Shown: positions 1 to 64,000 of the stretch, in pieces | How the letters are laid out: the number at the start of each line of letters is the position of its first letter | Position numbering within the stretch: position 1 is the first letter of the stretch | Source of the DNA: an uncultured Gammaproteobacteria bacterium | GTDB lineage: Bacteria > Patescibacteriota > Patescibacteriia > Buchananbacterales > UBA6539 | Assembly: GCA_964540635.1 (NCBI GenBank) | Contig: CAZINP010000002.1 | Location: forward strand, 20,963 to 84,962 | Reading direction: 5' to 3' | DNA length: 64,000 bases | Translations under genes and position numbers: made by a program | Notes under the pieces: model-generated | The model's input: the letters and a program-made list of their open reading frames with translations, nothing else | What the model was told of the DNA's origin: nothing | Databases searched by the model: none

Positions 1-95
1 AGCCATGAAATTATTATTTTAAAATTTGATTTAAGCTTATTTTATCATTTTTTGGCAGTTGTGTAAAAGTTTTTTTAATGATAAAATATTAATCT

Positions 96-1814
96 ATGAA
101 TGGGACAAAGCGCTGGGTCGTCTCGCCGGCAATGCCGACTGAATTTTCTGATAAATTTCCCGAAATCGATCCGATTACACTTCAGCTTTTATATAACCGC
201 GGCCTGAAAACTCAAAACCAGATCGACGAATTTTTATATCCGGATTATGCAAATTTGCATGATCCTTTTTTGTTTAATGATATGGAAAAGGCTGTTAAAC
301 GTATTTTGCAGGCTATAGAAAAAAAAGAAAAAATGGTCGTTTATGGTGATTATGATGCTGACGGCGTTACTTCGTCGGTAATTTTAATGCAAACACTAAA
401 GGCTTTGGGGGCCGAGGTTGATGTTTATATTCCGTATCGTGAAACAGAGGGTTATGGCTTAAACAAAGATGCTGCCAAAGAATTGGTTAAGAACCAAGTA
501 AAAGTTTTAATTACGGTTGATTGCGGTGTTTCTAACGTTGAGGAAGTTGAAATTTTGAATCAAGGCCAAGTTGATGTTATTATTACGGACCATCATCATG
601 AGCCGCCAATTTTGCCCAAAGCTTTTGCTTTAATCAATCCTCATTTGGAAAAAGAAAAATATCCATTTAAAGATTTGACCGGCTGCGGTGTGGCCTTCAA
701 GGTGGCCTGTGCTTTAATTGCTAAGCATAAAGAATATGAGGTTAATCAATTGGTGGAAAGTTGGGAGAAATTACTTTTAGACTTAGTTGCTATTGGTACT
801 ATTGCTGATTTACAGCCAATTCTTGGCGAAAATAGGACGCTAGTAAAATATGGGATAATTATTTTACAGATGACTAACCGTTTGGGCTTGCGTGAAATGG
901 CAAAAATTATGAGTTCAGAATTAAGAAATTTGGACGAAAAATCTATCGGTTGGCAGATTGCCCCAAGGTTGAATGCGGCCGGCCGAATGAAGCATGCCAG
1001 CACTGCATATGAACTTCTAATTACTAAGGATCAGAAACAAGCGCATGATTTATCTGAATCTCTTAATCAAACTAATCGCGAGCGCCAACAGATCACCGAT
1101 AAAATTTTTAATGAAGCCTTAAGCTCTTTGGGTGAAATAAAAGATCAAAAAATTTTGGTGGCCATAGGCCAGGGCTGGGCAACCGGCGTGGTTGGTTTGG
1201 TGGCCGGTCGATTGACGGATCAAAATAATCGTCCGAGCTTGGTTGTTTCACATTTTAATGGCGAAATTATCGGTTCTGGGCGCAGTATTGAAGAATTTAA
1301 TATTATTGAGGCCCTGGAAGAATGTCGCGAATATTTATCGCGTTTCGGCGGTCACGCTCAAGCTTGTGGTTTTACGGTTAAAGACGAAGCAAGCCTGGAA
1401 GCGTTTATTCAAAAAATGAATACATTGGCAACAAAGGCTCTTGAGGGTAAGGAGCTCTTGCCGTCTTTAAATATTGAAATGGAAGTAAAATTGGAAGAAA
1501 TAAATTGGAAACTGCAAGAAGCCTTGGAAAAATTTGAGCCTTTTGGCGAGGATAATTATAAGCCGATATTTTTAGCCAGAAATGTCAGTATAAATGAATT
1601 TCAAGCCGTGGGTACGGACGGCAAGCATTTGCGTCTTTTGGTTAACCACCACAGTTCGGCCATTAGAAAAACCATTGGTTTTTGTTTTGGCACCTGGTGT
1701 AGTAAAATTAAAAAAGGCGATAAGATGGATTTGGTTTTTGAGGTTGATGTTAACGAATGGAACGGCAACAGGGAATTACAACTTAAAATCGTTGATTTAA
1801 AGCATTCGGCTTAA
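96..1814 (+). CDS. recJ: single-stranded-DNA-specific exonuclease RecJ (DHH/DHHA1 phosphoesterase)
   Basis: DHH-family motifs 'VVYGDYDADGVTS' and 'ITDHHH' in a 572-aa ORF, with a DHHA1-like C-terminus ('GGHAQACGF'). Confidence 0.85.
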   Translation: MNGTKRWVVSPAMPTEFSDKFPEIDPITLQLLYNRGLKTQNQIDEFLYPDYANLHDPFLFNDMEKAVKRILQAIEKKEKMVVYGDYDADGVTSSVILMQTLKALGAEVDVYIPYRETEGYGLNKDAAKELVKNQVKVLITVDCGVSNVEEVEILNQGQVDVIITDHHHEPPILPKAFALINPHLEKEKYPFKDLTGCGVAFKVACALIAKHKEYEVNQLVESWEKLLLDLVAIGTIADLQPILGENRTLVKYGIIILQMTNRLGLREMAKIMSSELRNLDEKSIGWQIAPRLNAAGRMKHASTAYELLITKDQKQAHDLSESLNQTNRERQQITDKIFNEALSSLGEIKDQKILVAIGQGWATGVVGLVAGRLTDQNNRPSLVVSHFNGEIIGSGRSIEEFNIIEALEECREYLSRFGGHAQACGFTVKDEASLEAFIQKMNTLATKALEGKELLPSLNIEMEVKLEEINWKLQEALEKFEPFGEDNYKPIFLARNVSINEFQAVGTDGKHLRLLVNHHSSAIRKTIGFCFGTWCSKIKKGDKMDLVFEVDVNEWNGNRELQLKIVDLKHSA

Positions 1815-1867
1815 AGCCGCCGGCGAGATTTAGCCGGAAAATAATTAATAAATTATTTAAAAGTAAA

Positions 1868-2269
1868 ATGCCAAAAGCAACTTTGCACACCGACGGCGGC
1901 GCCAGAGGCAATCCCGGACCATCCGGCATTGGCGTGGTTTTGGATTTGGAAGGCAAGCAATATTTATTTAAAGAATTTATCGGTTCCGGTACCAACAACC
2001 AAGCCGAATATCGCGCAGTTTTATTGGGCCTGGAAAAAGCCAAAGAGCTTGGCGCCGACGAAGTAGATGTTTTTTTGGACAGCGAATTGGTCAAAGAACA
2101 GCTCTCGGGAAATTATAAGGTAAAAAATCCTGAATTAGGCAATCTCTTTGTTAAAATTTGGAATCTTTCTCGGGGTTTTAAAAAAATTAAATATGTTCAC
2201 ATTTATCGAACGGACAATAAATTAGCAGATAGGTTAGTAAACGAGGCAATTGACGAGGCGCTTAAATAA
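1868..2269 (+). CDS. rnhA: ribonuclease HI
   Basis: N-terminus 'HTDGGARGNPGPSGIGVV' and 'NNQAEYRAVLLGLE' are the RNase H type 1 catalytic signature. Confidence 0.85.
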   Translation: MPKATLHTDGGARGNPGPSGIGVVLDLEGKQYLFKEFIGSGTNNQAEYRAVLLGLEKAKELGADEVDVFLDSELVKEQLSGNYKVKNPELGNLFVKIWNLSRGFKKIKYVHIYRTDNKLADRLVNEAIDEALK

Positions 2270-2294
2270 TGCATTAATTCATAAAAATAAAACC

Positions 2295-2690
2295 ATGAAA
2301 ATTAACATCAAGTGGACAAACATTGAAAATAATCAAGAGTTGGAAAAATTTATTGACGAGAGAATAGGCGAATTAAAAAAATATTTGCCCGAGCGCACTG
2401 AGCCGATTGATGTCAGAGTTGAAATCGGACGCACCACCTTTCATCATCAATCGGGTGATATTTACCATGCGGTTTGTGATTTGCGTTTGCCGGGCAAGGT
2501 TTTAAGGGCTCAGGCTGACAGGGCGGATTTAAATCAAGCCATTACTGAGGTTAAAGAAGAATTGCAAGGCAAAATAAAAAATTATAAAGAAGCGAATGTT
2601 GCTAAAAATCGTCGCATGCAAAGATTGTGGAAGGCAATTAAAAATTCTTCACCGATGGAGTGGGGAAAAGGTAAATTTATTAAAAAATAA
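2295..2690 (+). CDS. hpf: ribosome hibernation promoting factor / RaiA (S30EA family)
   Basis: 'MKINIKWTNIENNQELEKFIDERIGELKKY...' matches the RaiA/HPF fold signature. The start is moved to the ATG at 2295 to avoid overlap with the rnhA stop; the tracked ORF starts at 2250. Confidence 0.7.
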   Translation: MKINIKWTNIENNQELEKFIDERIGELKKYLPERTEPIDVRVEIGRTTFHHQSGDIYHAVCDLRLPGKVLRAQADRADLNQAITEVKEELQGKIKNYKEANVAKNRRMQRLWKAIKNSSPMEWGKGKFIKK

Positions 2691-2699
2691 TCAAAAAAT

Positions 2700-3335
2700 A
2701 TGATTTGGAAAAATTTTCCTTACCCGCTCAGGGGGATGATAATTTTTGCAGCTTTCTTTTTAGTTGTTAATTTCGTGCCTCAGGCTTCATTTATTCTGAT
2801 GTTGCCTTATTTTCTTATTTCGATGCCATTATATTTTTTTCTATGGGCCCTTTCTTCAATAACAAATATACAACCGAACGATTCTTATTTTATTCATGAG
2901 GGCTTACTCTTTTTTTATTTTTTAATAATCGGAGCGGTTGCGGGTTTAATCTATGGGAAATTAAAGAGGAGAAGAATTAAAATTGAAAATGAGAATAGAA
3001 TCACTTGGTTTCGAAAATTTCCTATTTGGTTTAGGGCTTTGATTATTACTTGGATTATTTCAATTATACTTATCCTACCAGTTTTTGCTTTGTGGTCATG
3101 CGTCGGTTTAACTTGTCTGGGGGTCGGTATTTATATGATGCCATCACTTATTCTCTCAATGCCGGTCCTTGGGTTATTCAGCTTGGTAATAAAGGATTTC
3201 TCACTTGAAAGCAACCCACCAATGATTATGTTTTTTGCTTTTATTCAATTTTTATATTTTACGGTTTTCGGACTTATTTTAGGCGTGATTATTCAGAAAT
3301 ATAAAGAGAGAAAATTAAATAATAGCAAACAATAA
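2700..3335 (+). CDS. hypothetical polytopic membrane protein
   Basis: Multiple hydrophobic segments and no recognisable catalytic motif. Confidence 0.5.
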   Translation: MIWKNFPYPLRGMIIFAAFFLVVNFVPQASFILMLPYFLISMPLYFFLWALSSITNIQPNDSYFIHEGLLFFYFLIIGAVAGLIYGKLKRRRIKIENENRITWFRKFPIWFRALIITWIISIILILPVFALWSCVGLTCLGVGIYMMPSLILSMPVLGLFSLVIKDFSLESNPPMIMFFAFIQFLYFTVFGLILGVIIQKYKERKLNNSKQ

Positions 3336-3338
3336 TTT

Positions 3339-3809
3339 ATGTTTGTTAAAATAAATAAAGCCGGCCTATTTTTATTTCTAAGTTTTTTGTTTTTTATATT
3401 TTACCAATTGTCAATGGCACTTGTTTCCTCGATTTCATTTTTAGATTCTTCTGGCTTGTTGGGTAAAATTTTGGTTTGTTTTTCACTTTTGATTTTAGCT
3501 TTTTCACCATTATCATTTATCTTGTTTTTGGTCTTTGCAGTTTTCATTAAAACCCCCAAAAAAGCCAACCTTGGTGATTCGAAACCAACCCCGATACAAC
3601 CTAGGAAAATCAATAAAGCAGGCCTATTTTTTATCTTGACGATCGTTTTTCTCTTGATTAATGGTTATTTTATTTCTCTTGGTTTGGCCCCGTCATCAGC
3701 GCCTAAGTTTTTGGATATTATACCTGCTTATTTCACCCCGATTATCCTTTTTGGCTTGCCAATTTCTTTTTGTTTATTTTTATACTTTTGGGCTTTCGGT
3801 AAAAAATAG
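3339..3809 (+). CDS. hypothetical membrane protein with internal duplication
   Basis: Two copies of an 'INKAGLF(L/F)...' hydrophobic module, at nt ~3346 and ~3605. Confidence 0.45.
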   Translation: MFVKINKAGLFLFLSFLFFIFYQLSMALVSSISFLDSSGLLGKILVCFSLLILAFSPLSFILFLVFAVFIKTPKKANLGDSKPTPIQPRKINKAGLFFILTIVFLLINGYFISLGLAPSSAPKFLDIIPAYFTPIILFGLPISFCLFLYFWAFGKK

Positions 3810-3842
3810 TTAAATTTTAATTAATCAACATAGCGCCATTTA

Positions 3843-4469
3843 TTGGCGCTTTTGTTGTATAAATTATTATTGTATATTATGTCTTTTAATTCAATAAAAA
3901 ATCAGCGTCGTTCAATTCGTTTGCCATATTTTGATTATTCCCAGGACGGTCAATATTTTATTACCATTTGTTCATTTGAAAAGAAAGATATTTTTTCACG
4001 GGTTGAAAATAATATATCAATTTTGAATAATTTTGGAAAGATTGTGGAGGAGGAGTTGTTAAATACCCAAAAAATTCGTAAAAACGTCATGATTGGTAAA
4101 TATGTTATCATGCCAAATCATATTCACGTAATTATCACAATTACCCGTGGTAGGGGCGCATTGCAATACGATTTTGCAACAAAAAATGGAAATCGTGGTA
4201 GGGGCGTATTGCAATACGCCCCTACGTTTGATTTTAATTACAAAAAAATATTTAAATCACCGTCGCAATCAATCGGTTCAATCGTGCGTGGTTTCAAATC
4301 AATTACCACCAAACGTATCAATATTATACGTCAAACCCCGGGCGTGCCGGTTTGGCAACGCAATTTTTACGAACACATTATTCGCGATGAAAATGATTAT
4401 CATCGTATTGTTGATTATATAAAATTAAACCCGGAAAAATGGCAATTTGACCGTAATTTCCGGAAATAA
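3843..4469 (+). CDS. REP-associated tyrosine transposase (RAYT, IS200/IS605 TnpA-like HuH)
   Basis: HuH motif 'MPNHIHVII' and C-terminal 'VWQRNFYEHIIRDENDYHRIVDYIKLNP' match the RAYT/IS200 family. Palindromic REPs lie inside and downstream of the ORF. The true start may be M13 (nt 3879). Confidence 0.75.
   Translation: MALLLYKLLLYIMSFNSIKNQRRSIRLPYFDYSQDGQYFITICSFEKKDIFSRVENNISILNNFGKIVEEELLNTQKIRKNVMIGKYVIMPNHIHVIITITRGRGALQYDFATKNGNRGRGVLQYAPTFDFNYKKIFKSPSQSIGSIVRGFKSITTKRINIIRQTPGVPVWQRNFYEHIIRDENDYHRIVDYIKLNPEKWQFDRNFRK
4146..4226. repeat. two tandem REP-like palindromic units inside the RAYT ORF (second is a perfect 28-bp palindrome GTAGGGGCGTATTGCAATACGCCCCTAC at 4198-4225)
   Basis: Direct reading: a self-complementary 28-mer beginning with GTAG; the first copy is degenerate on its right arm. 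Both are in-frame, encoding 'RGRGALQYDFATKNGNRGRGVLQYAPTF'. Confidence 0.8.
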
Positions 4470-4483
4470 AAAAACCGCCACAT

Positions 4484-4547
4484 CGGGCGATTAAATGTAT
4501 GGGCGAATTCATGTGCGGGCGTATTGCAATACGCCCCTACGCCCGAT
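4484..4547. repeat. REP-like element (nested palindrome; core GGGCGTATTGCAATACGCCC enclosed by ATCGGGCG...CGCCCGAT)
   Basis: Same core palindrome as at 4198-4225; an outer 8-bp inverted repeat flanks it. Confidence 0.75.
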
Positions 4548-4600
4548 ATTAATTATGGAAAATTTTTTAAATAATCCTAATAATTTTAACAAATAAAAAA

Positions 4601-4650
4601 ACGCCCTATCGGGCGAATTCATGTGCGGGCGTATTGCAATACGCCCCTAC
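4601..4650. repeat. REP-like element (second copy of the ~43-bp unit ATCGGGCGAATTCATGTGCGGGCGTATTGCAATACGCCCCTAC)
   Basis: Near-identical to 4487-4540, preceded by the small hairpin CGCCCtatcGGGCG; it abuts the stop codon of the minus-strand ABC-F gene. Confidence 0.75.
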
Positions 4651-6114
4651 CTAATATTTCGTTAAATCAATTGTCTCATCGATGCGAATCTCTTTCACAA
4701 AATCCGGCATATGCGAAACCATGATCATGGCACCGTCATAATCATGAATGGCTTTGGCAATTATTGGAATGTGGCGAAAATTTATGTGATTGGTCGGCTC
4801 GTCTAAAATCAATAATCCCGGTTTCATCAAAACCAAACGGGCAAACGACAATAAGCCTTTTTGGCCCTCGGATAAATCTTTAATTTTATTACCCATCAAA
4901 TTGCCGGTAATCAAAAATCCGGCGGCAACTGAACGCATTTTTTCTTCGTTTATCACTTCGTCGGTATTTAAAGCACAAGCGCTTTTTAAGGAATCAAAAA
5001 CCGTTTGTTCAAAATCAAGGTGGGAAAAATCTTGGCTGTAATAGCCAACCACGACTTTGGGTGTGATGGTGGCGCCGTGCGATTTGCCGGCTACCAAACT
5101 GCGCAAAAAAGTGCTTTTACCCGCGCCGTTTGGGCCGGAAACTAAAACATGCATTTTCTTACGCACGGTCAGCTCAATATCTTTTTGCAAAGGCTGGTGG
5201 CCATAAAAAGTCAAAACCGATTTAATTTCCACCACCGGGCCAATTACGTTTTGCGCTTCAATTTGAAAATCGCGAATTGTTTTATCTTCTTTTCTGACAT
5301 CAACCATGCTTTCTTCAAGTTCCTCGGTTTCTTCCTTGAGCTTTGAGGCCAGCTTTCTCATCTTACCGCCTTTATTGGCAAAGAAATTAACTTTTTCTTT
5401 TCTATCCTTGATTAATTTCTGGGCGCGGGCGTTTTCCATTCTTTCGCGCTCAATGCGCGCAGCAATTTCTTCTACCACGGTATAGTAATCGCCATTATAT
5501 GTTTCAATTTTGTGGGTATGAACATCAAGATAAATAACGCCGTCGGTAAAACAATTTAAAAAATCGGCATCATGAGAAATAACAATCACAGTTTTTTCGT
5601 ACATGCACAAAAAAGTAATCAAGTGGTCAATCCCGGCTTGATCTAAATTATTAGTCGGCTCATCCAAAAGCAAAATATCCGGATCTTGAATTAAGGCATA
5701 AGCCAAAAGTAAGCGCGCTTGCTGGCCGCCGCTCATCTCACCGACTTTTCTTTCAAAGGGAATGGACAGATTGACGGCATCCATAACCTTGCTAATTTTG
5801 CTTTTTAGATTACCCGGTACCGGGTTGAAAGCTTTGGCAAAGTATTGCTCCAAGGTCAAATCAAAGTCGGCTCTACCCAAGGTTTGAGGTGCCGCACCAA
5901 TGCTGGCGTTATTAGTAACTGAAATTTGGCCTTTTTTTGGTTTGAGCTGGCCCTGCATTAAAGCAAAAATTGTGCTTTTGCCGGCGCCGTTTTGGCCCAT
6001 CAAAGTGATTTTAGAACCACGGCGCACGCTAAAACAGGCCTCGTCCAAAAGCGGTTTATTGTATGAATATTCAAATGTGACCTCGTTAAAACGCAGGATG
6101 ACTTCTTCTGGCAT
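4651..6114 (-). CDS. ABC-F family ATPase (tandem ABC domains, no TMD)
   Basis: Two Walker A motifs ('GQNGAGKST', 'GPNGAGKST'), two signature motifs ('LSGGQ', 'LSEGQ') and two Walker B motifs ('LLLDEPTN', 'LILDEPTN'). Confidence 0.8.
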   Translation of the reverse strand: MPEEVILRFNEVTFEYSYNKPLLDEACFSVRRGSKITLMGQNGAGKSTIFALMQGQLKPKKGQISVTNNASIGAAPQTLGRADFDLTLEQYFAKAFNPVPGNLKSKISKVMDAVNLSIPFERKVGEMSGGQQARLLLAYALIQDPDILLLDEPTNNLDQAGIDHLITFLCMYEKTVIVISHDADFLNCFTDGVIYLDVHTHKIETYNGDYYTVVEEIAARIERERMENARAQKLIKDRKEKVNFFANKGGKMRKLASKLKEETEELEESMVDVRKEDKTIRDFQIEAQNVIGPVVEIKSVLTFYGHQPLQKDIELTVRKKMHVLVSGPNGAGKSTFLRSLVAGKSHGATITPKVVVGYYSQDFSHLDFEQTVFDSLKSACALNTDEVINEEKMRSVAAGFLITGNLMGNKIKDLSEGQKGLLSFARLVLMKPGLLILDEPTNHINFRHIPIIAKAIHDYDGAMIMVSHMPDFVKEIRIDETIDLTKY

Positions 6115-6293
6115 AAATAATGATAATTAGGCCATAATTTTGGCCCATTAGATAACGAGTATAACATAAAAGTATTGGAATGGCAAGGATTAGTGCGGGT
6201 TTTTAGTAAGCAGTTTTTGGATTGTCTTGATTTTGACAAAAGCGCTGAAAAATGGGAAAATTAGATTGAAATATTTAAAATATTTATCAATAT

Positions 6294-6920
6294 ATGAAAA
6301 TAAAAAAACAACTTTCACTTTTAATTTTTACTGGCATTTTTGTTCTATTTATAGTTATCTTAAGCGGATGTGTTTCCTTAAAGCCGAGATCGAATGTGTG
6401 CACAAAGGAAGCAAAAATTTGTCCCGACGGCACGACTGTTGGAAGAACCGGTCCAAATTGTGAATTTGCACCGTGTTTGTCTAAGGTTGTTTTGCCTGAA
6501 GGCTGGTTGAAATCTGCCAGTGAAAAGCAAGATTTAACCTTTTACTATCCGCAAGATTTTCCCGCGGTTTATATGCGTCCAAAGTCTTGGCCGCCGCAAA
6601 TTTTTGTTTCAACCAGCACATATAATTGTTTGCAAACAGATCCGACAAGCAGTCTGTCTAACCGGATTACCGAAAAGATTGTGAATTCAAATGCTTATTG
6701 CATTGAAGCGTTAAGTGATGGTGCGGCTGGCAGTATTTTCACAGAATATAAATTTTCTCGTGAAATTTCCGGAAGATTGATTGATTTATCTTTTACTCTG
6801 CAGGCTGTTCAGTGCTACAATTATGATGATCCAAGGCAATCGGAATGTATTGATGAGCGAGAAAATTTTGATTTGATTGAGTTAGTTGATAAAATTTTTC
6901 AAACAATAAATTTTGATTAA
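6294..6920 (+). CDS. hypothetical lipoprotein (Cys-rich N-terminal region)
   Basis: Signal peptide with lipobox 'ILSGC'; no catalytic motifs. Confidence 0.5.
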   Translation: MKIKKQLSLLIFTGIFVLFIVILSGCVSLKPRSNVCTKEAKICPDGTTVGRTGPNCEFAPCLSKVVLPEGWLKSASEKQDLTFYYPQDFPAVYMRPKSWPPQIFVSTSTYNCLQTDPTSSLSNRITEKIVNSNAYCIEALSDGAAGSIFTEYKFSREISGRLIDLSFTLQAVQCYNYDDPRQSECIDERENFDLIELVDKIFQTINFD

Positions 6921-6925
6921 AGATT

Positions 6926-7654
6926 ATGTCTAAAATAATTATCCTCGACACCGAAACCACCAGCCTGGACGAGACATCTCGTTTAGTTCAGTTAGCGTAT
7001 AAAAATTTAGAGAATGGCGATTTAGTGAACGAATTATTCAAGCCACCAACGCCGATTTCGTATGGGGCGATGGCAACTCATCATATTACCAACGAAATGG
7101 TGACAAATAAGCCGTTATTTGAGGGCAGTCAAACCAAGCAAAATCTCGAAAAACTTTTGGATTCCGGCGTAATGGTTGCTCACAATGCGTCTTTTGATAT
7201 TGGCATTTTAAAAAATGAAAATATTTTGGTTAAAAAGTTTATTGACACTTTACGCGTTTCTAAACATTTGATGTCGTGCGAACGCTATGATTTGCAATAT
7301 TTGCGATATTTGTTGAATTTTAATGTGCCGGAAGCCACAGCTCACGATGCTTTAGGCGATATTTTGATTCTAGAAAAGTTGTTTTTACATCTAAGCTCGT
7401 TAATTAAAGAAAAATTATCGTTAACAAATGAAGATCAGATTATTGAAAAAATGATTGAATTAACCAATGAGCCGATTTTGCTTAACAAAATTAATTTTGG
7501 TAAATATAAAGGCAAAACTTTTGCTGAAATAAATCAGCTTGACCCCGGTTATTTAACCTGGTTATACAACAGTGAATCCAGCAAAAAAGAACGTGAACAA
7601 AATGAAGAGTTAATTTATACTCTCAAAAAACATTTATATTTGGATAAAGCCTAG
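6926..7654 (+). CDS. DEDDh 3'-5' exonuclease (DnaQ-like) with C-terminal KYKGKTF/DPGYLTWL domain
   Basis: Exo I 'ILDTETTSLD', Exo II 'AHNASFDIGIL' and Exo III 'HDALGD'; C-terminal domain like the Exo X C-terminal/DUF3820. Confidence 0.75.
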   Translation: MSKIIILDTETTSLDETSRLVQLAYKNLENGDLVNELFKPPTPISYGAMATHHITNEMVTNKPLFEGSQTKQNLEKLLDSGVMVAHNASFDIGILKNENILVKKFIDTLRVSKHLMSCERYDLQYLRYLLNFNVPEATAHDALGDILILEKLFLHLSSLIKEKLSLTNEDQIIEKMIELTNEPILLNKINFGKYKGKTFAEINQLDPGYLTWLYNSESSKKEREQNEELIYTLKKHLYLDKA

Positions 7655-7679
7655 TTTAATTTATCTTTAGACTAAAAAT

Positions 7680-8078
7680 ATGTACGAAACCGTCGCCTGG
7701 TATCAAAGTTTAACCAAGCCTTTTTGGGCGCCACCAAGTTGGCTTTTTGGTCCGGTTTGGACTTTTTTGTATTTAATCATTGCTTTTAGTTTTGGCGCAG
7801 TTTTGCAAAAAACGATTTCAAAAAAAATTTCTTGGGTAATTGCCTTGCCCTTTGGTTTAAACATTTTTTTTAATCTTATTTTTTCACCAATTCAATTTGG
7901 TTTGCAAAATAACTTATTGGCGGCCATTGATATAATTTTAGTTCTAGCTACTTTAATTTGGGCGATGGTGGTAATTTGGCCAAAGATGCGTTGGGTTGCC
8001 TTGGTTAATATTCCTTATTTAGTTTGGGTTTGCTTTGCTACCATTTTGCAATTAACCGTTACATATTTAAATTTTTAA
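7680..8078 (+). CDS. tspO: TspO/MBR family tryptophan-rich sensory protein (short form)
   Basis: 'WYQSLTKPFWAPPSWLFGPVWTFLY' matches the TspO consensus (WY..L.KP.W.PP...F..VW..LY). Confidence 0.7.
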   Translation: MYETVAWYQSLTKPFWAPPSWLFGPVWTFLYLIIAFSFGAVLQKTISKKISWVIALPFGLNIFFNLIFSPIQFGLQNNLLAAIDIILVLATLIWAMVVIWPKMRWVALVNIPYLVWVCFATILQLTVTYLNF

Positions 8079-8082
8079 TTTT

Positions 8083-8478
8083 ATGTTTTTAAGATTGTAT
8101 TTTATTGCCCTGCCGATCGCCTTGGTTTTTGATATGATTTGGCTTGGCTTTATTTCAAGAAGCTTTTATCAATCCGAACTTGGTTATTTGATGAAAAGCA
8201 ATGTAAATTGGACGGCGGCCATATTGTTTTATTTATTTTTTGTGGCGGCCCTGATCTTTTTTGTCGTTGATCCGGCCGTAGTAAAAGGCTCTTGGTTTAA
8301 TGCTTTGCTTTTTGGCGCATTTTTTGGGTTTATTTGCTATGCCACTTACGATTTAACCAATCAAGCAACTATCAAGGATTGGCCATTATTAGTGACGATT
8401 GTTGACTTGGCTTGGGGAACTTTCTTTTCCGCCATTGTCAGCTTAACTACATATTTTATATATCAAAAGTTTTTTTAA
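8083..8478 (+). CDS. hypothetical membrane protein (possibly DUF2177-like)
   Basis: Four predicted TM segments; co-operonic with tspO (5-nt gap). Confidence 0.4.
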   Translation: MFLRLYFIALPIALVFDMIWLGFISRSFYQSELGYLMKSNVNWTAAILFYLFFVAALIFFVVDPAVVKGSWFNALLFGAFFGFICYATYDLTNQATIKDWPLLVTIVDLAWGTFFSAIVSLTTYFIYQKFF

Positions 8479-8486
8479 GATAAAAA

Positions 8487-10013
8487 ATGGCCCTAACTGC
8501 TTCCAAATTATACGATTACACCCAATGTCCGCATCGCGTTTGGCGGGATTTATATGGACCCATGTCCGAAAAAAGCGAAGAGTCAAATCCCTTTGTTGAG
8601 CTATTGTGGGAAAGGGGGATTAAATACGAAGAAAAAGTAATCAGTGGTTTGGGAGATTTTCTTAATTTGCGCGGCGTGCCACAAAAGGAAAATAAAAAAC
8701 AAACGCTTCAGGCTATGTCTAACGGTGTTTCTTTGATTTATCAAGGTGTAATTGAGTATGATGGTTTGTTGGGCATACCTGATTTACTTAAACGTCAGCC
8801 GGATAGTACATATGTTCCCATTGAAATTAAATCCGGCATGGGCCGCGAAGGCACAGGGGATGATGAAAGCGAAGACGAAGGAAAATTAAAAAAACATTAC
8901 GCCATTCAGCTTGGGTTGTATTTGGAAGTTTTAGCCGGTATGGGTTTTTCCAAAAATCATGTTGGCTATATTTTGGACGGCCACGGAAAAACGGTTGAGT
9001 ATAATTTGGATCAGCCTATGGGAGCGAGGTTAAGACAGACTTTTTGGGAATACTACCAACAAGGCAGAGATAATGTTAAATTATTGCAATCAAACGAGGC
9101 AAAAAACGATCCGGCACTTTCGGGAATTTGCAAACTTTGTCCGTGGTATCAAAGTTGTAAAAAATGGGTTGAAAAAAATGAAGATCCAACCGGTCTGTTT
9201 TATGTCGGCCGAAGTAAGCGAGATTTGCTTAATCAGGAGTTGAATATAAGGCATATTGGCGATATTTTACTTCTTGACCCAAAAGAAATCCTGGCGCAAA
9301 AGAAAAAAGATAAAAATTTTATTAAAGGTTTAGGCGAAAAAACTTTAAATAAAATTATTGACAGAGCGCGAGTTTTAAAAGTCAAACAAAAGCCGGTTGT
9401 TTATGAAAAGATTGATTTTCCCAAAGTCTCGTACGAATTATTTTTTGACATTGAAGATGACCCGACTCAAGAATTCGTTTATTTACACGGCGTTTATGAG
9501 CGAAGCAAAAACGGCGAAAGATTTTTAGATTTTACCGCCAAGGAAGTCAGTCCAAAAGCTGAGGCTGCTGCCTGGAAAGATTTTTGGGATTATATTCGTT
9601 CGTTGCCCCAGAACGATTTTGCCGTTTATTATTATTCGGCCCATGAAAAAAACACTTATAAGAGAATGCAAAAAACCTACCCTGAAATTATTTCAGAAAA
9701 GGAATTGGAAAACTTTTTTGCCAATCCAAATGTGATTGACTTGTATACCAATGTTGTTTTGACTAAAACTGATTGGCCGCTTAGCAGTTATTCTATAAAA
9801 GCTATTGCCCAATATTTAGGTTTTAATTGGCGCGACGAAACGCCCTCCGGCGCTTTATCAATTCAGTGGTTTAATGATTATCTAGAAAAAAATGATCCGA
9901 AAATTTTAGAAAGAATTTTGTTGTATAATGAAGATGACTGCAAAGCCACAATGGTGGTTAAAGATGCAATTCAAAATATTTCTGATAAACAATATTTAAC
10001 TTTTCAAATATGA
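8487..10013 (+). CDS. RecB-family (PD-(D/E)XK) nuclease, TM0106-like, with C-terminal RNase-H-like domain
   Basis: N-terminus 'LYDYTQCPHRVWRD' plus internal Cys cluster 'CKLCPWYQSC'; C-terminus 'FFDIEDDPTQEFVYLHGV...YYYSAHEKNTY' is exonuclease/RNase H-like. Confidence 0.5.
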   Translation: MALTASKLYDYTQCPHRVWRDLYGPMSEKSEESNPFVELLWERGIKYEEKVISGLGDFLNLRGVPQKENKKQTLQAMSNGVSLIYQGVIEYDGLLGIPDLLKRQPDSTYVPIEIKSGMGREGTGDDESEDEGKLKKHYAIQLGLYLEVLAGMGFSKNHVGYILDGHGKTVEYNLDQPMGARLRQTFWEYYQQGRDNVKLLQSNEAKNDPALSGICKLCPWYQSCKKWVEKNEDPTGLFYVGRSKRDLLNQELNIRHIGDILLLDPKEILAQKKKDKNFIKGLGEKTLNKIIDRARVLKVKQKPVVYEKIDFPKVSYELFFDIEDDPTQEFVYLHGVYERSKNGERFLDFTAKEVSPKAEAAAWKDFWDYIRSLPQNDFAVYYYSAHEKNTYKRMQKTYPEIISEKELENFFANPNVIDLYTNVVLTKTDWPLSSYSIKAIAQYLGFNWRDETPSGALSIQWFNDYLEKNDPKILERILLYNEDDCKATMVVKDAIQNISDKQYLTFQI

Positions 10014-10696
10014 AAAAAGTTGCAATATTTGATATTGATGGAACAATTTTTCGTTCAAGCTTGGTCATTGAGGCGACTGAAGCGCTAATTAATGCCGGAA
10101 TTTTTCCTGCGTCATGTCGAAAAATTTATCTTCCTGCCAAAGAAAGCTGGCGCAATCGTCAGGGATCATACGAAAATTATATTCGTGCCGTTGTCTCGGC
10201 TTTTGAAAATAACATCAAAGGCGTAAAGCGATCAGATTTTTTGCGAATAGTACACTTGGTAATTGATCGCAACAAAGATTTACTTTATCGCTATACTCGC
10301 GATTTAGTTTTAGATTTGAAAAAGCAAGATTATTTTTTGTTAGCCATTTCCCATTCGCCGTTTGAATTGGTTAAAGAGTTTTCGGAAAATTTAGGTTTTG
10401 ATAAAATTTATGGTCGCATTTATGAAGTCGGCCCAAAGAAGAAATATACCAGTCAAGTTTTGTATCCCCAATTGATAGATAATAAATTTTTAATCGTCAG
10501 ACGTGCTTTGGAAAAAGAAAATTTAAGCCTTAAGGGTTCTATCGGTGTGGGGGACACAGAATCTGATATTTCTTTTTTAAAAAAAGTCAGCCGACCAATT
10601 TGTTTTAATCCCAATAAAAAACTTTATAATTACGCCAAACGCGTTGGCTGGTCAATTGTGGTTGAGCGAAAAGATGTGATTTATAAAATCAAATAG
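10010..10696 (+). CDS. HAD-superfamily hydrolase (subfamily IB-like phosphatase)
   Basis: Motif I 'VAIFDIDGTIF' (DxDGT); motif IV 'GVGDTESD'. Confidence 0.7.
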   Translation: MKKVAIFDIDGTIFRSSLVIEATEALINAGIFPASCRKIYLPAKESWRNRQGSYENYIRAVVSAFENNIKGVKRSDFLRIVHLVIDRNKDLLYRYTRDLVLDLKKQDYFLLAISHSPFELVKEFSENLGFDKIYGRIYEVGPKKKYTSQVLYPQLIDNKFLIVRRALEKENLSLKGSIGVGDTESDISFLKKVSRPICFNPNKKLYNYAKRVGWSIVVERKDVIYKIK

Positions 10697-10786
10697 TTTT
10701 TAACTTGACAATGAATTTTAAAGAGTTATAATGTATTTAGATGTAAATATAATTTTAACAACATAGCGCCTCGGGCGTTTTTATTT

Positions 10787-11363
10787 ATGAAAAAATATCT
10801 ATATTATTGCAATTTTATTATTTTTATTAACTGGCTGTAGTGATGGCAGTAGCTATATTCCTGAAAAACAGGAAGTGAAAGTAAACTTAGTATCCGATTC
10901 CGACGGTTGGAAAACATATACCAATAGGGAATGGGGTATTAAATTTAGGTTTGAGGATAAAGAAAATCAATATAAAGCCTATTCAGAAGACTCTTTTATT
11001 GATGTGCTTTATTTAAATGGATTAAGTGGGCCGCTTTATTTGCACAGAGGCAGCTTGAGTGATTTTTCTCCTGTGGCAATTGATCTTGAGGAGTATATAA
11101 CAAAGTATGCTTGGCGAGAAATTGAAAATGCAATTAAGCTTGAAGAATATAAGAAATTTGAAATAAATAAAAATATTAATGCTTATGAATTAGATATTTT
11201 ATCTAGGGGCGTACAACATCCAATTAATGTTCCCGATACATATTCAATTTTTACAATTTATTATTTGGAATATACAAAATTTAATACATTTGATTATATA
11301 AGTATTTTTGGTGAAACGGAACTGGTTGATCGGGTGTTAAAAAGTTTTGAATATATAGACTGA
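10787..11363 (+). pseudogene. frameshifted paralogue of the lipoprotein at 11404 (signal peptide/lipobox in +1 frame relative to the ATG)
   Basis: The ATG at 10787 gives 'MKKYLYYCNFIIFINWL*'. The next frame reads '...IYIIAILLFLLTGCSDGSSYIPEKQEVKVNLVSDSDGW...', which continues into ORF 10875..11363 (GTG start). The paralogue at 11404 has the same 'MKKYL' start, a lipobox, and a 'W.TY.N.E(Y/W)G..F' motif. Confidence 0.55.
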
Positions 11364-11403
11364 ATTATTATAAAAACTATCAACATAGCGCTTGATACAC
11401 TTT

Positions 11404-11985
11404 ATGAAAAAATATCTATTTATAACGATTTTATCGCTGATTTTAAGCGGTTGCCAGGGCGGGCAAGTGCCGGCCGAAACTGTACCTGATCTTTCGCTGA
11501 ATACGGTAACAACAACCGAAGAAATTGATACTTCGGATTGGCTGACGTACAAAAATGAAGAATACGGATTTGAGTTTAAGTATCCAAAAGAGTGGAATAT
11601 TAATTTTGAAAATTATACTAATATAAATTCTTTATTCAATTTAAATTTAGTATATTTGGGTCCTACGCAAATTACTGATACAGAAATTTACGATGGCGCA
11701 AGGCTGACTATAAATTTGCTTAGCTTAAAAGAATATAATATTGAATTTTATATTAACAGTTTCGATGCAGGGCTGGATTTTAGAGATGAGGAATTTTACG
11801 GTCATAAATCAAGTGTTTATAGTGGAAAGTTAAAGTATGGCGACATAGTAATTGATAACAGTAAAAGAAAAATAATATACATAAGTGATGAAAAGTACAT
11901 TTATCGATTAGAGACAGTGTCTTTTGGTGATAATGGTAACCAATATGATCAAATAATTAATTATATCCTAGCAGGTATTCCTTAA
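11404..11985 (+). CDS. secreted lipoprotein (paralogue family; 'WLTYKNEEYGFEFKYPKEW' motif)
   Basis: Signal peptide 'MKKYLFITILSLILSGC' (lipobox). Start set at ATG 11404; the tracked ORF starts at 11392. Confidence 0.6.
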   Translation: MKKYLFITILSLILSGCQGGQVPAETVPDLSLNTVTTTEEIDTSDWLTYKNEEYGFEFKYPKEWNINFENYTNINSLFNLNLVYLGPTQITDTEIYDGARLTINLLSLKEYNIEFYINSFDAGLDFRDEEFYGHKSSVYSGKLKYGDIVIDNSKRKIIYISDEKYIYRLETVSFGDNGNQYDQIINYILAGIP

Positions 11986-12108
11986 TTAGACGGAAAAAAA
12001 TTCCGATTTTCTAAAAAATAATCAACATAGCGTCGTGCTTATCAGTTAAGCAAGGCGCTATTTTTTATAGAAGGTTCTTTGACAATCCAACAAACAAGGA
12101 GATGAGAC

Positions 12109-15100
12109 ATGTTTAGAATTACGTTTTGTTGCTTTTTGTTCATGTGTTCGGCTTATTCAGAAAAGCCAATGCTCAAACTCCCGTTTTCAGCTGGTCAAAT
12201 TTGGTCAATCACTGTTGGTTACGGTGGTAGCGATTATCATCAAAATGATGATTTTTATGCGCTTGATTTCAATCTTCCTGGAGATTCTGATCTGGGACAG
12301 CCAATCTTGGCAGCGGCATCGGGAGAAATTTTCTACGCTGGTTGGATGAATGGCTACGGTTGGACCGTGATCATTGATCATGGCTATGGTTACAAAACCA
12401 GATATGCGCATTTGAATTTAGCGCCTACCGTATCCGGTAGAATTTTACAGGGTCAAGAGATTGGAAAATGTGGTTCGTCGGGTGGGACAAGTACCGGTCC
12501 ACATCTTCATTTTGTGATGTATTTTAATGGTGGTCCTGAAATCCCAGAGCCAATGTCGGGTTATGCAAATTTTCAGGTTGGTGGTCGATATGTTTCTGAT
12601 AACTTTTTTTATAGTCAGGAGTTAGTTATCGGCTACCATCCAGATGGCTCTATCTCTCAGCCAATCCTTGACTACTACAGTCGTCCGGAACAAAACCTTG
12701 GTCAGCCGTTTGATAACGGCGGTGGACTTTACGTTCATGACTGGTCAAGCCAAGACGGCACGACCAAAATTACGCTTCAGGATTTTTGCTTAGGCAGTCC
12801 TGGGGTTGGCACACATTGCGCCATTGTTGAGTCCGTTGATGGAAACGCATACTCGCTGAAAGGTGCTTTTCGCTGGTACTACATGCAAAAAACCTACGAC
12901 GGCATGCCTTTTGATGCCGTTAAACTGCTTGGACCGCCAATTAACGATGGCGGAGCCACAGTTTACTATCCGATTTTGCCTGACGGAACCTTTGATTGTG
13001 TTGCCGGAAAGACCAGATGCTATGTCACCCAGAGCTTTGCCAATGGGTATGACTTTGTCTGGGACGGTAGCAAGGTTTGGTTGGTTCAAAATGTTTGCGG
13101 CCTGAATAAGGCGTTGAAATCGGTGGATTTTGACTGTAATGGTCAGCCTTACGAATTTCAGATTGCCGGCAGTTTGCCGGCAGAACCGGGATGCATTACG
13201 CTTCACGGTGCGGCCAATTGCTCTACCGGCGTTTATTTGGAGTGGTCAGATACTTTGTATCAAAGCCAGTTCTATCGTTTGTGGTCAAACGGCCAGCTGA
13301 GGGCAAATGTCGGGGCCAGGGGATACAGTGATTATCCGCTTTGGCCTTCAACAACCTATCGCTATCAGGTGGAAGCAATAACTTTTTCGGGGATGTCGCT
13401 GGGTTTCAGCAATGAAATCGTGGTGACCACACCGGAAAGTGAGCAGGAACCCGGTGGCGATTTGGGCGAGCCCTTTCCAGCGCGAATTGAGGCAACTTTG
13501 TCCGAATGCCTTTGGGTGTGGGGACAAACCTCTTCGCAAAACGGGATTTATTTGACGGCTCAAGTTTTTGACCAATACGGTCAACTGATGCCAAACGAAG
13601 AGGTGGTTTTTACCTCATCAAAGCCTTTGGTTTTTTGCGTCAATTTTGATTCCGGTTGGTGCAGTGCTGATGATGTTGGTCAAGCTGAAGTCTGGGCTCA
13701 GCACCGCGATTGGAGCGGCATTCGCTCGCAGAGAATCGCGGTCACTGTGGTCAACCAACTTCCGCCCGAGCCGATTGAACCGGATGTTTATGAATCATCA
13801 GGCTTGAAGCTTGAAAACTTCAACCTTTTGAGCCAAGGGCCGTTTGTAGAGTATTGTGGGTTGTTTTATTCGGTTCTGATTAGCAACCCGACCGATCAGC
13901 CCATTACTTTTTATGGGCCTCAGCTTTACCATTTTGACTTGAACGGCAAAACGGTTGGGGATTCGCCCTACAGCATTATTCCCACCACATTGCAGCCGGG
14001 TCAGTCGCAAGGTTTTGCTGACAGCGGCGGTCAAATTGGAGCGGCCGGAGAGTATTACTTGATGGCTATGGTCAACTTTGATGGACAATATGCTTCGCCG
14101 CGATATGTGATTGACGATTGTGCGGCTGGCATCAGCAGTAAGATTTACGTCAAATCTGTTTCTCAGGACGATTTAAAGGCAGACCTACAGGCCTTTGATC
14201 TCTACCTGGATAACTCTGCTCCATCAACCAATGATTTGATTGGCCTTAACGCTCGAGTTTTTAACTTCGGGCGAAAAAAAGTTGACGCGTCCTTTTCGGT
14301 CAGTATTGAGATTCGTGGAATCGGCAGTCAGTTCTGTGAAGTCGCCGGACTTGAGCCAAACAGCTATGAGTCCTGCAATATGTTCTTTGGCCCTTTGCCG
14401 GCAGGAGCATATACGGCCGATCTGATTGTTGATTCGCAAAACTCCATTCTGGAGGAAAACGAAGGCAATAATGTGGCACATTTGCCTTTTACGGTTTCGT
14501 CAATGAATCTGCCGCCGGTTATTATTACCGATTTGGCAGATAAAACAGTGGCGCAAGGCTCCAAGGTGATTTTTGAGGTTTTAGCCACGATTGCCGATCC
14601 GCCGAATGATCAAACTGATTTGCCAATAAGCTATCAGTGGCAGCATAACGGGCAGGAGGTGATTGCCAACAATTCTTCCCAGTTAATTCTGGAAAATGTC
14701 GGTTTTGACCAGGCAGGAAGCTATGCCTGCGTGGTTACAACCGCCAATGGTTTTGCTGCATCTAGCCGCACGGCCATTCTCACGGTTTTGCCAAAATTGA
14801 AAATCACCTCTCAGCCACAAGTTCTCACCTTGTTTCAGGGTCAAGCTCTTGAGAATTGTTTGCAGGCGGTTGGTGCTGGAACCTTGTCGTACCAGTGGTA
14901 CAAAGATGGCAAGATCATCTCCGGACAGAATCAACCTTGCTTGAAAATCGCATCGGTTCTTACTTCCGACTCCGGGTTCTATCATTGTCGGGTGACTGAT
15001 GTGGCTGCTGGTTTAACGCAGCGACTAAACACAAAAGTTGTTCAGTTGTCGGTGCGTCAAGTTGGTTCTGGTGCGCCGGCCGTTTATCTGGAGTATGTGG

Positions 15101-16302
15101 ACGGTGAGAGTGTCATCACGGGACGTCTTCAGGCAAATCAATGGGCATTGGGCGGGCTTCTTTTGAATCCCTACTCTTTGCCGGCCAAAAAGACGTATGC
15201 TGATGTCCAAAATCTGGGCTTACGATTTACGCAGAGTAAGGAGCCCAAGGTTTGTCTTGATGACGGAGAGCAAATTTTGCTTGATGAAAACGGCAATTCG
15301 CTTAAAGACAATCTTTACGACGGAATTGGTTTTGACGCCACGCGCAGTTTTGAGGTCAACCTTTTCGTTGGCAGGACATTGTACTGCAGGCTAAGGCCCT
15401 ATCTGATCATTTCCGGCAAGGTTTATTACCTTAATCTGGAGGTGGTCAAGATTTATTTGAACGGGAACGAACTTGCTGTTTCAAACGGCCAAGCCTTACT
15501 CTATTTGGCCACCGTCAACCCGCAGTTGCAGATAACACTGCAACCAATTGATCGAACCGTTAAAACTGGCGCCAATTTGTATTTCAAGGTCGCTGCCGTC
15601 GGCGATCCGGTGATTACCTACGCCTGGTTTAAGGACGGTCAGGCTGTGCCCAGCGGAAATAAGGCAATTTTGCGTCTATTGGGCGTGTGTTTGGATGCAG
15701 CAGGCGAGTACTCGTGTTTGGTCAAGACTTCGGCCGGAAAAGAAGTTTGGTCATTGCCGGCCAGGTTGACTGTTTACCAGAAGTTGCAGATCCTAAGTCA
15801 GCCCGTTTCCGTTGCGCTTAGGGAAGGTGATTCTGGCTTTTTTGAAGTTGAGGCAATTGGGCAAGGAGAGCTTTTCTATCAATGGAGAAAAGACGGGAAA
15901 AAAATTCTTGGCGCAAATCAGTCTTGTCTTGAGTTTGAGTCTGTGGCAAAATCTCAGATTGGCAGCTATACCTGTTTAGTTTCAGACAGTTGTCCAGGAA
16001 CGGCTCAGCGGTTGCTGAGTCAAGCGGCTGATTTGTCAATTTTGCCTGAAATGCAAGTTGTGGTTTGCGTCGAAAAGATTGATTCGGAGTTTATTGAGTG
16101 CCAGCCATCGGCTCGCGCCAACCCGGGTCAGACCGTTCATTTTTCTTGCCAGGTGCAAAACGGCATCGCGCCATTTTCCTATCAATGGTTTTTCAATGGC
16201 GATGTATTGCCGGGTGAGATTGGATCAACTTTGGTCAAAACCGAGGTTTCAAACGACGAAGAGGGCGCTTATAATTGCCAAGTGACTGATTCGTCTGGTT
16301 GA
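12109..16302 (+). CDS. giant secreted multidomain protein: N-terminal M23 (LytM-type) metallopeptidase, two CARDB-like domains, about five Ig-like (I-set-like) domains
   Basis: M23 motifs 'HQNDDFYALDF' (HxxxD) and 'GPHLHFV' (HxH). CARDB-like 'ENEGNNVAH'. Repeated Ig hallmarks 'YQW(Y/F/R)KDG' plus 'YxC' ('SYACVV', 'FYHCRV', 'EYSCLV', 'SYTCLV', 'AYNCQV'). Strong SD 'AAGGAG' 8 nt upstream. GC is visibly higher than in the neighbouring genes. Confidence 0.75.
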   Translation: MFRITFCCFLFMCSAYSEKPMLKLPFSAGQIWSITVGYGGSDYHQNDDFYALDFNLPGDSDLGQPILAAASGEIFYAGWMNGYGWTVIIDHGYGYKTRYAHLNLAPTVSGRILQGQEIGKCGSSGGTSTGPHLHFVMYFNGGPEIPEPMSGYANFQVGGRYVSDNFFYSQELVIGYHPDGSISQPILDYYSRPEQNLGQPFDNGGGLYVHDWSSQDGTTKITLQDFCLGSPGVGTHCAIVESVDGNAYSLKGAFRWYYMQKTYDGMPFDAVKLLGPPINDGGATVYYPILPDGTFDCVAGKTRCYVTQSFANGYDFVWDGSKVWLVQNVCGLNKALKSVDFDCNGQPYEFQIAGSLPAEPGCITLHGAANCSTGVYLEWSDTLYQSQFYRLWSNGQLRANVGARGYSDYPLWPSTTYRYQVEAITFSGMSLGFSNEIVVTTPESEQEPGGDLGEPFPARIEATLSECLWVWGQTSSQNGIYLTAQVFDQYGQLMPNEEVVFTSSKPLVFCVNFDSGWCSADDVGQAEVWAQHRDWSGIRSQRIAVTVVNQLPPEPIEPDVYESSGLKLENFNLLSQGPFVEYCGLFYSVLISNPTDQPITFYGPQLYHFDLNGKTVGDSPYSIIPTTLQPGQSQGFADSGGQIGAAGEYYLMAMVNFDGQYASPRYVIDDCAAGISSKIYVKSVSQDDLKADLQAFDLYLDNSAPSTNDLIGLNARVFNFGRKKVDASFSVSIEIRGIGSQFCEVAGLEPNSYESCNMFFGPLPAGAYTADLIVDSQNSILEENEGNNVAHLPFTVSSMNLPPVIITDLADKTVAQGSKVIFEVLATIADPPNDQTDLPISYQWQHNGQEVIANNSSQLILENVGFDQAGSYACVVTTANGFAASSRTAILTVLPKLKITSQPQVLTLFQGQALENCLQAVGAGTLSYQWYKDGKIISGQNQPCLKIASVLTSDSGFYHCRVTDVAAGLTQRLNTKVVQLSVRQVGSGAPAVYLEYVDGESVITGRLQANQWALGGLLLNPYSLPAKKTYADVQNLGLRFTQSKEPKVCLDDGEQILLDENGNSLKDNLYDGIGFDATRSFEVNLFVGRTLYCRLRPYLIISGKVYYLNLEVVKIYLNGNELAVSNGQALLYLATVNPQLQITLQPIDRTVKTGANLYFKVAAVGDPVITYAWFKDGQAVPSGNKAILRLLGVCLDAAGEYSCLVKTSAGKEVWSLPARLTVYQKLQILSQPVSVALREGDSGFFEVEAIGQGELFYQWRKDGKKILGANQSCLEFESVAKSQIGSYTCLVSDSCPGTAQRLLSQAADLSILPEMQVVVCVEKIDSEFIECQPSARANPGQTVHFSCQVQNGIAPFSYQWFFNGDVLPGEIGSTLVKTEVSNDEEGAYNCQVTDSSG

Positions 16303-16322
16303 ACCAAAAAATTGTTCATTGT

Positions 16323-16357
16323 CTTTTTGCGGCTGCCGCTGGTGGCCGCTTTTTTTA
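16323..16357 (+). terminator. rho-independent terminator of the giant gene
   Basis: GCGGCtgccgctggtgGCCGC followed by TTTTTTT. Confidence 0.6.
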
Positions 16358-16365
16358 TAAAAAAA

Positions 16366-16604
16366 AGACCGCCAGCGAAAACACGGTGGTCTTCTGGTTG
16401 TGGAGCGGCCTTAGAGGAAGACTACGTTATCCGGTTTAGAGCCGGCGCGTTGTCTTAATGCCGCTTGTTCAAGCGATTTCGGGTATAGGCACCCGTAAGT
16501 GAATTGAGGGATTCGCTCGCCGCTACTACCCTCGGCTTGCCACAACTTTAACTGGCGTAGTCCCGTAAGCTCATGGCTGGATAGGGACCGGATTCCAGCT
16601 CGCT
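16366..16604 (-). ncRNA. unclassified GC-rich structured small RNA candidate (~240 nt), delimited by its own promoter and terminator
   Basis: On the minus strand there is a -35 TTGACA, a 17-nt spacer and a -10 TAAGAT (plus-strand coordinates 16611-16639), and a downstream hairpin AGACCACC..GGCGGTCT plus T9 (plus 16359-16393). The interval is far more GC-rich than the flanks and has many local hairpins. It is non-coding; only a random 60-aa ORF is present. Confidence 0.45.
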
Positions 16605-16610
16605 GAGAAA

Positions 16611-16639
16611 ATCTTATCTTTTAGAAATTAATTTGTCAA
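16611..16639 (-). promoter_or_regulatory. sigma70-like promoter (TTGACA-17-TAAGAT) driving the unclassified sRNA
   Basis: The reverse complement of plus 16634-16639 is TTGACA, and of 16611-16616 is TAAGAT; the spacer is 17 nt. Confidence 0.5.
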
Positions 16640-16645
16640 ACAAAA

Positions 16646-16672
16646 AAATATCTCAAAGAGATATTCTTTTTT
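16646..16672. terminator. bidirectional intrinsic terminator at the 3' end of rnpB
   Basis: AATATCTCaaaGAGATATT with an A-run on one side and a T-run on the other. Confidence 0.55.
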
Positions 16673-17049
16673 GTCCAAGTAAACTAGTAAGCCGAATTCT
16701 GTTTTTTGGTTTGCACCAAAATGATGATCATCTATCTGGGATCAATGTTGCCATTGACCTCAAGCTGCCTACCTAATTTGGCATTGCACCTGGCAGGGGT
16801 TTACCACGCAGACCGTCACCGGTCATTCGCGCGTGAGCTCTTACCTCACGTTTTCAACCTTACCGTTCTCGCAAGCGAGACTTAGGCGGTATGTTTTCTG
16901 TTGCACTTGCCCTAAGCTTGGCAAAAATTCAGAAGTCTTAAGAACTTCTGGCTTTTTGTTACTCTCGGTTCCCGTTAGGAACTGCCTTTTTGTGGTGTTC
17001 GGACTTTCCTCTCCGACGAGTCGGAGCGATCATCTTGTTTACTTGGACA
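16671..17049 (-). ncRNA. rnpB: RNase P RNA, bacterial type A
   Basis: The reverse complement contains P4 strands 'GAGGAAAGTCCGAAC' (5') and 'ACAGAATTCGGCTTAC' (3'). It has a 'GGTAAGAGCTCAC...GTGGTAAACCCC' block (E. coli: GGTAAGAGCGCACC...GGTAAACTCC). P1 pairing is TGTCCAAGTAAAC / GTTTACTTGGACA. Length is ~379 nt. Confidence 0.85.
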
Positions 17050-17161
17050 ATGGGAATAATATCATAAAATGAGTAAAAAGTCAATATTGAGCTTGCTTGA
17101 CTAATGTTTTAAATATTGAAATAATATGTGCTTTTTGTTATGATTAAATCTGAAATTACAT

Positions 17162-18565
17162 ATGAAGAGATCCGAATTAGCCTTAACGGCAGTTAAGCCG
17201 CCACTTGATTATTTTAACTTGATTTTGGCGGCTATTGTTGCATATATTTTACGTTACCAGCCATTTACTCAAAAAATTAGGCCGGTGGTTTTTGATTTAC
17301 CTTTTTCGGATTACATATCAATTGCTTTGCCTATTGCCATTGGTTGGATTGTAATTTTTGTAATTTCCGGCCTTTATTCCGTTGGCGGGTTTAAGTCATT
17401 GCGTGAAGAGTTGGCCAGAGTTTTTGTTGCCTGTTCGGCCGGCTTGGCCTTAGTTTTAGCGGTAATGGTTTTTACTCGTTTTTTATTTGATTCCCGTTTT
17501 ATTATTTTAACTTCCTGGATTCTGGCTTTTATTTTTGTAAGTTTGGGGAGAATAATTCTTCAGATTATAAAAAAACAATCATATAAATTTGGTATTGGTG
17601 TTCATCGCTTGGCCTTAATTGGCGATAGTAAAATTGCTCAATTGCTAAATGACGAATTTACCAGTCGACCGACCTTGGGTTATCGAGTAGTTTATCAGGC
17701 CGAAGAGTTTAGCGATACGGTTCAAAGCGAACTTTTTGAATTGAAGAAAAATGATGGCATTGATGAGTTGATCCAAATTAGACCAAATATGTGCGGCCAG
17801 AGAACCATTGATTTAATCAATTTTGCCGAGGAAAATCACTTTGACTTTAAGTATACTGCCGATTTATTAGGTGCACATTTGATAAATCTGGAAGTTAGCA
17901 CTTATGCCGGGCTGCCAATAATAGAAGTGAAGCGCACGCCACTTGATGGCTGGGGGAGGATTCACAAAAGAATTTTTGATATTGCCGTTTCCGGTGTCTT
18001 AATTATTTTATTTTCACCAATAATGTTGATCACTGCCTTGGCGGTTAAATTAACTTCGCCCGGTCCGATACTTTTTAAATATAAGCGTATTGGTCAAAAT
18101 GGTAAGGCGTTTACTTATTTTAAATTCAGATCAATGATTGATAAAGCGCATGAGCTGCGTTTTGATGAAAAGTTTGTCAGCCAGCATGATAATTTACGAG
18201 CCGGCAGTCCGATGATGAAATTTGCCAATGATCCCAGGATTACACCAGTCGGACGATTTATCAGGCGTTTTTCGATTGACGAATTAACGGAATTATTTTT
18301 AGTTTTTGGCGGAAAGATGAGTTTGGTTGGCCCCAGGCCGCATGAGGTTGAGGAGGTAGAGAAGTACAAGCATCACCACAAAAAGGTTTTAACCATCAAA
18401 CCCGGTATGTCTGGTTTGGCGCAAATTTCCGGTCGTTCAGATCTTAATTTTGAAGATGAAGTTAAATTAGATATTTATTATATTGAAAATTGGTCGTTGG
18501 GTTTAGACTTACAGATATTATTCAAAACCCCAATGGCGGTTTTAAGAAGGAGAAATGCAGAATGA
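17162..18565 (+). CDS. undecaprenyl-phosphate sugar phosphotransferase (bacterial sugar transferase, WbaP/CpsE-like)
   Basis: N-terminal TM block; C-terminal 'KRIFDIAVSGVLIILFSPIMLITALAVKLTSPGPILFKYKRIGQNGKAFTYFKFRSM' and 'MSLVGPRP'. Confidence 0.8.
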   Translation: MKRSELALTAVKPPLDYFNLILAAIVAYILRYQPFTQKIRPVVFDLPFSDYISIALPIAIGWIVIFVISGLYSVGGFKSLREELARVFVACSAGLALVLAVMVFTRFLFDSRFIILTSWILAFIFVSLGRIILQIIKKQSYKFGIGVHRLALIGDSKIAQLLNDEFTSRPTLGYRVVYQAEEFSDTVQSELFELKKNDGIDELIQIRPNMCGQRTIDLINFAEENHFDFKYTADLLGAHLINLEVSTYAGLPIIEVKRTPLDGWGRIHKRIFDIAVSGVLIILFSPIMLITALAVKLTSPGPILFKYKRIGQNGKAFTYFKFRSMIDKAHELRFDEKFVSQHDNLRAGSPMMKFANDPRITPVGRFIRRFSIDELTELFLVFGGKMSLVGPRPHEVEEVEKYKHHHKKVLTIKPGMSGLAQISGRSDLNFEDEVKLDIYYIENWSLGLDLQILFKTPMAVLRRRNAE

Positions 18566-19680
18566 AATTAGCCTTAGTGCACGATCATTTAATTCAGGAC
18601 GGCGGCGCAGAAAGAGTTTTGGATGTTTTTGCCGGAATGTACCCCGAAGCCTCAATTTATACCTTGCTTTATGATGAAAAAAAGATGGGTCACCTTTTTT
18701 CTAAGGAGAAAGTAAAAACTTCTTTTTTGCAAAATTGGCCCGGGTCGTTAACTCATTATCAGTGGTTTTTGCCGTTCATGCCTACGGCCACAGAAAGCTA
18801 CGATTTAATGGATTATGATGTTGTTTTATCAAGCTGTTCGGCAATGGCCAAGGGTGTAATTTCCAGATCAAATACCTTGCATTTTTGTTATTGTCATACG
18901 CCAACAAGATATTTATGGTCAGATACTCACAGATACCTTGAAGAGTTAAAATATAATCGTTTGATTAAAAAATTTATACCGACGGTTTTGACAAACTTGA
19001 GAACCTGGGATCAAATCGCGGCAAATCGCGTTGATTATTTTATTGCCAATTCAAAAAATGTGGCTGATCGCATTAAAAAATATTATCGTCGAGACAGCAT
19101 TATTATTCATCCTCCAGTTGAGACGGATAAATTTTTTATTTCAGATAAAATTGGGAACTATTTTTTGACCGGCGGCAGATTGGTGGCCTATAAAAGATTT
19201 GATATCGCAATTAAAGCTTTCAATCGTCTTGGAATCCCTTTGAAAATTTTTGGCACCGGGCCGGAAGAAGAAAATTTGAAAAAAATGGCAAAAGGCAATA
19301 TCGAATTTTTAGGTAAGATTGATTTTGAGGAATTGAAACTTCAATATTCAAAGGCGATTGCTTTCGTGCATCCGCAAATTGAAGATTTTGGAATTACGGC
19401 AGTAGAATCAATGGCTTCCGGTCGGCCCACCATTGCCTTTGCAGCCGGTGGCGCGTGCGAAACCGTGGTTGAAGGAAAAACCGGAACATTTTTTGAAGAT
19501 CAAACGTGGGAATCATTGGCTGACACAGTGGCCAGATTTAAGCCGGATGAATTTAATCCTCAGCAAATCAAAGATTATGCCCAGCAGTTTGGAGTAGAGA
19601 GATTCAAGTCAGAAATTAATACCCTGATTCAAACTGAATGGGAAAAATTAAAAAATTCACAAATTAAATGCGGCTTTTAG
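18562..19680 (+). CDS. glycosyltransferase family 4
   Basis: 'VHDHLIQDGGAERV'; C-terminal 'EDFGITAVESMASGRPTIA' (GT4 E-x7-E region). Start set at ATG 18562 (ATGA overlap with the upstream stop). Confidence 0.75.
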   Translation: MKLALVHDHLIQDGGAERVLDVFAGMYPEASIYTLLYDEKKMGHLFSKEKVKTSFLQNWPGSLTHYQWFLPFMPTATESYDLMDYDVVLSSCSAMAKGVISRSNTLHFCYCHTPTRYLWSDTHRYLEELKYNRLIKKFIPTVLTNLRTWDQIAANRVDYFIANSKNVADRIKKYYRRDSIIIHPPVETDKFFISDKIGNYFLTGGRLVAYKRFDIAIKAFNRLGIPLKIFGTGPEEENLKKMAKGNIEFLGKIDFEELKLQYSKAIAFVHPQIEDFGITAVESMASGRPTIAFAAGGACETVVEGKTGTFFEDQTWESLADTVARFKPDEFNPQQIKDYAQQFGVERFKSEINTLIQTEWEKLKNSQIKCGF

Positions 19681-19684
19681 GGCT

Positions 19685-20809
19685 ATGAGAATTGGTGTTG
19701 ACATTAGATGCCTTCTGGAATCAAAGTATTCCGGCATCAGCGAATATACTTATAATCTTTTAGATAATCTTTTTAAGATTGATCAGGACAATCAATACAT
19801 TTTATTTTACAATGCTTCAAAGAAATCAAAATTACCTGAATTTAATTATTCTAACGTAAAAATTGTTGGTTATAATTTTCCTAATAAATTTTTTAATTTA
19901 TCGCTTAGATTTTTAAAGATTGCTCAAGTTGATAAAATGATTGGCGGAGTTGATGTTTTTTTAATCCCAAATTATTTATTTTTAAATTTATCAAAAGATT
20001 GCAGAAAGGTTTTAATTGTTCACGATTTGTCATTTAAACTTTATCCTGAATTTTTTACCTTAAAGCGAAAACTTTGGCACAAGCTGATCTCTCCCAAAAA
20101 AATGTCACAATCGGTTGATCGAATTGTTGCAATATCAGAAAATACTAAAAATGATTTAATCAAGCACTATGGAATTCCTAAAGATAAAATTGAAGTGGTG
20201 TACCCGGGTATTAGCCAAGCATTTTTTAATAAAATTGATGATGAAGAAAAAATCAGAGTAAAGAATCGATACAATTTGCCTGAAAATTTTGTTTATTACT
20301 TAGGCAACCTTGAACCCAGAAAAAACGTTGAAAGCCTGATTATGGCTTTTGAGCAAATAGAAGATGAAAATCTATCACTTGTTTTAGCCGGAAGCCATGC
20401 TTGGAAATATAAAAAAATAAATCAATTATGGCAAAAATCACCAGCTAAAAAACGAATAAAATTTTTGGGTTATGTTGATTCGGCTGATAAACCAGCTCTA
20501 TATAGTTTGGCCAAAGTTTTTGTTTATCCTTCAATTTATGAGGGTTTTGGGCTGCCACCCGTGGAAGCGATGTCTTGCAATACACCAGTTATTTCAAGCT
20601 CAAATTCTTCTCTGGTTGAGTCGGTGGCTGACGCCGGCATTTTAGTTGACCCTAATAATATAAACGATATTTCCAAGGCGATAAATTTGGTAGTTGAAGA
20701 CGAACAATTGGCCAATAACTTAAGAATTGCCGGTGCCTCTCAGGCACAAAAATTTAAATGGGAATTTACAGCTGAAAAAATTAAAAAGATTTTGGAGGAA
20801 AGGGGATGA
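19685..20809 (+). CDS. glycosyltransferase family 4
   Basis: 'EGFGLPPVEAMSCNTPVISS'. Confidence 0.75.
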   Translation: MRIGVDIRCLLESKYSGISEYTYNLLDNLFKIDQDNQYILFYNASKKSKLPEFNYSNVKIVGYNFPNKFFNLSLRFLKIAQVDKMIGGVDVFLIPNYLFLNLSKDCRKVLIVHDLSFKLYPEFFTLKRKLWHKLISPKKMSQSVDRIVAISENTKNDLIKHYGIPKDKIEVVYPGISQAFFNKIDDEEKIRVKNRYNLPENFVYYLGNLEPRKNVESLIMAFEQIEDENLSLVLAGSHAWKYKKINQLWQKSPAKKRIKFLGYVDSADKPALYSLAKVFVYPSIYEGFGLPPVEAMSCNTPVISSSNSSLVESVADAGILVDPNNINDISKAINLVVEDEQLANNLRIAGASQAQKFKWEFTAEKIKKILEERG

Positions 20810-21921
20810 GGATCGGAATTGACGCGCGAATGTTTGGACCGGAGAGCACGACTGGCATTGGTGCTTATATTAAAAATCTGATTGAAGAACTGTTACTCAT
20901 TGATAATAAAAATGAGTATGTTTTATTTTTAAAAGAACCGGTTTATTCATCATACATTTGCCCGAACGAAAGAGTGAAAAAAGTAAAAGTAGATATACCG
21001 TGGTATTCTTTATCAGAGCAATTAAAGTTTCCCTTTATTTTGTTTAAAGAAAATTTGGATTTGGTACATTTTCCACATTTTAATGCGGCCGTTTTTTATC
21101 CGAAAAAATTTATCGTTACAGTTCACGACATCACGCCGAGATTCTTCCCCGGACCATTGGCTAAAAAAAATATTTTAAGAAGAATCGGCTATAATTTGGT
21201 TTTTAAATTAAGTGTTTTGCGTGCTAAAAAGATTATTACTATTTCAGAGCATACGAAAAATAATTTGATAAATTACTATAAAATTAATCCCAATAAAATT
21301 GAAATTACTTACCTCGGCGTCAATGATTCATTTCAGCCGGTTACTGACAGTCAGCAATTAGTAAATGTTAAAAATAAATATAGAATTTCTAAGCCCTTTA
21401 TTCTTTATCTTGGTGTTTGGCGCGATCATAAAAATTTACCAAATTTAATTCACGCTTTTGAAATTTTAAAAAAGGGTGGGTTGGACGCACAATTGGTTTT
21501 GGGCGGTCAGCCGGATGAACGTTATCCGGAAATAAATTTGACGATAGAAAAATCAGAATTTAAAGAAGACATAGTTTGCCCAGGTTTTGTGGATCAAATT
21601 GATTTGCCTGCCCTCTATACTGCGGCTGAAATTTTTGCCTTACCTTCATTTTGCGAAGGCTTTGGTCTCGTGGCTCTTGAGGCTTTATCTTGCAATACGC
21701 CCGTGGTTGCTTCAAATACAACCAGTTTACCCGAGATTTTAAAAGGAAATGCAAAATATTTTGATCCGCATAATTCAAAGCAAATGGCGGAGGTGATTTT
21801 AAATGTTTTGTCTGATGAGCTGTATCGCAAAAACGTTAGGAATGGCTATCAGGAACTAAGTAAAATATATAAATGGAAAAAAACAGCCGAGGAAACTTTA
21901 AATATTTACACCAAGACTTGA
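20806..21921 (+). CDS. glycosyltransferase family 4
   Basis: 'EGFGLVALEALSCNTPVVAS'; 4-bp overlap with the upstream gene. Confidence 0.75.
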   Translation: MRIGIDARMFGPESTTGIGAYIKNLIEELLLIDNKNEYVLFLKEPVYSSYICPNERVKKVKVDIPWYSLSEQLKFPFILFKENLDLVHFPHFNAAVFYPKKFIVTVHDITPRFFPGPLAKKNILRRIGYNLVFKLSVLRAKKIITISEHTKNNLINYYKINPNKIEITYLGVNDSFQPVTDSQQLVNVKNKYRISKPFILYLGVWRDHKNLPNLIHAFEILKKGGLDAQLVLGGQPDERYPEINLTIEKSEFKEDIVCPGFVDQIDLPALYTAAEIFALPSFCEGFGLVALEALSCNTPVVASNTTSLPEILKGNAKYFDPHNSKQMAEVILNVLSDELYRKNVRNGYQELSKIYKWKKTAEETLNIYTKT

Positions 21922-21965
21922 TTTATGTTATAATTTATTATTATCAATAGATAAAGATAAATATA

Positions 21966-24635
21966 ATGCCAGTCAAAAAACAAAAACAAAAAAAATCTGC
22001 CAAAATCACCAAGAAAAAGATTGTAAAAAAGGCTAAAAGTTTAAAGAATACGGCAAAAAATGCAAAACAGATGAAAGGCTCTAGTGCTAAGGTTGCAAAA
22101 AAGTTAATTAAAGCAAAAAAGACGTCAGTAAAGAAAGTAATTGCCAAAAGAATTAAACATGCAACAAAGTCGAAGGTAAATAAAGTAAAGTCAAGCGATT
22201 TTGTGGGTAAAGTAAATAACTTTAAAAAACAGGATTCATCTGATTCTGTTTTTTTTGCTAAAAAAAGCAAAAAAGCCGAAAATATTTTACAAGAAAAGGT
22301 CGTTAAAACACCCTTACTTTTGGCGCCTGTTAAGGAAAATCATACCGAAGAGTTAATCTTGAGTAAAATCGAGGAACGGGTTGTTCATTTGGAGGATGAG
22401 GTAAGGGAAGAAGATGTGGCTCAACTGGATATTTACCCCGCAAAAATCGAACCAACCTTACAGTATTTGCAAGAGTTAAAAGATGTGAGAATTTTACCGC
22501 AAAAGCATAAAGTGAATTTTTTATCCGGCAACAGTTTTGTTTCCAGATTGCGAGAGCTTGTTAATCCAACGTATAAGCCGGAATTGGTTTTTTCTAATCT
22601 TGATTACGTGCACGAATCAGAAGAAATTGAGGATGTTTTTGCTAAGCCGCAAAAAAATAATTTGTTCCAGTTTAATTATCAAAAAAATTGGCAGCTTAAG
22701 GTTGTCGGATTCTTTTTGGCCGCAATTTTGGTTGTGGCGCCACTGCAAACTTTTTCCTATTATCAAAATTTGGTAAGTACAAAAGACAGAATATTGTACA
22801 TGACTAACGAAGCGATCAATAATTTAAAACTGGGTGAATCGGCGGCAAGAAATTTGGATTTATTCGGTGCAAGCAACCAGTTCGGGCAAGCCAAAGATAA
22901 GTTCGGCCAAGCCCGCCAAGAAGTTGATAATTTAGGCGATTTGACCACGGAAATTTTAAAAATATTGCCCAATGAAAATAGAACAGTTGAATCCGGCGTT
23001 GCTCTTTTGGAGGCAGGGCAATTGATTTCAGAGTCGGGTGAAATTTTGGCAAAAAGCGTTGGAAATGTTTTAGATAATGGTAATTACGATAATTACTATC
23101 AATCTTTGCAGGTTTTTAGGGTTGATTTGTCAATTATAATCCAAAAATATTACCAGGCAAAAGAAAAACTCAAGTCGGTTGATCCGAAAAGTCTTCCAGC
23201 CGAACACCGTGAAAAAATGGCTACTTTGTTAAAATATTTACCGACCGTTGAAAATGGATTAACCGAACTTTATGGCATTACCGATTCAATGCTTTATGCG
23301 CTTGGCGATAAGCAGTGGCAACGCTATCTCTTTATTTTTGTAAACAATAATGAATTGCGAGCCACCGGTGGCTTTCAAGGCTCTTTTGCTTTGGTTGATG
23401 TTGACAGGGGAAAGATTAAAAATATGTCTATCCCGGCTGGTGGAACATATGATATTCAGGGTCAGCTTGTGCCAAGAGTTATTTCCCCAGAACCCCTTCA
23501 TTTAATCAATCCTCGCTGGGAATTTCAAGATTCAAATTGGTGGCCGGATTATCCGACTTCGGCCAAAAAAATCGCCTGGTTCTATACTAACGCCAATAAT
23601 CCTTCAGTTGATGGCGTGATTACCATTTCATCAAATATGATGATTGAATTATTAAAGATTTTTGGACCGATTGAAATGCCCGAATATAATCGCACAATTA
23701 CTGCTGAAAATTTTGAACTTGAAACCCAAAAAATCGTTGAGTTAGAATATGATAAAAAAGTAAATCGACCAAAACAATTTTTAGCAGATTTAGCGCCAAA
23801 ATTAATTGAGAAATTATTCACCGCCGACAAGGAACAGGCCAAAAAATTATTTGAAGCCGCCATTAAAGGCTTAAATGAAAGGCATTTGCTGGTTTATTTT
23901 AATCGGCCTGATTTACAGAAAATTGTTACTGATTTTGGTTGGAGCGGGGAATTGAGGCAAACACAAGGCGACTTTTTGTCTGTTATCCACACAAATATTG
24001 CCGGCGGTAAAACTGATGAAGTTATTGATGATGAAATTAGGCATATCGCTGAGGTTCAGTCTGACGGCTCAATTATTGATACAGTTACAATTATTCGCAA
24101 ACACAATGGTATTCCAAACTCAAATCCTTTTTATGGTGTCCAAAATAATGATTATGTAAGAATCTACGTACCTCTAGGCAGCAGTTTGCTTGAAGCGAGG
24201 GGATTCAAAAGACCGCCTGAAAAGCTTTTTGACAAGCCGTCGTCTGATTTGACTTATGACCAAGATTTGCTTGAAGTTGACACTCAGCAAGAAAAAGATC
24301 CGGTCTCGGGCACTGATATTTATAATGAAAGCGGAAAAACCGTTTTTGGCAATTGGCTAATGCTGCCCGCCGGTTCAATTGGAGAAGTTACCATTAAATA
24401 TAAACTTCCATTCAAACTTGATTCAAGTTCGGCCAATACTTATTTTTACAGTCTTTTGGTGCAAAAACAGTCTGGTACCAAGGACGTAAAAATTATGAGC
24501 AATTTAATTTTAAACGATAATTTTAAAATTGTTGCGAAATTTCCTTCCAATCTTGCGCAAGAAAATAATCAAGTAAATTTCAGTTCAGACTTAAATGTTG
24601 ATCAATTTTATGGTGTTGCATTGGTAAATAAATAA
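21966..24635 (+). CDS. DUF4012-like membrane-anchored surface protein with Lys-rich cytoplasmic N-terminus
   Basis: ~90-aa K-rich N-terminus, then one TM ('VVGFFLAAILVVAPL'), then 'FVNNNELRATGGFQGSFALVDVDRGKI' (the DUF4012 NNxELR.TGGF.GS motif). Confidence 0.55.
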   Translation: MPVKKQKQKKSAKITKKKIVKKAKSLKNTAKNAKQMKGSSAKVAKKLIKAKKTSVKKVIAKRIKHATKSKVNKVKSSDFVGKVNNFKKQDSSDSVFFAKKSKKAENILQEKVVKTPLLLAPVKENHTEELILSKIEERVVHLEDEVREEDVAQLDIYPAKIEPTLQYLQELKDVRILPQKHKVNFLSGNSFVSRLRELVNPTYKPELVFSNLDYVHESEEIEDVFAKPQKNNLFQFNYQKNWQLKVVGFFLAAILVVAPLQTFSYYQNLVSTKDRILYMTNEAINNLKLGESAARNLDLFGASNQFGQAKDKFGQARQEVDNLGDLTTEILKILPNENRTVESGVALLEAGQLISESGEILAKSVGNVLDNGNYDNYYQSLQVFRVDLSIIIQKYYQAKEKLKSVDPKSLPAEHREKMATLLKYLPTVENGLTELYGITDSMLYALGDKQWQRYLFIFVNNNELRATGGFQGSFALVDVDRGKIKNMSIPAGGTYDIQGQLVPRVISPEPLHLINPRWEFQDSNWWPDYPTSAKKIAWFYTNANNPSVDGVITISSNMMIELLKIFGPIEMPEYNRTITAENFELETQKIVELEYDKKVNRPKQFLADLAPKLIEKLFTADKEQAKKLFEAAIKGLNERHLLVYFNRPDLQKIVTDFGWSGELRQTQGDFLSVIHTNIAGGKTDEVIDDEIRHIAEVQSDGSIIDTVTIIRKHNGIPNSNPFYGVQNNDYVRIYVPLGSSLLEARGFKRPPEKLFDKPSSDLTYDQDLLEVDTQQEKDPVSGTDIYNESGKTVFGNWLMLPAGSIGEVTIKYKLPFKLDSSSANTYFYSLLVQKQSGTKDVKIMSNLILNDNFKIVAKFPSNLAQENNQVNFSSDLNVDQFYGVALVNK

Positions 24636-24644
24636 TTTATATAT

Positions 24645-26543
24645 ATGGCAAAAGATAAATTCAGAACAAAAAAGGAAGCTAAATTGATTTCGGAAAACGT
24701 CAAAAAGGGATTGATGTCAATTTATACAAACGGCGACGGGTCAATGCCGGATATTTCTCATTTAGAGGTTCAGCACAGATCAAGATTAAAAGCATTTTTT
24801 ATTGGTATCATCATTGTTTCTTTGGTTTTATCCTCGGTTACGTGGCTTGGCTTTATTTTATTTAATCCAAACAAGACAAATGCAAACAAAAGCATTCAGC
24901 TTCAATTTGACGCACCGCAAGATGTGGCCTCCGGTGACGAGGTTACTTATACTTTGAACTATAAAAATATTGATAAAGTCGGCCTAAAAAATGTTGAAAT
25001 AATGGTAAGATACCCCGATGGTTTTGAGTATATATCAGCCGATCCGGTGCCGGATAATACTTACAATACATCATGGAAAATTGGTGATTTATCAAAGGGT
25101 GATTCAGGAATGATAACCATAAAGGGCAAGTTAATTGGTTCGGTGGGTGAGATTAAGACAATCACAGCAACTGCCTCGTTTAGACCGGAAAATTTTAGTT
25201 CGGATTTTAAAGAGGGTTCTCAGTTTAGCCACCAGATAACATCGTCCATTCTTGAACTTGCCGTTGAAGGGCCCGACAAAGTATTGCCGCAGAAGAAATC
25301 AACTTATAAAATTACTTATAAAAATAATTCAGAGCAGGATTTAAGCAATATAAAAATAATTGCCGTTTATCCTGACAATTTTATTTTTCAAGAATCTGAC
25401 CCTAAAACTTACCAATCAGAAGGCGGTCAAGCTTTAAATAATGAGTGGCGCCTAGAGACTATCCCTAAAAAATCAGAAGGAGTAATTGAGATAACCGGCG
25501 GTTTCGTTACGGATCAGAAACAAAGTCTTGCCAATATGAAATTCCAAATCGGATTTATTGATGATAATTCTGATTTCTCACTCCAACACGAAAAAACATT
25601 CCAAACCGAAGTGATTGATGCAAATTTGAATTTGAATTTAATCATAAACGGATCAACTCAAAATCAACCGATTGTTTTCGGTCAGACATTAACATACTCT
25701 TTGACTTACAAAAATATTGGCCAAAAGGAGCTGGATGATGTTTCTTTTTCGGTCTCAATTGATTCGGATATTGTTGACTGGGAAACGCTTGAAGATAAAA
25801 ATGGCGGCAAAAGAGACGGCAATCAAATAACTTGGAATAAGGATCAAATATCTCAGTTTGATCTTATTAGGCCCTTGGATGAAGGTACGATTGATTTTTC
25901 AATTAAAGTTAAAGAAGGCGCTCGAGTTGATTTAAGTAAGGTTAAATTAATTGTTCTCAGTAAGGCAGTGGCAACAATTAGTAAGATTGGCGATATTGAA
26001 TCTCCGGATGTAAAAATAGAATCACCCGAAATTCAAAATAATGTTAACACGGATATTGATTTAAAAGTTGAGGGCAGATATTTTGATGACGACAATATGG
26101 CGGTTGGCACCGGTCCTTTGCCGCCGGTAGTTGGTCAAGAAACAACATTTAGAATTTATTGGTCGATCTCTAACAGTCTTCATGATGTCTCGGACGTGAT
26201 CGTAAAAGCCGTTTTACCGCAAGGGGTTGATTGGCATGACAAACAGTACATTAAAACCGGCAATTTAAAATATGACCCGTCAAGCCGCGAAGTGACTTGG
26301 ACTATCGGTAGAATTTCGCCAAATAAATCATACGAAGATGTAAATTGCTGGTTTGACCTTTCGGTTGTTCCAACCGAAAGTCAGGTTAAAAAGTTGATTA
26401 TTTTGATTGATCAGGCAACATTAACAGCCACCGACAAGTCAACCGATTCAGAAATTACAAAGACCGCCAAAGCCGTAACTTCAAATTTAGACGATGACGT
26501 GGTTGGCGGCGGTAAAGGGTTGGTGATTGATATTACCGAATAG
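24645..26543 (+). CDS. membrane-anchored surface protein with repeated DUF11/CARDB-like beta-sandwich domains
   Basis: One N-terminal TM; repeats 'YTLNYKNIDKVGLKNVEIMVRYPDGFEY', 'YKITYKNNSEQDLSNIKIIAVYPDNFIF', 'YSLTYKNIGQKELDDVSFSVSI'. Confidence 0.55.
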   Translation: MAKDKFRTKKEAKLISENVKKGLMSIYTNGDGSMPDISHLEVQHRSRLKAFFIGIIIVSLVLSSVTWLGFILFNPNKTNANKSIQLQFDAPQDVASGDEVTYTLNYKNIDKVGLKNVEIMVRYPDGFEYISADPVPDNTYNTSWKIGDLSKGDSGMITIKGKLIGSVGEIKTITATASFRPENFSSDFKEGSQFSHQITSSILELAVEGPDKVLPQKKSTYKITYKNNSEQDLSNIKIIAVYPDNFIFQESDPKTYQSEGGQALNNEWRLETIPKKSEGVIEITGGFVTDQKQSLANMKFQIGFIDDNSDFSLQHEKTFQTEVIDANLNLNLIINGSTQNQPIVFGQTLTYSLTYKNIGQKELDDVSFSVSIDSDIVDWETLEDKNGGKRDGNQITWNKDQISQFDLIRPLDEGTIDFSIKVKEGARVDLSKVKLIVLSKAVATISKIGDIESPDVKIESPEIQNNVNTDIDLKVEGRYFDDDNMAVGTGPLPPVVGQETTFRIYWSISNSLHDVSDVIVKAVLPQGVDWHDKQYIKTGNLKYDPSSREVTWTIGRISPNKSYEDVNCWFDLSVVPTESQVKKLIILIDQATLTATDKSTDSEITKTAKAVTSNLDDDVVGGGKGLVIDITE

Positions 26544-26558
26544 AATTAAAAGTTTGGT

Positions 26559-27635
26559 ATGTTTAAAGTTATAAAGAAATCAAAAAAATCTAAAGCCAGG
26601 TTAACTCAATTGGAAACGTCTCATGGTAAAATCATGGGGCCTTTCTTTATGCCGATTGCGACAAAAGCGGCGGTAAAAAACATATCTGTCAACGAAATTA
26701 CCAATTTGGGTTCGCCCATAATCCTTTCAAACACTTATCATCTTTTTTTAGCGCCAGGATCTAAGTTGGTTAAGAGGGCTGGTGGTTTACATAAATTCAT
26801 GAATTGGCGCGGAATAATATTGACTGATTCCGGCGGTTTTCAGGTATTTTCGCTTTCAAAGATAAGGAAAATAACCGAAAAAGGTGTAATATTTTCTGAT
26901 CCTGCAAGCGGAAAAAAACATTTATTAACACCGGAATTATCAATTAAGACTCAGACTGATTTAGGAGTTGATATTGCCATGGCCTTTGATGATGTTATTG
27001 GATTTCCGGCCACTCGCGAAGAAGTTAAAGAGGCAATGGAAAGAACGGCTCGGTGGGCAAAAAGATGTCTGGTAGCAAGAAAAAATAAAAAACCTTTACT
27101 CTTTGGTATTGTTCAAGGCGGCGTATATAAAGATTTAAGAATAAAATCCGCCCAGGATTTAACTGCTTTGAATTTTGATGGTTTTGCGGTCGGTGGCGTA
27201 GCCGTAGGTGAACCGCGAGAAAAAATGAAACAAATTTTAAATTGGACGGTTCCAATTTTACCCGAGAATAAATCTAGATATTTAATGGGTTTGGGGAAAC
27301 CGGAAGAAATAGTTTTGGCTGTAAAGCAGGGGATTGATATGTTTGATTGTGTCATTCCTACTCGCGAAGCGCGCCATGGTCGATTGTATATTTGGGTTAA
27401 CAAAAGCTTGAAGGGTAAATTTTATAAAACAATCAATATTACAAACGCGCGTTATAAAAACGATCTTAAGCCGATTAATGACTCAAACCTCAAGCAATAT
27501 TCAAAAGCATATCTTCATCATTTGTTTAAAACAAATGAGCCATTGGGAATGCGTCTGGCCACGCTTAATAATTTGGATTTTTATTTAACCTTAATGGCGG
27601 AAATTCGCAAACAGATTAAAAACAACAAATTATGA
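26559..27635 (+). CDS. tgt: queuine tRNA-ribosyltransferase homologue lacking the zinc-binding Cys triad
   Basis: 'ILTDSGGFQVFSL' (Asp102 region), 'GIDMFDCVIPTR' (Asp280 region), 'YLHHLFKTNEPLGMRLATLNNLDFY'. No CxCxxC is present before YLHHL. Confidence 0.75.
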   Translation: MFKVIKKSKKSKARLTQLETSHGKIMGPFFMPIATKAAVKNISVNEITNLGSPIILSNTYHLFLAPGSKLVKRAGGLHKFMNWRGIILTDSGGFQVFSLSKIRKITEKGVIFSDPASGKKHLLTPELSIKTQTDLGVDIAMAFDDVIGFPATREEVKEAMERTARWAKRCLVARKNKKPLLFGIVQGGVYKDLRIKSAQDLTALNFDGFAVGGVAVGEPREKMKQILNWTVPILPENKSRYLMGLGKPEEIVLAVKQGIDMFDCVIPTREARHGRLYIWVNKSLKGKFYKTINITNARYKNDLKPINDSNLKQYSKAYLHHLFKTNEPLGMRLATLNNLDFYLTLMAEIRKQIKNNKL

Positions 27636-28333
27636 CGGATTTAAAAAGATTAACCCTTGAACTGTTTGATTGTGCTAATCCAAAACAAGCTGCGATTTTG
27701 CAGCGTTTTTTTAAGACCGGCAAAGGTGAATACGGTTGGGGCGACAAATTTTTAGGCATCAAGGTTCCGACCCAAAGACGTATTGCAAAAAAATACGAAT
27801 CACTAAAATTTAATGAGCTTCAAACCCTGTTAAATAGTCGTTACCATGAGCATCGGCTCGTGGCACTCATAATTTTAACCACCAAATTTGCAAAAGCCGA
27901 CGATAAACTAAGAAAAAAAATATTTGATTTCTACTTGAAAAATTATAAAAATATCAATAATTGGGACCTGGTTGATTTAAGTGCGCCAAACATTGTTGGT
28001 ACTTTTTTATTAAATAGACCCAAAAAGACACTTTTCTCTCTGGCTAAATCAAATAATTTATGGAAGAAAAGAATTTCGATTGTCTCCACCCATGCTTTCA
28101 TAAGACAGGGTCGGTTTAAAGAAACTTTAGAGGTATCGCAGGTTTTAATTAACGATAACCACGATTTGATACATAAGGCAATCGGATGGATGCTGCGCGA
28201 GGTGGGAAAAAGAGACAAAAAAACTTTGTCTTTATTCTTGGACAAAAATATCAAAAAAATGTCGCGAACGACTTTGCGATATGCAATTGAAAAATTTCCC
28301 AAAACCGAAAGACTTTACTACCTTAAAAAATAG
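27632..28333 (+). CDS. DNA alkylation repair protein (AlkD/AlkC-like HEAT-repeat glycosylase family)
   Basis: 'NNWDLVDLSAPNIVG' and overall HEAT-like repeats; 4-bp overlap with tgt. Confidence 0.6.
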   Translation: MTDLKRLTLELFDCANPKQAAILQRFFKTGKGEYGWGDKFLGIKVPTQRRIAKKYESLKFNELQTLLNSRYHEHRLVALIILTTKFAKADDKLRKKIFDFYLKNYKNINNWDLVDLSAPNIVGTFLLNRPKKTLFSLAKSNNLWKKRISIVSTHAFIRQGRFKETLEVSQVLINDNHDLIHKAIGWMLREVGKRDKKTLSLFLDKNIKKMSRTTLRYAIEKFPKTERLYYLKK

Positions 28334-28384
28334 AATTTAGCCCCTTACCACAGCCAATGAATTTTGATATAATATAGATAGATT

Positions 28385-28744
28385 ATGAGCAATAGAATTT
28401 CAAAAAATATAGCCTTAGAGATTTTGCTTGATTTTTTGTTTTGGCCGATTTGGTGGTATTCTGCCGGTTTTTTAAAAGTTTTAACTTCGGCATTCGGACA
28501 AGTTGTCTATCAGTATGAATATCTTGGTTTGGGAGTGTGGATTAAAAATATATTTACGCCAATGTATGGCATGTATGATTGGGAAAGTCGGATTATTAGT
28601 TTTTTGGTCAGAATTGCCCAAATTTTTGTCAGAGGAATTTTATTGATTCTTTGGACGTTTTTCATTTTGTGTGGCGTTATTATTTGGTTGGTTTTGCCGA
28701 TTTTTATTGTCTTTCAAATTTATTCAATTATAATTGTGATTTAA
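28385..28744 (+). CDS. small hypothetical membrane protein
   Basis: Three hydrophobic segments. Confidence 0.4.
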   Translation: MSNRISKNIALEILLDFLFWPIWWYSAGFLKVLTSAFGQVVYQYEYLGLGVWIKNIFTPMYGMYDWESRIISFLVRIAQIFVRGILLILWTFFILCGVIIWLVLPIFIVFQIYSIIIVI

Positions 28745-31498
28745 ATGGACGCTAATAAGAGCCAAAAATTTGATTTGATAAATTGCCCGAAATGCAATGG
28801 TCTTGGTTATTTTGAGGGTAAAACTTGTCCGGTTTGCTCCGGGTGGCGTTTGGTTGCCGTTTCGGATAATCGTATTTTTGTTTGGGGAAATGAGATAAGT
28901 AATTTTGAGTTTTTGCGGGAAAGAACTCATAGCATAATTGCCGGTTTGGTAAATTTTATTTTTTTAGCTTTTGGTCTTTTTGGAATCATTGTTTTGGGTT
29001 TAAAAATTTATAATTCTGAACAATCGCCACTTTTTTTATGGAATGCGCTCAGTTCCAAAGACGCTTTAATGTTAGTGTTTTGGTTATCACTTCTCGCTGA
29101 TTTATATTTATTTTATAAATTTGAAAGAGACCAGGAGAAAATTAAGTACCTACCTTCGCTAAGAAAAAAATTAAAAAAGAGAATATCGCAGCCACTAAAT
29201 TTTGAAAAAATTAATCAGAGACATATTTTTAAAATTGAGCCTTACTTTTCTTCGGGTGCCAGAAATGTTATCTACCAGGCTTGGTTAAAGGCAAGAAAGT
29301 TCAATAACTTTGAAGTTTTACCTTTGCATCTACTGATTTCACTTCTTAAAACCCGCCAAATTGAAGTTGTTTTTGGAAGATTGGGCACTCCGTTTTCTTC
29401 TTTAAAATCTAGAATAGAAAGCAGTTTGAGCGGATTAATGATCGATAAAAGTAAAACAATATTAAGCGATAAGCTTATTGCTATTATCTATCAATCTTTT
29501 TTCTTTTCTTTAAACAATCGTCAGAAAAAGGTTGAGATCCTAAATCTTTTTGAGGAAATGGCACTTCAGGAAAATGAAGTTAAAACGATTTTTTACGATT
29601 TAGATATTACTGAGGAAAAATCAAAAAATATTGTTGCCTGGATAAGGGTTAATGATATTTTACGCGATCGTTGGCACCACTTTCGCCAACGGGCAATTTT
29701 AAGGCCGAAATCAGGTTTAAATCGTTCAATGACGGCTATTGCTACACCAACCCTAAATGCTTTTGCCCAGGATTTAACGATGTTGGCTCAGTTTGGCTAC
29801 TTGATGCCGTGCATTGGCCGAGAAAAAGAATTCGAAACGATTTTTAGCGTGCTTAGCGGCGGACCAAGGCGTAGCGTGCTTTTAGTTGGCAACCCTGGTG
29901 TCGGCAAAAATACAATCATTGAGGGTTTAGCCCAAAAAATGGTTGAAGAAGATGTACCGGAATTTTTGCAAGATAAACGTTTGGTGAGTTTGAGTATTGC
30001 CAAGGTGGTTAGCGGTGTGGATCCGTCCGTTGCTCAAGGTAGACTTTTAATGATTTTGAATGAAATTAGGCGCTCCGGTAATATAATTCTTTATATTAGT
30101 GAAATTCAAAATTTAGTCGGAATAACCTCGGGAATGCAGGGGAGCATGGATTTAAGTGATGTTTTAGCTCAATTTTTAAGTAACAATACTGTTCTTTGCC
30201 TAGCCTCAACCTTGCCCGGAGATTATAAGCGCTATATTGAAGATAAAACTTCAGTGGATAATGTTTTTGAAAAACTGGAAATTAATGAGACGTCCGGCGA
30301 TGAAGCAATTCAAATCTTAGAAGCTAAGGTTGGTTCAATTGAGTATAAGGAAAATATTTTCTTTTCCTATGATGCAATTGCCAGCACCGTTGAATTTTCA
30401 AGCCGATATTTACACGATAGATATTTGCCGGAAAAGGCAATTCAGATTTTGCAAGAAGTCGCAAATTTAGTTCATGCCCAAAAAGGAAAAAATGCTCTTG
30501 TAACCGGGAATGACGTCGCTCAGTTAATCTCAGAAAAAACTAATATTCCTTTAACTGAAATTACGGCCGAGGAATCACAAAAATTGTTAAATTTAGAAGA
30601 TCAGATTCACCAAAGAATGATTGACCAAGAAGAAGCGGTTAAGATGGTTTCTGACAGCTTAAGGCGAGCCAGGGCGGAGATGAGAGATATTAAGCGTCCA
30701 ATTTCCAATTTTCTTTTTCTCGGTCCTACTGGCGTTGGTAAAACCGAATTGGCAAAATCTGTTGCGGAAGTGTATTTTGGCTCGGAGAAAAATATGGTTC
30801 GCTTGGATATGTCAGAATATCAAGAAAAAACCTCGATTAATCGTTTAATTGGTGCGCCAGCTGGTTATTCGGGCAGTGAAACCGGGGGATTCTTAACTGA
30901 AGCAATCAGAAAAAATCCATTTTCATTAATTTTACTTGATGAAATTGAAAAGGCACATCCGGATATTTTGAATTTATTTTTACAGGTGATGGATGATGGA
31001 CGCCTAACCGATTCCAATGGCAAAACAATAGATTTTACCAACGCGATATTGATTGCAACCTCAAATGCCGGAACTAAATTGATCCAGCAAAGAGTTCGTG
31101 AAAACATTTCTGTAATTAAAATTAAAGAAGAGTTGGTTGCTGGTGAATTGTTAAATTATTTTAGGCCTGAATTTTTAAATCGTTTTGACGGCATTATTGT
31201 GTTTAAGCCCCTGGCTCTTGAAGACGTGAAAGCCATTGCTAAATTGATGATAAATAAAGTGGCCAAAGATTTAGACGAAAAAGGAATTGGTTTGGTGGCA
31301 ACCGAAGAGGGCATTGAGTCCTTGGCTCAATTGGGCTATGACCCGGAATTTGGCGCCAGACCCCTAAGACGAGTTATTCAAGAAAAGATTCAAGATGAAT
31401 TGGCAAATTTAATTATCTCAAAGTCATTAAACAGACGCGATGTTGTCACCATTGGTTTAGGCGCTGTTTTATCGGTTAATAAGGCAAGTAAAATTTGA
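28745..31498 (+). CDS. membrane-anchored Clp/Hsp100-family AAA+ protein with N-terminal C4 zinc ribbon and degenerate NBD1
   Basis: Zinc ribbon 'CPKCNGLGYFEGKTCPVC', then two TM helices and Clp_N-like repeats. NBD1 Walker A is 'GNPGVGKNT' (Thr to Asn) and Walker B is 'ILYISEIQ' (DE to SE). NBD2 is canonical ('GPTGVGKTE', '[12 protein letters not shown]'). There is no ClpB-type M-domain. Confidence 0.75.
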   Translation: MDANKSQKFDLINCPKCNGLGYFEGKTCPVCSGWRLVAVSDNRIFVWGNEISNFEFLRERTHSIIAGLVNFIFLAFGLFGIIVLGLKIYNSEQSPLFLWNALSSKDALMLVFWLSLLADLYLFYKFERDQEKIKYLPSLRKKLKKRISQPLNFEKINQRHIFKIEPYFSSGARNVIYQAWLKARKFNNFEVLPLHLLISLLKTRQIEVVFGRLGTPFSSLKSRIESSLSGLMIDKSKTILSDKLIAIIYQSFFFSLNNRQKKVEILNLFEEMALQENEVKTIFYDLDITEEKSKNIVAWIRVNDILRDRWHHFRQRAILRPKSGLNRSMTAIATPTLNAFAQDLTMLAQFGYLMPCIGREKEFETIFSVLSGGPRRSVLLVGNPGVGKNTIIEGLAQKMVEEDVPEFLQDKRLVSLSIAKVVSGVDPSVAQGRLLMILNEIRRSGNIILYISEIQNLVGITSGMQGSMDLSDVLAQFLSNNTVLCLASTLPGDYKRYIEDKTSVDNVFEKLEINETSGDEAIQILEAKVGSIEYKENIFFSYDAIASTVEFSSRYLHDRYLPEKAIQILQEVANLVHAQKGKNALVTGNDVAQLISEKTNIPLTEITAEESQKLLNLEDQIHQRMIDQEEAVKMVSDSLRRARAEMRDIKRPISNFLFLGPTGVGKTELAKSVAEVYFGSEKNMVRLDMSEYQEKTSINRLIGAPAGYSGSETGGFLTEAIRKNPFSLILLDEIEKAHPDILNLFLQVMDDGRLTDSNGKTIDFTNAILIATSNAGTKLIQQRVRENISVIKIKEELVAGELLNYFRPEFLNRFDGIIVFKPLALEDVKAIAKLMINKVAKDLDEKGIGLVATEEGIESLAQLGYDPEFGARPLRRVIQEKIQDELANLIISKSLNRRDVVTIGLGAVLSVNKASKI

Positions 31499-32541
31499 TG
31501 AAATATTTAATCCCATTTATTGTTTCCCTGGCTTTTTCTTTAATTCTAACGCCCATAGTAAAAAATATAGCTATGAAGTTGGGTGTTGTGGATATGCCGG
31601 GTGAAAGAAAAATACATAAAACCCCCATACCCCTAAGCGGCGGCTTAGCGGTATTTTTATCATTTTCGCTTTCGGTTATAATTTTTTGGCTTTTTGCCTC
31701 TTTAACTGATGCCAAAGTTAATGACTATTATATTTTATTAATATTAATCTCCGGACTCATTCTTATTATTGGCGGGTTATTGGATGATATTTTCAATTTA
31801 AAGCCGTGGCAGCAACTTTTTTTTCCAATATTGGCAATAATCATTGTTTTGCTTTCCGGCATAAGAATTAATTTCGTTACTAATCCATTGGGCGGGTATA
31901 TTCAGTTCCCGGTTTTTGTCGGAACGATTATTGCGTTTTTCTGGATCTTGGGAATGATTTACACGACAAAATTTTTAGACGGATTAGACGGCCTTGTCAG
32001 CGGCGTTACCGTCATTGGATCTCTTATTATTTTTGCATTAAGTCTTTCGTGGGATATAAGCGATTCAGCCACATCATATTTAAGTTTGATTTTAGCCGGT
32101 TCTTGTTTGGGATTTTTATTTTACAATTTTAACCCGGCCAAAATATTTTTAGGCGAAGGGGGGAGTGTATTTTGCGGTTTTATGCTTGGCTTATTGGCGA
32201 TTATTTCCGGATCAAAAATAGCCACGGCTTTATTAATAATGGGTATTCCAATTTTAGATGTAATCTGGGTGATTGCCAGAAGAATAATACAAAGAAAATC
32301 TCCGGCCTCGGCTGATCGCAAGCACCTCCATTTTCGGCTTTTGGATATTGGCTTAAGTCATAAACAAGCCGTGGTGTTTCTTTATTTGATTACCGCTGCT
32401 TTTGGTTTAACTTCATTATTTTTAAAATCAAAAGGAAAATTAATCGCCCTGGTGGTTTTGATTTTTTTTATGTTACTCTTGGCCGCCAGCTTGGTTTTTG
32501 CCTATAAACGAAAACAAAAAAATGAAAACACCGGAATTTAA
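31495..32541 (+). CDS. polyprenyl-phosphate N-acetylhexosamine-1-phosphate transferase (MraY/WecA/TagO family, GT4)
   Basis: Ten-TM protein with 'NFNPAKIFLGEGGSVFCGFMLG' and 'DGLDGL', typical of MraY/WecA. Confidence 0.7.
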   Translation: MMKYLIPFIVSLAFSLILTPIVKNIAMKLGVVDMPGERKIHKTPIPLSGGLAVFLSFSLSVIIFWLFASLTDAKVNDYYILLILISGLILIIGGLLDDIFNLKPWQQLFFPILAIIIVLLSGIRINFVTNPLGGYIQFPVFVGTIIAFFWILGMIYTTKFLDGLDGLVSGVTVIGSLIIFALSLSWDISDSATSYLSLILAGSCLGFLFYNFNPAKIFLGEGGSVFCGFMLGLLAIISGSKIATALLIMGIPILDVIWVIARRIIQRKSPASADRKHLHFRLLDIGLSHKQAVVFLYLITAAFGLTSLFLKSKGKLIALVVLIFFMLLLAASLVFAYKRKQKNENTGI

Positions 32542-34015
32542 ATCATATAAACTTGATTTTATTGTTTTAATCTCCGGCATCTCGGTTATGGTTCTTGAGT
32601 TGGTTGGCGCCAGAATTCTAGCGCCTTATGTTGGTACTTCAATGTTTGTTTGGGCCTCACTGATTGGCGTTGTTTTAGGCTCACTAACAATTGGCTATTA
32701 TTTAGGCGGCTATTTTTCTGAAAAAAATCCAAATTTGAATTTTCTTTCAAATATTTTATTGATTTCCGGTGTTGTAATTTTACTTCTTTGTTTTTTGAAA
32801 GACGATTTAATGAAGTTATCATTGTACTTTGGCGTTAAGAGCGGATCAATATTTTCTTCATTAATTTTATTTTCTGCACCAAGCATACTTTTAGGCATGG
32901 TCTCTCCCTATGCCATACGCTTAAAAATCATCGATGTTCATAGTTCCGGCGAGGTTGCCGGCAAACTTTATGCCTTATCAACCATCGGCAGTATTATTGG
33001 TACATTTTTGGCCGGTTTTTATCTTATCCCGACATTTGGCAGTTCGCAAATAATGTTTGGCATTGCCGGCACATTAATAATTTCGGCCTTGGCCGTTAAT
33101 TTCAATTTTTTAAAAATACTTATTTTTATTGTTTTTCTTGGGTCATCTTTTTTTGTTTTTGACAGCAACGATAATTTGATAATTTACGAAACAGATAGCG
33201 AGTATAACCATATCAGAGTCGCTGATTATATTGATCAGGATAATAGGCCAACGAGAATTTTGTATTTGGCAACCGAGGCTCACTCGGCTATTTATCGTGA
33301 TTCAGATGAGTTGTTTCCGGGTTACTTTCAATACTACCAACTTGATGAAATTTTCAAACCAGAAATCAAAACGGCACTTAATATTGGTGGTGGGGCTTAC
33401 GTTGGTCCAATTAACTTTTTAAAAAGATTTCCCGAAGCTAAAATTACGGTTGTTGAAATTGATCCAAAGGTAACCGAAGTTGCTAAAAAATATTTTAACT
33501 TAGAAGAAAACCCGCGTTTAAATATTGTTCATGCCGACGGCAGAATATTTTTAAATAACAATAAAGAAAAATTTGATGTGATTTATGGCGATGCTTTCGG
33601 TTCTTATTATTCCGTGCCTTTTCAGCTCACCACAAAAGAAGCAATGCAAAAAATATACAATTCTTTAAATGACGATGGTATTTTTTTGATGAATATAATT
33701 TCGTCAATTGCCGGCGATGGCTCTATTTTTTTTCAATCAGAATTTAAAACTTTATCCGAAATTTTTCCCCAGCTTTATGTTTTTCCCGTCAAATATCACG
33801 AAAAAGATGATATCAATAAACATCAAAACATAATTCTTGTGGCAACAAAAAGTTCGTTTAGATTAAGCCTTGAAGAGATGAAATCAAGAGCAAACGAAAA
33901 GCAAAAAGATCTTGTAAAAAGCTATTGGAGTGATGGAATTAATCTTGATCAAAACATTGAAGTACTAACTGATAATTTTGCTCCTGTCGATTATTACATC
34001 TCAAAAATATTATAA
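32522..34015 (+). CDS. spermidine-synthase-like methyltransferase-fold protein fused to an N-terminal polytopic membrane domain
   Basis: ~200-aa TM domain, then 'ALNIGGGAYVGPINFLKRFPEAKITVVEIDPKVTEVAKKYF' and 'IYGDAFGS' (spermine/spermidine synthase family). Confidence 0.6.
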   Translation: MKTPEFKSYKLDFIVLISGISVMVLELVGARILAPYVGTSMFVWASLIGVVLGSLTIGYYLGGYFSEKNPNLNFLSNILLISGVVILLLCFLKDDLMKLSLYFGVKSGSIFSSLILFSAPSILLGMVSPYAIRLKIIDVHSSGEVAGKLYALSTIGSIIGTFLAGFYLIPTFGSSQIMFGIAGTLIISALAVNFNFLKILIFIVFLGSSFFVFDSNDNLIIYETDSEYNHIRVADYIDQDNRPTRILYLATEAHSAIYRDSDELFPGYFQYYQLDEIFKPEIKTALNIGGGAYVGPINFLKRFPEAKITVVEIDPKVTEVAKKYFNLEENPRLNIVHADGRIFLNNNKEKFDVIYGDAFGSYYSVPFQLTTKEAMQKIYNSLNDDGIFLMNIISSIAGDGSIFFQSEFKTLSEIFPQLYVFPVKYHEKDDINKHQNIILVATKSSFRLSLEEMKSRANEKQKDLVKSYWSDGINLDQNIEVLTDNFAPVDYYISKIL

Positions 34016-34072
34016 TAAAAAAATCGCTAATTTTAAATGTTTTTTAATAAATATTTACTAAATTATTTATTC

Positions 34073-34101
34073 TTGACTTTTTGGATAAAATTGGTTATAC
34101 T
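34073..34101 (+). promoter_or_regulatory. sigma70-type promoter for rplU (TTGACT-17-TATACT)
   Basis: -35 at 34073-34078 and -10 at 34096-34101. Confidence 0.5.
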
Positions 34102-34132
34102 ACCTAAATCTAAATAATATTTAGCTTATTTT

Positions 34133-34438
34133 ATGTCATTATCAGTAATCAAAACCGGCGGGAAGCAATATGTTGTTTTGCCCGGACAGAAACTAAAGAT
34201 TGAAAAATTATCTTCAAAAACCGGCGATAGCGTTTCATTTGAAACTCTTTTGAGCGCCGATGTCGACGGTAAAGATGTCAAAATCGGTAAACCATTTTTG
34301 AGCGGCAAAGTTGAAGCCAAAGTTACCGGCGAAGGTAAGGCCAAAAAAGTTTTGGTTGTAAAATACAAACCAAAAACACGCTATAAAAAGCGCGTTGGTC
34401 ATCGTCAGCCATTCAGCCAAATTGAAATTTCAAAATAG
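34133..34438 (+). CDS. rplU: 50S ribosomal protein L21
   Basis: 'MSLSVIKTGGKQYVV' ... 'KYKPKTRYKKRVGHRQPFSQIEI'. Confidence 0.9.
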   Translation: MSLSVIKTGGKQYVVLPGQKLKIEKLSSKTGDSVSFETLLSADVDGKDVKIGKPFLSGKVEAKVTGEGKAKKVLVVKYKPKTRYKKRVGHRQPFSQIEISK

Positions 34439-34475
34439 TTGCAATAAAAATCACCCCGTCAAACGGGGTGATTTT

Positions 34476-35075
34476 TTATAACTCTCTTCGGCCTTTTAAG
34501 GCGTTTGTAAGGGTTATTTCATCGGCGTATTCTAAGTCGCTGCCGGTTGGCAATCCTTGAGCTAAACGGCTGACTTTTAATTGAGGGAATTGTTTTAAAA
34601 ATTTGAGAAGGTAAAGAATAGTCGTTTCGCCCGGTAAATCGGAATTCATTGCCAAGATTACTTCTTTAACATTTTCTTGTTTTATGCGCTGACCAAGTTC
34701 ACGAATTTTTAATTTTTCCGGGGTAATGCCTTCCAAGGCATCAATAACACCGCCCAAAACATGATAAGTGCCGTTGTATTCGCCGGTTTTTTCCAGGGCA
34801 TACAGGTCTTGTGGTTTTTCCACAATACAAATTGTTGTCTGACTTCTTTTTTTATCGCCGCAGATTTCACACGGGTTTGATTCGGCAAAATTATAACATT
34901 TTTGGCAAACCGTAATTTTGTCCTTAATGTGCTCAAGCGCCTCGCCAAATTGGGCTAAATCTGATTTTTGCTTTTTTAATAAATAATAAACCAACCTTTC
35001 TGCCGTTTTTGGACCGATGCCGGGCAGAGCAGAGAACTGATCTATTAAATTTTTTATTGAGGGAGGAAAAGCCAT
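34476..35075 (-). CDS. recR: recombination protein RecR
   Basis: HhH 'LPGIGPKTAERL', C4 zinc finger 'CQKCYNFAESNPCEIC', Toprim. Confidence 0.9.
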   Translation of the reverse strand: MAFPPSIKNLIDQFSALPGIGPKTAERLVYYLLKKQKSDLAQFGEALEHIKDKITVCQKCYNFAESNPCEICGDKKRSQTTICIVEKPQDLYALEKTGEYNGTYHVLGGVIDALEGITPEKLKIRELGQRIKQENVKEVILAMNSDLPGETTILYLLKFLKQFPQLKVSRLAQGLPTGSDLEYADEITLTNALKGRREL

Positions 35076-35078
35076 ATT

Positions 35079-36467
35079 TTAAAATGGAATATCTTTGCCG
35101 GCTTCGTCGTATGAAAGTTTTCCTTCAAGATTGCGAAAAGTTACGTTTTTGGCGTCAAAGAAAAGTTTTACTTTACCGGTTGGGCCGTTTCTGTGCTTGG
35201 CAATATGGATTTCGGCCGTATTGGCTTTTTCCGGCGGTAAATCTTGATGATACATTGCTTCGCGATAAATAAATAAAACCACGTCAGCATCTTGCTCAAT
35301 TGAACCGGATTCGCGCAAATCGGCCAAACGGGGGATATGAGTGTCTCGGCTTTCAACCGAACGAGAAAGCTGAGACAGGGCAATTACCGGAACATTTAAC
35401 TCACGCGCAATCGCTTTTAAATTTCTTGAAATTTCGGAAACTTCTTGGACACGGTTTTCTTTTGATCGACCTTCCATTAACTGCAAGTAGTCTATAACAA
35501 TCAAACCTAAACCGTGCTCTGACTGCAAGCGTCTGGCCTTAGTTCTGATTTCCATGATATTGGCATTGGCCGAATCATCAATAAAAATTCGGGCTTCTGA
35601 GAGTTTTGCCATTGCGTGATTAATTCGGGTAAAATCGTCATCCTCGCCGCTATCATTTAATTTTCCGGTTCTCATTTTCCAAAGATCAACTCCAGCCTCA
35701 GAGCATAATAATCTATCAACCAATTGCTCTTTTGACATTTCCAAAGAAAATATCCCGACCGTTTCCTTGCCCTTGATGGCTACATTTCGGGCAATATCAA
35801 GAGCAAAAGTTGTTTTACCGGCCGAAGGGCGAGCAGCAAGAATAATTAAATCCGATCTTTGTAATCCGGCCAGAACGTTATCCAAATCATTATAATAGGT
35901 TGGGATGCCTCTTAATTTTCCTGAACCGCGATGAAGTTCGTCAATTCTGTCAAATGCTTCAGTTAAAACATCATTGATTGAGATAAATGATCTTTTTAAA
36001 AATTTCTGCGAAACGCCAAATAATTTTTGTTCCGCCTGATCTAATAAAGTTTCTATTTCTAAATTTTGATCATATCCGAGTTCAGAAATTTCAGCGGACG
36101 CTTGCAAAAGACGCCTTAAGGTTGATTTACTTTGAACGACTTTGGCGTAGTGAACAATATGGCTTGAAGTTGGCACTAAATTGGCAAGAGATGTTAAATA
36201 TGATCTACCGCCCACAACTTCAAGTTTGCCCATTGAATCAAGCTTGGCGCTGACCGAAATCAAATCAATCGGCTCACGCTTTTCATAAAGCCCTTTCATG
36301 GCTTCGTAGATAAATCTATGGATTTCCTTATAAAAATCTTCGGGGGTAATTAAATCAGCCACTTTGAGCATGCCATCCTTGTCTAAAAGTAAGGCGCCAA
36401 GCAAGCTTTGTTCGGTTTCGATGTTCTGGGGTGGAATTTTTTCAAAATTGTCGTTGTTTTGATTCAT
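35079..36467 (-). CDS. dnaB: replicative DNA helicase DnaB
   Basis: N-terminal 'PPQNIETEQSLLGALL'; Walker A 'ARPSAGKTTFAL'; RecA-like C-terminal domain. Confidence 0.9.
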   Translation of the reverse strand: MNQNNDNFEKIPPQNIETEQSLLGALLLDKDGMLKVADLITPEDFYKEIHRFIYEAMKGLYEKREPIDLISVSAKLDSMGKLEVVGGRSYLTSLANLVPTSSHIVHYAKVVQSKSTLRRLLQASAEISELGYDQNLEIETLLDQAEQKLFGVSQKFLKRSFISINDVLTEAFDRIDELHRGSGKLRGIPTYYNDLDNVLAGLQRSDLIILAARPSAGKTTFALDIARNVAIKGKETVGIFSLEMSKEQLVDRLLCSEAGVDLWKMRTGKLNDSGEDDDFTRINHAMAKLSEARIFIDDSANANIMEIRTKARRLQSEHGLGLIVIDYLQLMEGRSKENRVQEVSEISRNLKAIARELNVPVIALSQLSRSVESRDTHIPRLADLRESGSIEQDADVVLFIYREAMYHQDLPPEKANTAEIHIAKHRNGPTGKVKLFFDAKNVTFRNLEGKLSYDEAGKDIPF

Positions 36468-36662
36468 ATTTTTTCTTATAGCAACTATATTTTACATTTA
36501 ATCGGGCCAAGATTCAAGGGTGTTTTATAGCACATTTTATCCACTATTTATTCATAAGAAGGGTTGTTTATATTACAAAAATATAAATATTCAAACAAAA
36601 TCCATCAACACTTGCAAAAAAATCTTTTTTTTGGTATTATATTTTTTGTTAAGAATATTTAT

Positions 36663-36738
36663 GGGTCGTTAGCTCAGTTGGTAGAGCAGCAGCCTTTTAA
36701 GCTGATGGTCGCAGGTTCGATCCCTGCACGACCCACCA
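36663..36738 (+). tRNA. tRNA-Lys (anticodon TTT), 3' CCA encoded
   Basis: Cloverleaf GGGTCGT/ACGACCC; D-arm GCTC..GAGC; anticodon loop CTTTTAA; T-loop TTCGATC; preceded by a TTGCAA-17-TATTAT promoter. Confidence 0.9.
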
Positions 36739-36743
36739 AAAGT

Positions 36744-36769
36744 CCGTCTGTTATTTCAGGCGGTTTTTT
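36744..36769 (+). terminator. intrinsic terminator after tRNA-Lys
   Basis: CCGTCTGttatttCAGGCGG followed by TTTTTT. Confidence 0.5.
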
Positions 36770-36804
36770 GATATAATAAGAATATAAAAAATAAATAAAA
36801 AAAT

Positions 36805-37539
36805 ATGACCCTAGAAAACAAAGTCGCTATTGTAACCGGCGCGGGCCAGGGGATTGGCCGAGGTATTGCTGAGGCTTTAGCTAAAGAAAAATGTTCGGTG
36901 GTTGTTGCTGATTTAAATATTAAAAACTGCAAAGCCGTTGCCGCTGAATTAGAAAAATATAATGTAAAATCGTTGGCAATAAAATGTGATGTTTCCAAAA
37001 AAGTTGAAGTGCAAAATCTTTTTAAACAAACGATTTCTAAGTTTGGTAAGGTTGATATTTTAGTTAACAATGCCGGCATCTTTCCCTTTGTTGCTTTTGA
37101 AAAAATGACCGAGGGTGATTGGGACAAAGTAATTAACGTCAACCTTAAGAGTATTTTTTTCACTTGCTCGCAAGCGGCCAAAGTTTTACCTGCTGGCGGC
37201 AGAATTGTTAATATTTCTTCAATCGCCGCTTTCGTTGGTTTTGCCGGTTTGACACATTATTGCGCTTCAAAAGGAGCAATTACCGGAATGATTAGAGCAC
37301 TGGCTTTGGAAATGGCACCTAAACAGATTACAGTCAATGCCGTTGCGCCCGGGGCAATTGAAACTCCCGGAGCAGCTCAGCCCGATGAAATGAAAAAACA
37401 AACTGTCAGCACAATTCCGTTGGCAAGAATGGGTAATCCGGAAGACATTGCCAATGCCGTAGTCTTTTTGGCTTCTGAAAAAGCAAGTTATATTACCGGT
37501 CAAACCATTATTGTTGACGGCGGGTGGACGCTAAAATAA
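36805..37539 (+). CDS. SDR-family oxidoreductase (3-oxoacyl-ACP reductase-like)
   Basis: 'VAIVTGAGQGIGRGIA' (TGxxxGxG), 'NNAGI', catalytic 'YCASKGA'. Confidence 0.8.
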   Translation: MTLENKVAIVTGAGQGIGRGIAEALAKEKCSVVVADLNIKNCKAVAAELEKYNVKSLAIKCDVSKKVEVQNLFKQTISKFGKVDILVNNAGIFPFVAFEKMTEGDWDKVINVNLKSIFFTCSQAAKVLPAGGRIVNISSIAAFVGFAGLTHYCASKGAITGMIRALALEMAPKQITVNAVAPGAIETPGAAQPDEMKKQTVSTIPLARMGNPEDIANAVVFLASEKASYITGQTIIVDGGWTLK

Positions 37540-37634
37540 ACATGGTCAGCCTTTTTGTTTTAGTTGCAATTTTATTACTAGTACTTTTTCTTATCTTTAT
37601 GGCAATTGTTGCCGCAAAAGATGATTCTTGAGAT

Positions 37635-38846
37635 TTGCTTATGTATAAAAAAATAATTTGTTTAGTTTTAGTATCATTTATTTTCGTCGGCGCAGCTAAC
37701 GCGGCTTCTTTGCCCTTGGCTAAACGTTTTTCCGGTCGCTTTCTGCTCCAAACCGAACTCTATGGTCGCATTTGGTATGTTAACCCAAATGATAGTCAAA
37801 GATATTACATAAATAAAGGCGCAGAGGGTTATAGGACGCTGCTTGATTTATCACTTAATATTTCCGAAAAAGATTTGTCTAAAATTCCGGAAAATAAAAA
37901 TCAAAGAGGCGATACAAAATTAGTTTCTCGTTTAAGTGGAATGCTTTTGTATTTAGAATCAAAAAACGAACTTTGGTATCTAAGTCCGGTTACAAAATTA
38001 AAATATTTAATCAATCAAGATGACCCAACGACATCTCTTCGGACATTGGTTTGCGGTATAAATAATAAAAATTTAGGGCAAATACCGATGAATAGCACGC
38101 AAATTGCTTTTGACGGCACATTTACCGGCGTTGCTCATGTAAAATTTGACGGGGAAAAATTTAGCAATGAATACTATGCGGATAAAATCTTACCCCCAGC
38201 CTCAATGACGAAATTAATGACAGCTTTAATTTTAACTGATTTAAAATTTGACTTTAATCAACTAATCCAGATTACTCAAGAAGAAATTGAATATCCGATT
38301 TATTACGCCGGAGATGATAAAACAAGTGAGATTGATTTAGCGGCCGGCGATTGGGTATCAGGCAAAGATTTGTTTGTCGCACTTTTAGTGGCATCTTCAA
38401 ATCAATCGGCGGCAATTCTAGCAGACGCTACCGGTTTAAGCCGGGAGGAATTTGTTGGTTTGATGAATAAGAAAGCACAAGAACTTGGACTAAAAAAAAC
38501 AATTTTTCACGATGTTTCCGGCCTTGATTCGCATAATTTAACCACACCAAAAGAAATGGCCTTAATTGCTCAAGCGGCTTTTTCCAAACCAGAGATCGCA
38601 AATACTTCGATTATTCGCCAGTACACCATTTCAGCGCAAGATAAAGATCTTAGACTCAAAAATATAGACGTTGCGAACAGAAATTATAGCCTTTTAGATT
38701 TTAATCCGGATGGTGTTAAAACCGGTTTTTTGGTTGAAGCCCAAAGAACGGCGGTTATAAAAAAGGGGGACGATATTTTAGTTGTAATGCATGCCAACAG
38801 TATGAATGAAAGAAATAAAATTTTTAACAATTTATTAAAAAATTAA
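37635..38846 (+). CDS. D-alanyl-D-alanine carboxypeptidase (S11 peptidase) with N-terminal extra domain
   Basis: Signal peptide; SxxK 'PASMTKLMTAL'; SxN 'ASSNQSA'. Confidence 0.7.
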   Translation: MLMYKKIICLVLVSFIFVGAANAASLPLAKRFSGRFLLQTELYGRIWYVNPNDSQRYYINKGAEGYRTLLDLSLNISEKDLSKIPENKNQRGDTKLVSRLSGMLLYLESKNELWYLSPVTKLKYLINQDDPTTSLRTLVCGINNKNLGQIPMNSTQIAFDGTFTGVAHVKFDGEKFSNEYYADKILPPASMTKLMTALILTDLKFDFNQLIQITQEEIEYPIYYAGDDKTSEIDLAAGDWVSGKDLFVALLVASSNQSAAILADATGLSREEFVGLMNKKAQELGLKKTIFHDVSGLDSHNLTTPKEMALIAQAAFSKPEIANTSIIRQYTISAQDKDLRLKNIDVANRNYSLLDFNPDGVKTGFLVEAQRTAVIKKGDDILVVMHANSMNERNKIFNNLLKN

Positions 38847-38848
38847 CT

Positions 38849-39160
38849 ATGGAAACCAGAGAAATTAAATTTAAAACAACCGGCGAAAACAACCCAAACA
38901 CCCCAAAAAATAAAGAAAAACTGCAGGAACTGCACGCCATCTTTAATCAAGTTTTTAATATTGATACTTCCGAGCAGTTTGCCGACCTAGCCGATGAATT
39001 AAAGGAAAAATATCCTGACTATAAAACCTATCGGTTATATCATCTTCTTGCCGGCAGTACGGTTGACAGTGGATTTGGCGATGTTGACAAATTTGATTTT
39101 CCCGATAATGAAGTTGAGAATTTTTTATTAAAAATGCGCAATTCAATATCCCAAAATTAA
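38849..39160 (+). CDS. hypothetical protein
   Basis: No recognisable motif; tightly coupled to the upstream gene. Confidence 0.35.
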   Translation: METREIKFKTTGENNPNTPKNKEKLQELHAIFNQVFNIDTSEQFADLADELKEKYPDYKTYRLYHLLAGSTVDSGFGDVDKFDFPDNEVENFLLKMRNSISQN

Positions 39161-39167
39161 AAAAAAT

Positions 39168-39989
39168 ATGTCAAAGCAATTAAAATATAAAAAAGTTGGT
39201 TTGGCTTTAGGAAGCGGTGGAGTTAAGGGCTTAGCACACATCGGTGTAATCAAAGCTTTGATAGAAAACGAAATCCCTATTGATTATTTGGCCGGAACAA
39301 GTATTGGCGCTTTAGTTGGCGCCCATTACGCTGCCTATCAAGATGTCCACTCTACAGAAAAAATTGTAAGCGATACCAGCTGGAGGAATGCTTTTGTTTT
39401 TATGGATCCGAGCTTGCGTGGTGGAATTATCAGAGGCAACCGAGCCGAAGCTTGGATTAAACAATTTTTGAACAATCACTCGTTTGAAACCTTAAAAATT
39501 CCCCTTACGGTTGTAGCCACCGACTTATTGAGCGGTCAAGAAGTTGATTTTTCTTCCGGCAATTTAATTAATGCTTTACGGGCAAGTATTTCCGTGCCAC
39601 CAATTTTTCAACCGGTGAAATTTCAAGGCTATATTCTTTGCGATGGCGGTTTAACAAATCCACTACCTGATGATATTGTCTCAAATATGGGCGCCGAAGT
39701 TGTCATAACGGTAAACCTGGATTCTGGAAAATTTATTGATCACAAAAAAGATTTTGACGCTTCATCAATGACAAAAGTAACAATAAGATCATTAAACATA
39801 TTGCGCCATCAACTCGCAAAAAAAACCTTAACTTCAACCAATATCATGATTGAACCGGATGTGGTAGAAATTGGCTTAATCGGTTGGAATCAGTTTTTCG
39901 ATAGCCGCCAGGCTAAAAAAATGATTGATGCCGGATACGAAGCAACAATTCCAAATATTAAACAAATTAAAAAATTAATAGAAAAATAA
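39168..39989 (+). CDS. patatin-like phospholipase
   Basis: 'GLALGSGGVKGLAHIGV' oxyanion Gly-rich loop; 'GTSIGA' (GxSxG); 'CDGGL' (catalytic Asp). Confidence 0.8.
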   Translation: MSKQLKYKKVGLALGSGGVKGLAHIGVIKALIENEIPIDYLAGTSIGALVGAHYAAYQDVHSTEKIVSDTSWRNAFVFMDPSLRGGIIRGNRAEAWIKQFLNNHSFETLKIPLTVVATDLLSGQEVDFSSGNLINALRASISVPPIFQPVKFQGYILCDGGLTNPLPDDIVSNMGAEVVITVNLDSGKFIDHKKDFDASSMTKVTIRSLNILRHQLAKKTLTSTNIMIEPDVVEIGLIGWNQFFDSRQAKKMIDAGYEATIPNIKQIKKLIEK

Positions 39990-40583
39990 ATGAAAAGAAC
40001 TTTACAATTTTTTTTGGTCGCTGCTCTTCTACTGACCGGTTGCACCAAAAATCCATCTACACAAAATGAAAACCTTGCAAATGTTCAGTCTCAGGAGGTT
40101 ACATCATATAAAACCGCAACGATTTATACGAATCTTGGAAAACTTCAAATAGAACTTTTTTCCAATGAAGCACCGAAGACAATAAATAATTTTGGTGATT
40201 TGGTAAAATCCGGTTTTTACGATGGAACAAAAATACATTATATTTCCAAAGATAAAATGGCTTTGGCTGGTGATCCAAATACTAGGGAGTCAAATAGATC
40301 AATGTGGGGATTTGGTACGCCTGGCTATAATATTCAAAATGAAATCAACAACAAGGAATTAGTTTATGGTTCGATTGCTACGGTACCCGTTGGCAATCAA
40401 GCACATGGCAGCCAATTTATGCTCGTTTTGACTGATAATCTTAGTGAATATAAAGGCAAAGTAACCAACTTTGGCAAAGTTATTTCCGGCCTTGATATTA
40501 TAGAAAAAATAAACGAAACCAGTACCGATTCGCAATCAAAGCCGCAGGAAGATATTATTATCCAAAGCGTAGAAATAAAATAG
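39990..40583 (+). CDS. ppiB: cyclophilin-type peptidyl-prolyl isomerase (lipoprotein)
   Basis: Lipobox 'LLTGC'; 'TNLGKLQIELFSNEAPKTINNFGDLVKSGFYDGTKIH'. Confidence 0.8.
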   Translation: MKRTLQFFLVAALLLTGCTKNPSTQNENLANVQSQEVTSYKTATIYTNLGKLQIELFSNEAPKTINNFGDLVKSGFYDGTKIHYISKDKMALAGDPNTRESNRSMWGFGTPGYNIQNEINNKELVYGSIATVPVGNQAHGSQFMLVLTDNLSEYKGKVTNFGKVISGLDIIEKINETSTDSQSKPQEDIIIQSVEIK

Positions 40584-40593
40584 CTTTAAATTA

Positions 40594-40620
40594 AAAAACA
40601 TTGCTTTGGCAATGTTTTTT
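40594..40620. terminator. bidirectional intrinsic terminator
   Basis: AAAAACATTGCtttgGCAATGTTTTTT. Confidence 0.6.
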
Positions 40621-40690
40621 AATTTATGTTATAATATATTATATTGAATTGTATTTTTCAAATGAGGTTTGATTAAAATTTTAGAAATTT

Positions 40691-41341
40691 ATGTCAAAGT
40701 TAATTATCAAGGATTTGATTTTAAATGATGGCGAAAATATTGTTAAAGTTGTTCGGCAATCAAAATTAATACTCTTTTCAACCTTGATACTTCCAACCTT
40801 ATTAATTTTGGCACCATTTTTTTTCTTGTTTTTATTATTTAGTTATGGTCAGTGGGGGGTGTATGCCTTCATTTTATCGCTTATTGTTGGCATCTTGTTG
40901 TTTTTGCGTGAGTTGATGATTTGGCGTTTTAAATTATTTATTATTACCACTCAGAGAATTATCGATATTGATCAAAAAGGATTATTCAAAAGAACGGTTT
41001 CAAATGTTTTATTTACGAAAATTGATGATATTTTTTACAAAATCAGCGGTTTGCCGCAAGTCATATTTCGTTGCGGAAATATATATATTACTTTGAGCGA
41101 TAATAAATCGGGCCTTGAATTAAAAAATATTCCGTCTCCACAGAGAATACAGCAACTGATTCTGCAGCTCAAATCAGATACAATCGGCGATAAGATAAAT
41201 GCTACAAATCTTTCTGCCAACGAGTTAATTGAGCTTATAAAAAAAATAAAGGCGGGAATTGGTGAAAAAAAATTATATGAAATCATCAATAAAACTGACA
41301 GCGTAGAAGATAATGACAAGGAAGATGTTGAAACTGTCTAA
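40691..41341 (+). CDS. membrane protein with bacterial PH (bPH_2/YdbT-like) domain
   Basis: Two TM helices, then 'TTQRIIDIDQKGLFKRTVSNVLFTKIDDIFYKISG'. Confidence 0.5.
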   Translation: MSKLIIKDLILNDGENIVKVVRQSKLILFSTLILPTLLILAPFFFLFLLFSYGQWGVYAFILSLIVGILLFLRELMIWRFKLFIITTQRIIDIDQKGLFKRTVSNVLFTKIDDIFYKISGLPQVIFRCGNIYITLSDNKSGLELKNIPSPQRIQQLILQLKSDTIGDKINATNLSANELIELIKKIKAGIGEKKLYEIINKTDSVEDNDKEDVETV

Positions 41342-41344
41342 GCG

Positions 41345-41749
41345 TTGGCAAACAAAAAAACAAAAAGTATGAAATATTTAAAAAACAAAAACTTAAAACA
41401 AAAGGCGATAATCCTTGTTTTGATATTTGTTTTATGTTTTGTTTTTTTTAATTTTTTGAGGGCCTGGCTTAAAGGAAATCAAGTTAATAAAGAAATAGAC
41501 GGGCTTGAGCAAGAAATTTCTGGCTTGCAAAAAGATACGGCTGAGTTAACCGAACTGATTCAATATTTTAATTCCAGCGCTTATGTGGAAGAAAAAGCCA
41601 GGGTTGATTTGGGTTTAAAAAAAGAAGGTGAAAAGGTGGTTTTAGTGACCGATGATTTAAAGAAAAATTTGCTGGAAAACGACAGCGCCAATAATGCCGA
41701 AGAATCCCAGTCTAATTTTAAAAAATGGTGGGGTTATTTTTTTAAATAG
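41345..41749 (+). CDS. septum formation initiator family protein (FtsB/DivIC-like)
   Basis: One TM; coiled coil 'EIDGLEQEISGLQKDTAELTELIQ'; 'YVEEKARVDLGLKKEGEKVV'. Confidence 0.55.
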   Translation: MANKKTKSMKYLKNKNLKQKAIILVLIFVLCFVFFNFLRAWLKGNQVNKEIDGLEQEISGLQKDTAELTELIQYFNSSAYVEEKARVDLGLKKEGEKVVLVTDDLKKNLLENDSANNAEESQSNFKKWWGYFFK

Positions 41750-41751
41750 AT

Positions 41752-42843
41752 ATGGAAAACGAACAAAAAATTGATGAGAATGAAATCAGCAAGATGCGAG
41801 AGGCTGTTTTGAAATCAATTACCCCCAAAAAAATTATAAAACAAGATGAGAAAAAAAATAGTCAACAATTGACGATTAAAAATGAGCAGAAAAATGTAAA
41901 AGTTGCTGAAAAAATTTCAAAAAAAGCCTTAAGAATTAATAAATCGAAATTTTTAAAAATATTTTTTATAGTTATAATTTTTATATTGTTGAGCCTTTCT
42001 TTTACCCAGGCCTATTTAACAATATTTAAACCCCAAAATTTTCTTATAGAAAAAATCACAAGAATCATCCCTTTTCCGGCCGCTTTTGTTAATGCGAGAG
42101 TAATAACTTATCATGAATGGCTTTCTCAAGTAATTGCTTTAGATCAATTTTATCAAAGCATTGATGTTGATGCGACAAATTCAACCTTATTGCCAATTGA
42201 ACAGTCCGAATCAAGAATAATGGAGAGATTGATTGAAGAAGAGATGCTCAGACAATTTGCAAATCAATTTTCTGTTACTGTCTCCGAAGAAGAGGTTGAT
42301 CAAGAAATGTCCAGATTGTTTGATCTTTTTGGAAAAGAAAATTTTTTAAATCAGATAAATGAGAAATACAAATGGGATTCACGGGAATTTGAAAAATTTA
42401 TTCTTAAACCCACGCTATTAAAGAATAAATTAAGTATTTATCTTTTAAATCATCCCGGGAATCAACAAGCAAAACTATTGGCCCAGAATCTTTTGAATAA
42501 GCTTGAGAATAAGGAGGATACGTTTGAGAACATTGCCCAAAGTTACAGTCAGGACGAGAGCGCTAAAGATGGGGGTCAAATCGGATATTTTGAGCTTAAA
42601 GACATGAATCCTGAGATTAAGAATGAAATCAGTCAACTCAAAGTTGGGGAAATATCAAAAATAATTAATACAAAATTTGGTTTTCACATTTTGCGTATTG
42701 ATGAAATTTTACTCGATGATGATGGTCAACCGGCAAAAGTTAAAATCTCACAAATTCTAATTAAGGCAGCTGATTTAAACGAGTATATGGATGATTTTAA
42801 AAAAAATTCTTCAATTTGGATTTTGATTAAATTTGACAATTAA
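41752..42843 (+). CDS. parvulin-type peptidyl-prolyl isomerase (PrsA/SurA-like)
   Basis: PpiC domain 'GGQIGYFELKDMNPEIKNEISQLKVGEISKIINTKFGFHILRIDE'. Confidence 0.7.
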   Translation: MENEQKIDENEISKMREAVLKSITPKKIIKQDEKKNSQQLTIKNEQKNVKVAEKISKKALRINKSKFLKIFFIVIIFILLSLSFTQAYLTIFKPQNFLIEKITRIIPFPAAFVNARVITYHEWLSQVIALDQFYQSIDVDATNSTLLPIEQSESRIMERLIEEEMLRQFANQFSVTVSEEEVDQEMSRLFDLFGKENFLNQINEKYKWDSREFEKFILKPTLLKNKLSIYLLNHPGNQQAKLLAQNLLNKLENKEDTFENIAQSYSQDESAKDGGQIGYFELKDMNPEIKNEISQLKVGEISKIINTKFGFHILRIDEILLDDDGQPAKVKISQILIKAADLNEYMDDFKKNSSIWILIKFDN

Positions 42844-42847
42844 AAAA

Positions 42848-42920
42848 AGCCAACGGTCGGAATCGAACCGACGACCACTCGCTTACGAAGCGATTGCTCT
42901 ACCGACTGAGCTACGTTGGC
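42848..42920 (-). tRNA. tRNA-Thr (anticodon CGT)
   Basis: Reverse complement GCCAACGTAGCTCAGTCGGTAGAGCAATCGCTTCGTAAGCGAG...GGTTCGATTCCGACCGTTGGCT; anticodon loop TTCGTAA. Confidence 0.85.
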
Positions 42921-42932
42921 ACACTAGTTCAA

Positions 42933-43004
42933 AGCGGGTGACCGGATTCGAACCGGCGATCTTCTGCTTGGGAAGCAGACATTCTACCACTGAACTACAC
43001 CCGC
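42933..43004 (-). tRNA. tRNA-Gly (anticodon CCC)
   Basis: Reverse complement GCGGGTGTAGTTCAGTGGTAGAATGTCTGCTTCCCAAGCAGA...GGTTCGAATCCGGTCACCCGCT; anticodon loop TTCCCAA. Confidence 0.85.
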
Positions 43005-43056
43005 AAAACTAACATAAGCATTATAAAGGAAAAAAATAAATAAGAAAAGACCGCAT

Positions 43057-43737
43057 ATGATAATTTTAAAAAACGTTTCTAAAATTTACCCCCCGGACAT
43101 TGCCGCCATTAAATCTCTCAATTTACATATCAAGCCGAAAGAATTTGTGGTTGTAGTTGGGCGTAGTGGGACGGGAAAAACGACAATGGTTAAGTTGTTA
43201 ACGGCTGAAGAAAGACCGACAAGAGGAAATATCATTATTGGCGGCTGGGATATTACAAATATCTCTTCTTCTGAAATTCCGCTGCTAAGAAGGCAGATTG
43301 GTGTGGTTTTTCAAGACTTTAAACTCTTAAGTAAAAAAACTATTTTTGAAAATATTGCATTTGCTCTCGAGGTTTGCGGGGCGGATAGAAAAAAAATAAA
43401 AGAAATTGTTCCGCAGGTAATAAAAATAGTCGGCCTAACAGGCAAAGAAGACAGGTATCCAAAGCAGCTATCGGGTGGAGAACAACAGAGAGTGGCTGTT
43501 GCCAGAGCGCTGGTTCATAGGCCAAAAATTTTAATCGCCGATGAGCCGACCGGCAATCTTGACTCTTTTAATACCAAAGAAATAATTGATCTTTTATTGA
43601 AAATCAATGAATTTGGAACCACGGTTGTTTTGGTGACTCACAACAAGGATGTAGTTAACTCATTAAATAAACGCGTAATTACTATCGATGGCGGCACGGT
43701 TGTGTCTGACCAAAAGGTAGGGAAGTACTTACTTTAA
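43057..43737 (+). CDS. ftsE: cell-division ABC ATPase FtsE
   Basis: 'GRSGTGKTT', 'LSGGEQQR', 'LIADEPTGNLD'; followed by ftsX. Confidence 0.85.
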   Translation: MIILKNVSKIYPPDIAAIKSLNLHIKPKEFVVVVGRSGTGKTTMVKLLTAEERPTRGNIIIGGWDITNISSSEIPLLRRQIGVVFQDFKLLSKKTIFENIAFALEVCGADRKKIKEIVPQVIKIVGLTGKEDRYPKQLSGGEQQRVAVARALVHRPKILIADEPTGNLDSFNTKEIIDLLLKINEFGTTVVLVTHNKDVVNSLNKRVITIDGGTVVSDQKVGKYLL

Positions 43738-43739
43738 AT

Positions 43740-44657
43740 ATGTTTTTAATTTCTCTTTATCGCATTTTTGTTTTTGCCAGCCAAAGTTTTTGGCGAAACT
43801 TTTGGCTCTCATTAGTCACCATTACAATAATTGTTTTAACCTTTGCGTCAATCAATTTTATTATCGTTTTGAATATTATCACTCAAGCCTCAATGGAAAT
43901 AGTGAAAGATAAAATTGATGTAAGTATATATTTTAAGACCGATGTAACGGAACCACAAGTAATGGAGGTAAAAAGCTATTTAAGTACTCTGGCGCAAGTA
44001 AAAGATATTACTTACATTTCCCAAGCTGAAGCTTTGGAAAGTTTTAAAGAGAAACATGAAAACGATAAAACAATTATTGAATCAATAGACGAATTAGATG
44101 TAAATCCGATCGGTGCCACTCTTAATGTGCGCGCCAAGGATATTGAAGATTATCCTTTAATTGTTGAGGTTTTATCAAATTCAAAATATGATGCCTTAAT
44201 CGCTGACAAGAACTTTGATGATCACAAATTTTTTATAAACAAAATAAAAGTAATTGCTGATAATATCAAGCAGTTCGGTCTAATGGCTTCGCTGGTTTTA
44301 AGTCTCATCGCACTCCTAATTGTTTTTAACACGATTAGGGTTGCAATTTATACTCATCGACAAGAAATAGCGATTATGAAGTTGGTTGGCGCGACAAATT
44401 GGTTTATTCGCGGGCCATTCTTACTTGAAGCCGTATTCTATGGAATTATCGCCTGCGTTGTTTCAATTATTATCGCTTATCCGTTTTTGAACATGATACA
44501 GCCATATTTGAACACTTTCTTTTTAACAGAAAATTTTAATATCTCAAGCTATTTTAATGATAATTTCTGGCAAATATTCGGATTTGAACTCATAATTGTT
44601 GTAATCTTAAATATCCTAAGCAGTTATGTGGCCATTAGGCGATACCTTAAGGTCTGA
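43740..44657 (+). CDS. ftsX: cell-division permease FtsX
   Basis: N-terminal TM, periplasmic domain and three C-terminal TMs; 'MKLVGATNWFIRGPF'. Confidence 0.8.
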   Translation: MFLISLYRIFVFASQSFWRNFWLSLVTITIIVLTFASINFIIVLNIITQASMEIVKDKIDVSIYFKTDVTEPQVMEVKSYLSTLAQVKDITYISQAEALESFKEKHENDKTIIESIDELDVNPIGATLNVRAKDIEDYPLIVEVLSNSKYDALIADKNFDDHKFFINKIKVIADNIKQFGLMASLVLSLIALLIVFNTIRVAIYTHRQEIAIMKLVGATNWFIRGPFLLEAVFYGIIACVVSIIIAYPFLNMIQPYLNTFFLTENFNISSYFNDNFWQIFGFELIIVVILNILSSYVAIRRYLKV

Positions 44658-44714
44658 TTCTGTTTGACATTAAGCCAAAATTGTTTTATTTTTAATTATC
44701 ATCGTTTGTAATTC

Positions 44715-44785
44715 TCGGGGATCGTCTAAGGGCAGGACAGCGGCCTTTGAAGCCGTTAATCGGGGTTCGAATCCCTGTCCCCGAG
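44715..44785 (+). tRNA. tRNA-Gln (anticodon TTG)
   Basis: TCGGGGA/TCCCCGA acceptor; D-arm GTCT/GGAC; anticodon stem-loop GCGGC-CTTTGAA-GCCGT; T-loop TTCGAAT. Confidence 0.8.
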
Positions 44786-44998
44786 AATTGCAAATGATGG
44801 AAAAAGTGGGCTTTGCGCCTATTTTTTTATTGTAATTTATTATAGTTATTCCTTATTCAATTTTTGACTAAACGACCAAAATTCAATATAATTATTTTAT
44901 TGATAATTATTTATTTAACACAAAATGTTATCGGAAAACAGACGGTTTTATGCCATACCAGATGAATCGAGGATACCGCCAGAAAAAAAGATACAGTA

Positions 44999-46306
44999 AT
45001 GTCAGAAGTTGGCAGGCTCGAAACCACTTTATCTTCTTTATTTCCAATGCCTTGTAAATACGGGGTTTGCAAGATCGGAGAATACTCGGGTTTAACGGTA
45101 CTTGATCTTCTAATTGATACCGATGAAACTAGAATTGGCCTAGCGCCAGAAGGGGAGGCTAGAAAAATGCTTGAAAACCAAGCTGATTTAGCCGTAAAAC
45201 ATGAGCAGCCAATAGTTTTAGTTGGTATTTACGGAACACCTAGGCACATTGATCATCCGGACTTAAATTCACCCCAGCTGGCGGATATGTCAGCGGTAAT
45301 GATGGTTCAGGCCGCTCTTGATCGTGTGCATTCGGCACATATTTCCGGCTCTCAATATCGCATGATTGACGAAAATCTTACCGCCCTTTGGCTTGATAGG
45401 GCTCAGCATCCTGAAGGAGATAAGGGTGTGACAAAATATAAATCCGTATATGAACAGTACTATAAAAATAGACTAAATCTACTTAAGACTTTACAGGCCG
45501 AAGGTTTAATTAATACTGGGGCCACAAAAATTGAGCTGCTTTCTGAATCTGAATTATATGAATCAGTTTACAAGAAGGCGGGTGTAACCGATAAAGTTCC
45601 AGAAGATGATTTCTTTGAAAAATGTGAGAGATATCGTCAAGAGATGCTTTCCTATTTAACCGCCAGTGGTGATATAATTAGAAAATATTACGGCCAAGAG
45701 GACCAATATTGGAATTCATCAATTGACGACGAGCAACTTTGGGATAAATGCAAAAAAGAAATTATTAATAGTCCGGAATATTCAGGGATTGCAAGTACGG
45801 GGTGGCAAGGTTTAATCCCGCCGGAAATGAGGAAATATTACCTAGAAAAATTTAGAAAAATTTTAGGCAACGCAAACTTGGCAGCAAATGATGAAATGTT
45901 ATTATTCCATGTGGCCACGTATTTATCTTCAACTTTAGCTAAGCATAATGCAAAAGTTCTTACAGAAGGGTTAAATGCCGGCGCACCTGTTATTAGAGTT
46001 CCACTCGCAAAACCCGTTGATGGTAGGCCACCAACTCATCAATCTTTAATACCCCAAAGAACGCTGCCGAAATTAAAAGGTAAAACAAGTAAAAAAGTAA
46101 GCAATTCAAATAGGGCGGCCTGGTTAAGTGTTGCGGTTCAAGGCGATTCAAAACTCAGATTAATTGACACAAAAAACTATTTAGATACACCGCCGGAATT
46201 AATAGTGCCAATTCAGATATATACTGTTGGCCCAGATAATTCACCGAAATCTTATTTGGTGGATTCTGCCATTATGCTTTCCGGCGCTAAAAAAAAGATA
46301 AATTAA
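44999..46306 (+). CDS. hypothetical protein (orphan; no recognisable domain)
   Basis: 435-aa ORF with no signal peptide or TM, ~200 nt downstream of tRNA-Gln after an AT-rich spacer; GC looks higher than in neighbours. Confidence 0.45.
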   Translation: MSEVGRLETTLSSLFPMPCKYGVCKIGEYSGLTVLDLLIDTDETRIGLAPEGEARKMLENQADLAVKHEQPIVLVGIYGTPRHIDHPDLNSPQLADMSAVMMVQAALDRVHSAHISGSQYRMIDENLTALWLDRAQHPEGDKGVTKYKSVYEQYYKNRLNLLKTLQAEGLINTGATKIELLSESELYESVYKKAGVTDKVPEDDFFEKCERYRQEMLSYLTASGDIIRKYYGQEDQYWNSSIDDEQLWDKCKKEIINSPEYSGIASTGWQGLIPPEMRKYYLEKFRKILGNANLAANDEMLLFHVATYLSSTLAKHNAKVLTEGLNAGAPVIRVPLAKPVDGRPPTHQSLIPQRTLPKLKGKTSKKVSNSNRAAWLSVAVQGDSKLRLIDTKNYLDTPPELIVPIQIYTVGPDNSPKSYLVDSAIMLSGAKKKIN

Positions 46307-46316
46307 TAATATATTT

Positions 46317-47039
46317 ATGGAAATCATCACATTCTTTTGGCATTACTATTTGTATGTTCCGCTTTTTAATTTTCTTGTTTGGCTTTATTTAAATTTTTCC
46401 AATTACAATTTTGGCGTTACCATCATAATTTTAACCGTCCTTCTAAGAATTATCCTTCTGCCTTTTTCAATTCTTACGGAAAAGGGTAAATTTACCGCCG
46501 AGGAATTAAGAAAAGAAGTAATGCAAATAAATCGTGATTTTGCCGGCGATCCGGTCAGAAAAAAAATTGCCATACGCCAGGCAATGAAAAAGAAAAAAAT
46601 AAGACCATGGGCAAAAACCATTGCTTTGGCCGCCCAAGGCTTGGTTCTTTTTCTTTTATATCAAGTTTTTATCGGTGGAATTAACACCCAAGAAAAACTT
46701 CATCAAATTTACCCCTTTATCCAAGCGCCGGACTTTATTAATACTTCATTTCTTTGGATGAACTTGGCAATAAGGGATTTTTTCATATCTTTTCTGGTTG
46801 GTATTTATCTTTTTGCCGGAATTGTTTTTGAGAGAAGAATTCATAACTACAAACCAAGCAGAAAAGAACAAATTTTTTCATTATTTTTCCCGATCTTTTG
46901 TTTTGTTCTTTTATATTATTTGCCTTCAGCCAAGTCACTTTTTGTTTTGACATCAATGATTTTTTCTTCTATAATTACCTTGATTTCATTTTTAATCAAA
47001 TTTAGTATTAAAAAAGCGGCATTAGCGTCGCAAGACTAA
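46317..47039 (+). CDS. yidC: membrane protein insertase YidC/Oxa1 (short form)
   Basis: 'GVTIIILTVLLRIILLPFSI' then amphipathic 'ELRKEVMQINRDFAGDPVRKKIAIRQAMKKKKIRPW' (YidC C1 helix hairpin); five TMs. Confidence 0.65.
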   Translation: MEIITFFWHYYLYVPLFNFLVWLYLNFSNYNFGVTIIILTVLLRIILLPFSILTEKGKFTAEELRKEVMQINRDFAGDPVRKKIAIRQAMKKKKIRPWAKTIALAAQGLVLFLLYQVFIGGINTQEKLHQIYPFIQAPDFINTSFLWMNLAIRDFFISFLVGIYLFAGIVFERRIHNYKPSRKEQIFSLFFPIFCFVLLYYLPSAKSLFVLTSMIFSSIITLISFLIKFSIKKAALASQD

Positions 47040-47043
47040 AAAT

Positions 47044-47604
47044 ATGGCAGAAGACGGTCTAGATAAATTAATGTATTCATTCGTCGTCGAAGACGTTTTG
47101 AAGGGTTTTTTTATTCACGTCCCACCCGGATATGTTGCCTGTGTTTATGATTTGGGTCGAGGCGTATTAAAAAAGATTTACAAACCAGGGCTGCATTTGA
47201 AAATTCCTTTTTGGCAAAGAGCCACGTTATTTAACACCCAAACACTGGAATATGATATCGGGAAAAGATACAACCAAGATAGACCGGAATTGCTTGGCGA
47301 TTCTCCTATCACGGCCACAAGTGCTGATGGCAAAAAAATCAGTATTGAGGGCACTATTTTAATGAGACTTGATCAAGAACAAATTCCTGAAATTTGGCAA
47401 AGTATCGGTCAGAATTTTGTTGAAAAAATTATTCGTCCTACCATCCAAAGCCGAATGAGAATGATTGCCGCAAAATATACTTTAAATGAAATGGGGACCA
47501 GCAAACGCGCGGAAGTAGAAATTGATGCCAGACAAGAACTTGAAAGGATCTTGTACCCAAGAGGTATTTTTGTTGAAAACGTTTTGCTGAAAGAAATATA
47601 CTAA
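47044..47604 (+). CDS. SPFH/band-7 domain protein
   Basis: 'KIYKPGLHLKIPFWQRATLFNTQTLEYDI...' and 'IRPTIQSRMRMIAAKYTLNEM', typical of the stomatin/prohibitin fold. Confidence 0.55.
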   Translation: MAEDGLDKLMYSFVVEDVLKGFFIHVPPGYVACVYDLGRGVLKKIYKPGLHLKIPFWQRATLFNTQTLEYDIGKRYNQDRPELLGDSPITATSADGKKISIEGTILMRLDQEQIPEIWQSIGQNFVEKIIRPTIQSRMRMIAAKYTLNEMGTSKRAEVEIDARQELERILYPRGIFVENVLLKEIY

Positions 47605-47613
47605 ATCCGATTT

Positions 47614-47638
47614 AAAACAGCCCCGCAAGGGGCTGTTT
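47614..47638 (+). terminator. intrinsic terminator
   Basis: AAACAGCCCCgcaaGGGGCTGTTT plus T-rich tail. Confidence 0.6.
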
Positions 47639-47649
47639 ATAATAATTTT

Positions 47650-48087
47650 ATGAAGATTATAAGTCCTGCCTTCAAAGATGGCGATATGATGCCGAAACAA
47701 TATACTTGTGACGGCATAGACATAAATCCGCCCCTTGAATTTATGGATGTGCCAATCCAATCACAAAGTCTTCTTCTGACAGTTATTGACCAGGAGGCTG
47801 TTGGGGGAGAGTGGGTTCACTGGTTAATCTGGAATATCGCTCCGACAATAAAAAAAATAGACGAGGGATCGGCCCCAATAGAATCCGTGTTAGGTCTAAA
47901 CAGTTTTAAAAGAGTAGAATGGGGCGGACCATGCCCACCAAGCGGTAAACATGACTATGTTTTTACTCTTTATGCCCTTGACTCAATGCTGGATTTGCCA
48001 ATTGATACCACCATCTTTAAAATTATGCAGATAATCAAAGACCATATTGTTGACAGGGCAGCAATAACCGCCCATTACGAACGTTAA
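47650..48087 (+). CDS. YbhB/YbcL-family PEBP (Raf-kinase-inhibitor-like) protein
   Basis: 'HWLIWNIAP' and 'GGPCPPSGKHDYVFTLYALD'. Confidence 0.8.
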   Translation: MKIISPAFKDGDMMPKQYTCDGIDINPPLEFMDVPIQSQSLLLTVIDQEAVGGEWVHWLIWNIAPTIKKIDEGSAPIESVLGLNSFKRVEWGGPCPPSGKHDYVFTLYALDSMLDLPIDTTIFKIMQIIKDHIVDRAAITAHYER

Positions 48088-48252
48088 AATTTTCCACAGT
48101 CAATTTAATAAAAATTGAAAAACTCTTTCCTAAAAACCTGTCAAGACCCAGAAACAAAGAGGATTATAAAATTGTTAATAAACTGTTTCTAAAATAAGCA
48201 TTTTAGGTCTTGCTAATTTTATTCGTATCTGATAAGATATTTTTATCATTTT

Positions 48253-49944
48253 ATGTTTGCAAAAAAAAATAAGATTCAAATTGCGTTAATCACAATAATA
48301 ATAATGGCGGTTTTGGCCATTATGATTGATTTTCCGCAACAATTACAAAAGTCGGGATTTCCCATTCCGTCGTTTTTGAATTTGCCTTATAGATTAGGGC
48401 TTGATTTACAGGGTGGAACACAGCTTATTTATACAGCTGATGTTTCAAATATTGCCACCGGAGACCAAGAAAGTGCGGTCGAAGGTGTTAGAGATGTTAT
48501 TGAACGCCGAGTTAATGCTTTTGGTGTAGCCGAACCATTGGTTCAAACTTCTAAAGTTGAAGATTCTTATCGAATTATAGTTGAATTGGCTGGCGTTTCC
48601 GATATCAATCAGGCAATAAAAATGATTGGCGAAACACCTCTTTTGGAATTCAAAGAATTAAACCCGGTTCAAGCAGTCAGCATTACAGAGGATCAAAAAA
48701 AGGAAATGGATGCCTATAATTCAGAAGCTCTTAAGAAAGCTCAAAGTACTCTAGCTGAAGCCTTAAAGCTTGGTTCTAATTTTAGCGATCTTGCCAAAAA
48801 ATACAGCGAGGATTCCGGCTCAAAAGACAACGGTGGTGATTTAGGCTTTGTAAAAAGAGGGGTTATGGTTTCAGAGTTTGAAAAGGCATGTTTTGATGAT
48901 CTTAATGATGGTGAAATCGATAAAAATTTAGTTAAAACTGAATACGGCTATCACATTATTAAACGCGTGGCTCATAAGGGAGAAGGGGATAATTTGGAAG
49001 TACAGTGCAGTCATATATTATTTTTGACAAAGTCGGAGGTTGATTTTGGCACGGTTCCTGATCAGTGGCTTTTAACCGGATTAAGCGGGAAACAATTAAC
49101 CAAGGCTCAGGTTACCTTTGATTCCAACACTCAGATGCCAATGATTAGTTTAGAGTTTAACAGTGAAGGCAAGGATTTATTTTCCGAAATAACTACAAGA
49201 AACATTGGAAAGCCGGTTGCGATTTTCTTAGACGGCGAACCGATAAGCACTCCAACCGTCCAAGAGGCGATTAAGGATGGTAAAGCGGTTATCAATGGTA
49301 AATTCACAATTCCAGAAGCAAAATTGTTGGCCCAAAGGCTTAATGCCGGTGCCTTACCCGTTCCAATCAACATGATTTCACAAAAAACAGTCGGGGCGAG
49401 CCTTGGAAGTGAATCCGTTAATCAAAGCGTAAAAGCTGGTATTTTAAGCTTGATTTTAATCTGCTTGTTCATGATTTTATATTATCGCTTACCCGGCTTA
49501 GTTTCTTCAATTGCTTTACTATTCTATGCCGTCGTGGTTGTTGCCGTTTTTAAGATTTTAAACGTTACCCTTACCTTATCCGGAATTGCCGGCTTTGTCC
49601 TGTCGTTAGGTATGGCTGTTGATGCCAATATTCTTATTTTTGAGCGCTTAAAAGAAGAAATTAGATGGGGTAAACCATTTTCCATGGCAATTGAAGAAGG
49701 ATTTAAGCGTGCCTGGTCTTCAATTTTAGACGGCCACGTTGCTACACTTATATCTTGTGGTATCTTAATTTGGTTTTCCACCAGCATGATTAAAGGCTTT
49801 GCCATAACTTTAGCAATCGGCACAATCATGAGTTTATTTTCGGCCATTGTTGTTACCCGCATCATCATCAAAGCATTAACCAAAATCAATAGCCTTAATA
49901 AAAACTGGCTTTACGGCGTTAGCAAAAAATCAATCAACAAATAA
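48253..49944 (+). CDS. secD: protein translocase subunit SecD with an inserted parvulin (PpiC) domain in the periplasmic loop
   Basis: N-terminal TM; P1 domain interrupted by 'LAKKYSEDSGSKDNGGDLGFVKRGVMVSEFEKACFDDLNDGEI...YGYHIIKR' (PpiC signature); C-terminal six-TM SecD core 'LGMAVDANILIFERLKEE'. Confidence 0.75.
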   Translation: MFAKKNKIQIALITIIIMAVLAIMIDFPQQLQKSGFPIPSFLNLPYRLGLDLQGGTQLIYTADVSNIATGDQESAVEGVRDVIERRVNAFGVAEPLVQTSKVEDSYRIIVELAGVSDINQAIKMIGETPLLEFKELNPVQAVSITEDQKKEMDAYNSEALKKAQSTLAEALKLGSNFSDLAKKYSEDSGSKDNGGDLGFVKRGVMVSEFEKACFDDLNDGEIDKNLVKTEYGYHIIKRVAHKGEGDNLEVQCSHILFLTKSEVDFGTVPDQWLLTGLSGKQLTKAQVTFDSNTQMPMISLEFNSEGKDLFSEITTRNIGKPVAIFLDGEPISTPTVQEAIKDGKAVINGKFTIPEAKLLAQRLNAGALPVPINMISQKTVGASLGSESVNQSVKAGILSLILICLFMILYYRLPGLVSSIALLFYAVVVVAVFKILNVTLTLSGIAGFVLSLGMAVDANILIFERLKEEIRWGKPFSMAIEEGFKRAWSSILDGHVATLISCGILIWFSTSMIKGFAITLAIGTIMSLFSAIVVTRIIIKALTKINSLNKNWLYGVSKKSINK

Positions 49945-49947
49945 TCT

Positions 49948-50862
49948 ATGATATCAATAATTAAAAAAAGAAAAATTTGGCTGACCCTTTCTTCAATAAT
50001 GGTTATTATCAGCATTGTTTCTTTTGCCCTATACGGCTTAAAGCTCGGCATTGATTTTACCGGCGGCAGTTTGCTTGAAGTTGAGTATTTTGTTGAAAGA
50101 CCAACCAATCAATTTGTCAGCGATGCTTTAGGTGAAATTGGCTTAACCAATGCCGTTATTCAACCCTTGGGTGATAATGGCATGACAATACGCCTTAAAG
50201 AAATCGATGAAAATACGCATCAGCAGATTATCTCAACCCTTAAGGAAAAACTTAAAACTAACGATTCTCCGGAAGTGGTGCTTGAAGAAAAACAATTTGA
50301 TTCTATTGGACCAACCATCGGACAAGAGTTAAAAAATAAATCTGTTTGGGCATTGATTATTGTGGGCGTCGCAATTATTACCTATATCGCTTGGGCATTC
50401 AGAAAAGTCTCAAAACCGGTTGCCTCCTGGAAGTATGGTTTAATTGTTACTATTGCTTTGTTTCACGATATTATTATCGTTGTGGGTGCATTTTCTTTGC
50501 TTGGACACTTTTATGGAATTGAAGTTAATGCTCCGTTTATCGCTGCGCTTTTAACAATTTTTGGTTATTCTAATAATGATACAATCGTTGTCTTTGATCG
50601 CATCAGAGAAAACCTCAAAAAGCATCACAATAAAGATTTTGAAGAAGTTGTTGAAAATAGCATCAGCGAAGTTATCGTTAGATCAATAAACACCTCTTTT
50701 ACCGTATTAATGGCGCTTTTGGCAATTTACATTTTTGGAGGTCGCTCAATTTCTGACTTTACCCTTGCTCTTATTATGGGTGTAATTGTTGGAACCTACT
50801 CCTCAATTTTCTTGGCAAGCCCGCTTTTGGTTGTTTGGGAAAAAATATCACAAAAAAAATAA
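49948..50862 (+). CDS. secF: protein translocase subunit SecF
   Basis: 'GIDFTGGSLLEV' ... 'FGYSNNDTIVVFDRIREN' ... six TMs. Confidence 0.85.
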   Translation: MISIIKKRKIWLTLSSIMVIISIVSFALYGLKLGIDFTGGSLLEVEYFVERPTNQFVSDALGEIGLTNAVIQPLGDNGMTIRLKEIDENTHQQIISTLKEKLKTNDSPEVVLEEKQFDSIGPTIGQELKNKSVWALIIVGVAIITYIAWAFRKVSKPVASWKYGLIVTIALFHDIIIVVGAFSLLGHFYGIEVNAPFIAALLTIFGYSNNDTIVVFDRIRENLKKHHNKDFEEVVENSISEVIVRSINTSFTVLMALLAIYIFGGRSISDFTLALIMGVIVGTYSSIFLASPLLVVWEKISQKK

Positions 50863-51041
50863 GTATATAAAAACAACAGCTATAACCTAGCTGCTGTTTT
50901 TTATTTTTAATTTCTATAGATGGCTATACTTGACATAGTCCTCTTTTTATGATATTCTTAAGGTGTTAAAAAATATCCACTCACATATTTAAGAATTATA
51001 GCTTATTTTAGCAAAATTTATTAGATATTTAGGTTAAAAAT

Positions 51042-52208
51042 ATGGAAAATAACAACTCAATATTGGATAAAATCATTGAAAGTCAAGAAAAAAGACAAGC
51101 ATCTCAATTTAATCCAAACGACCTCGTCTCTTTACTTTTAAAAAATCTTTCTTCTAAAGAAAGCGACATTTTAAGTCGCCGTTTTGGTATTTTGGGTAAA
51201 AAAAGAGAAACACTTGAAGAGATTGGTAAATATTATGAAATTACCAGAGAAAGAATTAGGCAGATTGAAATGTCTACCATTAAGAAACTCAAAGATTTAA
51301 AGAGTTTTAGACAAAATATTGAAGCGGCTGAACAACACATCACTCATTTACTTGAAAACCACGGCGGAATTATGGAAGAGGGTTTTTTGATGGAAGAAAT
51401 CGGTTATAACGATGAAACTCAAAATCAATCAATTAAATTCATCTTAAACCACCTTATTAACGATAAAGTTGAACCGATAAAAAGTGACTCGCATCTTTTG
51501 AGTGGTTGGAAATTGCCTGTTTTGCAGACAAATATTGTGAAAGACATGATAAATGAGTTAATGGAAATCATTAATCTTGAAAACAGGCTTTTAAAACTTG
51601 AGGAATTGCTTGGAAAAATGCGCGAGCGCGATTTTTATACGAACAACAAAGAACACTTTTTGGGTTTGAAACTTGGAACTGACGAAGAAAAACTTGAAAA
51701 TGAACTTGATAAAATAGTTCATTCATACTTAAGAGTTGCCAAAAATATTGATAAAAATATTCTTGGCGAATGGGGTTTAGCCAATTGGAATGCCGTTAAA
51801 CCCAAAAGAATGAGTGATAAGATTTACTTGGTTTTAAGAAAAGCCAATAAACCTTTACATTTTGTTGAAATTACCGATTTAATCAACCAATCAGAATTTG
51901 ATAAAAAAACCGCTTATCCGGCTACAATTCACAATGAATTAATCTTAGATGAAAGATTTGTTTTGGTCGGCCGCGGAATTTACGCCCTGAAAGAATGGGG
52001 TTATAAAAATGGCACAGTAATGGACATTATTGTTGATGTTTTAAAAAACTCTGATCAACCGATGACCAAAGATCAAATCACACAGGCTGTTTTAGACCAA
52101 AGAATTGTCAGAAAAAGCACAATTGACCTTGCTTTAACCAATAAAGCCAAAATCAAGAAAACCGCAGACGGCAAATATACTCTTGCCGAAGCCAAGATCG
52201 AGGCTTAA
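51042..52208 (+). CDS. hypothetical protein with sigma-70 region-4-like HTH
   Basis: 'SRRFGILGKKRETLEEIGKYYEITRERIRQIEMSTIKKLK' resembles sigma-70 r4; the remainder is unrecognised. A TTGACA-17-TATTCT promoter lies upstream (50922-50951). Confidence 0.4.
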   Translation: MENNNSILDKIIESQEKRQASQFNPNDLVSLLLKNLSSKESDILSRRFGILGKKRETLEEIGKYYEITRERIRQIEMSTIKKLKDLKSFRQNIEAAEQHITHLLENHGGIMEEGFLMEEIGYNDETQNQSIKFILNHLINDKVEPIKSDSHLLSGWKLPVLQTNIVKDMINELMEIINLENRLLKLEELLGKMRERDFYTNNKEHFLGLKLGTDEEKLENELDKIVHSYLRVAKNIDKNILGEWGLANWNAVKPKRMSDKIYLVLRKANKPLHFVEITDLINQSEFDKKTAYPATIHNELILDERFVLVGRGIYALKEWGYKNGTVMDIIVDVLKNSDQPMTKDQITQAVLDQRIVRKSTIDLALTNKAKIKKTADGKYTLAEAKIEA

Positions 52209-52246
52209 CCTTTGAATAAAAAACAAAAATAAAATATAATTGATAT

Positions 52247-53689
52247 ATGGAGTTTGTTATTGATTTATCTGGAATACCGACCGGCAGCCCAATCTTATTC
52301 GGCTGGTGGTTTTTTAAAACAATTGGCTGGATTTTTCCGGTCATTTTTGTTGTCATGGGGATTATTGATTATTGGCAGAGTCAACTTAAGGATAAATACA
52401 GAAAAACCCGCAAATACATTACTCTGGCCATAGACGTGCCCAAAAACTTAGAAATTGGCCCCTTGTCGGTTGAGAATATTTTTAATCAACTTGCCGGTGC
52501 ACAAATGGGTGTTGGTCGAATGGAAAAATGGTGGACGGGTGAAATCCCAGATAGCTTTTCGTTTGAAATTGTCAGTATTGGGGGGTATATCCAATTCCTG
52601 ATAAATTGCTGCGAACAATATCGTGATTTAGTCGAAGCAATTATTTATGCTCAATACCCGGACGCAGAAATAATGGAAGTTGAAGATTACACCAAAGATT
52701 ATAAAAAAATCAAATTTCCGAACAGTAAATATGAACTCTGGGGCACAGAAATTATTTTGGATAAAAAAGATTTTCTGCCCATCAGAACTTATACTGAATT
52801 TGAACATAATGTAGAAGGCTATCGCGACTCTATGGCCGGCCTACTTGAAGCCCTCACTAGAATTGCTCCGGGTGAACAAATATGGTTGCAATTCGTCGTA
52901 ACCCCAGCAGGAAACGACTGGGCAGAGAAAGGTAAGATTGAAATTAAAAAAATGATTGGCGAAAAGGTGGAAAAGAAAAAAGATATTTTTGATAAAATTT
53001 ACGATTTTCCACTATCAATTCTTAGTCTTGTTGGTGATTCAATCGGTTTTGGCGGTGAGGGTGGTGGAGACAAAAAATCGTCTGATTTAATCAATAAAGT
53101 TCCACATCTAACCGACGGCGAAAAACTTGTCGTTAAATCAGCTGGCCGTAAAATTAGTAAATTAGGTTTTTATACAAAAATTCGAGTAATATATTTAGCC
53201 GAAAAAGAACAATTCAAATCAATTGTTCCAAAGGTGATAATGGGGGGTTTCAAACAATTCAACACTTTGGACATGAACGCCTTTAAAACTGATTCAAAAA
53301 CTAAAACTGGCGGCATTGTATATCGAAAGAAAAAAAGGCTGGCTGAAAGAAAAAATAAAATCTTAAAAAGATTTTCGAGTCGTGGCCACGATTTAGAGCC
53401 AGGGACATATGGCAATGTTTTAAATAGCGAAGAACTTGCAACGCTTTATCATTTCCCAACCCTAAATGTTAAAGCGCCGATGTTAAAACATTCTGAAGCC
53501 AAGAAGGCTGAGCCGCCCATGACATTGCCGGTAGAAAACGGCAATCATTTTCTTTCCAAAAAACCGATATCGGCACCTTCAAGCATCGCGGCCGATACTG
53601 TTAGCGTTACTGAAAATCCAACCGTACAAATAATTGAGCCCCAAAGCTCAGCTAAGGCTGAGCCGCCGGCTAATCTCCCAATTGGATAA
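52247..53689 (+). CDS. hypothetical membrane-anchored protein (N-terminal TM hairpin, Gly-rich segment, C-terminal 'AKAEPP' repeats)
   Basis: TM 'PILFGWWFFKTIGWIFPVIFVVMGII'; 'GFGGEGGGDKKSS'; 'EAKKAEPP'/'SAKAEPP'; the next gene overlaps or abuts it. Confidence 0.4.
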   Translation: MEFVIDLSGIPTGSPILFGWWFFKTIGWIFPVIFVVMGIIDYWQSQLKDKYRKTRKYITLAIDVPKNLEIGPLSVENIFNQLAGAQMGVGRMEKWWTGEIPDSFSFEIVSIGGYIQFLINCCEQYRDLVEAIIYAQYPDAEIMEVEDYTKDYKKIKFPNSKYELWGTEIILDKKDFLPIRTYTEFEHNVEGYRDSMAGLLEALTRIAPGEQIWLQFVVTPAGNDWAEKGKIEIKKMIGEKVEKKKDIFDKIYDFPLSILSLVGDSIGFGGEGGGDKKSSDLINKVPHLTDGEKLVVKSAGRKISKLGFYTKIRVIYLAEKEQFKSIVPKVIMGGFKQFNTLDMNAFKTDSKTKTGGIVYRKKKRLAERKNKILKRFSSRGHDLEPGTYGNVLNSEELATLYHFPTLNVKAPMLKHSEAKKAEPPMTLPVENGNHFLSKKPISAPSSIAADTVSVTENPTVQIIEPQSSAKAEPPANLPIG

Positions 53690-53702
53690 TCGTACTTTAT
53701 TT

Positions 53703-55661
53703 ATGGAGGAACAAAATCAAACAATAAAACCAGAGCCAAAATTCCAGAAAGATATCTGTTTTTTTGGCGTAACAAATTTTCGAAATAGAAGAGTTAAATT
53801 TGGAATAAAAAAAGACGATAGAAGACGACACATGTATCTCATCGGTAAAACCGGTATGGGTAAATCAACGGTGATGGAAAATATGATCATCCAGGATATT
53901 TGGAATGGAGAGGGGGTTGCCCTTGTTGACCCGCACGGCGATTTTGCAGAAAAAATTCTTGATTGGATACCAAGTCACAGAATTAACGACGTAATCTATT
54001 TTAACCCATCAGATATAGACTATCCGATTGCTTTTAATGTAATGGAATCAGCCACCAGAGAACATAAGCACTTAATTGCCTCCGGGCTTATTGGCGTGTT
54101 TAAAAAGCTGTGGGCTGACTCTTGGGGCCCCAGACTTGAATATTTGCTTAGAAACGCAATTTTGGCCCTTTTGGACTACCCCGGCAGCACCCTGCTTGGT
54201 GTAATGAGAATTTTAGTCAACAAAGAATATCGGGAAAAAGTGATTGAAAAATGCCAAGATCCGGTTGTTAAGTCATTTTGGGTTGAAGAATATTCAAAAT
54301 ATACCCAACAATTTGCGGTTGAAGCCATTGCGCCTATTCAAAATAAAGTCGGCCAATTTTTGTCAACGGCCATGATTAGAAATGTGGTTGGTCAGGTAAA
54401 ATCAACAATTAACATCAGAGAGATCATGGACGAACAAAAAATCTTGATTATGAATCTCTCCAAGGGTAGGGTAGGCGAGGACGCTTCGGCTCTTTTGGGC
54501 GCAATGATGATCACCAAGATTCAATTGGCGGCTATGAGCCGAATTGATATTCCGGAAAGTGAAAGAAAAGATTTTTATCTATACGTTGACGAATTCCAAA
54601 ATTTTGCGACTGAGTCTTTCGCCAATATTTTATCTGAAGCCAGAAAATATCATTTGGATTTAATAATCGCGCACCAATACGTTGAACAGCTAGATGAAAT
54701 TGTCAGAGCAGCGGTTTTTGGCAACGTTGGAACCATCATGTGTTTTCGGGTGGGCGCGGCTGATGCGGAATTTTTAGAAACAGAATTTGCACCTTATTTT
54801 ACCCCGGAAGATTTGGTCAATTTAACCAAATTTGACAACTACATGAAACTGATGATTGATGGTGTTGCATCAAATCCATTTTCATCTTCTACTTTGCCGC
54901 CCTTAGACAAAGAAGTTTGGACCGGCAACAAACAAAAGGTAATCTCTGTTTCCCGAGAAAGATACGCCAAGCCACGAGAAGTGGTTGAAGACAAAATTAA
55001 TCGCTGGAGCGGCATAAGCGGCTTCATGGAAGATGACGATGACTCCACAACAACTCCTAAGTTTAAAAACGAGAAAACAACCACCCAAGCCCAACCGGCT
55101 AATAGGTCAGACAAAAGATCAGGCAAAAAGACTGAAAAAAAATCTGACAAAAAAAGTGATAACAGTAAGAAATCTAAATCTTTTGGTAAAGTTGAGTGTC
55201 ATGAGTGTGGCAAGTTGACTGAGATAAATTTCAAACCAGACGGTGTCAGGCCGGTTTACTGTCAGTCTTGCTTTCAAAAAATCAGAGAAAAATTGATGCG
55301 CGGCGAAGTTGTCCAGGACTTGATGCAAGAGGTGGAAAATGAATCTGCGCCAACTGTTTCTTTAATGGAAGCTCTTAAGAAAACCCCTCAAAGCTTTGAT
55401 AATAAACCGATAAAAAACAAATTGCACAAAGAAAAAAAGCTTAATAAAAATATTAAAAATGAAAAGGAAGAAGATAGGGAAGAAGATGAAGATGAGGAAG
55501 AGACCTTGGATTATACTCCGGAAATTGACCCGATCATAAACGAAAACAAAAACCCTGCTATCGAAGAAATAATTCAAGGCTCAATGGCATTGGGGTCACA
55601 CCAGCTAGAAGAAGGTAAGCCAGAAAAAAAAGTTTTACCGGGCCAAGTGGTCAAATTTTAA
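53703..55661 (+). CDS. soluble TrwB/TraD/VirD4-like (type IV coupling protein family) P-loop ATPase with C-terminal C4 zinc ribbon and K/E-rich tail
   Basis: 'HMYLIGKTGMGKST...VALVDPHGDF' matches the TrwB_AAD_bind pattern (H.LI.G.TGSGK...DPKGE). Walker B region 'LYVDEFQNF' and 'ARKYHLDLIIAHQYVEQL' resemble the TraG-D_C motif. Zinc ribbon 'CHECGK...CQSCFQK'. Start moved to ATG 53703. Confidence 0.5.
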   Translation: MEEQNQTIKPEPKFQKDICFFGVTNFRNRRVKFGIKKDDRRRHMYLIGKTGMGKSTVMENMIIQDIWNGEGVALVDPHGDFAEKILDWIPSHRINDVIYFNPSDIDYPIAFNVMESATREHKHLIASGLIGVFKKLWADSWGPRLEYLLRNAILALLDYPGSTLLGVMRILVNKEYREKVIEKCQDPVVKSFWVEEYSKYTQQFAVEAIAPIQNKVGQFLSTAMIRNVVGQVKSTINIREIMDEQKILIMNLSKGRVGEDASALLGAMMITKIQLAAMSRIDIPESERKDFYLYVDEFQNFATESFANILSEARKYHLDLIIAHQYVEQLDEIVRAAVFGNVGTIMCFRVGAADAEFLETEFAPYFTPEDLVNLTKFDNYMKLMIDGVASNPFSSSTLPPLDKEVWTGNKQKVISVSRERYAKPREVVEDKINRWSGISGFMEDDDDSTTTPKFKNEKTTTQAQPANRSDKRSGKKTEKKSDKKSDNSKKSKSFGKVECHECGKLTEINFKPDGVRPVYCQSCFQKIREKLMRGEVVQDLMQEVENESAPTVSLMEALKKTPQSFDNKPIKNKLHKEKKLNKNIKNEKEEDREEDEDEEETLDYTPEIDPIINENKNPAIEEIIQGSMALGSHQLEEGKPEKKVLPGQVVKF

Positions 55662-55730
55662 TTTTGACATATATTTTTTATTCCGATAAAATATAAAGAC
55701 AATTTTAAGTCTTTTTTTATTTAACAAACT

Positions 55731-57032
55731 ATGAAATTAGCCATTATCGGAACCGGATATGTCGGATTAACCACCGGCGTTTGTTTGGCAGAACTTGGCC
55801 AGGACGTAATCTGCATTGACAATGATCCCGAAAAATTAAACAAATTAAATTCCGGAAAATCACCAATTTTTGAAGTTGGACTGGAAGAATTAATTAAAAA
55901 AAACATGGAAAACGGTCGGCTAAAGTTTTCCAATGAAATTGCTTCTGCGGTAAAAGAATCAGAAGTTATTTTTATTTGCGTTAATACTCCGCCAAAAGAA
56001 GACGGCCACGCTGATTTAAAATTTGTTGAAAAAGTTGCCCGAGAAATTGCTGCAAATCTAAACGATAATTACCGAGTTATAGTAGATAAAAGCACGGTGC
56101 CTGTAAGAACCGCTGAAAAAGTTAAGGAAACTATCTTAAGATATAGACCAGAAGCTAATTTTGATGTTGTTTCTAATCCCGAATTTCTCAAAGAAGGCAC
56201 AGCAGTTAAAGACACAATGGAGCCGGACAGAATTGTAATTGGTGCTGATACAGAAAAGGCTAAAAATAAAATGCTTGAAGTATATAAGCCCCTTATTGAT
56301 TCAACTCACGCGCCGGTAAAATTGGTTTCGGTCAGAAGCGCTGAATTAATTAAACACGGGGCTAACACATTTTTGGCGACCAAAATTTCATTTGCCAATT
56401 TGATTGCTCAAACCTGCGAAGAAGCCGGCGCGGACGCGCTAGAAGTTTTGGAATCAATCGGTTTGGATGAAAGAATCGGCTCGCAATTCTTAAAGCCAGG
56501 CATTGGCTTTGGAGGAAGCTGCTTTCCTAAAGATATTGCTGCCTACAAAAAAACCTTAGAGGTACTTGGGATTGATAACTCGTTTGTACAGGCAGTTGAA
56601 AAAATAAACGCAATGTCATTAAATAATTTTTTAAGAAAAATAGAAAGAGAACTTTGGGTTTTGGACGGAAAAACAATTGGAGTTTTAGGCTTAGCCTTTA
56701 AGGCAAATACAGATGATATTAGAAATGCGCCAGCGCTTAAATTAATCAAAAGTTTGGCCGGTGACGGGGCAATAATTCAAACCTACGACCCGCAAGCCAT
56801 GGAAAATACTAAAAAATTACTACCGGATTTGCTTTATAAAAATGATCCTTACGAAGTCGCTGCCGGGGCAGAAGCTTTAATTATTTGCACCGAGTGGGAT
56901 GAATTTAAAAACCTTGACCTTCAAAAAATCAAAGGATTGATGGTGGCACCCATAATTTTTGACGGCAGAAATATTTTTCAGCCCGATATGATTAAAAAAA
57001 TCGGCTTCAAATATTTTGGTGTTGGAAGATAG
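55731..57032 (+). CDS. ugd: UDP-glucose 6-dehydrogenase
   Basis: 'MKLAIIGTGYVGLTTGVCLAELG' NAD-binding; catalytic 'GFGGSCFPKD'; TTGACA-17-TAAAAT promoter upstream. Confidence 0.85.
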   Translation: MKLAIIGTGYVGLTTGVCLAELGQDVICIDNDPEKLNKLNSGKSPIFEVGLEELIKKNMENGRLKFSNEIASAVKESEVIFICVNTPPKEDGHADLKFVEKVAREIAANLNDNYRVIVDKSTVPVRTAEKVKETILRYRPEANFDVVSNPEFLKEGTAVKDTMEPDRIVIGADTEKAKNKMLEVYKPLIDSTHAPVKLVSVRSAELIKHGANTFLATKISFANLIAQTCEEAGADALEVLESIGLDERIGSQFLKPGIGFGGSCFPKDIAAYKKTLEVLGIDNSFVQAVEKINAMSLNNFLRKIERELWVLDGKTIGVLGLAFKANTDDIRNAPALKLIKSLAGDGAIIQTYDPQAMENTKKLLPDLLYKNDPYEVAAGAEALIICTEWDEFKNLDLQKIKGLMVAPIIFDGRNIFQPDMIKKIGFKYFGVGR

Positions 57033-57051
57033 CTGAAGATAAAATATATAA

Positions 57052-57077
57052 AAAACTGCGATTTTTTGCAGTTTTTT
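57052..57077. terminator. bidirectional intrinsic terminator
   Basis: AAAACTGCgattttttGCAGTTTT. Confidence 0.5.
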
Positions 57078-57106
57078 ATTTTTAATTTTAATGCTATAAT
57101 TTATTT

Positions 57107-58249
57107 ATGAAAAATCAAATAACTTCATTTGCAACCTTTTGTGCAACCATAATCGGTGTCGGTCTTTTTGGCTTGCCGTTTGCTGCTTCAAAAATTGGAT
57201 ACTATCCGATGCTGGTTTATTTTGGCGTCCTGACAATCGCCTCAATATTAGTCAATCAAATTTATGCAGAAATTTGTTTGCGCACAAGCAGCAACCATCG
57301 TCTTCCCGGGTTTGCCGGAATATATCTTGGCAAAAGAGCAAAGATTATTTCAATTTTTTCTACAATTATTGGCCTTTTGGGCTCAAATTTAGCTTATATT
57401 GTTGTTGGCGGAACCTTCTTGTTCTATCTTTTAAATCCGGTTTTTGGTCAGAGTGAAACCGTATACATTATTGCTTTTTTCGTCCCCGGTGCAATTTTAG
57501 CCCTTCTTGATTCTAAATCTTTTTCTCGCACAGAACTTGGCGGTTTAGTAATAATTTCTTTGATCGTTATTTTTATGTTATTCAGCAGTCTGCCTAAGAT
57601 TGATATTGAAAACATGCTTTATTACGATTTCTCTTTTAGAAATTTATTCTTGCCCTACGGCGTTATTTTATTTTCCTTATCCGGCATGTCAATTATTCCT
57701 GAGGTAATTGAACGCCTTAAGCCTGAAACTAAAAACGCCAAAGAAATTATTGCTTTAGGTATAGTTTTTTGCGCGGCAATTTATATTGTATTTACTTTTT
57801 TAGTTTTAGGCGTTACCGGAAAAAATACAACCGAAGATGCCTTGACCGGATTAAATAATTTTTTAGGTAATAAAATTTTAATTGCCGGATACGCCTTGGG
57901 CGTGCTGGCAACTTTTACGTCATATATCAGTTCGGCCATTACCATAAAGAAAATATTTATTTACGATATAAATTTCAAACCACTTCTGGCCTGGGGATTA
58001 GCCATTTCAATTCCAATAATGCTGTTTCTGTTTGGCGTCAATGATTTTATTATGATTATCAGCTTTGTTGGGGCGGTAACCATGGGAATTGATAGCTTCA
58101 TGGTTTTTCTCATTTACCGTAAAGCGCTTAAAATGGGGGATAGAAAGCCAGAATTTGAGCTTAAATTGAGTCCAATCGTTATTTATTCATTGGGTGCCAT
58201 GTTTTTATTTGGTGCCGGTTTAGAAATATTTTTTACGGTTTTTAAATAA
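57107..58249 (+). CDS. amino-acid permease of the Trp/Tyr (HAAAP) family, putative
   Basis: 11 TMs; N-terminus 'MKNQITSFATFCATIIGVGLFGLPFAAS' resembles the TyrP/Mtr start (MKN..GS..IVAGT.IGAGMLAMPLA). Confidence 0.5.
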   Translation: MKNQITSFATFCATIIGVGLFGLPFAASKIGYYPMLVYFGVLTIASILVNQIYAEICLRTSSNHRLPGFAGIYLGKRAKIISIFSTIIGLLGSNLAYIVVGGTFLFYLLNPVFGQSETVYIIAFFVPGAILALLDSKSFSRTELGGLVIISLIVIFMLFSSLPKIDIENMLYYDFSFRNLFLPYGVILFSLSGMSIIPEVIERLKPETKNAKEIIALGIVFCAAIYIVFTFLVLGVTGKNTTEDALTGLNNFLGNKILIAGYALGVLATFTSYISSAITIKKIFIYDINFKPLLAWGLAISIPIMLFLFGVNDFIMIISFVGAVTMGIDSFMVFLIYRKALKMGDRKPEFELKLSPIVIYSLGAMFLFGAGLEIFFTVFK

Positions 58250-58337
58250 AAAAACAGAGAGACGCCAATAGGGTGTTTTTTTATTTAACAAAATATAATA
58301 TCTCTTGACACTTGTTAAATTGTTATATATTATATAA

Positions 58338-58364
58338 TTAGCACTCAAACACTAAGAGTGCTAA
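58338..58364 (+). promoter_or_regulatory. CIRCE operator (HrcA binding site) upstream of clpB
   Basis: TTAGCACTC-aaacactaa-GAGTGCTAA is a perfect match to the CIRCE consensus TTAGCACTC-N9-GAGTGCTAA; a TTGACA-17-TATTAT promoter lies immediately upstream. Confidence 0.85.
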
Positions 58365-58373
58365 TAAACAACT

Positions 58374-60989
58374 ATGCTAAATCCACAAAAATTAACAATA
58401 AAAGCTCAGGAAGCATTGCAAATTGCCCTGGAATTGGCCATGGAAAGAAATCAGCAGCAAATTTCCGTGGCGCATTTATTATTGGCTCTGATCGAGCAAG
58501 AAGATGGCGTTGTTTTACCCATTTTTAAAAAGCTGGAAGTTGACCTTGTCAAATTAAGAAATCAACTTCAAAAAATAATTGGCAATATACCGGAAGGTTC
58601 GACTAATGGCAGTATTCAGCCTTTTATGGAAGCATCATTACAAAAAAGTTTTATTTCCGCTGAAAATCAAGCAAAAAATTTAGGCGATGAATATATCAGC
58701 ACCGAACATTTTCTTTTGGGTATACTCGAGGTTAAATCTGAGACTTCCGATTATTTAAAAGCAATCAACATTGACTATCAAGAGGTTTTAAAAGTTTTGA
58801 AAGAAATCAGAGGAACTCACCGGGTTATTGATCAAGATCCCGAAAGCCAATATCAGGCCCTGAAAAAATACGGGATTAATTTAACCGATCAAGCCCGAGC
58901 CGGCAAATTGGATCCGATAATCGGCCGCGATCAAGAGATAAGACGGGTGATGCAAGTTTTGTCGCGCAAAACCAAAAACAATCCGGTTCTTATTGGTGAA
59001 CCAGGCACAGGTAAAACCGCCATCGTTGAAGGCTTAGCCCAAAGAATTGTGGCCGGTGATGTGCCTGAGAATATAAAAAGCAAGGAGGTTATCACTCTTG
59101 ATATCGGCAGCTTAGTGGCCGGCAGTAAGTTCAGAGGTGAATTTGAAAATCGCTTAAAAGCCGTTCTTAAAGAAGTTGAGGCTTCAGCCGGCAAAATTAT
59201 AATTTTTATTGACGAATTACACTTGGTGGTAGGCGCCGGCGGTTCCGAAGGAGCGGTTGATGCGGCCAATATGCTTAAACCCGCTTTGGCTCGCGGCACA
59301 CTTCATGCCATTGGCGCTACAACAATCAAAGAATATCAAAAATATATTGAAAAAGATGCGGCCCTGGAAAGACGCTTTCAGCCGGTTTTGGTCGGAGAAC
59401 CGACAATTGAAGATACAATTGCAATTCTTCGGGGCATTAAAGAAAAATATGAGGTTCATCACGGCGTTAAAATTACCGACAACGCTTTAGTGGCTGCCGC
59501 CAATTTATCAACCAGATATATTTCTGACAGATTTCTACCGGATAAAGCCATTGATTTAATTGATGAAGCGACTTCGGCGCTAAGAATGGAAATTGACTCG
59601 ATGCCGGACGAATTGGATACTTTAAAAAGAAAGATCATCCAGCTCGAAATTGAGAAACAAGCTCTTAAAAAAGAAAATAACGATCAAAGCAAAAAACGTC
59701 TTAGAGATCTGGAAAAAGAAATGGCCAATCTCAGGGAAAAGAGCAACCAAATAGAAATTCATTGGCAAAACGAAAAGAACCTGATTAAAAAAATTCAGGA
59801 GAACAAAAATCTTATTGACCAATTAAAAAATGAAGCTGAAATTGCCGAACGAAAAGGGGAGCTGGAACGTGTGGCAGAAATTAAATACGGAAAAATACCG
59901 AGCTTGGAAAAAGAGATTAAAAAACTCTACAACTCTTTGACCGAAATTCAAAGAGACAAAAAGATGCTTAAGGAAGAAGTCACGGCCGAAGATATTGCCG
60001 CGGTGGTTTCTCGCTGGACAGGCATTCCCGTTTCAAAAATGCTTGAAAGCGAAAGCCATAAATTGTTGAATTTGGAAGAAGAATTAAAACAACGCATTAT
60101 CGGACAAGACAAAGCGATTTCAGCCATTGCCAACGCCGTCAGACGTTCTCGGGCCGGAATTTCGGAAGAAAACAGGCCAATTGGCACATTTATGTTCCTT
60201 GGCCCAACCGGTGTGGGTAAAACCGAAACCGCCAAAGCCTTAGCGGAATTTATGTTCAACGACGACAAATCGCTTGTAAGAGTTGATATGTCTGAATATA
60301 TGGAAAAATACAGCGTAAGTAAAATCATCGGCTCACCTCCCGGATATGTCGGTTATGAAGAAGGTGGTCAACTTACCGAAATTATCAGACGCCGTCCCTA
60401 TGCGGTAATCTTGTTTGATGAAATTGAAAAAGCCCACCCTGACGTTTTTAACATTTTACTTCAAATTCTAGACGAAGGAAGATTAACAGATGCCAAAGGC
60501 AGGGTTGTTAATTTCAAAAATACGATAATTATTTTGACCTCAAACCTTGGCAGCGATGTTATCAAAGAATTTTCATTGGGATTTACCGACAAGGAAAGAG
60601 ACGGCAAAATTGACCAAAAAGAAATGGAGGCTCAAATCACTGATATTTTACATCGCTCATTCAAACCGGAATTCCTAAACCGCTTAGATGAATTAATTAT
60701 CTTTTCTTCACTCAAGCAGTCCGAGATCAGAAAAATTGTTGATTTGCAACTCAAAAAGATATCAACCAGATTATTGGAAAAAGAAATTAAAATTGATGCC
60801 ACCTCAAAGCTAAAAGATTATTTGGCCAAAACCGGTTATGATCCGATTTATGGCGCCAGGCCAATTAAGCGATTGATTCAGGAAAAAATTCTTGACGAGC
60901 TGGCCATGAAAATTATTGAGGGTAAAGTCACCCGAGGACAAAAAATCAAAATTGACCTTGGACCCAAAGACGAAATTATCATCAAATAA
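58374..60989 (+). CDS. clpB: chaperone ClpB (Hsp100, with M-domain coiled coil)
   Basis: Clp_N repeats; NBD1 '[17 protein letters not shown]' / 'IIFIDELH'; long coiled-coil middle domain; NBD2 '[16 protein letters not shown]' / '[13 protein letters not shown]'. Confidence 0.9.
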
Positions 60990-60990
60990 A

Positions 60991-61018
60991 AAATAGTCCC
61001 GTAAAACGGGACTATTTT
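60991..61018. terminator. bidirectional intrinsic terminator between clpB and the acidic-protein gene
   Basis: AAATAGTCCCGtaaaaCGGGACTATTT. Confidence 0.65.
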
Positions 61019-61030
61019 TATGATATACAA

Positions 61031-61183
61031 TTACGACCGATTAAAATTCTTCTTCACCATCACCCTCTTCAGCCTCATCTTCGTCTTCATCAAAATCCAT
61101 GTCATCATCGTCTTCTGAATAATCATCGTCACCCATATCGTCGGCTGGGGTGGTTGTTAATTCTTCATCATCGTTAAAATACA
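61031..61183 (-). CDS. small hyper-acidic protein (50 aa, ~60% Asp/Glu), not in ORF track
   Basis: Minus-strand ATG at 61183 preceded by SD 'GAGGAG' 8 nt upstream. Translation is MYFNDDEELTTTPADDMGDDDYSEDDDDMDFDEDEDEAEEGDGEEEF*. A terminator follows. Confidence 0.5.
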
Positions 61184-61341
61184 TTATTTTAACTCCTCTT
61201 AAGTCTCGCTTGCGCGGACTTTATTTATTAATAAAACTATTCTAAATTATATCTAATCCAATAGGCGTGTCAAGTGGAAAAATATAGATAAAATTTTAGC
61301 TAAAATTTGCCACAGAACAAAACAGCAAGTATAATAAAAAT

Positions 61342-62439
61342 ATGAAAAATAATGAAAAAAAATCAAAGAAAAAAAGGGTTTGCATCGCTCTCTCCGGCGG
61401 TGTGGACTCTTCGGTTGCCGCCGCTTTAATAAAAAAGTCAGGTTTTGAATGTATTGGAATTTTTATGAAACTCTGGCACGATCCGCTTTCAAAATCTTGC
61501 CGCGAAAATCTTTGCTGCTCCTCAGAAGCCTTTGAAGATGCCAGAAAAGTGGCACATAAACTTGGTTTTGCCTTATATACTTTTGATTATTCAAAACAAT
61601 TCAAAAAAGAAATTGTTGATTATTTTTTAAAAGAACACCAAAAGGGGAATACGCCTAACCCGTGCGTTGCCTGCAATAAATTTATCAAATTTGACCTCTT
61701 GCTTAAAACCGCACTCAATTTAAACTGCGACTACTTGGCTACCGGGCACTATCTTAAAATTAAACAAGACAAATCATCAAAAAAATATAAAGTTTTTCAG
61801 GGCAAAGATAAAAATAAGGACCAATCATATTTTTTATACAATCTCAAACAAAAACAATTAAAAAACTTGCTCTTCCCCTTGGGTGATTTGGAAAAAAGTC
61901 AGGTTAGAAAAATTGCCAAAAAACTCGGCTTAAGTGTTTATCAAAAAAAAGAAAGCCAAGAAATTTGTTTTATTTCAGAAAAAGATCGTTATCCATTTTT
62001 TAAAAACTATCTAAAAGCAAAAGCTGGTGAGATTATTGACCAAAAAGGAATTAAAGTGGGGGAGCATCTTGGCTATTCTCTATATACTCCCGGGCAAAGA
62101 AAGGGGTTAAAAATCGGCTCCGGCAACGGACCGTATTATGTTAATAAAATTTCACCGAGACAAAATATTGTTTTTGTCACAAACGATTCGCAAGATAAAA
62201 ATCTTTTTACCAAAAACTTTAAAATTAAAAATATAAACTGGATATCGCAAGAACCAAATTCCAAAAAAGCCCTTAAAGTCAAAATAAGGCACCAATCAAA
62301 ATTACTTGAAGCAAAAATATCAGGCAACAAAGTAACCTTAAAAAAACCGGCCCGTTCCGTAGTGCCCGGCCAATCTGCAGTTTTTTATCACAAAAACGAG
62401 CTCCTTGGTGGCGGGATAATCAGTTCAATTAATAAATAA
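61342..62439 (+). CDS. mnmA: tRNA-specific 2-thiouridylase
   Basis: PP-loop 'CIALSGGVDSSVAAAL'; 'NPCVACNKFIKFD'. Confidence 0.85.
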   Translation: MKNNEKKSKKKRVCIALSGGVDSSVAAALIKKSGFECIGIFMKLWHDPLSKSCRENLCCSSEAFEDARKVAHKLGFALYTFDYSKQFKKEIVDYFLKEHQKGNTPNPCVACNKFIKFDLLLKTALNLNCDYLATGHYLKIKQDKSSKKYKVFQGKDKNKDQSYFLYNLKQKQLKNLLFPLGDLEKSQVRKIAKKLGLSVYQKKESQEICFISEKDRYPFFKNYLKAKAGEIIDQKGIKVGEHLGYSLYTPGQRKGLKIGSGNGPYYVNKISPRQNIVFVTNDSQDKNLFTKNFKIKNINWISQEPNSKKALKVKIRHQSKLLEAKISGNKVTLKKPARSVVPGQSAVFYHKNELLGGGIISSINK

Positions 62440-62476
62440 GTTGATTTTTAAGGATATTTAAGCTAATATATTTGAT

Positions 62477-64000
62477 ATGATTACAAGAAATGAATTAATT
62501 GAAAAATATTTAAACTTCTTTAAAGAGCGCAAACACTCAATAATTCCGAGTGCTTCTTTAATTCCCGAAAATGACCCAACCGTCCTTTTTACGACAGCCG
62601 GTATGCACCCGCTTGTCCCTTATCTTTTGGGCGAAAAGCATCCTCAAGGCACCAGATTGTGTGATACGCAAAAATGCATTCGTACCGGCGATATTGATGA
62701 TGTGGGCGATAACACCCATCTGACCTTTTTTGAAATGCTGGGCAATTGGTCGCTTGGTGACTACTGGAAAAAAGACATGATTACCTGGAGTTTTGAATTT
62801 TTAACCAAAGAATTAAACATTCCGCTTGAGAAATTGGGCGTCACTTGTTTTGCCGGCGATGACGACGCGCCACGTGATAACGAATCAGCGGAAATCTGGA
62901 AAAGCTTGGGTGTAAATGAAAAAAGGGTTGCCTTTTTACCCAAAGAAGATAATTGGTGGGGCCCAGCCGGCTTAACCGGACCTTGCGGGCCGGACTCGGA
63001 AATGTTTTATTGGACCGGAACCGAAGCGGCACCGGAAATTTTTGATCCCAAAGACAAAAGATGGGTTGAGATTTGGAATGACGTTTTCATGCAATATAAC
63101 AAGACATCTGAGGGAAAATATATTGAGTTAGAGCAAAAAAATATTGATACCGGCATGGGCGTGGAAAGAACAGTTGCTGTTCTGAATGGATTTAATGACG
63201 TTTATTCGGACGCAAACATGCTTCCCATTATTACTAAAATAAAAGAGCTAAGCAAATCGGAAAATGAAAAATCAAGCCGAATAATTGCCGATCATTTAAG
63301 GGCGGCCACCTTCATTTTAGGCGATAAAAAAGGGATTGTTCCCTCAAATTTAGGCCAAGGTTATGTTTTAAGACGTTTAATCAGACGAGCGATTAGGCAC
63401 GGGAAACAAATAGGAATTGATAAAAATTTTACATCCTTGATTGCCCAAGAAGTAATTAATATTTTCCATCATGACTATCCGGAATTAAAACAAAACGAGA
63501 GGTTTATGATTTCTTCACTTGATGCCGAAGAAGAAAAATTTACAAAAACACTGGAAAACGGCCTAAAAGAATTTGATAAAATTTCAAAAAAAGACATAAC
63601 GGGAAAAGATGCTTTTATTTTGTTTACAACTTACGGCTTTCCCTTGGAAATGATAATTGAATTGGCGAAAGAAAAGATGATTAATGTTGATATAGTCGGA
63701 TTCGAAGAAGAGTTCAAAAAACACCAAGACTTATCTCGCCAAAGCGCTGAGGGAAAATTTAAAGGCGGCCTGGCTGATAATACCGAAGAAACCGCTAAAT
63801 TACACACCGCTACTCATTTGATGCTGGCGGCTCTCAGAAAAGTTTTGGGTGATCAGGTTTACCAAAAAGGCGCAAACATCACTGCCGAACGAATCAGATT
63901 TGACTTTTCTTATCCGGAAAAAATGACACCGGATCAAATAGAGAAAGTCCAAGACTTGGTTAATGAGCAAATCAAGAAGAAAATTGAAGTAAAATGCGAA
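62477..64000 (+). CDS. alaS: alanine--tRNA ligase (5' portion; continues beyond the window)
   Basis: 'MITRNELIEKYLNFFKERKHSIIPSASLIPENDPTVLFTTAGM' and 'FFEMLGNWSLGDY' are class II AlaRS N-terminal motifs; no stop codon before the window end. Confidence 0.85.
   Translation, partial: MITRNELIEKYLNFFKERKHSIIPSASLIPENDPTVLFTTAGMHPLVPYLLGEKHPQGTRLCDTQKCIRTGDIDDVGDNTHLTFFEMLGNWSLGDYWKKDMITWSFEFLTKELNIPLEKLGVTCFAGDDDAPRDNESAEIWKSLGVNEKRVAFLPKEDNWWGPAGLTGPCGPDSEMFYWTGTEAAPEIFDPKDKRWVEIWNDVFMQYNKTSEGKYIELEQKNIDTGMGVERTVAVLNGFNDVYSDANMLPIITKIKELSKSENEKSSRIIADHLRAATFILGDKKGIVPSNLGQGYVLRRLIRRAIRHGKQIGIDKNFTSLIAQEVINIFHHDYPELKQNERFMISSLDAEEEKFTKTLENGLKEFDKISKKDITGKDAFILFTTYGFPLEMIIELAKEKMINVDIVGFEEEFKKHQDLSRQSAEGKFKGGLADNTEETAKLHTATHLMLAALRKVLGDQVYQKGANITAERIRFDFSYPEKMTPDQIEKVQDLVNEQIKKKIEVKCE

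Follow-up and report, generated by a model that had tools for sequence, protein, structure and literature searches.

The leaders of several ribosomal-protein operons (L1, L10, L20, S8 and S15) mimic rRNA binding sites, and protein-sequestering small RNAs, such as 6S RNA and CsrB/RsmZ, are stand-alone RNAs that imitate the natural ligand of a protein. Species-specific orphan sRNA genes, for their part, occur on horizontally acquired islands; we are unaware of any such orphan that carries a universally conserved rRNA module. Here we describe a segment that invites comparison with all three. It lies beside rnpB in the DNA of a CPR (Patescibacteria) bacterium, and one hairpin of the RNA that it may encode (the candidate RNA), hereafter H2, is a copy, in both sequence and structure, of a universally conserved hairpin from domain I of the large-subunit (LSU) rRNA. 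We propose, at a rough probability of 0.3 for the statement as a whole, that the segment is a lineage-restricted sRNA gene of about 240 nt, which was probably acquired together with the 3' part of a neighbouring giant gene and which would present H2 in trans as a decoy.

The window (the whole stretch of DNA analysed, 64 kb) has a GC content of 37% (0.371), and the best named relatives of its sugar-transferase gene (17162-18565) belong to Candidatus Buchananbacteria. The candidate RNA is flanked on one side by rnpB, the bacterial RNase P RNA of class A (16672-17045, minus strand; Rfam RF00010, 220 bits), and on the other by the terminator of the giant gene, so that its placement by the sequence-only reading, which preceded this analysis, is right. 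The giant gene (12109-16302, plus strand) is a 1397-aa ORF in which an M23 peptidase precedes CARDB and numerous Ig domains, described here by domain search and composition; the homologue search returned no close relatives of its protein. Its terminator (16329-16356, plus strand, with the hairpin at 16329-16349), recovered by a terminator scan and by folding, stands back to back with that of the candidate RNA. A further AT-rich hairpin at about 16642-16670 on the minus strand (inverted repeat I4, supported by folding) lies between rnpB and the candidate RNA promoter and is the predicted terminator of rnpB. The giant gene, the candidate RNA and rnpB thus each have a separate terminator, three for three units, and the candidate unit is enclosed by convergent genes.

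Sequence signals support an independent non-coding transcription unit on the minus strand. The predicted sigma-70-type promoter-like site (16611-16639, minus strand) consists of TTGACA, a 17-nt spacer and TAAGAT; it had been pointed out from the letters and is indeed present, matching the consensus at 10 of 12 positions with a perfect -35 box. The predicted start falls at about 16604-16602, and the boundary between the AT-rich promoter and the GC-rich body lies exactly there. Promoter-like sites are, in general, abundant in this AT-rich window (7 found versus 2.2 expected). At the other end stands a predicted intrinsic terminator (16360-16393, minus strand; inverted repeat I11), made up of a hairpin (16393-16368) and the U-run behind it. 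With -15.1 kcal/mol and z = -3.7, this hairpin was equalled in stability by none of 200 shuffles; the hairpin claimed earlier therefore stands, whereas the claimed run of nine T is a run of eight (seven in the related strain L002). A simple terminator scan missed it because the scan admitted loops of up to 8 nt and the actual loop has 11 nt.

The longest ORF in the candidate RNA region has 44 aa and a TTG start. A search of 1.84 billion protein representatives with the longest stop-free frame (69 aa) brought up no real relative, just one repetitive sequence matched by chance, which leads us to reject a protein pseudogene and agrees with the claim that the segment has no protein-coding potential. 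What characterises an sRNA gene, namely an own promoter and a Rho-independent terminator with no ORF in between, is found here at the consensus level. Considering the perfect -35 box, the body aligned with the start, the dedicated strong terminator and the folding excess of the minus strand (below), we favour a genuine independent RNA gene; its transcription is predicted from these signals, and we rate the case for it as somewhat better than even.

The body has a GC content of 0.549 versus 0.371 for the window. The earlier statement that the segment is far more GC-rich than its surroundings is correct in relation to the window as a whole but not in relation to the giant gene, whose mean is 0.476 and whose stretches reach 0.549 (maximum at 13280). 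Since these stretches are equally GC-rich, the candidate RNA is not isolated; it closes a GC-rich block of 4.5 kb. GC3 is 0.48 in the giant gene (about 0.5 past the first 600 nt) versus 0.23-0.36 in the neighbouring genes, and the giant gene is compositionally foreign from about 12700 onward. The contrast in GC3 and in GC unites the candidate RNA with the 3' three quarters of that gene in one compositionally foreign block. Because of this foreign composition and the strain-level distribution considered below, we presume that the candidate RNA was probably acquired horizontally with the 3' part of the giant gene.

According to folding and GC content, the body of the candidate RNA extends over 213 nt (about 16394-16606, minus strand; 55% GC) and is predicted to form a 5' hairpin domain and a three-way-junction domain; all elements below are given on the minus strand. 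The 5' hairpin H1 (16550-16600; RNA nt 7-57) has a marginal resemblance to LSU rRNA at about E. coli 2574-2626. The three-way-junction domain (16397-16546; inverted repeat I15, supported by folding) is closed by the pairing of GUUGUGG (16546-16540) with CCACAAC (16403-16397) and includes three predicted hairpins. These are H2 (16506-16533), H3 (16480-16495; CGGGU-GCCUAU-ACCCG), with a marginal LSU resemblance at E. coli 651-690, and the long hairpin H5 (16419-16458), which has the apical stem-loop CCGG-CUCUAAA-CCGG and no similarity to anything compared. Without the terminator, the body has a minimum free energy (MFE) of -71.3 kcal/mol and a well-defined ensemble. The 255-nt transcript with the terminator reaches -86.4 kcal/mol (z = -2.98 against dinucleotide shuffles, minus strand), and the plus strand folds less well (z = -1.93). 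The MFE, centroid and MEA structures all contain two independent domains and not a rod. All four inverted repeats listed in the sequence-only reading are present in the sequence. As a side remark, foreign composition can account for the GC-richness and for a part of the fold stability.

One of these repeats, GAGGG...CCCTC, is the LSU rRNA hairpin, and it is the most informative feature of the segment, although it was overlooked as such at that stage. H2 reads GAGGG-UAGUAGCGGCGAGCGAAU-CCCUC. When the 71 nt around it were compared with 4227 Rfam families, LSU_rRNA_bacteria was the sole match: 16506-16533 on the minus strand corresponds to model positions 236-263 (7.8 bits, E = 0.65), the bit score being low because this is a 28-nt local match to a model of 2925 positions. 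All pairs of H2 are standard, every unpaired base is the LSU consensus base, and the layout is the same in both, i.e., 5 bp, 5 nt, 2 bp, a 5-nt loop, 4 nt and 5 bp; the Rfam LSU consensus for the segment is <<<<<-----<<_____>>---->>>>>. The 17 nt of the internal and apical loops, UAGUAGCGGCGAGCGAA, are identical to those of the LSU hairpin, and the core AGUAGCGGCGAGCGAA is identical to E. coli 23S 241-256 at 16 of 16 positions. The closing stem has a different sequence and is nevertheless paired, as is the case among real LSU rRNAs. A home-made profile of 15 LSU sequences found H2 as its sole match in the 64-kb window (E = 0.006). The loop sequence is one that we take to be conserved in LSU rRNA across domains, and its AGUA/GAA arrangement is presumably a sarcin-ricin-type (bulged-G) module. 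The same core sequence occurs in papers on insect 28S rRNA sequencing, in keeping with such conservation.

Metagenomes lead to the same hairpin. H2 lies outside the six degenerate 24-nt blocks used in the homologue search described below, and metagenomes were scanned for it separately with the transition-tolerant 22-nt pattern RRTAGTARYGGCGARYGAATYY. The pattern matched at least 120 contigs, where about 15 would be expected by chance according to our own estimate. LSU landmark sequences were present in 110 of 120 matched contigs, and the other 10 are either LSU genes of eukaryotes or organelles or chance matches within coding DNA. Rfam identified LSU rRNA genes in six of the seven matched contigs scanned with it, the match lying about 210 nt from the 5' end, and the H2 22-mer is identical at all 22 positions to that of one locus (L117). 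By our own calculation, about 1e-4 common 16-mers are expected between the candidate RNA and E. coli 23S rRNA. An exact copy of 17-22 nt of an rRNA loop in the right structural frame appears, on this reckoning, to be far beyond chance. The embedded 23S hairpin explains why the segment, inspected by eye, gives the impression of a housekeeping RNA. Controls with H2 masked (see below) lead us to count H2 only, perhaps with about 10-20 flanking nucleotides, as rRNA-derived.

The distribution of the candidate RNA is narrow. The sole homologue is found in the strain L002 (a Logan contig), where the transferase is 98% identical and the region 99% identical. The two copies of the body differ by 2 substitutions, both in unpaired linkers flanking H2, and the tail of the L002 copy is one U shorter. 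The position of both substitutions in linkers says little about constraint, and owing to its near-identity L002 as a whole is uninformative in this respect. The block 14161-17161, which includes the end of the giant gene, the candidate RNA and rnpB, is 99.4% identical between the two strains, versus 95-96% for the transferase and the next gene, whose differences are mostly synonymous; the block looks like a recent recombination tract, and we count this contrast in favour of a foreign origin.

In five more distant relatives (L003, L004, L128, L132 and L133; transferase 67-70% identical), rnpB adjoins the same sugar-transferase gene, and the candidate RNA is not present at the syntenic site; the contigs L005, L006, L129-L131 and L134 are further ones with the same proteins. 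A comparison of syntenic regions, which had been proposed as a check, comes down to five relatives that lack it and one strain copy that is 99% identical. Four of the five have the gene order RecJ, RNase H, rnpB, transferase (the upstream gene differs in L003), and in relation to these four the window has roughly 14 kb of additional genes separating RNase H (1868-2269) from rnpB. In L128, a small ORF with a Shine-Dalgarno sequence occupies the place where the candidate RNA would sit. When genomes were scanned with the neighbouring transferase, a single locus came up, and it lacks synteny; look-ups of window proteins by exact sequence returned no record. No homologue of the candidate RNA was found in JGI metagenomes or viral contigs with the six degenerate 24-nt blocks, nor in exact viral scans or by BLAST against phages and plasmids, searches that would miss relatives below about 75% identity. 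A conserved class would have homologues with covariation in other genomes; the only copy is the 99% identical one in L002, and the suggestion of a new sRNA class is not supported as regards a class, the RNA having been found in one nearly identical strain only. Judged by its sequence, the candidate RNA appears to fit no described family and to be, so far, a single-lineage orphan.

Several identities were considered and rejected. As the sequence-only reading had noted, the diagnostic motifs of tmRNA and SRP RNA are missing. For tmRNA, there is no ARAGORN gene, no T-arm, CTCCACCA or CCA end on either strand, and no tag peptide with Ala-Ala-stop, and for SRP RNA none of the helix-8 motifs AGCA, AGCAGC, GGAAGG or CC-GNAR-GG occurs on either strand; neither model gave an Rfam match at E <= 10. 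For 6S RNA, which also has no Rfam match, the fold comprises two domains and no rod, and the duplex of the 5' and 3' ends (40 nt each) has -16.0 kcal/mol versus -15.4 +/- 3.3 kcal/mol in shuffles. The three are rejected because their defining features are missing and not because of model scores alone. The Rfam comparison of 16250-16720, a check that had been called for, gave no match at E <= 10 other than noise caused by the terminators and the end of rnpB. A tRNA-like element could be seen in CUCUAAA, which recalls an anticodon loop with the anticodon CUA, and in GCCGC-U-CCA, which recalls an acceptor end; both the D-arm and the T-arm are missing, and ARAGORN found no tRNA, giving only implausible calls when its thresholds were lowered to 80%. 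A cis-acting leader of a ribosomal-protein gene is likewise rejected: the terminator comes directly after the RNA, the same strand then continues as antisense of the giant gene, and the window contains no ribosomal-protein gene.

A divergent housekeeping RNA (6S RNA, SRP RNA or tmRNA), as suggested earlier, would suit a GC-rich structured unit in an AT-rich CPR genome, the more so as Rfam finds none of the three elsewhere within the 64-kb window. We nonetheless regard it as next to incredible: there is no Rfam match at E <= 10 and no ARAGORN gene even under relaxed settings, the diagnostic motifs and the closing stem are missing, the architecture has two domains, and the locus lacks the RNA in close relatives, though these could encode such an RNA elsewhere in their genomes. 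Hardly more probable is a remnant of a group I intron or of another mobile RNA that left a CPR rRNA gene with flanking exon sequence. Such an origin is suggested by the richness of CPR 23S genes in insertions (PMC9297842), by GACUACG (RNA nt 45-51) and CGUAGUC (nt 181-187), which resemble R/S core elements and could form P7, and by a GIY-YIG ORF adjoining rnpB in L133 and L134. It meets the difficulty that Intron_gpI (RF00028) gave no match at E <= 10 and that the RNA has no room for P1-P2 or P4-P6, only 32 nt being available where P4-P6 belongs. Besides, 12 stretches around S-element-like motifs of intron-bearing LSU loci showed similarity not above shuffles, and the LSU hairpin is internal to the RNA and does not flank it.

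If the rRNA resemblance extended beyond H2, the segment might be a decayed or rearranged LSU pseudogene, a circularly permuted "mini-23S" composed of E. coli 2574-2626, 225-264, 651-690 and 1323-1355. RNA nt 4-38 match LSU 2605-2657 of the locus L014 at 9 of 9 and 19 of 22 positions with a 19-nt deletion (the intervening hairpin), and this region is the best-match site in 12 of 23 LSU genes; RNA nt 103-144 match E. coli 651-690 at 27 of 41 positions, and LSU-consistent windows exceed those of shuffles. Once H2 is masked, however, the collinear or circular chain score, with jumps permitted, falls to z = 0.5-1.3 for E. coli and to 2.6-2.9 for L014. Taken one segment at a time, H1 and H3 rank no better than the top 3-6% of shuffles for two LSUs and fall short of significance for another two; H5 gives nothing, and both nhmmer and the Rfam covariance model report H2 only. 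The resemblances to E. coli 2574-2626, 2556-2567, 651-690, 417-426 and 1323-1355 all failed the shuffle controls after H2 was removed. An LSU gene or pseudogene would show collinear 23S similarity over most of its length, and what is found is confined to model positions 236-263; we consider this origin improbable. A non-functional relic is a far stronger contender and the main rival to our proposal; we take it seriously while placing it short of an even chance. It would consist of some 210 nt of donor DNA with a scrap of about 30-45 nt of LSU rDNA and a donor terminator, the promoter-like site being fortuitous and any transcript noise. The single compositionally foreign block spanning the giant gene and the segment, the over-abundance of promoter-like sites (7 versus 2.2), the lack of homologues, L002 excepted, at the syntenic site and in the collections searched, and a strain pair too alike to reveal constraint are all in keeping with it. 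It sits poorly with a GC-rich body that starts exactly at the predicted start behind a perfect -35 box at 17-nt spacing, with a dedicated strong terminator in the correct orientation, with a well-defined ensemble fold at z of about -3 against dinucleotide shuffles, and with an H2 loop intact to the base where nothing else is recognisably rRNA.

To return to the proposed sRNA gene, transcription on the minus strand would start at the RNA's own promoter and stop at its own terminator, and the product would fold into the 5' hairpin and the three-way-junction domain, with H2, the LSU domain-I hairpin copy, as one of the arms. It would act by binding a protein and not by base-pairing; a search of the window for base-pairing targets or repeats returned only chance-level 9-11-mers. 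Shown in trans, H2 would bind, titrate or recruit the protein that normally recognises this hairpin on 23S rRNA, perhaps a ribosomal protein, perhaps a factor in assembly or modification. Action in trans is suggested because no gene follows on the strand and the window contains no ribosomal-protein gene. We believe that mimicry would be the most economical functional reading of an exact hairpin copy; the decoy mechanism itself we regard as doubtful. In a broader version, which we think rather unlikely, the RNA would be a horizontally mobile rRNA-mimic sRNA acting in trans. The ribosomal protein or ribosome-assembly factor that it would sequester or recruit could belong to the cell itself, to its host or to a competitor, and the RNA would travel with the giant surface protein (M23 peptidase and Ig) of a CPR bacterium living as an episymbiont. 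A search of the literature on rRNA-mimic sRNAs or split 23S rRNA in CPR bacteria yielded nothing specific.

The 23S hairpin inside the RNA is a genuine curiosity and offers a lead that can be tested. If the RNA is functional, it would represent rRNA mimicry on an independent transcript, and not in an operon leader, in a group with unusual ribosomes: those of CPR bacteria are without uL30 and often without uL1, bL9 or bL28, and insertions are numerous in their rRNA genes (PMC9297842). There would then be a concrete partner to seek, namely the binder of 23S positions 236-263. A relic, by contrast, would be no more than a minor, unremarkable consequence of gene transfer. Whichever holds, annotation of the segment as 6S RNA, SRP RNA or tmRNA is unwarranted.

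In comparison with the described systems, the closest counterpart of H2 is the LSU hairpin itself (RF02541 236-263; about 236-262 in E. coli 23S, with the loop core at 241-256), which has the same loops and architecture. Unlike that hairpin in rRNA, H2 forms part of an unrelated RNA, some 210 nt long, that has its own promoter-like site and terminator, and it lies far from any rRNA gene, between flanks that are not convincingly LSU-like. With the ribosomal-protein leaders the candidate RNA has in common an rRNA-like hairpin outside rRNA that could bind a protein of the corresponding rRNA site. Those leaders, however, act in cis upstream of the genes that they regulate, whereas no gene lies downstream of the candidate RNA on its strand, and the H2 copy is exact in sequence and not structural alone. 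6S RNA and CsrB/RsmZ are similar in being stand-alone structured RNAs that imitate a ligand, as is proposed here, but they have no relationship to the candidate RNA in sequence, structure or family. The orphan sRNAs of acquired islands resemble it in that it, too, appears as a promoter-to-terminator unit flanked by convergent genes, foreign in composition and strain-restricted in distribution; what sets the candidate RNA apart from them is the universally conserved rRNA module that it carries.

Four relatives (contigs L004, L128, L132 and L133, all without the candidate RNA) have RecJ, RNase H, rnpB and the transferase in this order; in the window, RNase H and rnpB are separated by about 14 kb of additional genes (2250-16606). 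These genes encode a hibernation factor, an ABC-F ATPase, an exonuclease, TspO, DUF2177, a RecB-like nuclease, a HAD hydrolase, two unknown proteins and the giant protein with M23 peptidase, CARDB and Ig repeats. The giant gene (12109-16302, plus strand) is, judged by its third codon positions, foreign from about 12700 onward, where GC3 is approximately 0.5 against 0.23-0.36 in the neighbouring genes; its first 600 nt, the part encoding the M23 domain, have a GC3 of 0.36 and look native. The combination of a native-looking start and a foreign remainder points to a gene that is chimeric or was transferred in part. The homologue search returned no close homologue.

The contig of a closely related strain that carries the candidate RNA (L002) agrees with the window at 99.4% identity over 14161-17161 (L002 1-3000), a stretch that runs from the last part of the giant gene across the RNA and rnpB, while the transferase and glycosyltransferase genes just past this block are only 95-96% identical and their differences are mostly synonymous. 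Considering this change in identity, the block appears to be a tract of recent recombination or transfer that ends near the rnpB promoter.

The rnpB gene is 374 nt long in the window but 480-540 nt in three relatives (L004, 2345-2881; L128, 2385-2865; L133, 2069-2565), and the genes of the relatives therefore carry insertions. Directly adjoining rnpB in L133 (2569-2826), and also in a further contig carrying the same proteins (L134), is an 85-aa GIY-YIG ORF of the homing-endonuclease type. Mobile elements may thus be active at rnpB in CPR bacteria. Separately, the position held by the candidate RNA in the window is occupied in L128 by an ORF of about 85 aa (about 2000-2254, minus strand), which has its own promoter-like site and the Shine-Dalgarno sequence AAGGAGG; after it come a GC-rich stretch of approximately 200 nt and a terminator.

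Within the candidate RNA, both strands of the 5' hairpin have perfect 7-nt complementarity to adjacent segments of the long hairpin H5: RNA nt 14-20 with 172-178 (16593-16587 with 16435-16429) and nt 45-51 with 181-187 (16562-16556 with 16426-16420). A pseudoknot or an alternative fold could result from these pairings; the number of such 7-mers is close to that expected by chance.

Elsewhere in the window there are two ClpB/ClpA-type AAA+ genes (28745-31498 and 58374-60989), the former without the Clp_N domain and with a single strongly matching AAA module. Amid otherwise housekeeping surroundings, 53634-55661 encodes a TraG/VirD4-like coupling-protein homologue (TrwB_AAD_bind, TraG-D_C) that carries a treble-clef zinc finger. 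The 208-aa ORF at 3843-4469 matches the IS200-like Y1 transposase family weakly and just below threshold (E = 1e-4; 22.9 bits, cut-off 23).

A near-identical core, CCCUCAGAGACUACACGCC ... GAAGAUAUAGUCC, is present in all of five metagenome LSU rRNA loci (L012, L025, L044, L066 and L079), in some of them at two sites per locus; in two, L012 and L025, Rfam confirms group I introns in the LSU rRNA genes.

Follow-up and report, generated by a model that had tools for sequence, protein, structure and literature searches.

The window, by which I mean the whole stretch of 64,000 nucleotides that was analysed, carries a gene for a membrane-anchored ATPase of the Hsp100/Clp family, set within a putative operon that comprises the following features.

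28345..28373, + strand: promoter-like site, TTACCA-17 nt-TATAAT with an upstream TG (10/12 consensus matches)
28385..28744, + strand: "mem119", a small membrane protein of 119 aa, family unassigned, whose stop codon abuts the Clp start
28745..31498, + strand: membrane-anchored Hsp100/Clp-family ATPase of 917 aa, whole gene, ATG start
31495..32541, + strand: GT4 polyprenyl-phosphate glycosyl-1-phosphate transferase, WecA/MraY superfamily (PF00953, 107.9 bits)
32498..34015, + strand: MFS/spermidine-synthase-like fusion, a membrane protein whose gene closes the putative operon (NF037959, 283 bits; cutoff 40)

The promoter-like site ends 11 nt before the first gene but is weak evidence when taken alone, because a promoter scan of the region returned sites no more numerous than in shuffled sequence. 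The first gene, mem119, is the tightest partner of the ATPase and had been passed over in the preliminary description of this DNA; in all 78 loci with upstream sequence the gene immediately before Clp, in the same orientation, encodes a homologue (median gap ~3 nt), with invariant residues P21, W23, W24, G28, P59, M60, S72 and R76 and a hydrophobic C-terminal half (residues 69-119), and searches of Pfam, NCBIfam and the PDB gave no match. On the downstream side, the Clp stop codon (TGA, 31496-31498) overlaps the GT4 start by the 4 nt first described if translation begins at TTG 31495, and by 1 nt if it begins at ATG 31498, which is the likely start and the one used by the public gene call (347-aa product); GT4 is taken to be translationally coupled to the Clp gene. 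GT4 itself scores far below both the WecA and the MraY equivalog cutoffs, and its gene overlaps the next one in turn (32498 versus 32541). The spermidine-synthase-like neighbor is indeed present here, but this fusion is a neighbor of the Clp gene in only 6/80 loci, all from the closest clade. GT4 follows the Clp gene in 57/65 loci, at a distance of up to 150 nt in 40 of them, and a single MAG holds one in-frame Clp-GT4 fusion with its junction after the first TM helix of GT4; however, rplU, recR and dnaB are likewise syntenic around the Clp locus, and since the stretch is generally syntenic the GT4 adjacency argues only weakly for a functional link. Upstream in the window there are glycan and surface-protein genes, and genes for envelope glycosyltransferases are found close by.

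The ATPase gene is the open reading frame originally reported, and its product contains all four of the elements then proposed (a zinc ribbon, two transmembrane helices, Clp_N-like repeats and two AAA+ modules, the first degenerate). From the N- to the C-terminus, its parts are arranged as follows.

28772..28882, + strand: predicted cytosolic C4 zinc ribbon with a beta-hairpin, DnaJ CxxCxGxG type, residues 10-46
28901..29014, + strand: TM helix 1 and juxtamembrane extension, the first arm of a two-helix membrane hairpin (AF2 helix 53-90, hydrophobic core 61-91)
29063..29137, + strand: TM helix 2, residues 107-131, followed by a basic linker; motif FWLSxxxDxYLxYR
29237..29611, + strand: Clp_N-fold double-repeat domain, residues 165-289 (Foldseek of the AF2 model against the PDB)
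29789..30544, + strand: NBD1 and lid, residues 349-600, degenerate AAA+ (AAA_lid_9 at 519-584)
30572..31204, + strand: NBD2, canonical AAA_2 module, residues 610-820 (PF07724, 207.6 bits)
31211..31453, + strand: ClpB_D2-small domain, residues 823-903, with sensor-2 GAR872PLRR (PF10431, 78.4 bits)

That this is a membrane-tethered, double-ring Hsp100/Clp AAA+ ATPase is solid as far as architecture goes, and what it would act upon, and how, is a matter of inference. BLASTP and Pfam identify homologues of both Clp AAA+ modules, D1 and D2, together with D2-small, and Pfam finds neither Peptidase_M41 nor any other protease domain in the 917 residues. The N-terminal 349 residues alone match 278 cluster representatives (E<=1e-3), so this region is not a chance feature, and their AF2 model reaches a pLDDT of 89.4 and a pTM of 0.85.

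The comparisons given below rest on a non-redundant set of 263 full-length relatives, apparently all patescibacterial, in which the four cysteines and the hairpin are retained. The gene keeps a fixed chromosomal position, together with its membrane partner, in at least 217 species-level genomes. It belongs to a Patescibacteria-wide family and is not a one-off paralogue, an aspect overlooked earlier. The family is widespread in these ultra-small bacteria and has never been studied, its members having so far been annotated only as "AAA family ATPase", ClpC or "ATP-dependent Clp protease ATP-binding subunit". Orthologues of ~600 aa that have no NBD2 also persist at the same genomic position, with GT4 still adjacent and mem119 absent from their loci; their persistence shows that part of the function needs no motor.

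The C4 ribbon (CPKC...CPVC) is borne out by CxxC pairs at residues 14-17 and 28-31, of which CPKCNGLG is an exact CxxCxGxG and the second motif, CPVCSGWR here, is CxxCxGxG in the family consensus, and by AF2 strands at 10-13, 36-40 and 43-46. All four cysteines are invariant in 92 aligned relatives and found in 231-237/263 members of the family. The module is predicted to be a DnaJ-type zinc ribbon, a kinship that had gone unremarked: aligning the family profile to a CPR DnaJ with hhalign yields a probability of 89% (E 2e-6) over the DnaJ Cys-rich region, and PF00684 matches are all sub-threshold (13.9 bits in the query and <=21.1 in relatives; cutoff 32.7). Among Pfam matches to residues 1-349, DnaJ_CXXCXGXG and Anti-TRAP appear below threshold, and the ClpX-type C4 zinc-finger model does not appear at E<=1.

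Hydropathy, charge distribution and AF2 helices (about 53-90 and 107-131) agree on the two transmembrane segments. In the first (residues 61-91) the Kyte-Doolittle value over 19 residues peaks at 2.59, and 260/263 relatives reach at least 1.6 at this position; the second (residues 106-126) is of moderate hydrophobicity, with a maximum of 1.64 in the query and a family median of 1.44, and within its motif F112, W113, Y124 and R125 are each kept in >210/263. There are 12 Lys and Arg residues within the 36 that follow TM2 (125-160) and a single one in the 18-residue inter-helix loop, the outer loop being short, variable in length and weakly conserved across the family. A hairpin with both ends inside is predicted from hydropathy, positive-inside charges and the AF2 model, and would bring the ribbon and the entire AAA+ body together on one membrane face.

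The Clp_N repeats are evident from the fold. The query remains below the Pfam Clp_N threshold, with one relative (P0007) passing the gathering score (30.8 versus 20.7 bits), and Foldseek matches the region to the N-terminal domains of HSP101, ClpC1, ClpB, ClpA and Hsp104 with a probability of 1.00 and TM-scores to target of 0.75-0.87.

NBD1 (32% identical to that of the window's ClpB, E 6e-38, BLASTP; AAA_lid_9, 42.2 bits) keeps the P-loop G-x-x-G-x-G-K/R and has lost the Walker-A Thr and the Walker-B Asp exactly as first noticed, reading G382-NPGVGK388-N389-T where ClpB has GEPGTGKTA and ILYIS452-E453 where ClpB has IIFIDE. Its arginine fingers are also both gone (D-N506-V507-F versus ERRF), as is the aromatic pore-loop Tyr (VDPSVAQ in place of KFRGEFE), two losses that were not noticed earlier, and thus none of the attributes of a catalytically competent NBD1 that were sought in the query (GKT/S, hhhhDE, arginine fingers, aromatic pore loop) was found. 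Across the family the P-loop K (214) or R (43) is kept in 257/263, the Walker-A T/S in 118/263, the catalytic Glu in 7/263, the arginine fingers in 16/263 and 13/263 and the aromatic pore loop in 5/263, with pairwise identity at 43-45% for NBD1 and 19-29% for the N-terminal modules. The earlier suggestion of a pseudo-ATPase is strengthened: judged by its motifs, NBD1 is catalytically dead yet retained. A canonical NBD1 in the orthologues would have pointed to sequencing errors, but GVG[KR]N[TS] recurs in most of the closest relatives (50-58% identity) and a canonical DE occurs in 0/45 of the closest, so the substitutions are inherited.

NBD2, on the other hand, is canonical, as had been stated. 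Every motif is in place (GPTGVGK666T with K666/T667, D732-E733, the AGY708SG pore loop, sensor-1 N774, R813 and GAR872PLRR), identity to NBD2 of the window's ClpB is 45% (E 2e-93, BLASTP), and the catalytic motifs are each kept in 262-263/263, making this the most conserved domain (65% pairwise identity). The pore-loop Tyr is kept in the query and most of its clade, but G[YFW] is present in only 58/263 members and 205/263 have no aromatic residue there, so threading of the classical kind cannot be what the family as a whole has conserved.

The loop of NBD2 at the site of the ClpA/ClpC docking tripeptide falls 7 residues short of its ClpB counterpart in every relative examined; the query has a gap opposite the ClpC segment RFAGFGGSS, and a search of its loop for a ClpP-docking (I/L/V)G(F/L) tripeptide found no x-G-F/L, the segment being deleted in the relatives examined as well. 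NBD1 contains no M-domain in its small subdomain either, where ClpB/Hsp104 insert a long coiled coil that docks Hsp70: the alignment skips from ClpB 401 to 521, query residues 516-600 are lid only, ClpC residues ~400-460 (the short M-domain) are unmatched, and TIGR02639 (ClpA) runs as a single continuous match over query residues 173-901. The body can thus be called "ClpC-like", as it first was, in the sense of sequence similarity only, since M-domain and ClpP loop are both missing. The query obtains 590.7 bits with TIGR03346 (ClpB; cutoff 1232.1) and 539.7 with TIGR02639 (cutoff 993.15), and of the ClpB, ClpA, ClpV, ClpK and ClpG equivalog cutoffs none is reached, scores being about half. The gene at 58374 is the true, separate ClpB of this window, as previously identified (TIGR03346, 1270.7 bits; cutoff 1232.1).

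Set against known systems, the protein shares Clp_N, two tandem AAA+ modules and D2-small with ClpC, ClpA and ClpB, its closest solved relative being Staphylococcus aureus ClpC (E 3e-150), but it adds the N-terminal ribbon and TM hairpin and its NBD1 is dead; like ClpA it has no M-domain (the coiled coil of ClpB and ClpC), and unlike ClpA and ClpC it has no ClpP-docking loop. ClpE and ClpX also begin with a C4 zinc module, although the motif here is the DnaJ-type CxxCxGxG pair and those two ATPases are soluble and dock ClpP. FtsH resembles it in geometry, being a bacterial AAA+ machine of the cytoplasmic face whose subunits are each held by two N-terminal TM helices in a manner suited to pulling proteins from the membrane; however, FtsH belongs to another clade and has a single AAA module, a fused M41 metalloprotease and a sizeable periplasmic domain, whereas the protein described here has two AAA+ modules, no protease and a short outer loop. 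Msp1/ATAD1, which extracts membrane proteins, is likewise anchored N-terminally, but by one TM helix, with one AAA ring and from an unrelated clade. A parallel for the dead ring is offered by NSF (D2), PEX1/PEX6 (D1) and p97-type ATPases, in which an inactive ring is thought to hold the hexamer while the other works, and the family's retained P-loop and missing catalytic Glu resemble NSF D2 and PEX1/PEX6 D1; these are eukaryotic, soluble and from other AAA+ clades, and I know of no such one-active-ring division of labor in bacterial Hsp100s and found none in the literature searched.

Taken together, I consider this protein to be a membrane-tethered, ClpP-independent, single-motor unfoldase or extractase at the cytoplasmic membrane face, with a probability of about 0.5. 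NBD1 would bind nucleotide without hydrolysis and play the part of a ring for assembly or scaffolding, like NSF-D2 and PEX1/PEX6-D1, and all force would come from NBD2. Substrate enters known Hsp100 hexamers at the face topped by the N-domains, so N-terminal anchors should hold that face against the membrane; the entry face would then look toward the cytoplasmic side of the membrane in an FtsH/Msp1-like geometry (the direction of threading being borrowed from other Hsp100s), and the ATPase may pull on membrane-embedded or membrane-associated proteins. Zinc ribbons, Clp_N domains and mem119 could select or present substrate, and the product would be released to the cytosol, not to ClpP and with no Hsp70 coupling. 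The likely clients would be proteins of envelope biogenesis, the adjacent GT4 being one candidate; of the envelope role originally proposed, the tethering is well supported and the role itself is suggested by the GT4 neighborhood and the lone fusion.

Other readings must be weighed against this one. The protein could instead be a non-threading regulator or scaffold of envelope-glycan initiation, in which the ribbon, hairpin, Clp_N and a nucleotide-bound pseudo-NBD1 organize or gate GT4 and NBD2 only adds ATP-dependent remodeling or turnover in some lineages. Adjacency to GT4 even for the NBD2-less orthologues, a fusion whose junction is topologically sensible, nearby envelope glycosyltransferase genes and the loss of aromatic pore loops (from NBD2 as counted above and from NBD1 in 258/263) all speak for it, but near-invariant NBD2 motifs make the motor look central and not accessory, the query retains its pore-loop Tyr, the equally conserved adjacency of rplU, recR and dnaB makes gene order unspecific, and the fusion could be an assembly deletion, which leaves this reading on the unlikely side. 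A more speculative and rather doubtful proposal is that of a Patescibacteria-specific kind of Hsp100, a membrane complex of ATPase and mem119 with a nucleotide-locked pseudo-ring, one active ring and no classical aromatic pore loops, whose ATP-driven motion would act through the membrane module on envelope-biogenesis proteins such as GT4, extracting, gating or remodeling them instead of threading them.

I find it very improbable that the ATPase is an export or insertion motor that would unfold proteins of the cytosol and feed them to a channel made of its own hairpins and mem119, as HSP101 does into EXP2 in the Plasmodium PTEX. An Hsp100 coaxial with a membrane assembly is common to both, here as 12 TM helices that, with those of the partner, would ring the axis of the AAA+ pore; the HSP101 N-domain is the top structural match, and Patescibacteria are believed to rely on a surface-attached lifestyle. 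However, HSP101 is not itself membrane-embedded, has both rings active and turns its exit face (NBD2) to the pore, whereas an N-terminal anchor would, by Hsp100 polarity, turn the entry face to the membrane; in addition, the outer loop is poorly conserved and the HSP101 match barely exceeds those to the ClpB, ClpC and ClpA N-domains. An ordinary ClpC/ClpA-type partner of ClpP, as public annotation has it, is scarcely credible: the best PDB and NCBIfam matches are ClpC, ClpB and ClpA and the relatives bear such names, but the deleted docking loop contradicts it and equivalog scores, the membrane anchor and an inactive NBD1 do not fit. A sequencing or assembly artefact or decaying pseudogene, for which nothing speaks beyond the unusual motifs themselves, is refuted by an intact ORF, an identical protein (P0159) recovered from two independent sources (NCBI and Logan), motifs shared by most of the closest relatives and a 263-member family with its NBD1 conserved.

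To return to the membrane-tethered, single-motor unfoldase, textbook Hsp100/Clp unfoldases are soluble, have two working rings and are coupled to ClpP or Hsp70, and this family departs from all three, being membrane-embedded with one dead ring and neither coupling element; most members have also lost the pore-loop tyrosines from both rings. The labels "ClpC" and "AAA family ATPase" imply a ClpP-dependent proteolysis for which the sequence gives no support. The family provides a natural experiment on the purpose of an inactive D1 ring and a concrete two-gene module, and if the non-threading membrane complex proved true it would add a new way of working to the Hsp100 fold and give the CPR a lineage-defining envelope factor. 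Furthermore, Patescibacteria account for a sizeable part of bacterial diversity, and their tiny genomes hold little that is redundant, so a 2.7-kb gene kept there at a fixed position with a dedicated partner is likely to be important for envelope or membrane proteostasis.

The gene under study occupies an intact open reading frame of 917 codons, and the features needed to follow it and its surroundings are these:

28345-28373: promoter-like site
28385..28744, forward: mem119, a small membrane protein of 119 aa
28745..31498, forward: the Clp protein, a predicted membrane-anchored Hsp100 of 917 aa
31495..32541, forward: GT4, a WecA/MraY-superfamily polyprenyl-phosphate glycosyl-1-phosphate transferase
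58374..60989: canonical ClpB

A preliminary description of this DNA had read the first part of the Clp protein as a C4 zinc ribbon, two transmembrane helices and Clp_N-like repeats, and each of these elements is recovered. Two CxxC pairs make up the ribbon (residues 14-17 and 28-31), and two hydrophobic stretches follow at residues 61-91 (Kyte-Doolittle 19-residue maximum 2.59) and 106-126 (1.64); the loop of 18 residues between the helices holds a single basic residue, and 12 of the 36 residues after the second stretch are Lys or Arg. For residues 1-349, AF2 with an alignment of 92 relatives gives a confident model (pLDDT 89.4, pTM 0.85), which predicts short strands for the ribbon at 10-13, 36-40 and 43-46, a helix at 53-90, a short helix at 97-103, a further helix at 107-131 that leads into an extended linker, and then an eight-helix bundle at 170-285 with two long linker helices after it. 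Clp_N itself stays below the Pfam threshold in this protein; the modelled bundle matches solved Clp_N domains in a Foldseek search of the PDB, always at probability 1.00, namely those of Plasmodium HSP101 (its N-domain, E 4e-6), ClpC1, ClpB, ClpA and Hsp104, with a TM-score to target of 0.85 for the ClpB match. Judged from its motifs, the ribbon is of the DnaJ type: the first motif is an exact CxxCxGxG, of which the family consensus carries two, the family profile aligns with the cysteine-rich region of a CPR DnaJ (89% probability, E 2e-6), and a Pfam scan of the N-terminus gives DnaJ_CXXCXGXG and Anti-TRAP, both below threshold, and no match to a ClpX-type zinc finger. The N-terminal module may also have been catalogued recently, as PF27659.1 is precomputed on the N-termini of some family members (P0002, P0169 and P0173).

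The claims made about the AAA+ body, a degenerate first ring and a canonical second one, are likewise confirmed. Pfam recognizes AAA_2 (651-815, 207.6 bits), ClpB_D2-small (823-903) and AAA_lid_9 (519-584), with no more than weak generic P-loop matches over NBD1, and the identity to the window's ClpB, which clears the cutoff of the ClpB equivalog model (1270.7 bits against 1232.1), is 45% for NBD2 and 32% for NBD1. In NBD1 both Walker motifs are altered as had been reported (GNPGVGK388-N389-T and ILYI-S452-E453), VDPSVAQ stands where ClpB and ClpC have the K(Y/F)RGEFE pore loop, and the arginine-finger motif is D-N506-V507-F in place of ERRF. NBD2 has its full set: K666/T667, D732/E733, the AGY708SG pore loop, N774, R813 and GAR872PLRR. 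The alignment passes over ClpB residues 401-521, leaving the M-domain without a counterpart in the Clp protein. In ClpA and ClpC, sensor-1 and the arginine finger of NBD2 are joined by a loop that carries the ClpP-docking tripeptide; here that loop is shortened, the ClpC segment RFAGFGG is aligned to a gap, and a search of the protein for x-G-[FL] places every match outside the docking loop, namely within TM1 and at positions 848 and 903. By sequence this is thus a class-I Hsp100 about equally near ClpC, ClpA and ClpB, yet neither ClpB nor ClpC, since it lacks the M-domain of either, and not ClpA, ClpC or ClpE, since it lacks their ClpP loop; it falls under every equivalog cutoff compared, scoring about half of those for ClpB, ClpA, ClpV, ClpK and ClpG.

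The N-terminus looked at first like an orphan, with 2 matches to its 349 residues in a word-indexed search and 13 with a profile, and this was ruled out by an exhaustive HMMER scan, which returned 278 cluster representatives (E<=1e-3), most of them about 900 aa long and aligned from the zinc ribbon on. A full-length search gave 295 proteins (E<=1e-50), the best match besides the query itself being 58% identical and the Buchananbacteria-like relatives lying at 56-58%. The protein is on record without a name (as P0159), and its relatives are called only 'AAA family ATPase' or 'ATP-dependent Clp protease ATP-binding subunit (ClpC)', the named ones coming from Buchananbacteria, Falkowbacteria, Parcubacteria, Uhrbacteria and 'Patescibacteria group' MAGs. 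Scanning one genome per GTDB species with a single family-specific peptide pattern, with locus retrieval built on a 7-sequence alignment, yielded 217 confirmed loci, and the 80 kept belong to Patescibacteria MAGs or to evidently mislabelled MAGs with the same CPR gene order; the family is Patescibacteria-wide.

Conservation among 263 non-redundant full-length members of the family
Four Cys: 231-237/263, the remainder mostly N-terminally truncated gene calls
TM1 hydrophobic (KD>=1.6): 260/263
NBD1 P-loop: Lys 214/263, Arg 43/263
NBD1 Walker-A Thr/Ser: 118/263
NBD1 catalytic Glu: 7/263 (Asn 132, Asp 88)
NBD1 arginine fingers: 16/263 and 13/263
NBD1 aromatic pore loop: 5/263
NBD2 Walker A, Walker B, Arg finger and sensor-2: 262-263/263

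Mean pairwise identity falls from 0.65 in NBD2 to 0.43-0.45 in NBD1 and 0.19-0.29 in the N-terminal modules, and the P-loop glycines are invariant or nearly so (first set, n=86). From these identities and the motif counts, NBD1 reads as a domain kept as a fold and a P-loop, not as an enzyme. Sequencing error as the source of the NBD1 substitutions can be rejected, because most of the closest clade shares the query's GVG[KR]N[TS] and canonical DE, which the preliminary description had said to look for in orthologues, occurs in 0 of the 45 closest relatives.

The strongest association at the locus is with mem119, which the preliminary description had left out and which extends its interpretation by a partner gene. 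Its reading frame starts 11 bases after the promoter-like site, and no base separates its stop codon from the start codon of the Clp gene. Of the 80 loci, 78 carry a homologue in the same orientation immediately upstream, at a median gap to the Clp gene of about 3 nt, and the remaining two are cut off there by the contig end. Among the residues conserved in these homologues, which are 30-53% identical, are those of P-x-WWY-xx-G and W-xx-N-x-F-x-PM-x-GQ-x-D-xx-GR-xx-S-xxx-R, and the C-terminal half that comes after them is hydrophobic; searches of Pfam, NCBIfam and (by profile) the PDB gave no relatives, and a single-sequence structure model of two long helices (pLDDT 79.5 but pTM 0.49) is of little use. 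R76 of mem119 (28610-28612) is invariant (79/79) and sits where the hydrophobic half begins, and an Asp in TM2 of the Clp protein (D118/D119 region, 29096-29098) makes an intramembrane contact between the two possible. A general pairing of this kind was dropped, as the Asp is present in only 148 of 263 members (and in 0 of the 6 short orthologues that lack mem119), and it is kept as a lead only.

On the other side, GT4 (PF00953, 107.9 bits, far under the WecA and MraY equivalog cutoffs) follows the Clp gene in 57 of the 65 loci with enough downstream sequence, at a distance of no more than 150 nt in 40; since the order of rplU, recR and dnaB beyond it is conserved as well, this adjacency alone says little about function. 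The other neighbour proposed earlier, an MFS/spermidine-synthase fusion, is present (NF037959, 283 bits), but at only 6 loci, all of the closest clade. One MAG carries an in-frame Clp-GT4 fusion (P0005, 1231 aa, L083:4001-7696), in which the first TM helix of GT4 is deleted and the Clp C-terminus joined to the sequence after it; the junction is topologically plausible, and this single case may be a real fusion or else an assembly deletion. Directly upstream of tgt, an alkD-like gene, mem119 and clp lies a run of envelope genes, and further features were seen elsewhere:

17162-26543, forward: Bac_transf sugar transferase, three GT1 glycosyltransferases, a DUF4012 protein (889 aa) and a DUF11/CLIPPER-repeat surface protein (632 aa); the latter two and tgt are likewise upstream at the closest relatives' loci
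12109-16302, forward: protein of 1397 aa combining one M23 peptidase and one CARDB domain with many Ig-like ones, in a stretch of clearly higher GC (0.47 vs ~0.36 elsewhere); perhaps a surface or lytic protein gained by horizontal transfer
16672-17045, reverse: bacterial RNase P RNA class A, full length, 220 bits
48253-49944, forward: SecD homologue whose P1 head and N-terminal P1 segment are separated by an inserted PpiC-type peptidyl-prolyl isomerase (rotamase) domain (residues 139-239), an unusual translocon-foldase fusion
53634-55661, forward: TrwB/VirD4-like coupling-protein ATPase with a HerA/DUF87-type domain and a C-terminal treble-clef zinc finger

The domain order, an NBD1 that is dead but retained, an intact NBD2, the missing M-domain and ClpP loop, the predicted membrane hairpin with flanks of cytosolic type and the obligate neighbour mem119 make up an architecture that can jointly be stated with high confidence. 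In the hexamers of ClpB, Hsp104 and ClpA seen by cryo-EM, the N-domains lie on the NBD1 face and the substrate passes from NBD1 to NBD2; rings that bind ATP and do not hydrolyse it, such as NSF-D2 and PEX1/6-D1, provide a platform for assembly, and the cysteine-rich region of DnaJ binds unfolded clients. On this background, six N-terminal hairpins would hold the entry face of the machine to the cytoplasmic membrane surface, an arrangement like that of FtsH or Msp1, NBD1 would be a nucleotide-stabilised scaffold with NBD2 as the sole motor, and the zinc ribbons, Clp_N domains and mem119 would select or present substrates, such that membrane-associated proteins would be unfolded, extracted or remodelled and released to the cytosol independently of ClpP and, because there is no M-domain, of DnaK. 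We give this mechanism as a whole, a membrane-tethered, single-motor and ClpP-independent unfoldase or extractase, a probability of about 0.5. The interpretation first put forward for this gene is supported, and mem119, the missing elements of ClpP and Hsp70 coupling, the DnaJ-type ribbon and the Patescibacteria-wide family extend it.

Two sets of observations fit this mechanism poorly. Aligned at query residues 703-714 (30851-30886), the NBD2 pore-loop G[YFW] is present in only 58 of 263 members, so that most members, as far as their sequences tell, lack an aromatic pore loop in either ring with the NBD2 active site intact; the query and most of its clade retain the Tyr, and the large Magasanikbacteria-type clade has a shorter NBD2 loop, IGQP-G-QQG(T/S)G(I/L)LTE, that is itself conserved. 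In addition, six or more cluster representatives, about 600 aa in length, have no NBD2 (P0153, P0155, P0096, P0088, P0089 and P0154) and stop just past the NBD1 lid, ending in VP[YF]TK[IV]LK. In the three loci checked (L081:6001-7824, L084:3153-4982 and L085:1470-3272, those of P0153, P0155 and P0096) the gene keeps its usual place ahead of GT4 and rplU, and a mem119 homologue was not found in the flanks; NBD2 and mem119 thus appear to be lost together, which ties mem119 to the motor. The occurrence of such orthologues shows that the membrane module and pseudo-NBD1 have some motor-independent role, and this, like the missing pore loops, leaves room for a rival in which the family mainly scaffolds or regulates the initiation of envelope glycans, a reading I consider unlikely. 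The more radical reading, in which these proteins do not thread at all, is kept alive.

Among known systems, ClpE has an N-terminal zinc module alike in idea but of another zinc type, FtsH is alike in topology but not in clade or protease, NSF and PEX1/6 share the logic of one dead ring, and PTEX-HSP101 and Msp1 are comparable as an Hsp100 or AAA+ protein at a membrane. In the full texts searched, an incomplete collection whose silence is absence of evidence only, neither a membrane-anchored Hsp100 nor this family was found described. The relevance of the family lies mainly in AAA+ mechanism and in the biology of the CPR envelope.

What the first reader, a model, noticed from the sequence alone, without database searches (positions are those of the whole stretch)
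44786..46306. Orphan 435-aa gene immediately downstream of tRNA-Gln with atypical composition
The ORF 44999-46306 has no signal peptide, TM segment or motif I can place in a known family. It lies ~200 nt after tRNA-Gln, a classical integration hotspot, across an AT-rich spacer. Its nucleotide composition looks more GC-rich than the flanking ftsX and yidC, judged by eye. No integrase or direct repeat of the tRNA 3' end is visible, so if it was acquired the mobility genes are gone. It is a candidate novel effector or toxin-like cargo gene.
Basis: inference. Interest (0 to 1): 0.5.

Follow-up and report, generated by a model that had tools for sequence, protein, structure and literature searches.

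The report
Acquired isonitrile-synthase-like gene beside tRNA-Gln
The "orphan" gene is a very divergent, unannotated relative of isonitrile synthases (PvcA/IsnA) found only in a few ultra-small (CPR/Patescibacteria) bacteria; it was inserted as a single-gene cassette between tRNA-Gln and yidC, and a one-base deletion has split off its start.

Summary
The ORF (44999-46306, 435 aa) and tRNA-Gln (44714-44786) are real, but the gene model is incomplete. Homologues carry 25 more N-terminal residues, which are encoded here from 44925 in the -1 frame. An A7 run (44983-44989) breaks the frame.

In 37 sister loci the ftsEX-tRNA-Gln-yidC block is conserved and the gene is absent from all of them; in the closest relatives yidC starts 33 nt after the tRNA. 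The ~1.49-kb insert carries its own terminator-like hairpin and near-consensus promoter.

The "atypical composition" idea does not hold (GC z=+0.9, GC3 z=-0.5). There is no integrase, no att repeat, and no toxin or defence signal. The chemistry (isonitrile or N-formyl product) is inferred, not shown.

The parts
44714..44786 (+). tRNA-Gln (anticodon UUG). It is ancestral to the locus and present at this position in the sister genomes.
   Evidence: ARAGORN; Rfam RF00005, 59.6 bits; sister loci.
44700..44800 (+). Extended pre-tRNA-Gln helix. The leader 44700-44713 pairs with the trailer 44787-44800, adding 14 bp beyond the acceptor stem. The cassette begins immediately 3' of this helix.
   Evidence: Inverted repeat I3. 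RNAalifold on 15 sister loci keeps the helix, with compensatory double changes in 12 of the 14 extra pairs.
44801..46290 (+). Lineage-specific insertion of ~1.49 kb (boundaries +/- about 5 nt). It is a single-gene cassette, absent from all 37 sister loci.
   Evidence: Synteny map; junction alignments against L007, L009 and L008.
44800..44828 (+). Terminator-like hairpin followed by a T7 run at the left end of the insert.
   Evidence: Consensus scan. This is a pattern match only.
44864..44892 (+). Sigma-70-like promoter TTGACT-17-TATAAT (11 of 12 matches), 33 nt upstream of the ATG at 44925.
   Evidence: Consensus scan. This is a pattern match only; the total number of promoter-like sites in the region is not above the shuffled expectation.
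44925..44999 (+). N-terminal coding segment. It encodes MLSENRRFYAIPDESRIPPEKK, then out-of-frame IQ and a stop. The TAA at 44997-44999 overlaps the ATG at 44999 (TAATG).
   Evidence: Translation; match to the family N-terminus consensus MxxEGxxxFYAVPDESRIPxxxKDxVM.
44983..44990 (+). A7 run plus G, which forms the heptamer A_AAA_AAG in the zero frame. This is the site of the 1-nt deletion relative to an in-frame A8. A -1 slip here gives ...PEKKDTVMSEV..., which matches the family.
   Evidence: Sequence; translations; L001 has in-frame GGA AAA AAA GAT at the same place; a second strain assembly has the same A7.
44999..46306 (+). Main ORF of 435 aa, the body of a 460-aa PvcA/IsnA-like enzyme.
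45191..45569 (+). Residues ~65-190, the Rossmann-like core that aligns by sequence profile to PvcA and IsnA. It contains P71-I72, R82, D96, G117, E125 and Y154.
   Evidence: hmmsearch alignments to 3e59 and 9dh4; hhalign against genuine PF05141 sequences, 95.3% probability.
45800..45841 (+). Family-specific signature GWQGLIPPEMRKYY (residues 268-281). It holds the densest run of conserved columns in the family (G268 and W269 invariant; G271, I273, R278 and Y281 nearly so), and I see no counterpart in the IsnA consensus.
   Evidence: Alignments A1, A2 and A5. Absence from the IsnA consensus is judged by eye against A6.
45986..46276 (+). C-terminal beta-rich domain, residues ~330-426. It includes W375, which probably corresponds to the TPWHG motif of IsnA.
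   Evidence: DSSP on the model; invariant W375. The motif comparison with A6 is by eye, so the correspondence is inferred.
46317..47039 (+). yidC, the right flank of the insertion. In sister genomes it starts 20-85 nt after tRNA-Gln.
   Evidence: Pfam 60KD_IMP; synteny.
43740..44657 (+). ftsX, the left flank. It was used as the anchor to retrieve the sister loci.
   Evidence: Pfam FtsX and FtsX_ECD.

Best explanation
The ORF is the body of a 460-aa gene (44925-46306). It encodes a soluble enzyme from a rare, unannotated branch of the PvcA/IsnA/Dit1 (isonitrile synthase) superfamily whose close members were found only in CPR/Patescibacteria.

Shown:
- It has the PvcA two-domain fold.
- It is linked to PvcA/IsnA by profile searches.
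- It is absent from every sister genome at this otherwise conserved locus.
- It sits in a ~1.49-kb single-gene insert that begins immediately after the pre-tRNA-Gln helix and ends about 25 nt before yidC.
- It is split by loss of one A from a poly-A tract.

Inferred:
- Like PvcA/IsnA (amino acid plus ribulose-5-phosphate gives an alpha-isocyano acid) or Dit1 (N-formyl-tyrosine), it probably condenses the amino group of an amino-acid-like substrate with a carbon from a keto-sugar phosphate, giving an isonitrile or N-formyl small molecule.
- It does this without the usual IsnB/PvcB dioxygenase step.
- The product may be exported, because EamA and MFS transporters and GNAT acetyltransferases recur next to homologues.
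- The gene is transcribed from its own promoter-like site. The 435-aa body is made either by termination-reinitiation at the overlapping TAATG or, as full-length protein, by occasional -1 slippage on A_AAA_AAG.

The confidence of 0.6 is a blend. It is about 0.9 for superfamily homology and for the insertion, and about 0.3 for isonitrile or N-formyl chemistry specifically.
For: Fold:
- AF2 model pLDDT 93.7, pTM 0.91.
- In Foldseek the top 8 hits are all PIsnA or PvcA, E=5.7e-8 to 3.2e-6, probability 1.0.

Sequence chain:
- CPR family against the ~370-aa relatives: hhalign 100%, E=2.4e-42, full length.
- Those relatives against PDB PvcA E=3.3e-7 and PIsnA E=1.1e-6.
- The combined profile against PvcA: E=1.2e-5.
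- Against genuine PF05141 sequences: hhalign 95.3%, E=2.1e-8.
- Relative P0052 passes the Pfam DIT1_PvcA gathering score, 29.2 against 26.4 bits.
- Shared positions in the alignments: P-I, a basic residue (K in IsnA, R82 here), D96, the G of the PG motif, an acidic residue at 125, and Y154.

Acquisition:
- 37 sister loci all lack the gene.
- The junctions are defined.
- L011 and L033 carry different cargo at the same site.
- Homologues lie in unrelated neighbourhoods in MAGs labelled as at least five CPR lineages, at 59-66% identity.

Gene is probably live:
- There are no other lesions in 1.3 kb.
- A second strain allele differs at 16 nt, 14 of them third-position, giving only I389V and N393D.

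Reference chemistry: PvcA uses tyrosine plus ribulose-5-phosphate, and the Dit1 product is most likely formyl-tyrosine (PMC7345447).
Against: - The protein itself gives no PF05141 hit even at E<=10, and the CPR-only profile finds nothing in the PDB.
- Identity to PvcA is only 10-13%.
- Hallmark IsnA motifs are altered. PAFPxKSPN becomes GIYGTPRH. The E of PDMAE is lost in the CPR clade. CSDGHVF becomes DE[ND]LTALWL. The substrate or the chemistry may therefore differ.
- No Fe/2OG dioxygenase partner appears in any of the 12 neighbourhoods, and no partner gene is consistent across them.
- The frameshift removes a well-ordered beta-strand and the start of helix 1, so the product here may be impaired.
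- The 16 strain differences cluster in 160 nt, which looks like a recombination patch. Their synonymous bias may reflect selection in a donor allele and not selection after the frameshift.
- The promoter and terminator are consensus matches only.
Confidence: 0.6

Rival explanations
1. The gene is a recently inactivated pseudogene. The 1-nt deletion in the poly-A tract killed it, and the 435-aa ORF is an undecayed remnant with no function in this organism.
For: - The frameshift is present in two strain assemblies.
- It removes 25 conserved residues that form a confident beta-strand plus the start of a helix in the full-length model.
- No Shine-Dalgarno-like sequence is visible before the ATG at 44999 (read from the sequence).
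- There is no stimulatory RNA structure, z=-0.87.
- All other homologues are in frame.
Against: - There is no second lesion in 1,308 nt.
- The upstream 22 codons are still intact and match the consensus.
- The zero-frame stop overlaps the ATG (TAATG), a classical coupling arrangement.
- The deletion automatically creates A_AAA_AAG, a well-known efficient -1 slip site in bacteria (my own knowledge of dnaX and IS911), so some full-length protein is expected.
- The allelic differences are 14 of 16 synonymous-type.
Confidence: 0.2
2. The protein has the PvcA fold but a different reaction. It would be a superfamily member that uses another amine (for example a nucleotide, a cell-wall precursor or an aminoacyl-tRNA) or another carbonyl donor, and would make something other than an isonitrile or formamide.
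For: - The hallmark motifs have diverged, and the family has its own invariant signature GWxGxIPPEMRxYY plus a conserved Cys pair, C19 and C24.
- Nucleotide and sugar enzymes recur nearby: Nuc_deoxyrib_tr in L047 and L049, NUDIX in L051, Exo_endo_phos in L002 and L053.
- The second-tier fold matches are TyrRS and aa-tRNA-using cyclodipeptide synthases.
- A tRNA-Gln(ttg) lies within 3 kb of the gene in 3 of 7 independent CPR loci.
Against: - In the window the tRNA-Gln is ancestral and the gene was added next to it.
- The tRNA genes in L049 and L051 are native to their own lineages and no flanking DNA is shared.
- The neighbour associations are each seen in only 2 or 3 loci.
Confidence: 0.25
3. 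One reading: a toxin-like or effector cargo gene of a degraded tRNA-targeting genomic island.
For: - There is a presence/absence polymorphism immediately next to a tRNA.
- The same junction holds other cargo in L011 and L033.
- One homologue lies beside a Prok-E2/JAB/ThiF/BubE cluster and another beside a bAvd-RT pair.
Against: - There is no integrase.
- There is no att repeat at up to 3 mismatches.
- The 7-nt junction motif AAAWGAT occurs 61 times on this strand, so it is not significant.
- Codon usage is native-like.
- There are no PADLOC or PHROGs matches.
- There is no secretion signal or TM segment and no adjacent immunity-like gene.
- The fold is that of a biosynthetic enzyme.
Confidence: 0.05
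4. The gene is ancestral at this locus and was deleted in the sister lineages.
For: An 18-nt imperfect direct repeat (AAAAAAAGATACAGTAAT at 44983-45000 and AAAAAAAGATAAATTAAT at 46290-46307, 16 of 18 matches) brackets the 435-aa ORF and could mediate deletion.
Against: - This would need independent, precise loss in every one of more than 20 lineages spanning ftsX identity of 47-89%, leaving a clean 20-85-nt tRNA-yidC spacer.
- Homologues in other CPR lineages are in unrelated contexts.
- The repeat is low-complexity and A-rich.
Confidence: 0.04

Closest known systems
PvcA (PA2254, Pseudomonas aeruginosa; PDB 3E59) and PIsnA (PDB 9DH4, 9DHM, 9DHN): L-tyrosine/L-tryptophan isonitrile synthases, Pfam PF05141 DIT1_PvcA
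   Same: - Profile-level homology covers the N-terminal Rossmann-like half.
- Shared positions are P-I before strand 1, a basic residue (K or R82), D96, the G of the PG motif, an acidic residue at the end of strand 2, and Y154.
- The C-terminal beta domain, with a conserved Trp, is probably equivalent (by eye).
   Different: - Identity is 10-13% and there is no Pfam hit.
- The protein is about 130 residues longer, with an expanded helical region, an N-terminal strand and a Cys-x4-Cys segment.
- The motifs PAFPxKSPN, PDMAE and CSDGHVF are altered.
- It has its own invariant GWxGxIPPEMRxYY signature.
- It is never adjacent to an IsnB/PvcB Fe/2OG dioxygenase.
- It is found in CPR bacteria and not in Proteobacteria, Actinobacteria, Cyanobacteria or fungi.
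Dit1 (Saccharomyces cerevisiae spore-wall maturation protein), a PF05141 member that most likely makes N-formyl-tyrosine and not an isonitrile (PMC7345447)
   Same: It belongs to the same superfamily. It shows that the fold supports a product other than an isonitrile and can work without an IsnB-type partner.
   Different: Dit1 is eukaryotic, is paired with the P450 Dit2, and matches PF05141 directly. The window protein does not.
Class I aminoacyl-tRNA synthetase catalytic domains (TyrRS, TrpRS) and cyclodipeptide synthases
   Different: Their score is half that of PvcA. No HIGH or KMSKS motifs can be seen in the family consensus (by eye). There is no evidence here for tRNA or ATP use.
tRNA-adjacent genomic islets and hotspots, that is, integrase-less variable segments next to tRNA genes
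   Same: The variable cargo sits precisely at the 3' side of a tRNA gene. Different cargo occupies the same junction in related genomes.
   Different: There is no integrase, no att duplication of the tRNA 3' end, only one gene is inserted, and its codon usage is native-like.
Poly-A tract frameshifts rescued by slippage (the dnaX and IS911 A_AAA_AAG -1 frameshift; transcriptional slippage in endosymbionts). This comparison rests on my own knowledge.
   Same: The heptamer is exactly A_AAA_AAG in the correct register, and the -1 product restores the conserved protein sequence.
   Different: The heptamer is an automatic by-product of an A8-to-A7 deletion. No stimulatory structure was found. It is not conserved in homologues. 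An A7 run is short for efficient transcriptional slippage.

Membership tests
Pfam PF05141 DIT1_PvcA (isonitrile synthase family) | A match to the family HMM above the gathering score (26.4 bits) | tested here: not met
   There is no hit for the window protein even at E<=10, and none for P0022 or P0023. Only distant relatives reach it: P0052 scores 29.2 bits and P0027 scores 26.2 bits.
PvcA/IsnA superfamily (fold level) | The PvcA two-domain alpha/beta fold as the clear best structural match | tested here: met
   [not shown]
PvcA/IsnA superfamily (sequence level) | Statistically significant profile-level homology | tested here: met
   Profile A2 against 3e59 gives E=1.2e-5. Profile A5 against 3e59 gives E=3.3e-7. 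A1 against A5 by hhalign gives 100%, E=2.4e-42. A2 against genuine PF05141 sequences (A6) gives 95.3%, E=2.1e-8. The CPR-only profile A1 finds nothing on its own.
Isonitrile synthase (IsnA/PvcA) as an enzyme | Conservation of the family's invariant motifs (PAFPxKSPN, PDMAE, Y-x-PGA, CSDGHVF, HYQ) | tested here: inconclusive
   Retained: P-I, a basic residue (K to R82), D96, the G of the PG motif, an acidic residue at 125, and Y154. Changed: FP..SPN becomes YGTP.H, the E of DMAE becomes A or S in the CPR clade, and CSDG becomes DE[ND]. The catalytic roles of these residues could not be found in the available literature.
Isonitrile synthase (IsnA/PvcA) as an enzyme | Conversion of Tyr or Trp plus ribulose-5-phosphate to an alpha-isocyano acid | not testable with these tools
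   This needs a biochemical assay. The reference chemistry is taken from PMC7345447.
Bacterial vinyl-isonitrile pathways (isnAB, pvcAB type) | An adjacent Fe(II)/2-oxoglutarate dioxygenase (IsnB, PvcB) | tested here: not met
   There is no TauD or 2OG-dioxygenase family in any of the 12 neighbourhoods of family members.
tRNA-targeting integrative genomic island | A tyrosine or serine integrase adjacent to the tRNA | tested here: not met
   The insert contains a single gene. The flanks are ftsX and yidC.
tRNA-targeting integrative genomic island | A direct repeat of the tRNA 3' end (attL/attR) | tested here: not met
   The 23-nt 3' half of the tRNA occurs once in the 64 kb at up to 3 mismatches. 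No such repeat appears in 44600-47100.
tRNA-targeting integrative genomic island | Presence/absence polymorphism at the tRNA among related genomes | tested here: met
   The gene is absent from all 37 sister loci. The junctions are mapped.
tRNA-targeting integrative genomic island | Atypical base composition or codon usage | tested here: not met
   GC z=+0.9 and GC3 z=-0.5. The codon-usage log-likelihood is z=-1.1.
Programmed -1 ribosomal frameshift (dnaX and IS type) | A slippery heptamer X_XXY_YYZ in register, with the -1 frame continuing the protein | tested here: met
   The sequence reads GA A_AAA_AAG AT. The -1 reading gives PEKKDTVMSEV, which matches the family consensus.
Programmed -1 ribosomal frameshift (dnaX and IS type) | A stimulatory downstream RNA structure | tested here: not met
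   The MFE z-score for 44960-45080 is -0.87, and 36 of 200 shuffles fold at least as well.
Programmed -1 ribosomal frameshift (dnaX and IS type) | Conservation of the frameshift among homologues | tested here: not met
   All the homologues that include the N-terminus are in frame. L001 has an in-frame A7, while L002 and L004 have interrupted A runs. Only the near-identical strain L006 shares the frameshift.
Anti-phage defence, toxin or phage gene | A match to PADLOC or PHROGs models | tested here: not met
   There are no hits at E<=0.1 for the window protein or for P0003.

The most novel reading that the evidence does not exclude
Some CPR/Patescibacteria, organisms thought to have almost no secondary metabolism, carry a previously unrecognised, laterally exchanged stand-alone branch of the isonitrile-synthase superfamily. 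It would make an exported isonitrile or N-formyl amino-acid derivative, for example a copper-binding or enzyme-inhibiting metabolite used in the episymbiotic lifestyle. The gene would move as a promoter-bearing single-gene cassette into integrase-less hotspots such as the 3' side of the pre-tRNA-Gln helix.
Probability: 0.2. Interest if true: 0.65.

Novelty: new variant of a known kind. Interest (0 to 1): 0.42.

Why it matters
- Isonitrile natural products are metal binders and enzyme inhibitors made by a single known condensation-type enzyme family (IsnA/PvcA/Dit1). This finding extends that superfamily to a branch so divergent that Pfam and NCBIfam miss it.
- It places that branch in ultra-small CPR bacteria, where biosynthetic enzymes are scarce. 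The family's own invariant motif and altered hallmark residues make it a useful test of which residues the chemistry really needs.
- The locus is an unusually clean example of a single-gene, integrase-less insertion with mapped junctions next to a tRNA.
- It is also an example of a gene split by a poly-A deletion that may still be expressed.
- None of this is transformative without biochemistry.

Tried and rejected
- Direct family assignment failed. Pfam and NCBIfam gave no hits at E<=10. phmmer against PDB sequences gave only noise. The CPR-only profile against the PDB gave nothing.
- The afdb50 fold library was unavailable.
- The search for related loci with the broad alignment A2 failed because it had no conserved stretch.
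- The profile search of the 5.8-billion-protein set added no new members because of the word prefilter.
- The search seeded with the PIsnA fragment returned mostly partial proteins. They were usable, but their C-terminal halves are sparse.
- Literature searches for the PIsnA structure paper or for catalytic residues found nothing usable, so active-site conservation could not be judged.
- No known RNA family lies in the leader, and there is no frameshift-stimulating fold.
- The leader and promoter DNA has no similarity to the regions upstream of homologues, so there is no evidence of a shared mobile cassette beyond the coding sequence.
- A possible 7-8-nt junction duplication (AAATGAT / AAAAGAT) was rejected as insignificant, because the motif occurs 61 times on this strand.
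- The synonymous bias of the strain differences was considered as proof of selection after the frameshift. It was downgraded because the changes cluster in one 160-nt patch.
Full report
**1. Observation**

The ORF 44999-46306 (+, 435 aa) and tRNA-Gln(UUG) at 44714-44786 exist as described. The spacer is very AT-rich, with GC 0.217 over 44787-44924. The protein has no hydrophobic segment: the maximum Kyte-Doolittle 19-residue window is 0.99. It matches no Pfam or NCBIfam model even at E<=10. The neighbours are housekeeping envelope and secretion genes: a PpiC-type chaperone, ftsE and ftsX upstream, and yidC, an SPFH/band-7 protein, PEBP and secD downstream.

**2. The gene model is truncated by a frameshift**

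- All full-length homologues are 453-463 aa. They begin MxxEGxxxFYAVPDESRIPxxxKDxVM, and the window ORF's first Met aligns to that last M.
- In the window these residues are encoded from the ATG at 44925 in the -1 frame. The reading is MLSENRRFYAIPDESRIPPEKK, followed by IQ and a stop. The main frame continues DTVMSEV.
- The break is an A7 run (44983-44989): CCA GAA AAA AAG ATA CAG TAA. One more A would restore PEKKDTVM.
- The Moranbacteria homologue has in-frame GGA AAA AAA GAT at this position.
- The lesion is not a random assembly error. An independent assembly from another run (L006, SRR8925758) has the identical A7. L006 is 96.5% identical to the window over 11.3 kb.
- Two features could still allow expression. 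The zero-frame stop overlaps the ATG of the 435-aa ORF (TAATG). The deletion also creates the heptamer A_AAA_AAG in the correct register for a -1 slip.
- The heptamer is an automatic consequence of an A8-to-A7 change. There is no stimulatory RNA fold (z=-0.87), and no other homologue is frameshifted. I therefore do not call it programmed.
- A model of the full-length homologue P0003 (pLDDT 93.4) shows what is lost. Residues 8-12 (FYAVP) form a beta-strand and helix 1 starts at residue 19, with pLDDT about 96. The product here may be impaired.
- The second strain's allele differs at 16 nt, 14 of them third-position, giving only I389V and N393D. These changes cluster in 160 nt, which looks like a recombination patch, so they are weak evidence for selection after the frameshift.

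**3. Not an orphan**

A search of 5.8 billion protein clusters found 21 clusters at 54-66% identity. Three carry source labels: Magasanikbacteria, Moraniibacteriota and Paceibacterota MAGs. An exhaustive HMMER search of 1.84 billion representatives found 38 clusters, including a more distant group of mostly 340-440-aa proteins at about 20-30% identity. In 185,579 species-representative genomes, two family-specific peptide patterns recovered only four loci. These are labelled Magasanikiibacteriota, Saccharibacteria, Paceibacterota and Nomurabacteria. The family is rare and patchy.

**4. What it is**

- Many of the distant relatives give weak but consistent hits to PF05141 (DIT1_PvcA). One of them (P0052) is above the gathering score.
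- A profile of the whole family hits PvcA (3E59, E=1.2e-5) and the isonitrile synthase PIsnA (9DH4 and 9DHM).
- The distant group alone gives E=3.3e-7 against PvcA. That group aligns to the CPR family over its full length (hhalign 100%, E=2.4e-42).
- Against genuine PF05141 sequences, hhalign gives 95.3% probability, E=2.1e-8.
- The eight significant Foldseek hits are all PIsnA or PvcA chains.
- The protein is therefore a divergent member of the isonitrile-synthase superfamily.
- Retained positions in the alignments: P71-I72, a basic residue (R82 where IsnA has K), D96, G117, the acidic E125 and Y154.
- Altered positions: the PAFPxKSPN and CSDGHVF motifs, and the Glu of PDMAE, which is lost in the CPR clade.
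- The family adds an invariant GWxGxIPPEMRxYY signature, a Cys-x4-Cys segment and about 130 extra residues.
- I could not find residue-level mechanistic literature, so conservation of the catalytic site remains unresolved.

**5. Acquired cassette**

- Using ftsX as an anchor, 37 sister loci were retrieved. The block tRNA-Thr, tRNA-Gly, ftsE, ftsX, tRNA-Gln, yidC, band7, secD is conserved, and none of the loci contains the gene.
- In the closest relatives (L007 and L009, ftsX 88-89% identical), yidC starts 33 nt after the tRNA.
- Alignments place the left junction at about 44801 and the right junction at about 46291, roughly 25 nt before yidC.
- The ~1.49-kb insert holds a terminator-like hairpin (44800-44828), a near-consensus promoter (TTGACT-17-TATAAT, 44864-44892) and the gene. 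The hairpin and promoter are pattern matches only.
- The same junction carries unrelated cargo in L011 (a 291-aa protein with a hydrophobic N-terminus) and a multi-gene insert in L033, so it is a recurrent hotspot.
- There is no integrase and no att-type repeat.
- DNA similarity to other family loci is confined to the coding region.

**6. Composition**

GC is 0.394 against 0.363±0.035 (z=+0.9, rank 9 of 53), and GC3 has z=-0.5. The synonymous-codon fit is z=-1.1, and the GC excess lies at codon positions 1 and 2. A donor with similar composition, such as another CPR bacterium, is consistent with this.

**7. Context of homologues and mechanism**

- The twelve neighbourhoods share no operon partner. 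None has an IsnB/PvcB-type dioxygenase.
- Weak recurrences are GNAT acetyltransferases (3 loci), EamA or MFS transporters (2 loci), nucleoside deoxyribosyltransferase-like genes (2 loci), Exo_endo_phos (2 loci) and cupins (3 loci).
- By analogy with PvcA (tyrosine plus ribulose-5-phosphate) and Dit1 (formyl-tyrosine) (PMC7345447), I propose a stand-alone amine/keto-sugar-phosphate condensation that gives an isonitrile or N-formyl small molecule, possibly exported. This step is inference.
- There are no PADLOC or PHROGs matches, which argues against a defence, toxin or phage role.

**8. Verdict**

The "orphan", "atypical composition" and "toxin/effector" claims are not supported. The gene is a new, divergent variant of a known enzyme kind. 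Interest is moderate.

Noticed in passing
window 44700-44713 paired with 44787-44800 (around tRNA-Gln 44714-44786): The tRNA-Gln lies inside a 14-bp extension of its acceptor stem, formed by the 5' leader and the 3' trailer. Across 15 sister loci the helix is kept, with compensatory double changes in 12 of the 14 extra pairs (covariation term -7.15). This suggests a conserved pre-tRNA processing helix in this CPR lineage. No CCA is encoded.
   Followed up: partly
window 12109-16302 (+): This 1397-aa ORF is the real compositional outlier of the window: GC 0.476 against a mean of 0.363, and the worst synonymous-codon fit of 53 genes. It combines an N-terminal M23 peptidase, a CARDB domain and many Ig-like repeats, so it is probably a surface protein with a lytic domain.
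   Followed up: partly
L049 929-1002 and L051 131-202 (tRNA-Gln), relative to the family genes at L049 ~2624-3994 and L051 3077-4465: Two homologues in other CPR lineages also lie within 1.6-2.9 kb of a tRNA-Gln(ttg). That makes 3 of 7 independent CPR loci near the same tRNA species, which by my rough estimate is unlikely by chance (about 1e-5). The tRNAs are native to each lineage and no flanking DNA is shared. I have no explanation for this.
   Followed up: partly
L011 7468-8524; L033 5440-8760: The tRNA-Gln/yidC junction carries other cargo in sister genomes. L011 has a 291-aa protein with a hydrophobic N-terminus. L033 has three ORFs that I did not run against any family library. From their sequences they look like a small GIY-YIG-type nuclease overlapping the tRNA, a metallophosphatase-like protein and a large polytopic membrane protein, in place of yidC and band7.
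   Followed up: no
window 48253-49944 (secD) against L006: The two strains are no more than about 1% divergent across ftsX, yidC, band7, PEBP and the region downstream of secD. They are 19.5% divergent across secD and 4.1% across ftsE, and a 160-nt patch inside the PvcA-like gene is about 10% divergent. This is a mosaic pattern that indicates frequent homologous recombination between strains.
   Followed up: no
L002 1574-3684 and L004 124-4043: One homologue lies about 2.3 kb downstream of a Prok-E2/JAB-ThiF/BubE ubiquitin-like cluster with an HTH/M78 pair. Another lies about 2 kb downstream of a diversity-generating-retroelement-like set (bAvd, reverse transcriptase and an 868-aa protein). 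The family therefore tends to sit in variable, accessory regions.
   Followed up: no
L052 11402-15111: The rpoB and rpoC region next to the distant homologue P0054 is called as many small fragments. This may indicate an alternative genetic code (for example UGA read as a sense codon) or a poor assembly in that contig.
   Followed up: no
window, whole: Runs of seven or more A are three times more frequent on the + strand (91) than runs of seven or more T (32). Nearly all genes are on the + strand, so coding sequences here are rich in poly-A tracts and prone to the kind of homopolymer frameshift seen at 44983-44989.
   Followed up: no

Follow-up and report, generated by a model that had tools for sequence, protein, structure and literature searches.

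The window, by which we mean the whole 64 kb stretch of DNA analysed here, carries on its minus strand a short open reading frame whose product, MYFNDDEELTTTPADDMGDDDYSEDDDDMDFDEDEDEAEEGDGEEEF, is dominated by acidic residues. Asp and Glu account for 27 of the 47 residues (57%; 16 Asp and 11 Glu), Lys, Arg, Cys, His and Trp are absent, and the 5.5 kDa peptide has a net charge of -27. The window has 179 ATG-initiated ORFs of 36 aa or more, and the runner-up among them has a D+E fraction of 19%, making the acidic ORF an extreme outlier. An origin as a tandem-repeat or low-complexity DNA artefact was rejected, as the ORF is not built on a tandem DNA repeat. Nearly all other genes of the window are on the plus strand, and the acidic gene is a lone, self-contained cistron on the opposite strand; it is also a called gene in Logan contig SRR8925758_17212. 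A preliminary description of this DNA had quoted the same minus-strand peptide, which is encoded exactly as given, and its figure of around 60% Asp/Glu agrees with our count. The length of 50 aa and the span of 61031..61183 given there had to be revised to 47 aa and 61184..61041 including the TAA, which moves the start by 1 nt and the end by 10 nt. Positions 61031..61132 hold a separate GTG-initiated ORF in a different frame. The features of the locus are listed in Table 1.

Table 1 Features at the acidic gene, at its neighbours and in the leaders of orthologues
Feature	Position	Strand	Details
Acidic CDS	61041..61184	-	47 codons + TAA; from ORF/translation reading
Sigma-70 promoter TTGACA-16-TATAAT	61246..61273	-	12/12 consensus match
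-35 box TTGACA of acidic gene	61273..61268	-	
-10 box TATAAT of acidic gene	61251..61246	-	
5' UTR of acidic gene	61185..61239	-	~55 nt, AU-rich, with stem-loop; TSS inferred ~7 nt past the -10 box
5'-UTR stem-loop AAGUCCGC-GCAA-GCGAGACUU	61201..61221	-	ends 2-4 nt 5' of the Shine-Dalgarno, depending on which basal A-U pairs are counted
Shine-Dalgarno GAGGAG	61193..61198	-	8 nt 5' of the ATG
Intrinsic terminator hairpin	60989..61019	-	14 bp (5 G-C pairs) + T-run
mnmA	61342..62439	+	divergent; 11/12 promoter
CIRCE operator TTAGCACTC-N9-GAGTGCTAA	58338..58364	+	0 mismatches; between an 11/12 promoter (58305) and the clpB start
Near-identical leader in orthologue 5' UTRs	L090 3831-3887; L091 3730-3780; L093 3620-3669; L094 1335-1391		

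The promoter of the acidic gene is one of only three in the 64 kb that match the sigma-70 consensus at all 12 positions. The remaining two are at 10705 (+) and 46947 (+), the latter inside the 3' end of a YidC-like ORF and just 5' of an SPFH/Band-7 gene (47044..47604). At 14 of the 15 loci of the acidic family (the window counted), a perfect TTGACA is accompanied by a -10 box that scores 5/6 or better, and all 15 members have a GGAG/GGAA motif 8-10 nt 5' of the ATG; in the window this is the GAGGAG that the preliminary description had already placed 8 nt upstream. The terminator hairpin starts on the final base of the clpB stop codon, 22 nt past the stop of the acidic ORF, and similar hairpins were found 3' of the orthologues wherever the downstream flank was read. 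As it is palindromic with A/T runs on both sides, the terminator is probably common to the convergent clpB. Of the terminator shared with clpB that was claimed earlier, the hairpin itself, which abuts the clpB stop, was confirmed, and its use in both directions by the acidic gene and clpB is plausible. We are highly confident that the acidic gene is monocistronic. Read from the sequence, its consensus promoter, strong Shine-Dalgarno, 5'-UTR stem-loop and strong terminator suggest that high expression is to be predicted.

The neighbouring MnmA assigns the window to Candidatus Buchananbacteria (Patescibacteria/CPR), its best match among genomes having 58% identity, and 14 syntenic orthologues of the acidic ORF were identified in contigs of Candidatus Buchananbacteria/Patescibacteria. 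All 14 examined relatives with an MnmA at least 53% identical have the acidic orthologue. Those at loci L002, L003, L059, L082-L086 and L090-L093 are on the minus strand, 160-290 bp upstream of mnmA, the one at L088 was added by a DNA-pattern scan of JGI metagenomes, and the one at L094 is split from mnmA by an inserted gene pair. This insert (L094 1657..3805), which encodes an ECF-type sigma factor and a DUF5667 protein, is the sole split of the divergent pair. At 77 more distant mnmA loci, no such acidic ORF was detected within 6 kb of mnmA, and none emerged when, at 30 of these 77 loci, the 3 kb upstream of mnmA were scanned with looser criteria based on charge. Within the searched range, the gene is very probably confined to a subclade of Candidatus Buchananbacteria. 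Several TPA metagenome-assembled genomes (MAGs) titled 'uncultured Gammaproteobacteria bacterium' (L003, L006, L009, L010, L014 and L017-L020) have an MnmA closest to the Patescibacteria query, and L003, the sole one viewed in detail, has the acidic gene and the gene order of the window; the 'Gammaproteobacteria' titles of these records look like taxonomic mislabels.

The orthologues vary in the way expected of a protein. Between the window and L082, 25 codons are identical, 12 differ synonymously and 8 non-synonymously, with gaps that are all multiples of three, and synonymous changes outnumber non-synonymous ones in the conserved half. In the six closest members, the variable sites at the first, second and third codon positions number 1/0/9 in the first 11 codons and 7/7/17 over 21 codons. 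The coding frame is open in 15 of 15 family members, the other two frames contain 1-14 stops, and only in-frame indels were seen. The preliminary description had proposed that a lack of conservation in related genomes would speak against the gene; the 14 syntenic orthologues, in-frame indels and third-position variation showed the opposite. The acidic ORF is almost certainly a real protein-coding gene under purifying selection. Its shortness, the lack of a match to any protein-database family and the absence of the exact window peptide from a collection of 15 billion proteins could also be read as a chance ORF in a small RNA or a purine-rich spacer. The codon-position bias, the excess of synonymous changes, the frame kept open in every member, the conserved -35 box, a Shine-Dalgarno kept at fixed spacing and a composition ~3-fold above that of the next ORF all contradict this, and we reject such chance-ORF and RNA-only readings as almost certainly wrong.

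The acidic gene is part of a conserved block consisting of UDP-glucose dehydrogenase, an amino-acid permease, (clpB), the acidic gene in reverse, mnmA, (a small ORF), alaS, infA and ribosomal proteins. In the window, the -35 boxes of mnmA and the acidic gene are 34 bp apart. The preliminary description had asked whether the gene is always beside clpB or mnmA, and mnmA is its neighbour at 14 of 15 loci, unlike clpB, which is the downstream neighbour at only 5 of 14 assessable loci (the window, L002, L059, L083 and L088, where the acidic gene is convergent with it). At the other nine, the acidic gene stays beside mnmA or in its place. Adjacency to mnmA is itself weak functional evidence, because the whole block is syntenic. 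A role as a sulfur-relay partner of MnmA was ruled out, as the acidic peptide has no Cys.

The clpB gene has a perfect CIRCE operator, the sole one in the 64 kb, which implies, as judged from the DNA, HrcA-type heat-shock control of clpB in this CPR bacterium. No CIRCE was found near the acidic gene, even with 3 mismatches allowed, so shared heat-shock regulation is unsupported. Together with the 5 of 14 adjacency, this leaves the earlier suggestion that the position next to clpB may be meaningful without support, and the link was rejected. It bears equally on a reading in which the acidic peptide is a ClpB-linked factor, that is, a co-chaperone, substrate mimic or regulator of the neighbouring disaggregase. 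Polyanions are able to modulate aggregation, and the two genes are convergent with a probably common terminator in the window, L002, L059, L083 and L088; however, clpB is elsewhere at nine of 14 assessable loci, where the acidic gene stays with mnmA, and the operator is restricted to clpB. We consider a ClpB-linked role highly improbable.

Several other features of the window were recorded. The plus-strand gene at 51042..52208 encodes a 388-aa protein with a Sigma70 region 4 (residues 32-84) and a HARE-HTH domain (residues 261-319), the latter being the domain of the RNAP delta subunit; the acidic tail of delta is lacking from this protein, and the notion of the free acidic peptide as a stand-in for that tail is pure speculation. 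The SecD-like protein encoded at 48253..49944 (+) is an unusual fusion, in which an inserted Rotamase domain (PPIC-type peptidyl-prolyl isomerase) separates the N-terminal P1 segment of SecD from the P1 head. The region 12001..16000 has a GC content of 0.47, compared with ~0.36 elsewhere, and coincides with a 1397-aa ORF (12109..16302, +); this may reflect either a highly conserved gene or DNA of foreign origin. A bacterial RNase P RNA of class A (220 bits) is encoded at 16672..17045 (-) in plus-strand surroundings.

Across the family, the acidic proteins are 36-54 aa long, with a net charge of -16 to -31, zero or one Lys/Arg and a D+E content of 34-60%, and the D:E ratio varies too. Only N-terminal positions are invariant in the family alignments, namely M1 and F3, and they belong to a conserved module of ~13 residues, M-[Y/I/F/H]-F-x-(D/E run)-[I/L/M/V]-T-T-(T), in which the [I/L/M/V]-T-T-(T) element falls around residues 9-13. 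The tail that follows diverges fast; it consists largely of D, E, G, A and M, has an occasional L, F or Y and, apart from scattered M/L/F/Y/G/A, keeps only an extreme negative charge and the lack of basic residues. The Asp runs are interspersed with Met, which is enriched (6.9%). The C-termini of the six members of the 'MYF' subclade are EEEF, EEEF, GEEI, GEEI, AEEY and EEEV, and the other nine members mostly end in Glu (...DAE, ...EVE, ...AAE), with one ending in ...ETV. With its short length and high charge, the peptide cannot fold by itself. A single-sequence AlphaFold2 prediction, which is weak evidence, gave a pLDDT of 61, a pTM of 0.13 and no secondary structure, and this model fits with an intrinsically disordered peptide.

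A conserved N-terminus followed by a hypervariable C-terminus is also the layout of a RiPP precursor, with the N-terminus as its putative leader and the variable acidic part as its putative core, cross-linked for example by graspetide-like Thr-Asp/Glu esters. Residues of the kind used in such omega-ester links are present, as a TT(T) cluster precedes many D/E, though with no regular spacing and no Lys, and graspetide gene clusters occur in CPR bacteria (PMC8939145). Against this, the graspetide leader signature Phhx(1,2)h (PMC8939145) is missing from the family alignment by inspection. No ATP-grasp enzyme or other maturase, protease or exporter was detected in the 20 Pfam-scanned ORFs at 39990-63997, nor was any of these found in the orthologous neighbourhoods with listed called genes, and the neighbours are housekeeping genes. 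A RiPP precursor is exceedingly improbable.

The retention of charge in a tail whose sequence is not kept would likewise suit a macro-anion, that is, an abundant, non-diffusible polycarboxylate that binds or buffers Mg2+, Ca2+, K+ or other metals, or sets the ionic milieu of an ultra-small cell, with no specific protein as its target. A net charge of -16 to -31 on ~5 kDa with no basic residues and the expression signals of high-expression type agree with such a buffer, as does the Met content among the Asp runs. Met-rich motifs of other proteins bind soft metals. A pure counter-ion role leaves the invariant M-x-F and [ILMV]-T-T module unexplained, though, and the peptide has no His/Cys, no regular chelating motif and no consistently adjoining transporter or metal-homeostasis gene. 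We regard a macro-anion or cation buffer as unlikely.

The 5' UTR of the acidic gene is itself structured. A hairpin ending 0-7 nt 5' of the Shine-Dalgarno, which is left unpaired, was predicted in 15 of 15 family members, with folding z-scores of -2 to -6 against shuffles, and RNAalifold showed compensatory changes in all five consensus pairs of the stem. The stem is GUCCGC/GCG-GAC in the window, GUUCUGG/CCAGAAC in most others, AUUCUGG/CCAGAAU in L092 and an unrelated A/U-rich stem in L003. Since the loop varies from 4 to ~50 nt across the family, it is the helix and not the loop that seems to be conserved. A search of the locus against Rfam gave no family match to the hairpin, only sub-threshold noise, and no second copy that could point to a regulon was found in the window or the 94 loci, the orthologues aside. 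Most simply, the hairpin would serve as an mRNA stabiliser or a regulator-binding site. Loci L090, L091, L092, L093 and L094 have a near-identical leader in common, GATAACTAAT(T/A)ATTAA(A/G)(G/A)TTCTGGTTATCTT, in which the 5' arm of the main hairpin overlaps with another inverted repeat, GATAAC/GTTATC, that the leader of the window itself does not have. This repeat may function as a DNA operator close to the TSS or may form an alternative or pseudoknotted RNA fold.

A structured and conserved 5' UTR, together with D/E runs that begin at residue 4-5 and more than 3 D/E in each later stretch of 10 residues, brings to mind a translation-level sensor, in which the translation of poly-D/E, as in MgtL, reports Mg2+ or ribosome status and the peptide is secondary. 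In E. coli, N-proximal D/E-rich nascent chains destabilise ribosomes (IRD), especially at low Mg2+, and sequences of this type are under-represented in the first 20-30 codons of ORFs in bacteria (bioRxiv 10.1101/2021.02.02.429294); ABCF factors have also been linked to IRD in E. coli (PMC11162784). Stretches such as those of the acidic ORF are in the E. coli risk class, so IRD, predicted to be worse at low Mg2+, would be expected from the E. coli data for this N-proximal, D/E-rich (57%) sequence, a likeness to MgtL. The likeness ends with gene organisation: MgtL acts in cis as a leader that precedes mgtA on the strand of that gene, whereas the acidic ORF is monocistronic and terminated, with no same-strand gene downstream and a convergent gene after its strong terminator. 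A sensor role is unlikely because nothing beyond the terminator is there to attenuate. Moreover, the length of 36-54 codons and the acidic C-terminal half are kept, which an early-aborting sensor would not need. Bulky residues immediately preceding D/E runs counteract IRD (bioRxiv 10.1101/2021.02.02.429294), and the bulky residues 2-3 of the family look like an adaptation to complete translation. All in all, we rate a sensor as very unlikely. Since the invariant bulky pair (Y/I/F/H, F) directly precedes the acidic run, the same effect gives the N-terminus a further, not mutually exclusive, reason to be conserved.

Searches against known families returned little. No match to the acidic peptide was found in Pfam, NCBIfam, PHROGs or PADLOC, the sole Pfam line (LAP1_N, E=3.2) being noise, and a profile search of the PDB with the family gave 0 matches at E<=10; compositional bias filters lower the sensitivity of such profile and PDB searches for this peptide. 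A tblastn search of phage and plasmid collections yielded nothing, and the DNA pattern of MYF(x)DDEExTT had 0 occurrences in viral contigs and occurred in only three JGI metagenome contigs, two known already and L088. A word-indexed homologue search retrieved no candidates with the peptide and, with a 4-sequence profile, only the L059 orthologue, labelled 'hypothetical protein'. A profile-guided metagenome scan gave 600 pattern matches, 0 of which were confirmed by tblastn. An exhaustive phmmer search of 1.84 billion representatives gave 0 matches and missed the true orthologues too; its bias correction suppresses even these, which makes the null uninformative and the negative searches weak in this case. 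Two of the 10 family sequences looked up in the 15-billion-protein collection were present, both unnamed. As homology searches are nearly blind to such biased sequences, the narrow distribution and the lack of a known family are weaker statements than they appear.

Our preferred reading, which we put forward tentatively on the grounds of composition and analogy and rate at somewhat under an even chance, is that the gene product is an abundant, disordered polyanion whose targets are basic surfaces that bind nucleic acids. The disordered peptide would act stoichiometrically as a free polyanion, its tail occupying such surfaces on one or more abundant proteins, for which HU-like nucleoid proteins, SSB, RNA polymerase, ribosomal proteins and the tRNA-binding MnmA are candidates. 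It would in this way be a nucleic-acid mimic, a competitor or an electrostatic holdase. The N-terminal hydrophobic/Thr module may be a short docking motif that confers specificity, with the bulky positions 2-3 perhaps conserved in part for translatability instead, and the 5'-UTR hairpin, which leaves the Shine-Dalgarno free, may act as an mRNA stabiliser or regulator site. The housekeeping genomic context, which gives no functional clue, counts against this mechanism, as does the fact that most known DNA mimics have a fold and display their charges in an ordered array.

Besides being conserved and probably highly expressed, the acidic ORF has the most extreme composition of any ORF in its part of the genome. 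As CPR genomes are tiny and streamlined, a retained gene with a consensus promoter likely matters to the cell. The annotation of MAGs systematically misses small proteins, and the few members of this family in the protein collection are an example. Having no Lys or Arg, the peptide is invisible to standard tryptic proteomics, so its absence from metaproteomes would be meaningless. How ribosomes deal with N-proximal poly-acidic sequences is a question for which the family provides a natural test case. Should the peptide indeed work as a mimic or chaperone in the form of a free polyanion, it would extend to the core physiology of an uncultivated bacterial lineage what is known in principle from phages and from eukaryotes.

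The preliminary description had likened the peptide to Ocr and ArdA. These proteins (Ocr being from T7), together with DMP12/DMP19 of Neisseria and the phage proteins Ugi/Arn, are like the acidic peptide in being small and very acidic, and they occupy DNA-binding sites; DMP12, for example, is a small acidic DNA mimic that binds HU (PMC3643605). However, mimics of the Ocr/ArdA type have 80-170 residues, a defined fold and a DNA-like carboxylate geometry, whereas the acidic peptide has 47 residues, 57% D/E, no hydrophobic core and no predicted structure. Many of them are encoded by phages or plasmids, whereas the acidic gene is in a conserved chromosomal block of housekeeping context, where no phage, plasmid, viral or defence link was found. 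Membership of the Ocr/ArdA family was therefore rejected on profile, predicted fold and mobile-element context. As the D:E ratio and the acidity of the tail vary, precise mimicry of DNA geometry is disfavoured and a looser electrostatic role is favoured, and by analogy a looser polyanionic mimic or chaperone would be the most plausible mode of action.

In function, the peptide comes closest to disordered acidic segments that vie with nucleic acids for basic surfaces, with DMP12 on HU (PMC3643605) as one precedent and the disordered regulators of RNA polymerase as others. The acidic C-terminal tail of RNAP delta (RpoE) in Firmicutes and sigma-70 region 1.1 are acidic segments that compete with nucleic acid. 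In SutA of P. aeruginosa, an acidic disordered segment competes with nucleic acid on RNAP (bioRxiv 10.1101/423384), and Gp44 of SPO1 has a flexible ssDNA-mimic domain (PMC8208478). In these cases, as proposed here, a flexible acidic segment competes on a basic surface while an extra element anchors it. SutA (central helix) and delta (HARE-HTH) have a folded or helical anchor and basic residues, whereas the acidic peptide has only its 13-residue motif, and no homology to the disordered RNAP regulators was detected. Acidic tails with a hydrophobic end are a further comparison: the SSB tip (DDDIPF) and the acidic tails of T7 gp2.5 and gp4 end in Phe. The acidic run with a hydrophobic or aromatic end recurs in the six 'MYF' members, but the SSB, gp2.5 and gp4 tails belong to larger proteins, and a hydrophobic C-terminus is not kept in the nine other family members.

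The eukaryotic proteins DSS1/Sem1, prothymosin-alpha and 'Hero' are hyper-acidic and disordered, and serve as ssDNA mimics, complex glue and anti-aggregation shields. Like them, the acidic peptide is free-standing, of heat-stable type and has scattered hydrophobic or aromatic anchor residues. They differ from it in domain of life, in length (70-110 aa or more) and in showing no sequence kinship, so the likeness is one of principle only. The extreme charge, lack of a predicted fold and free-standing, monocistronic organisation place the peptide with the Hero/prothymosin/DSS1-like proteins as a functional class, not by homology. Taking this analogy further, the peptide might be a bacterial counterpart of prothymosin-alpha/DSS1, an abundant, chromosomally encoded, CPR-specific housekeeping polyanion that, as a nucleic-acid mimic or electrostatic chaperone, would tune a core basic machine of ultra-small cells (nucleoid protein, SSB, RNAP, ribosomal proteins or MnmA) and whose MYF-type start would be an evolved anti-destabilisation solution, although we judge this fuller version somewhat unlikely. 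The acidic peptide represents a new sequence family within a known physical class.
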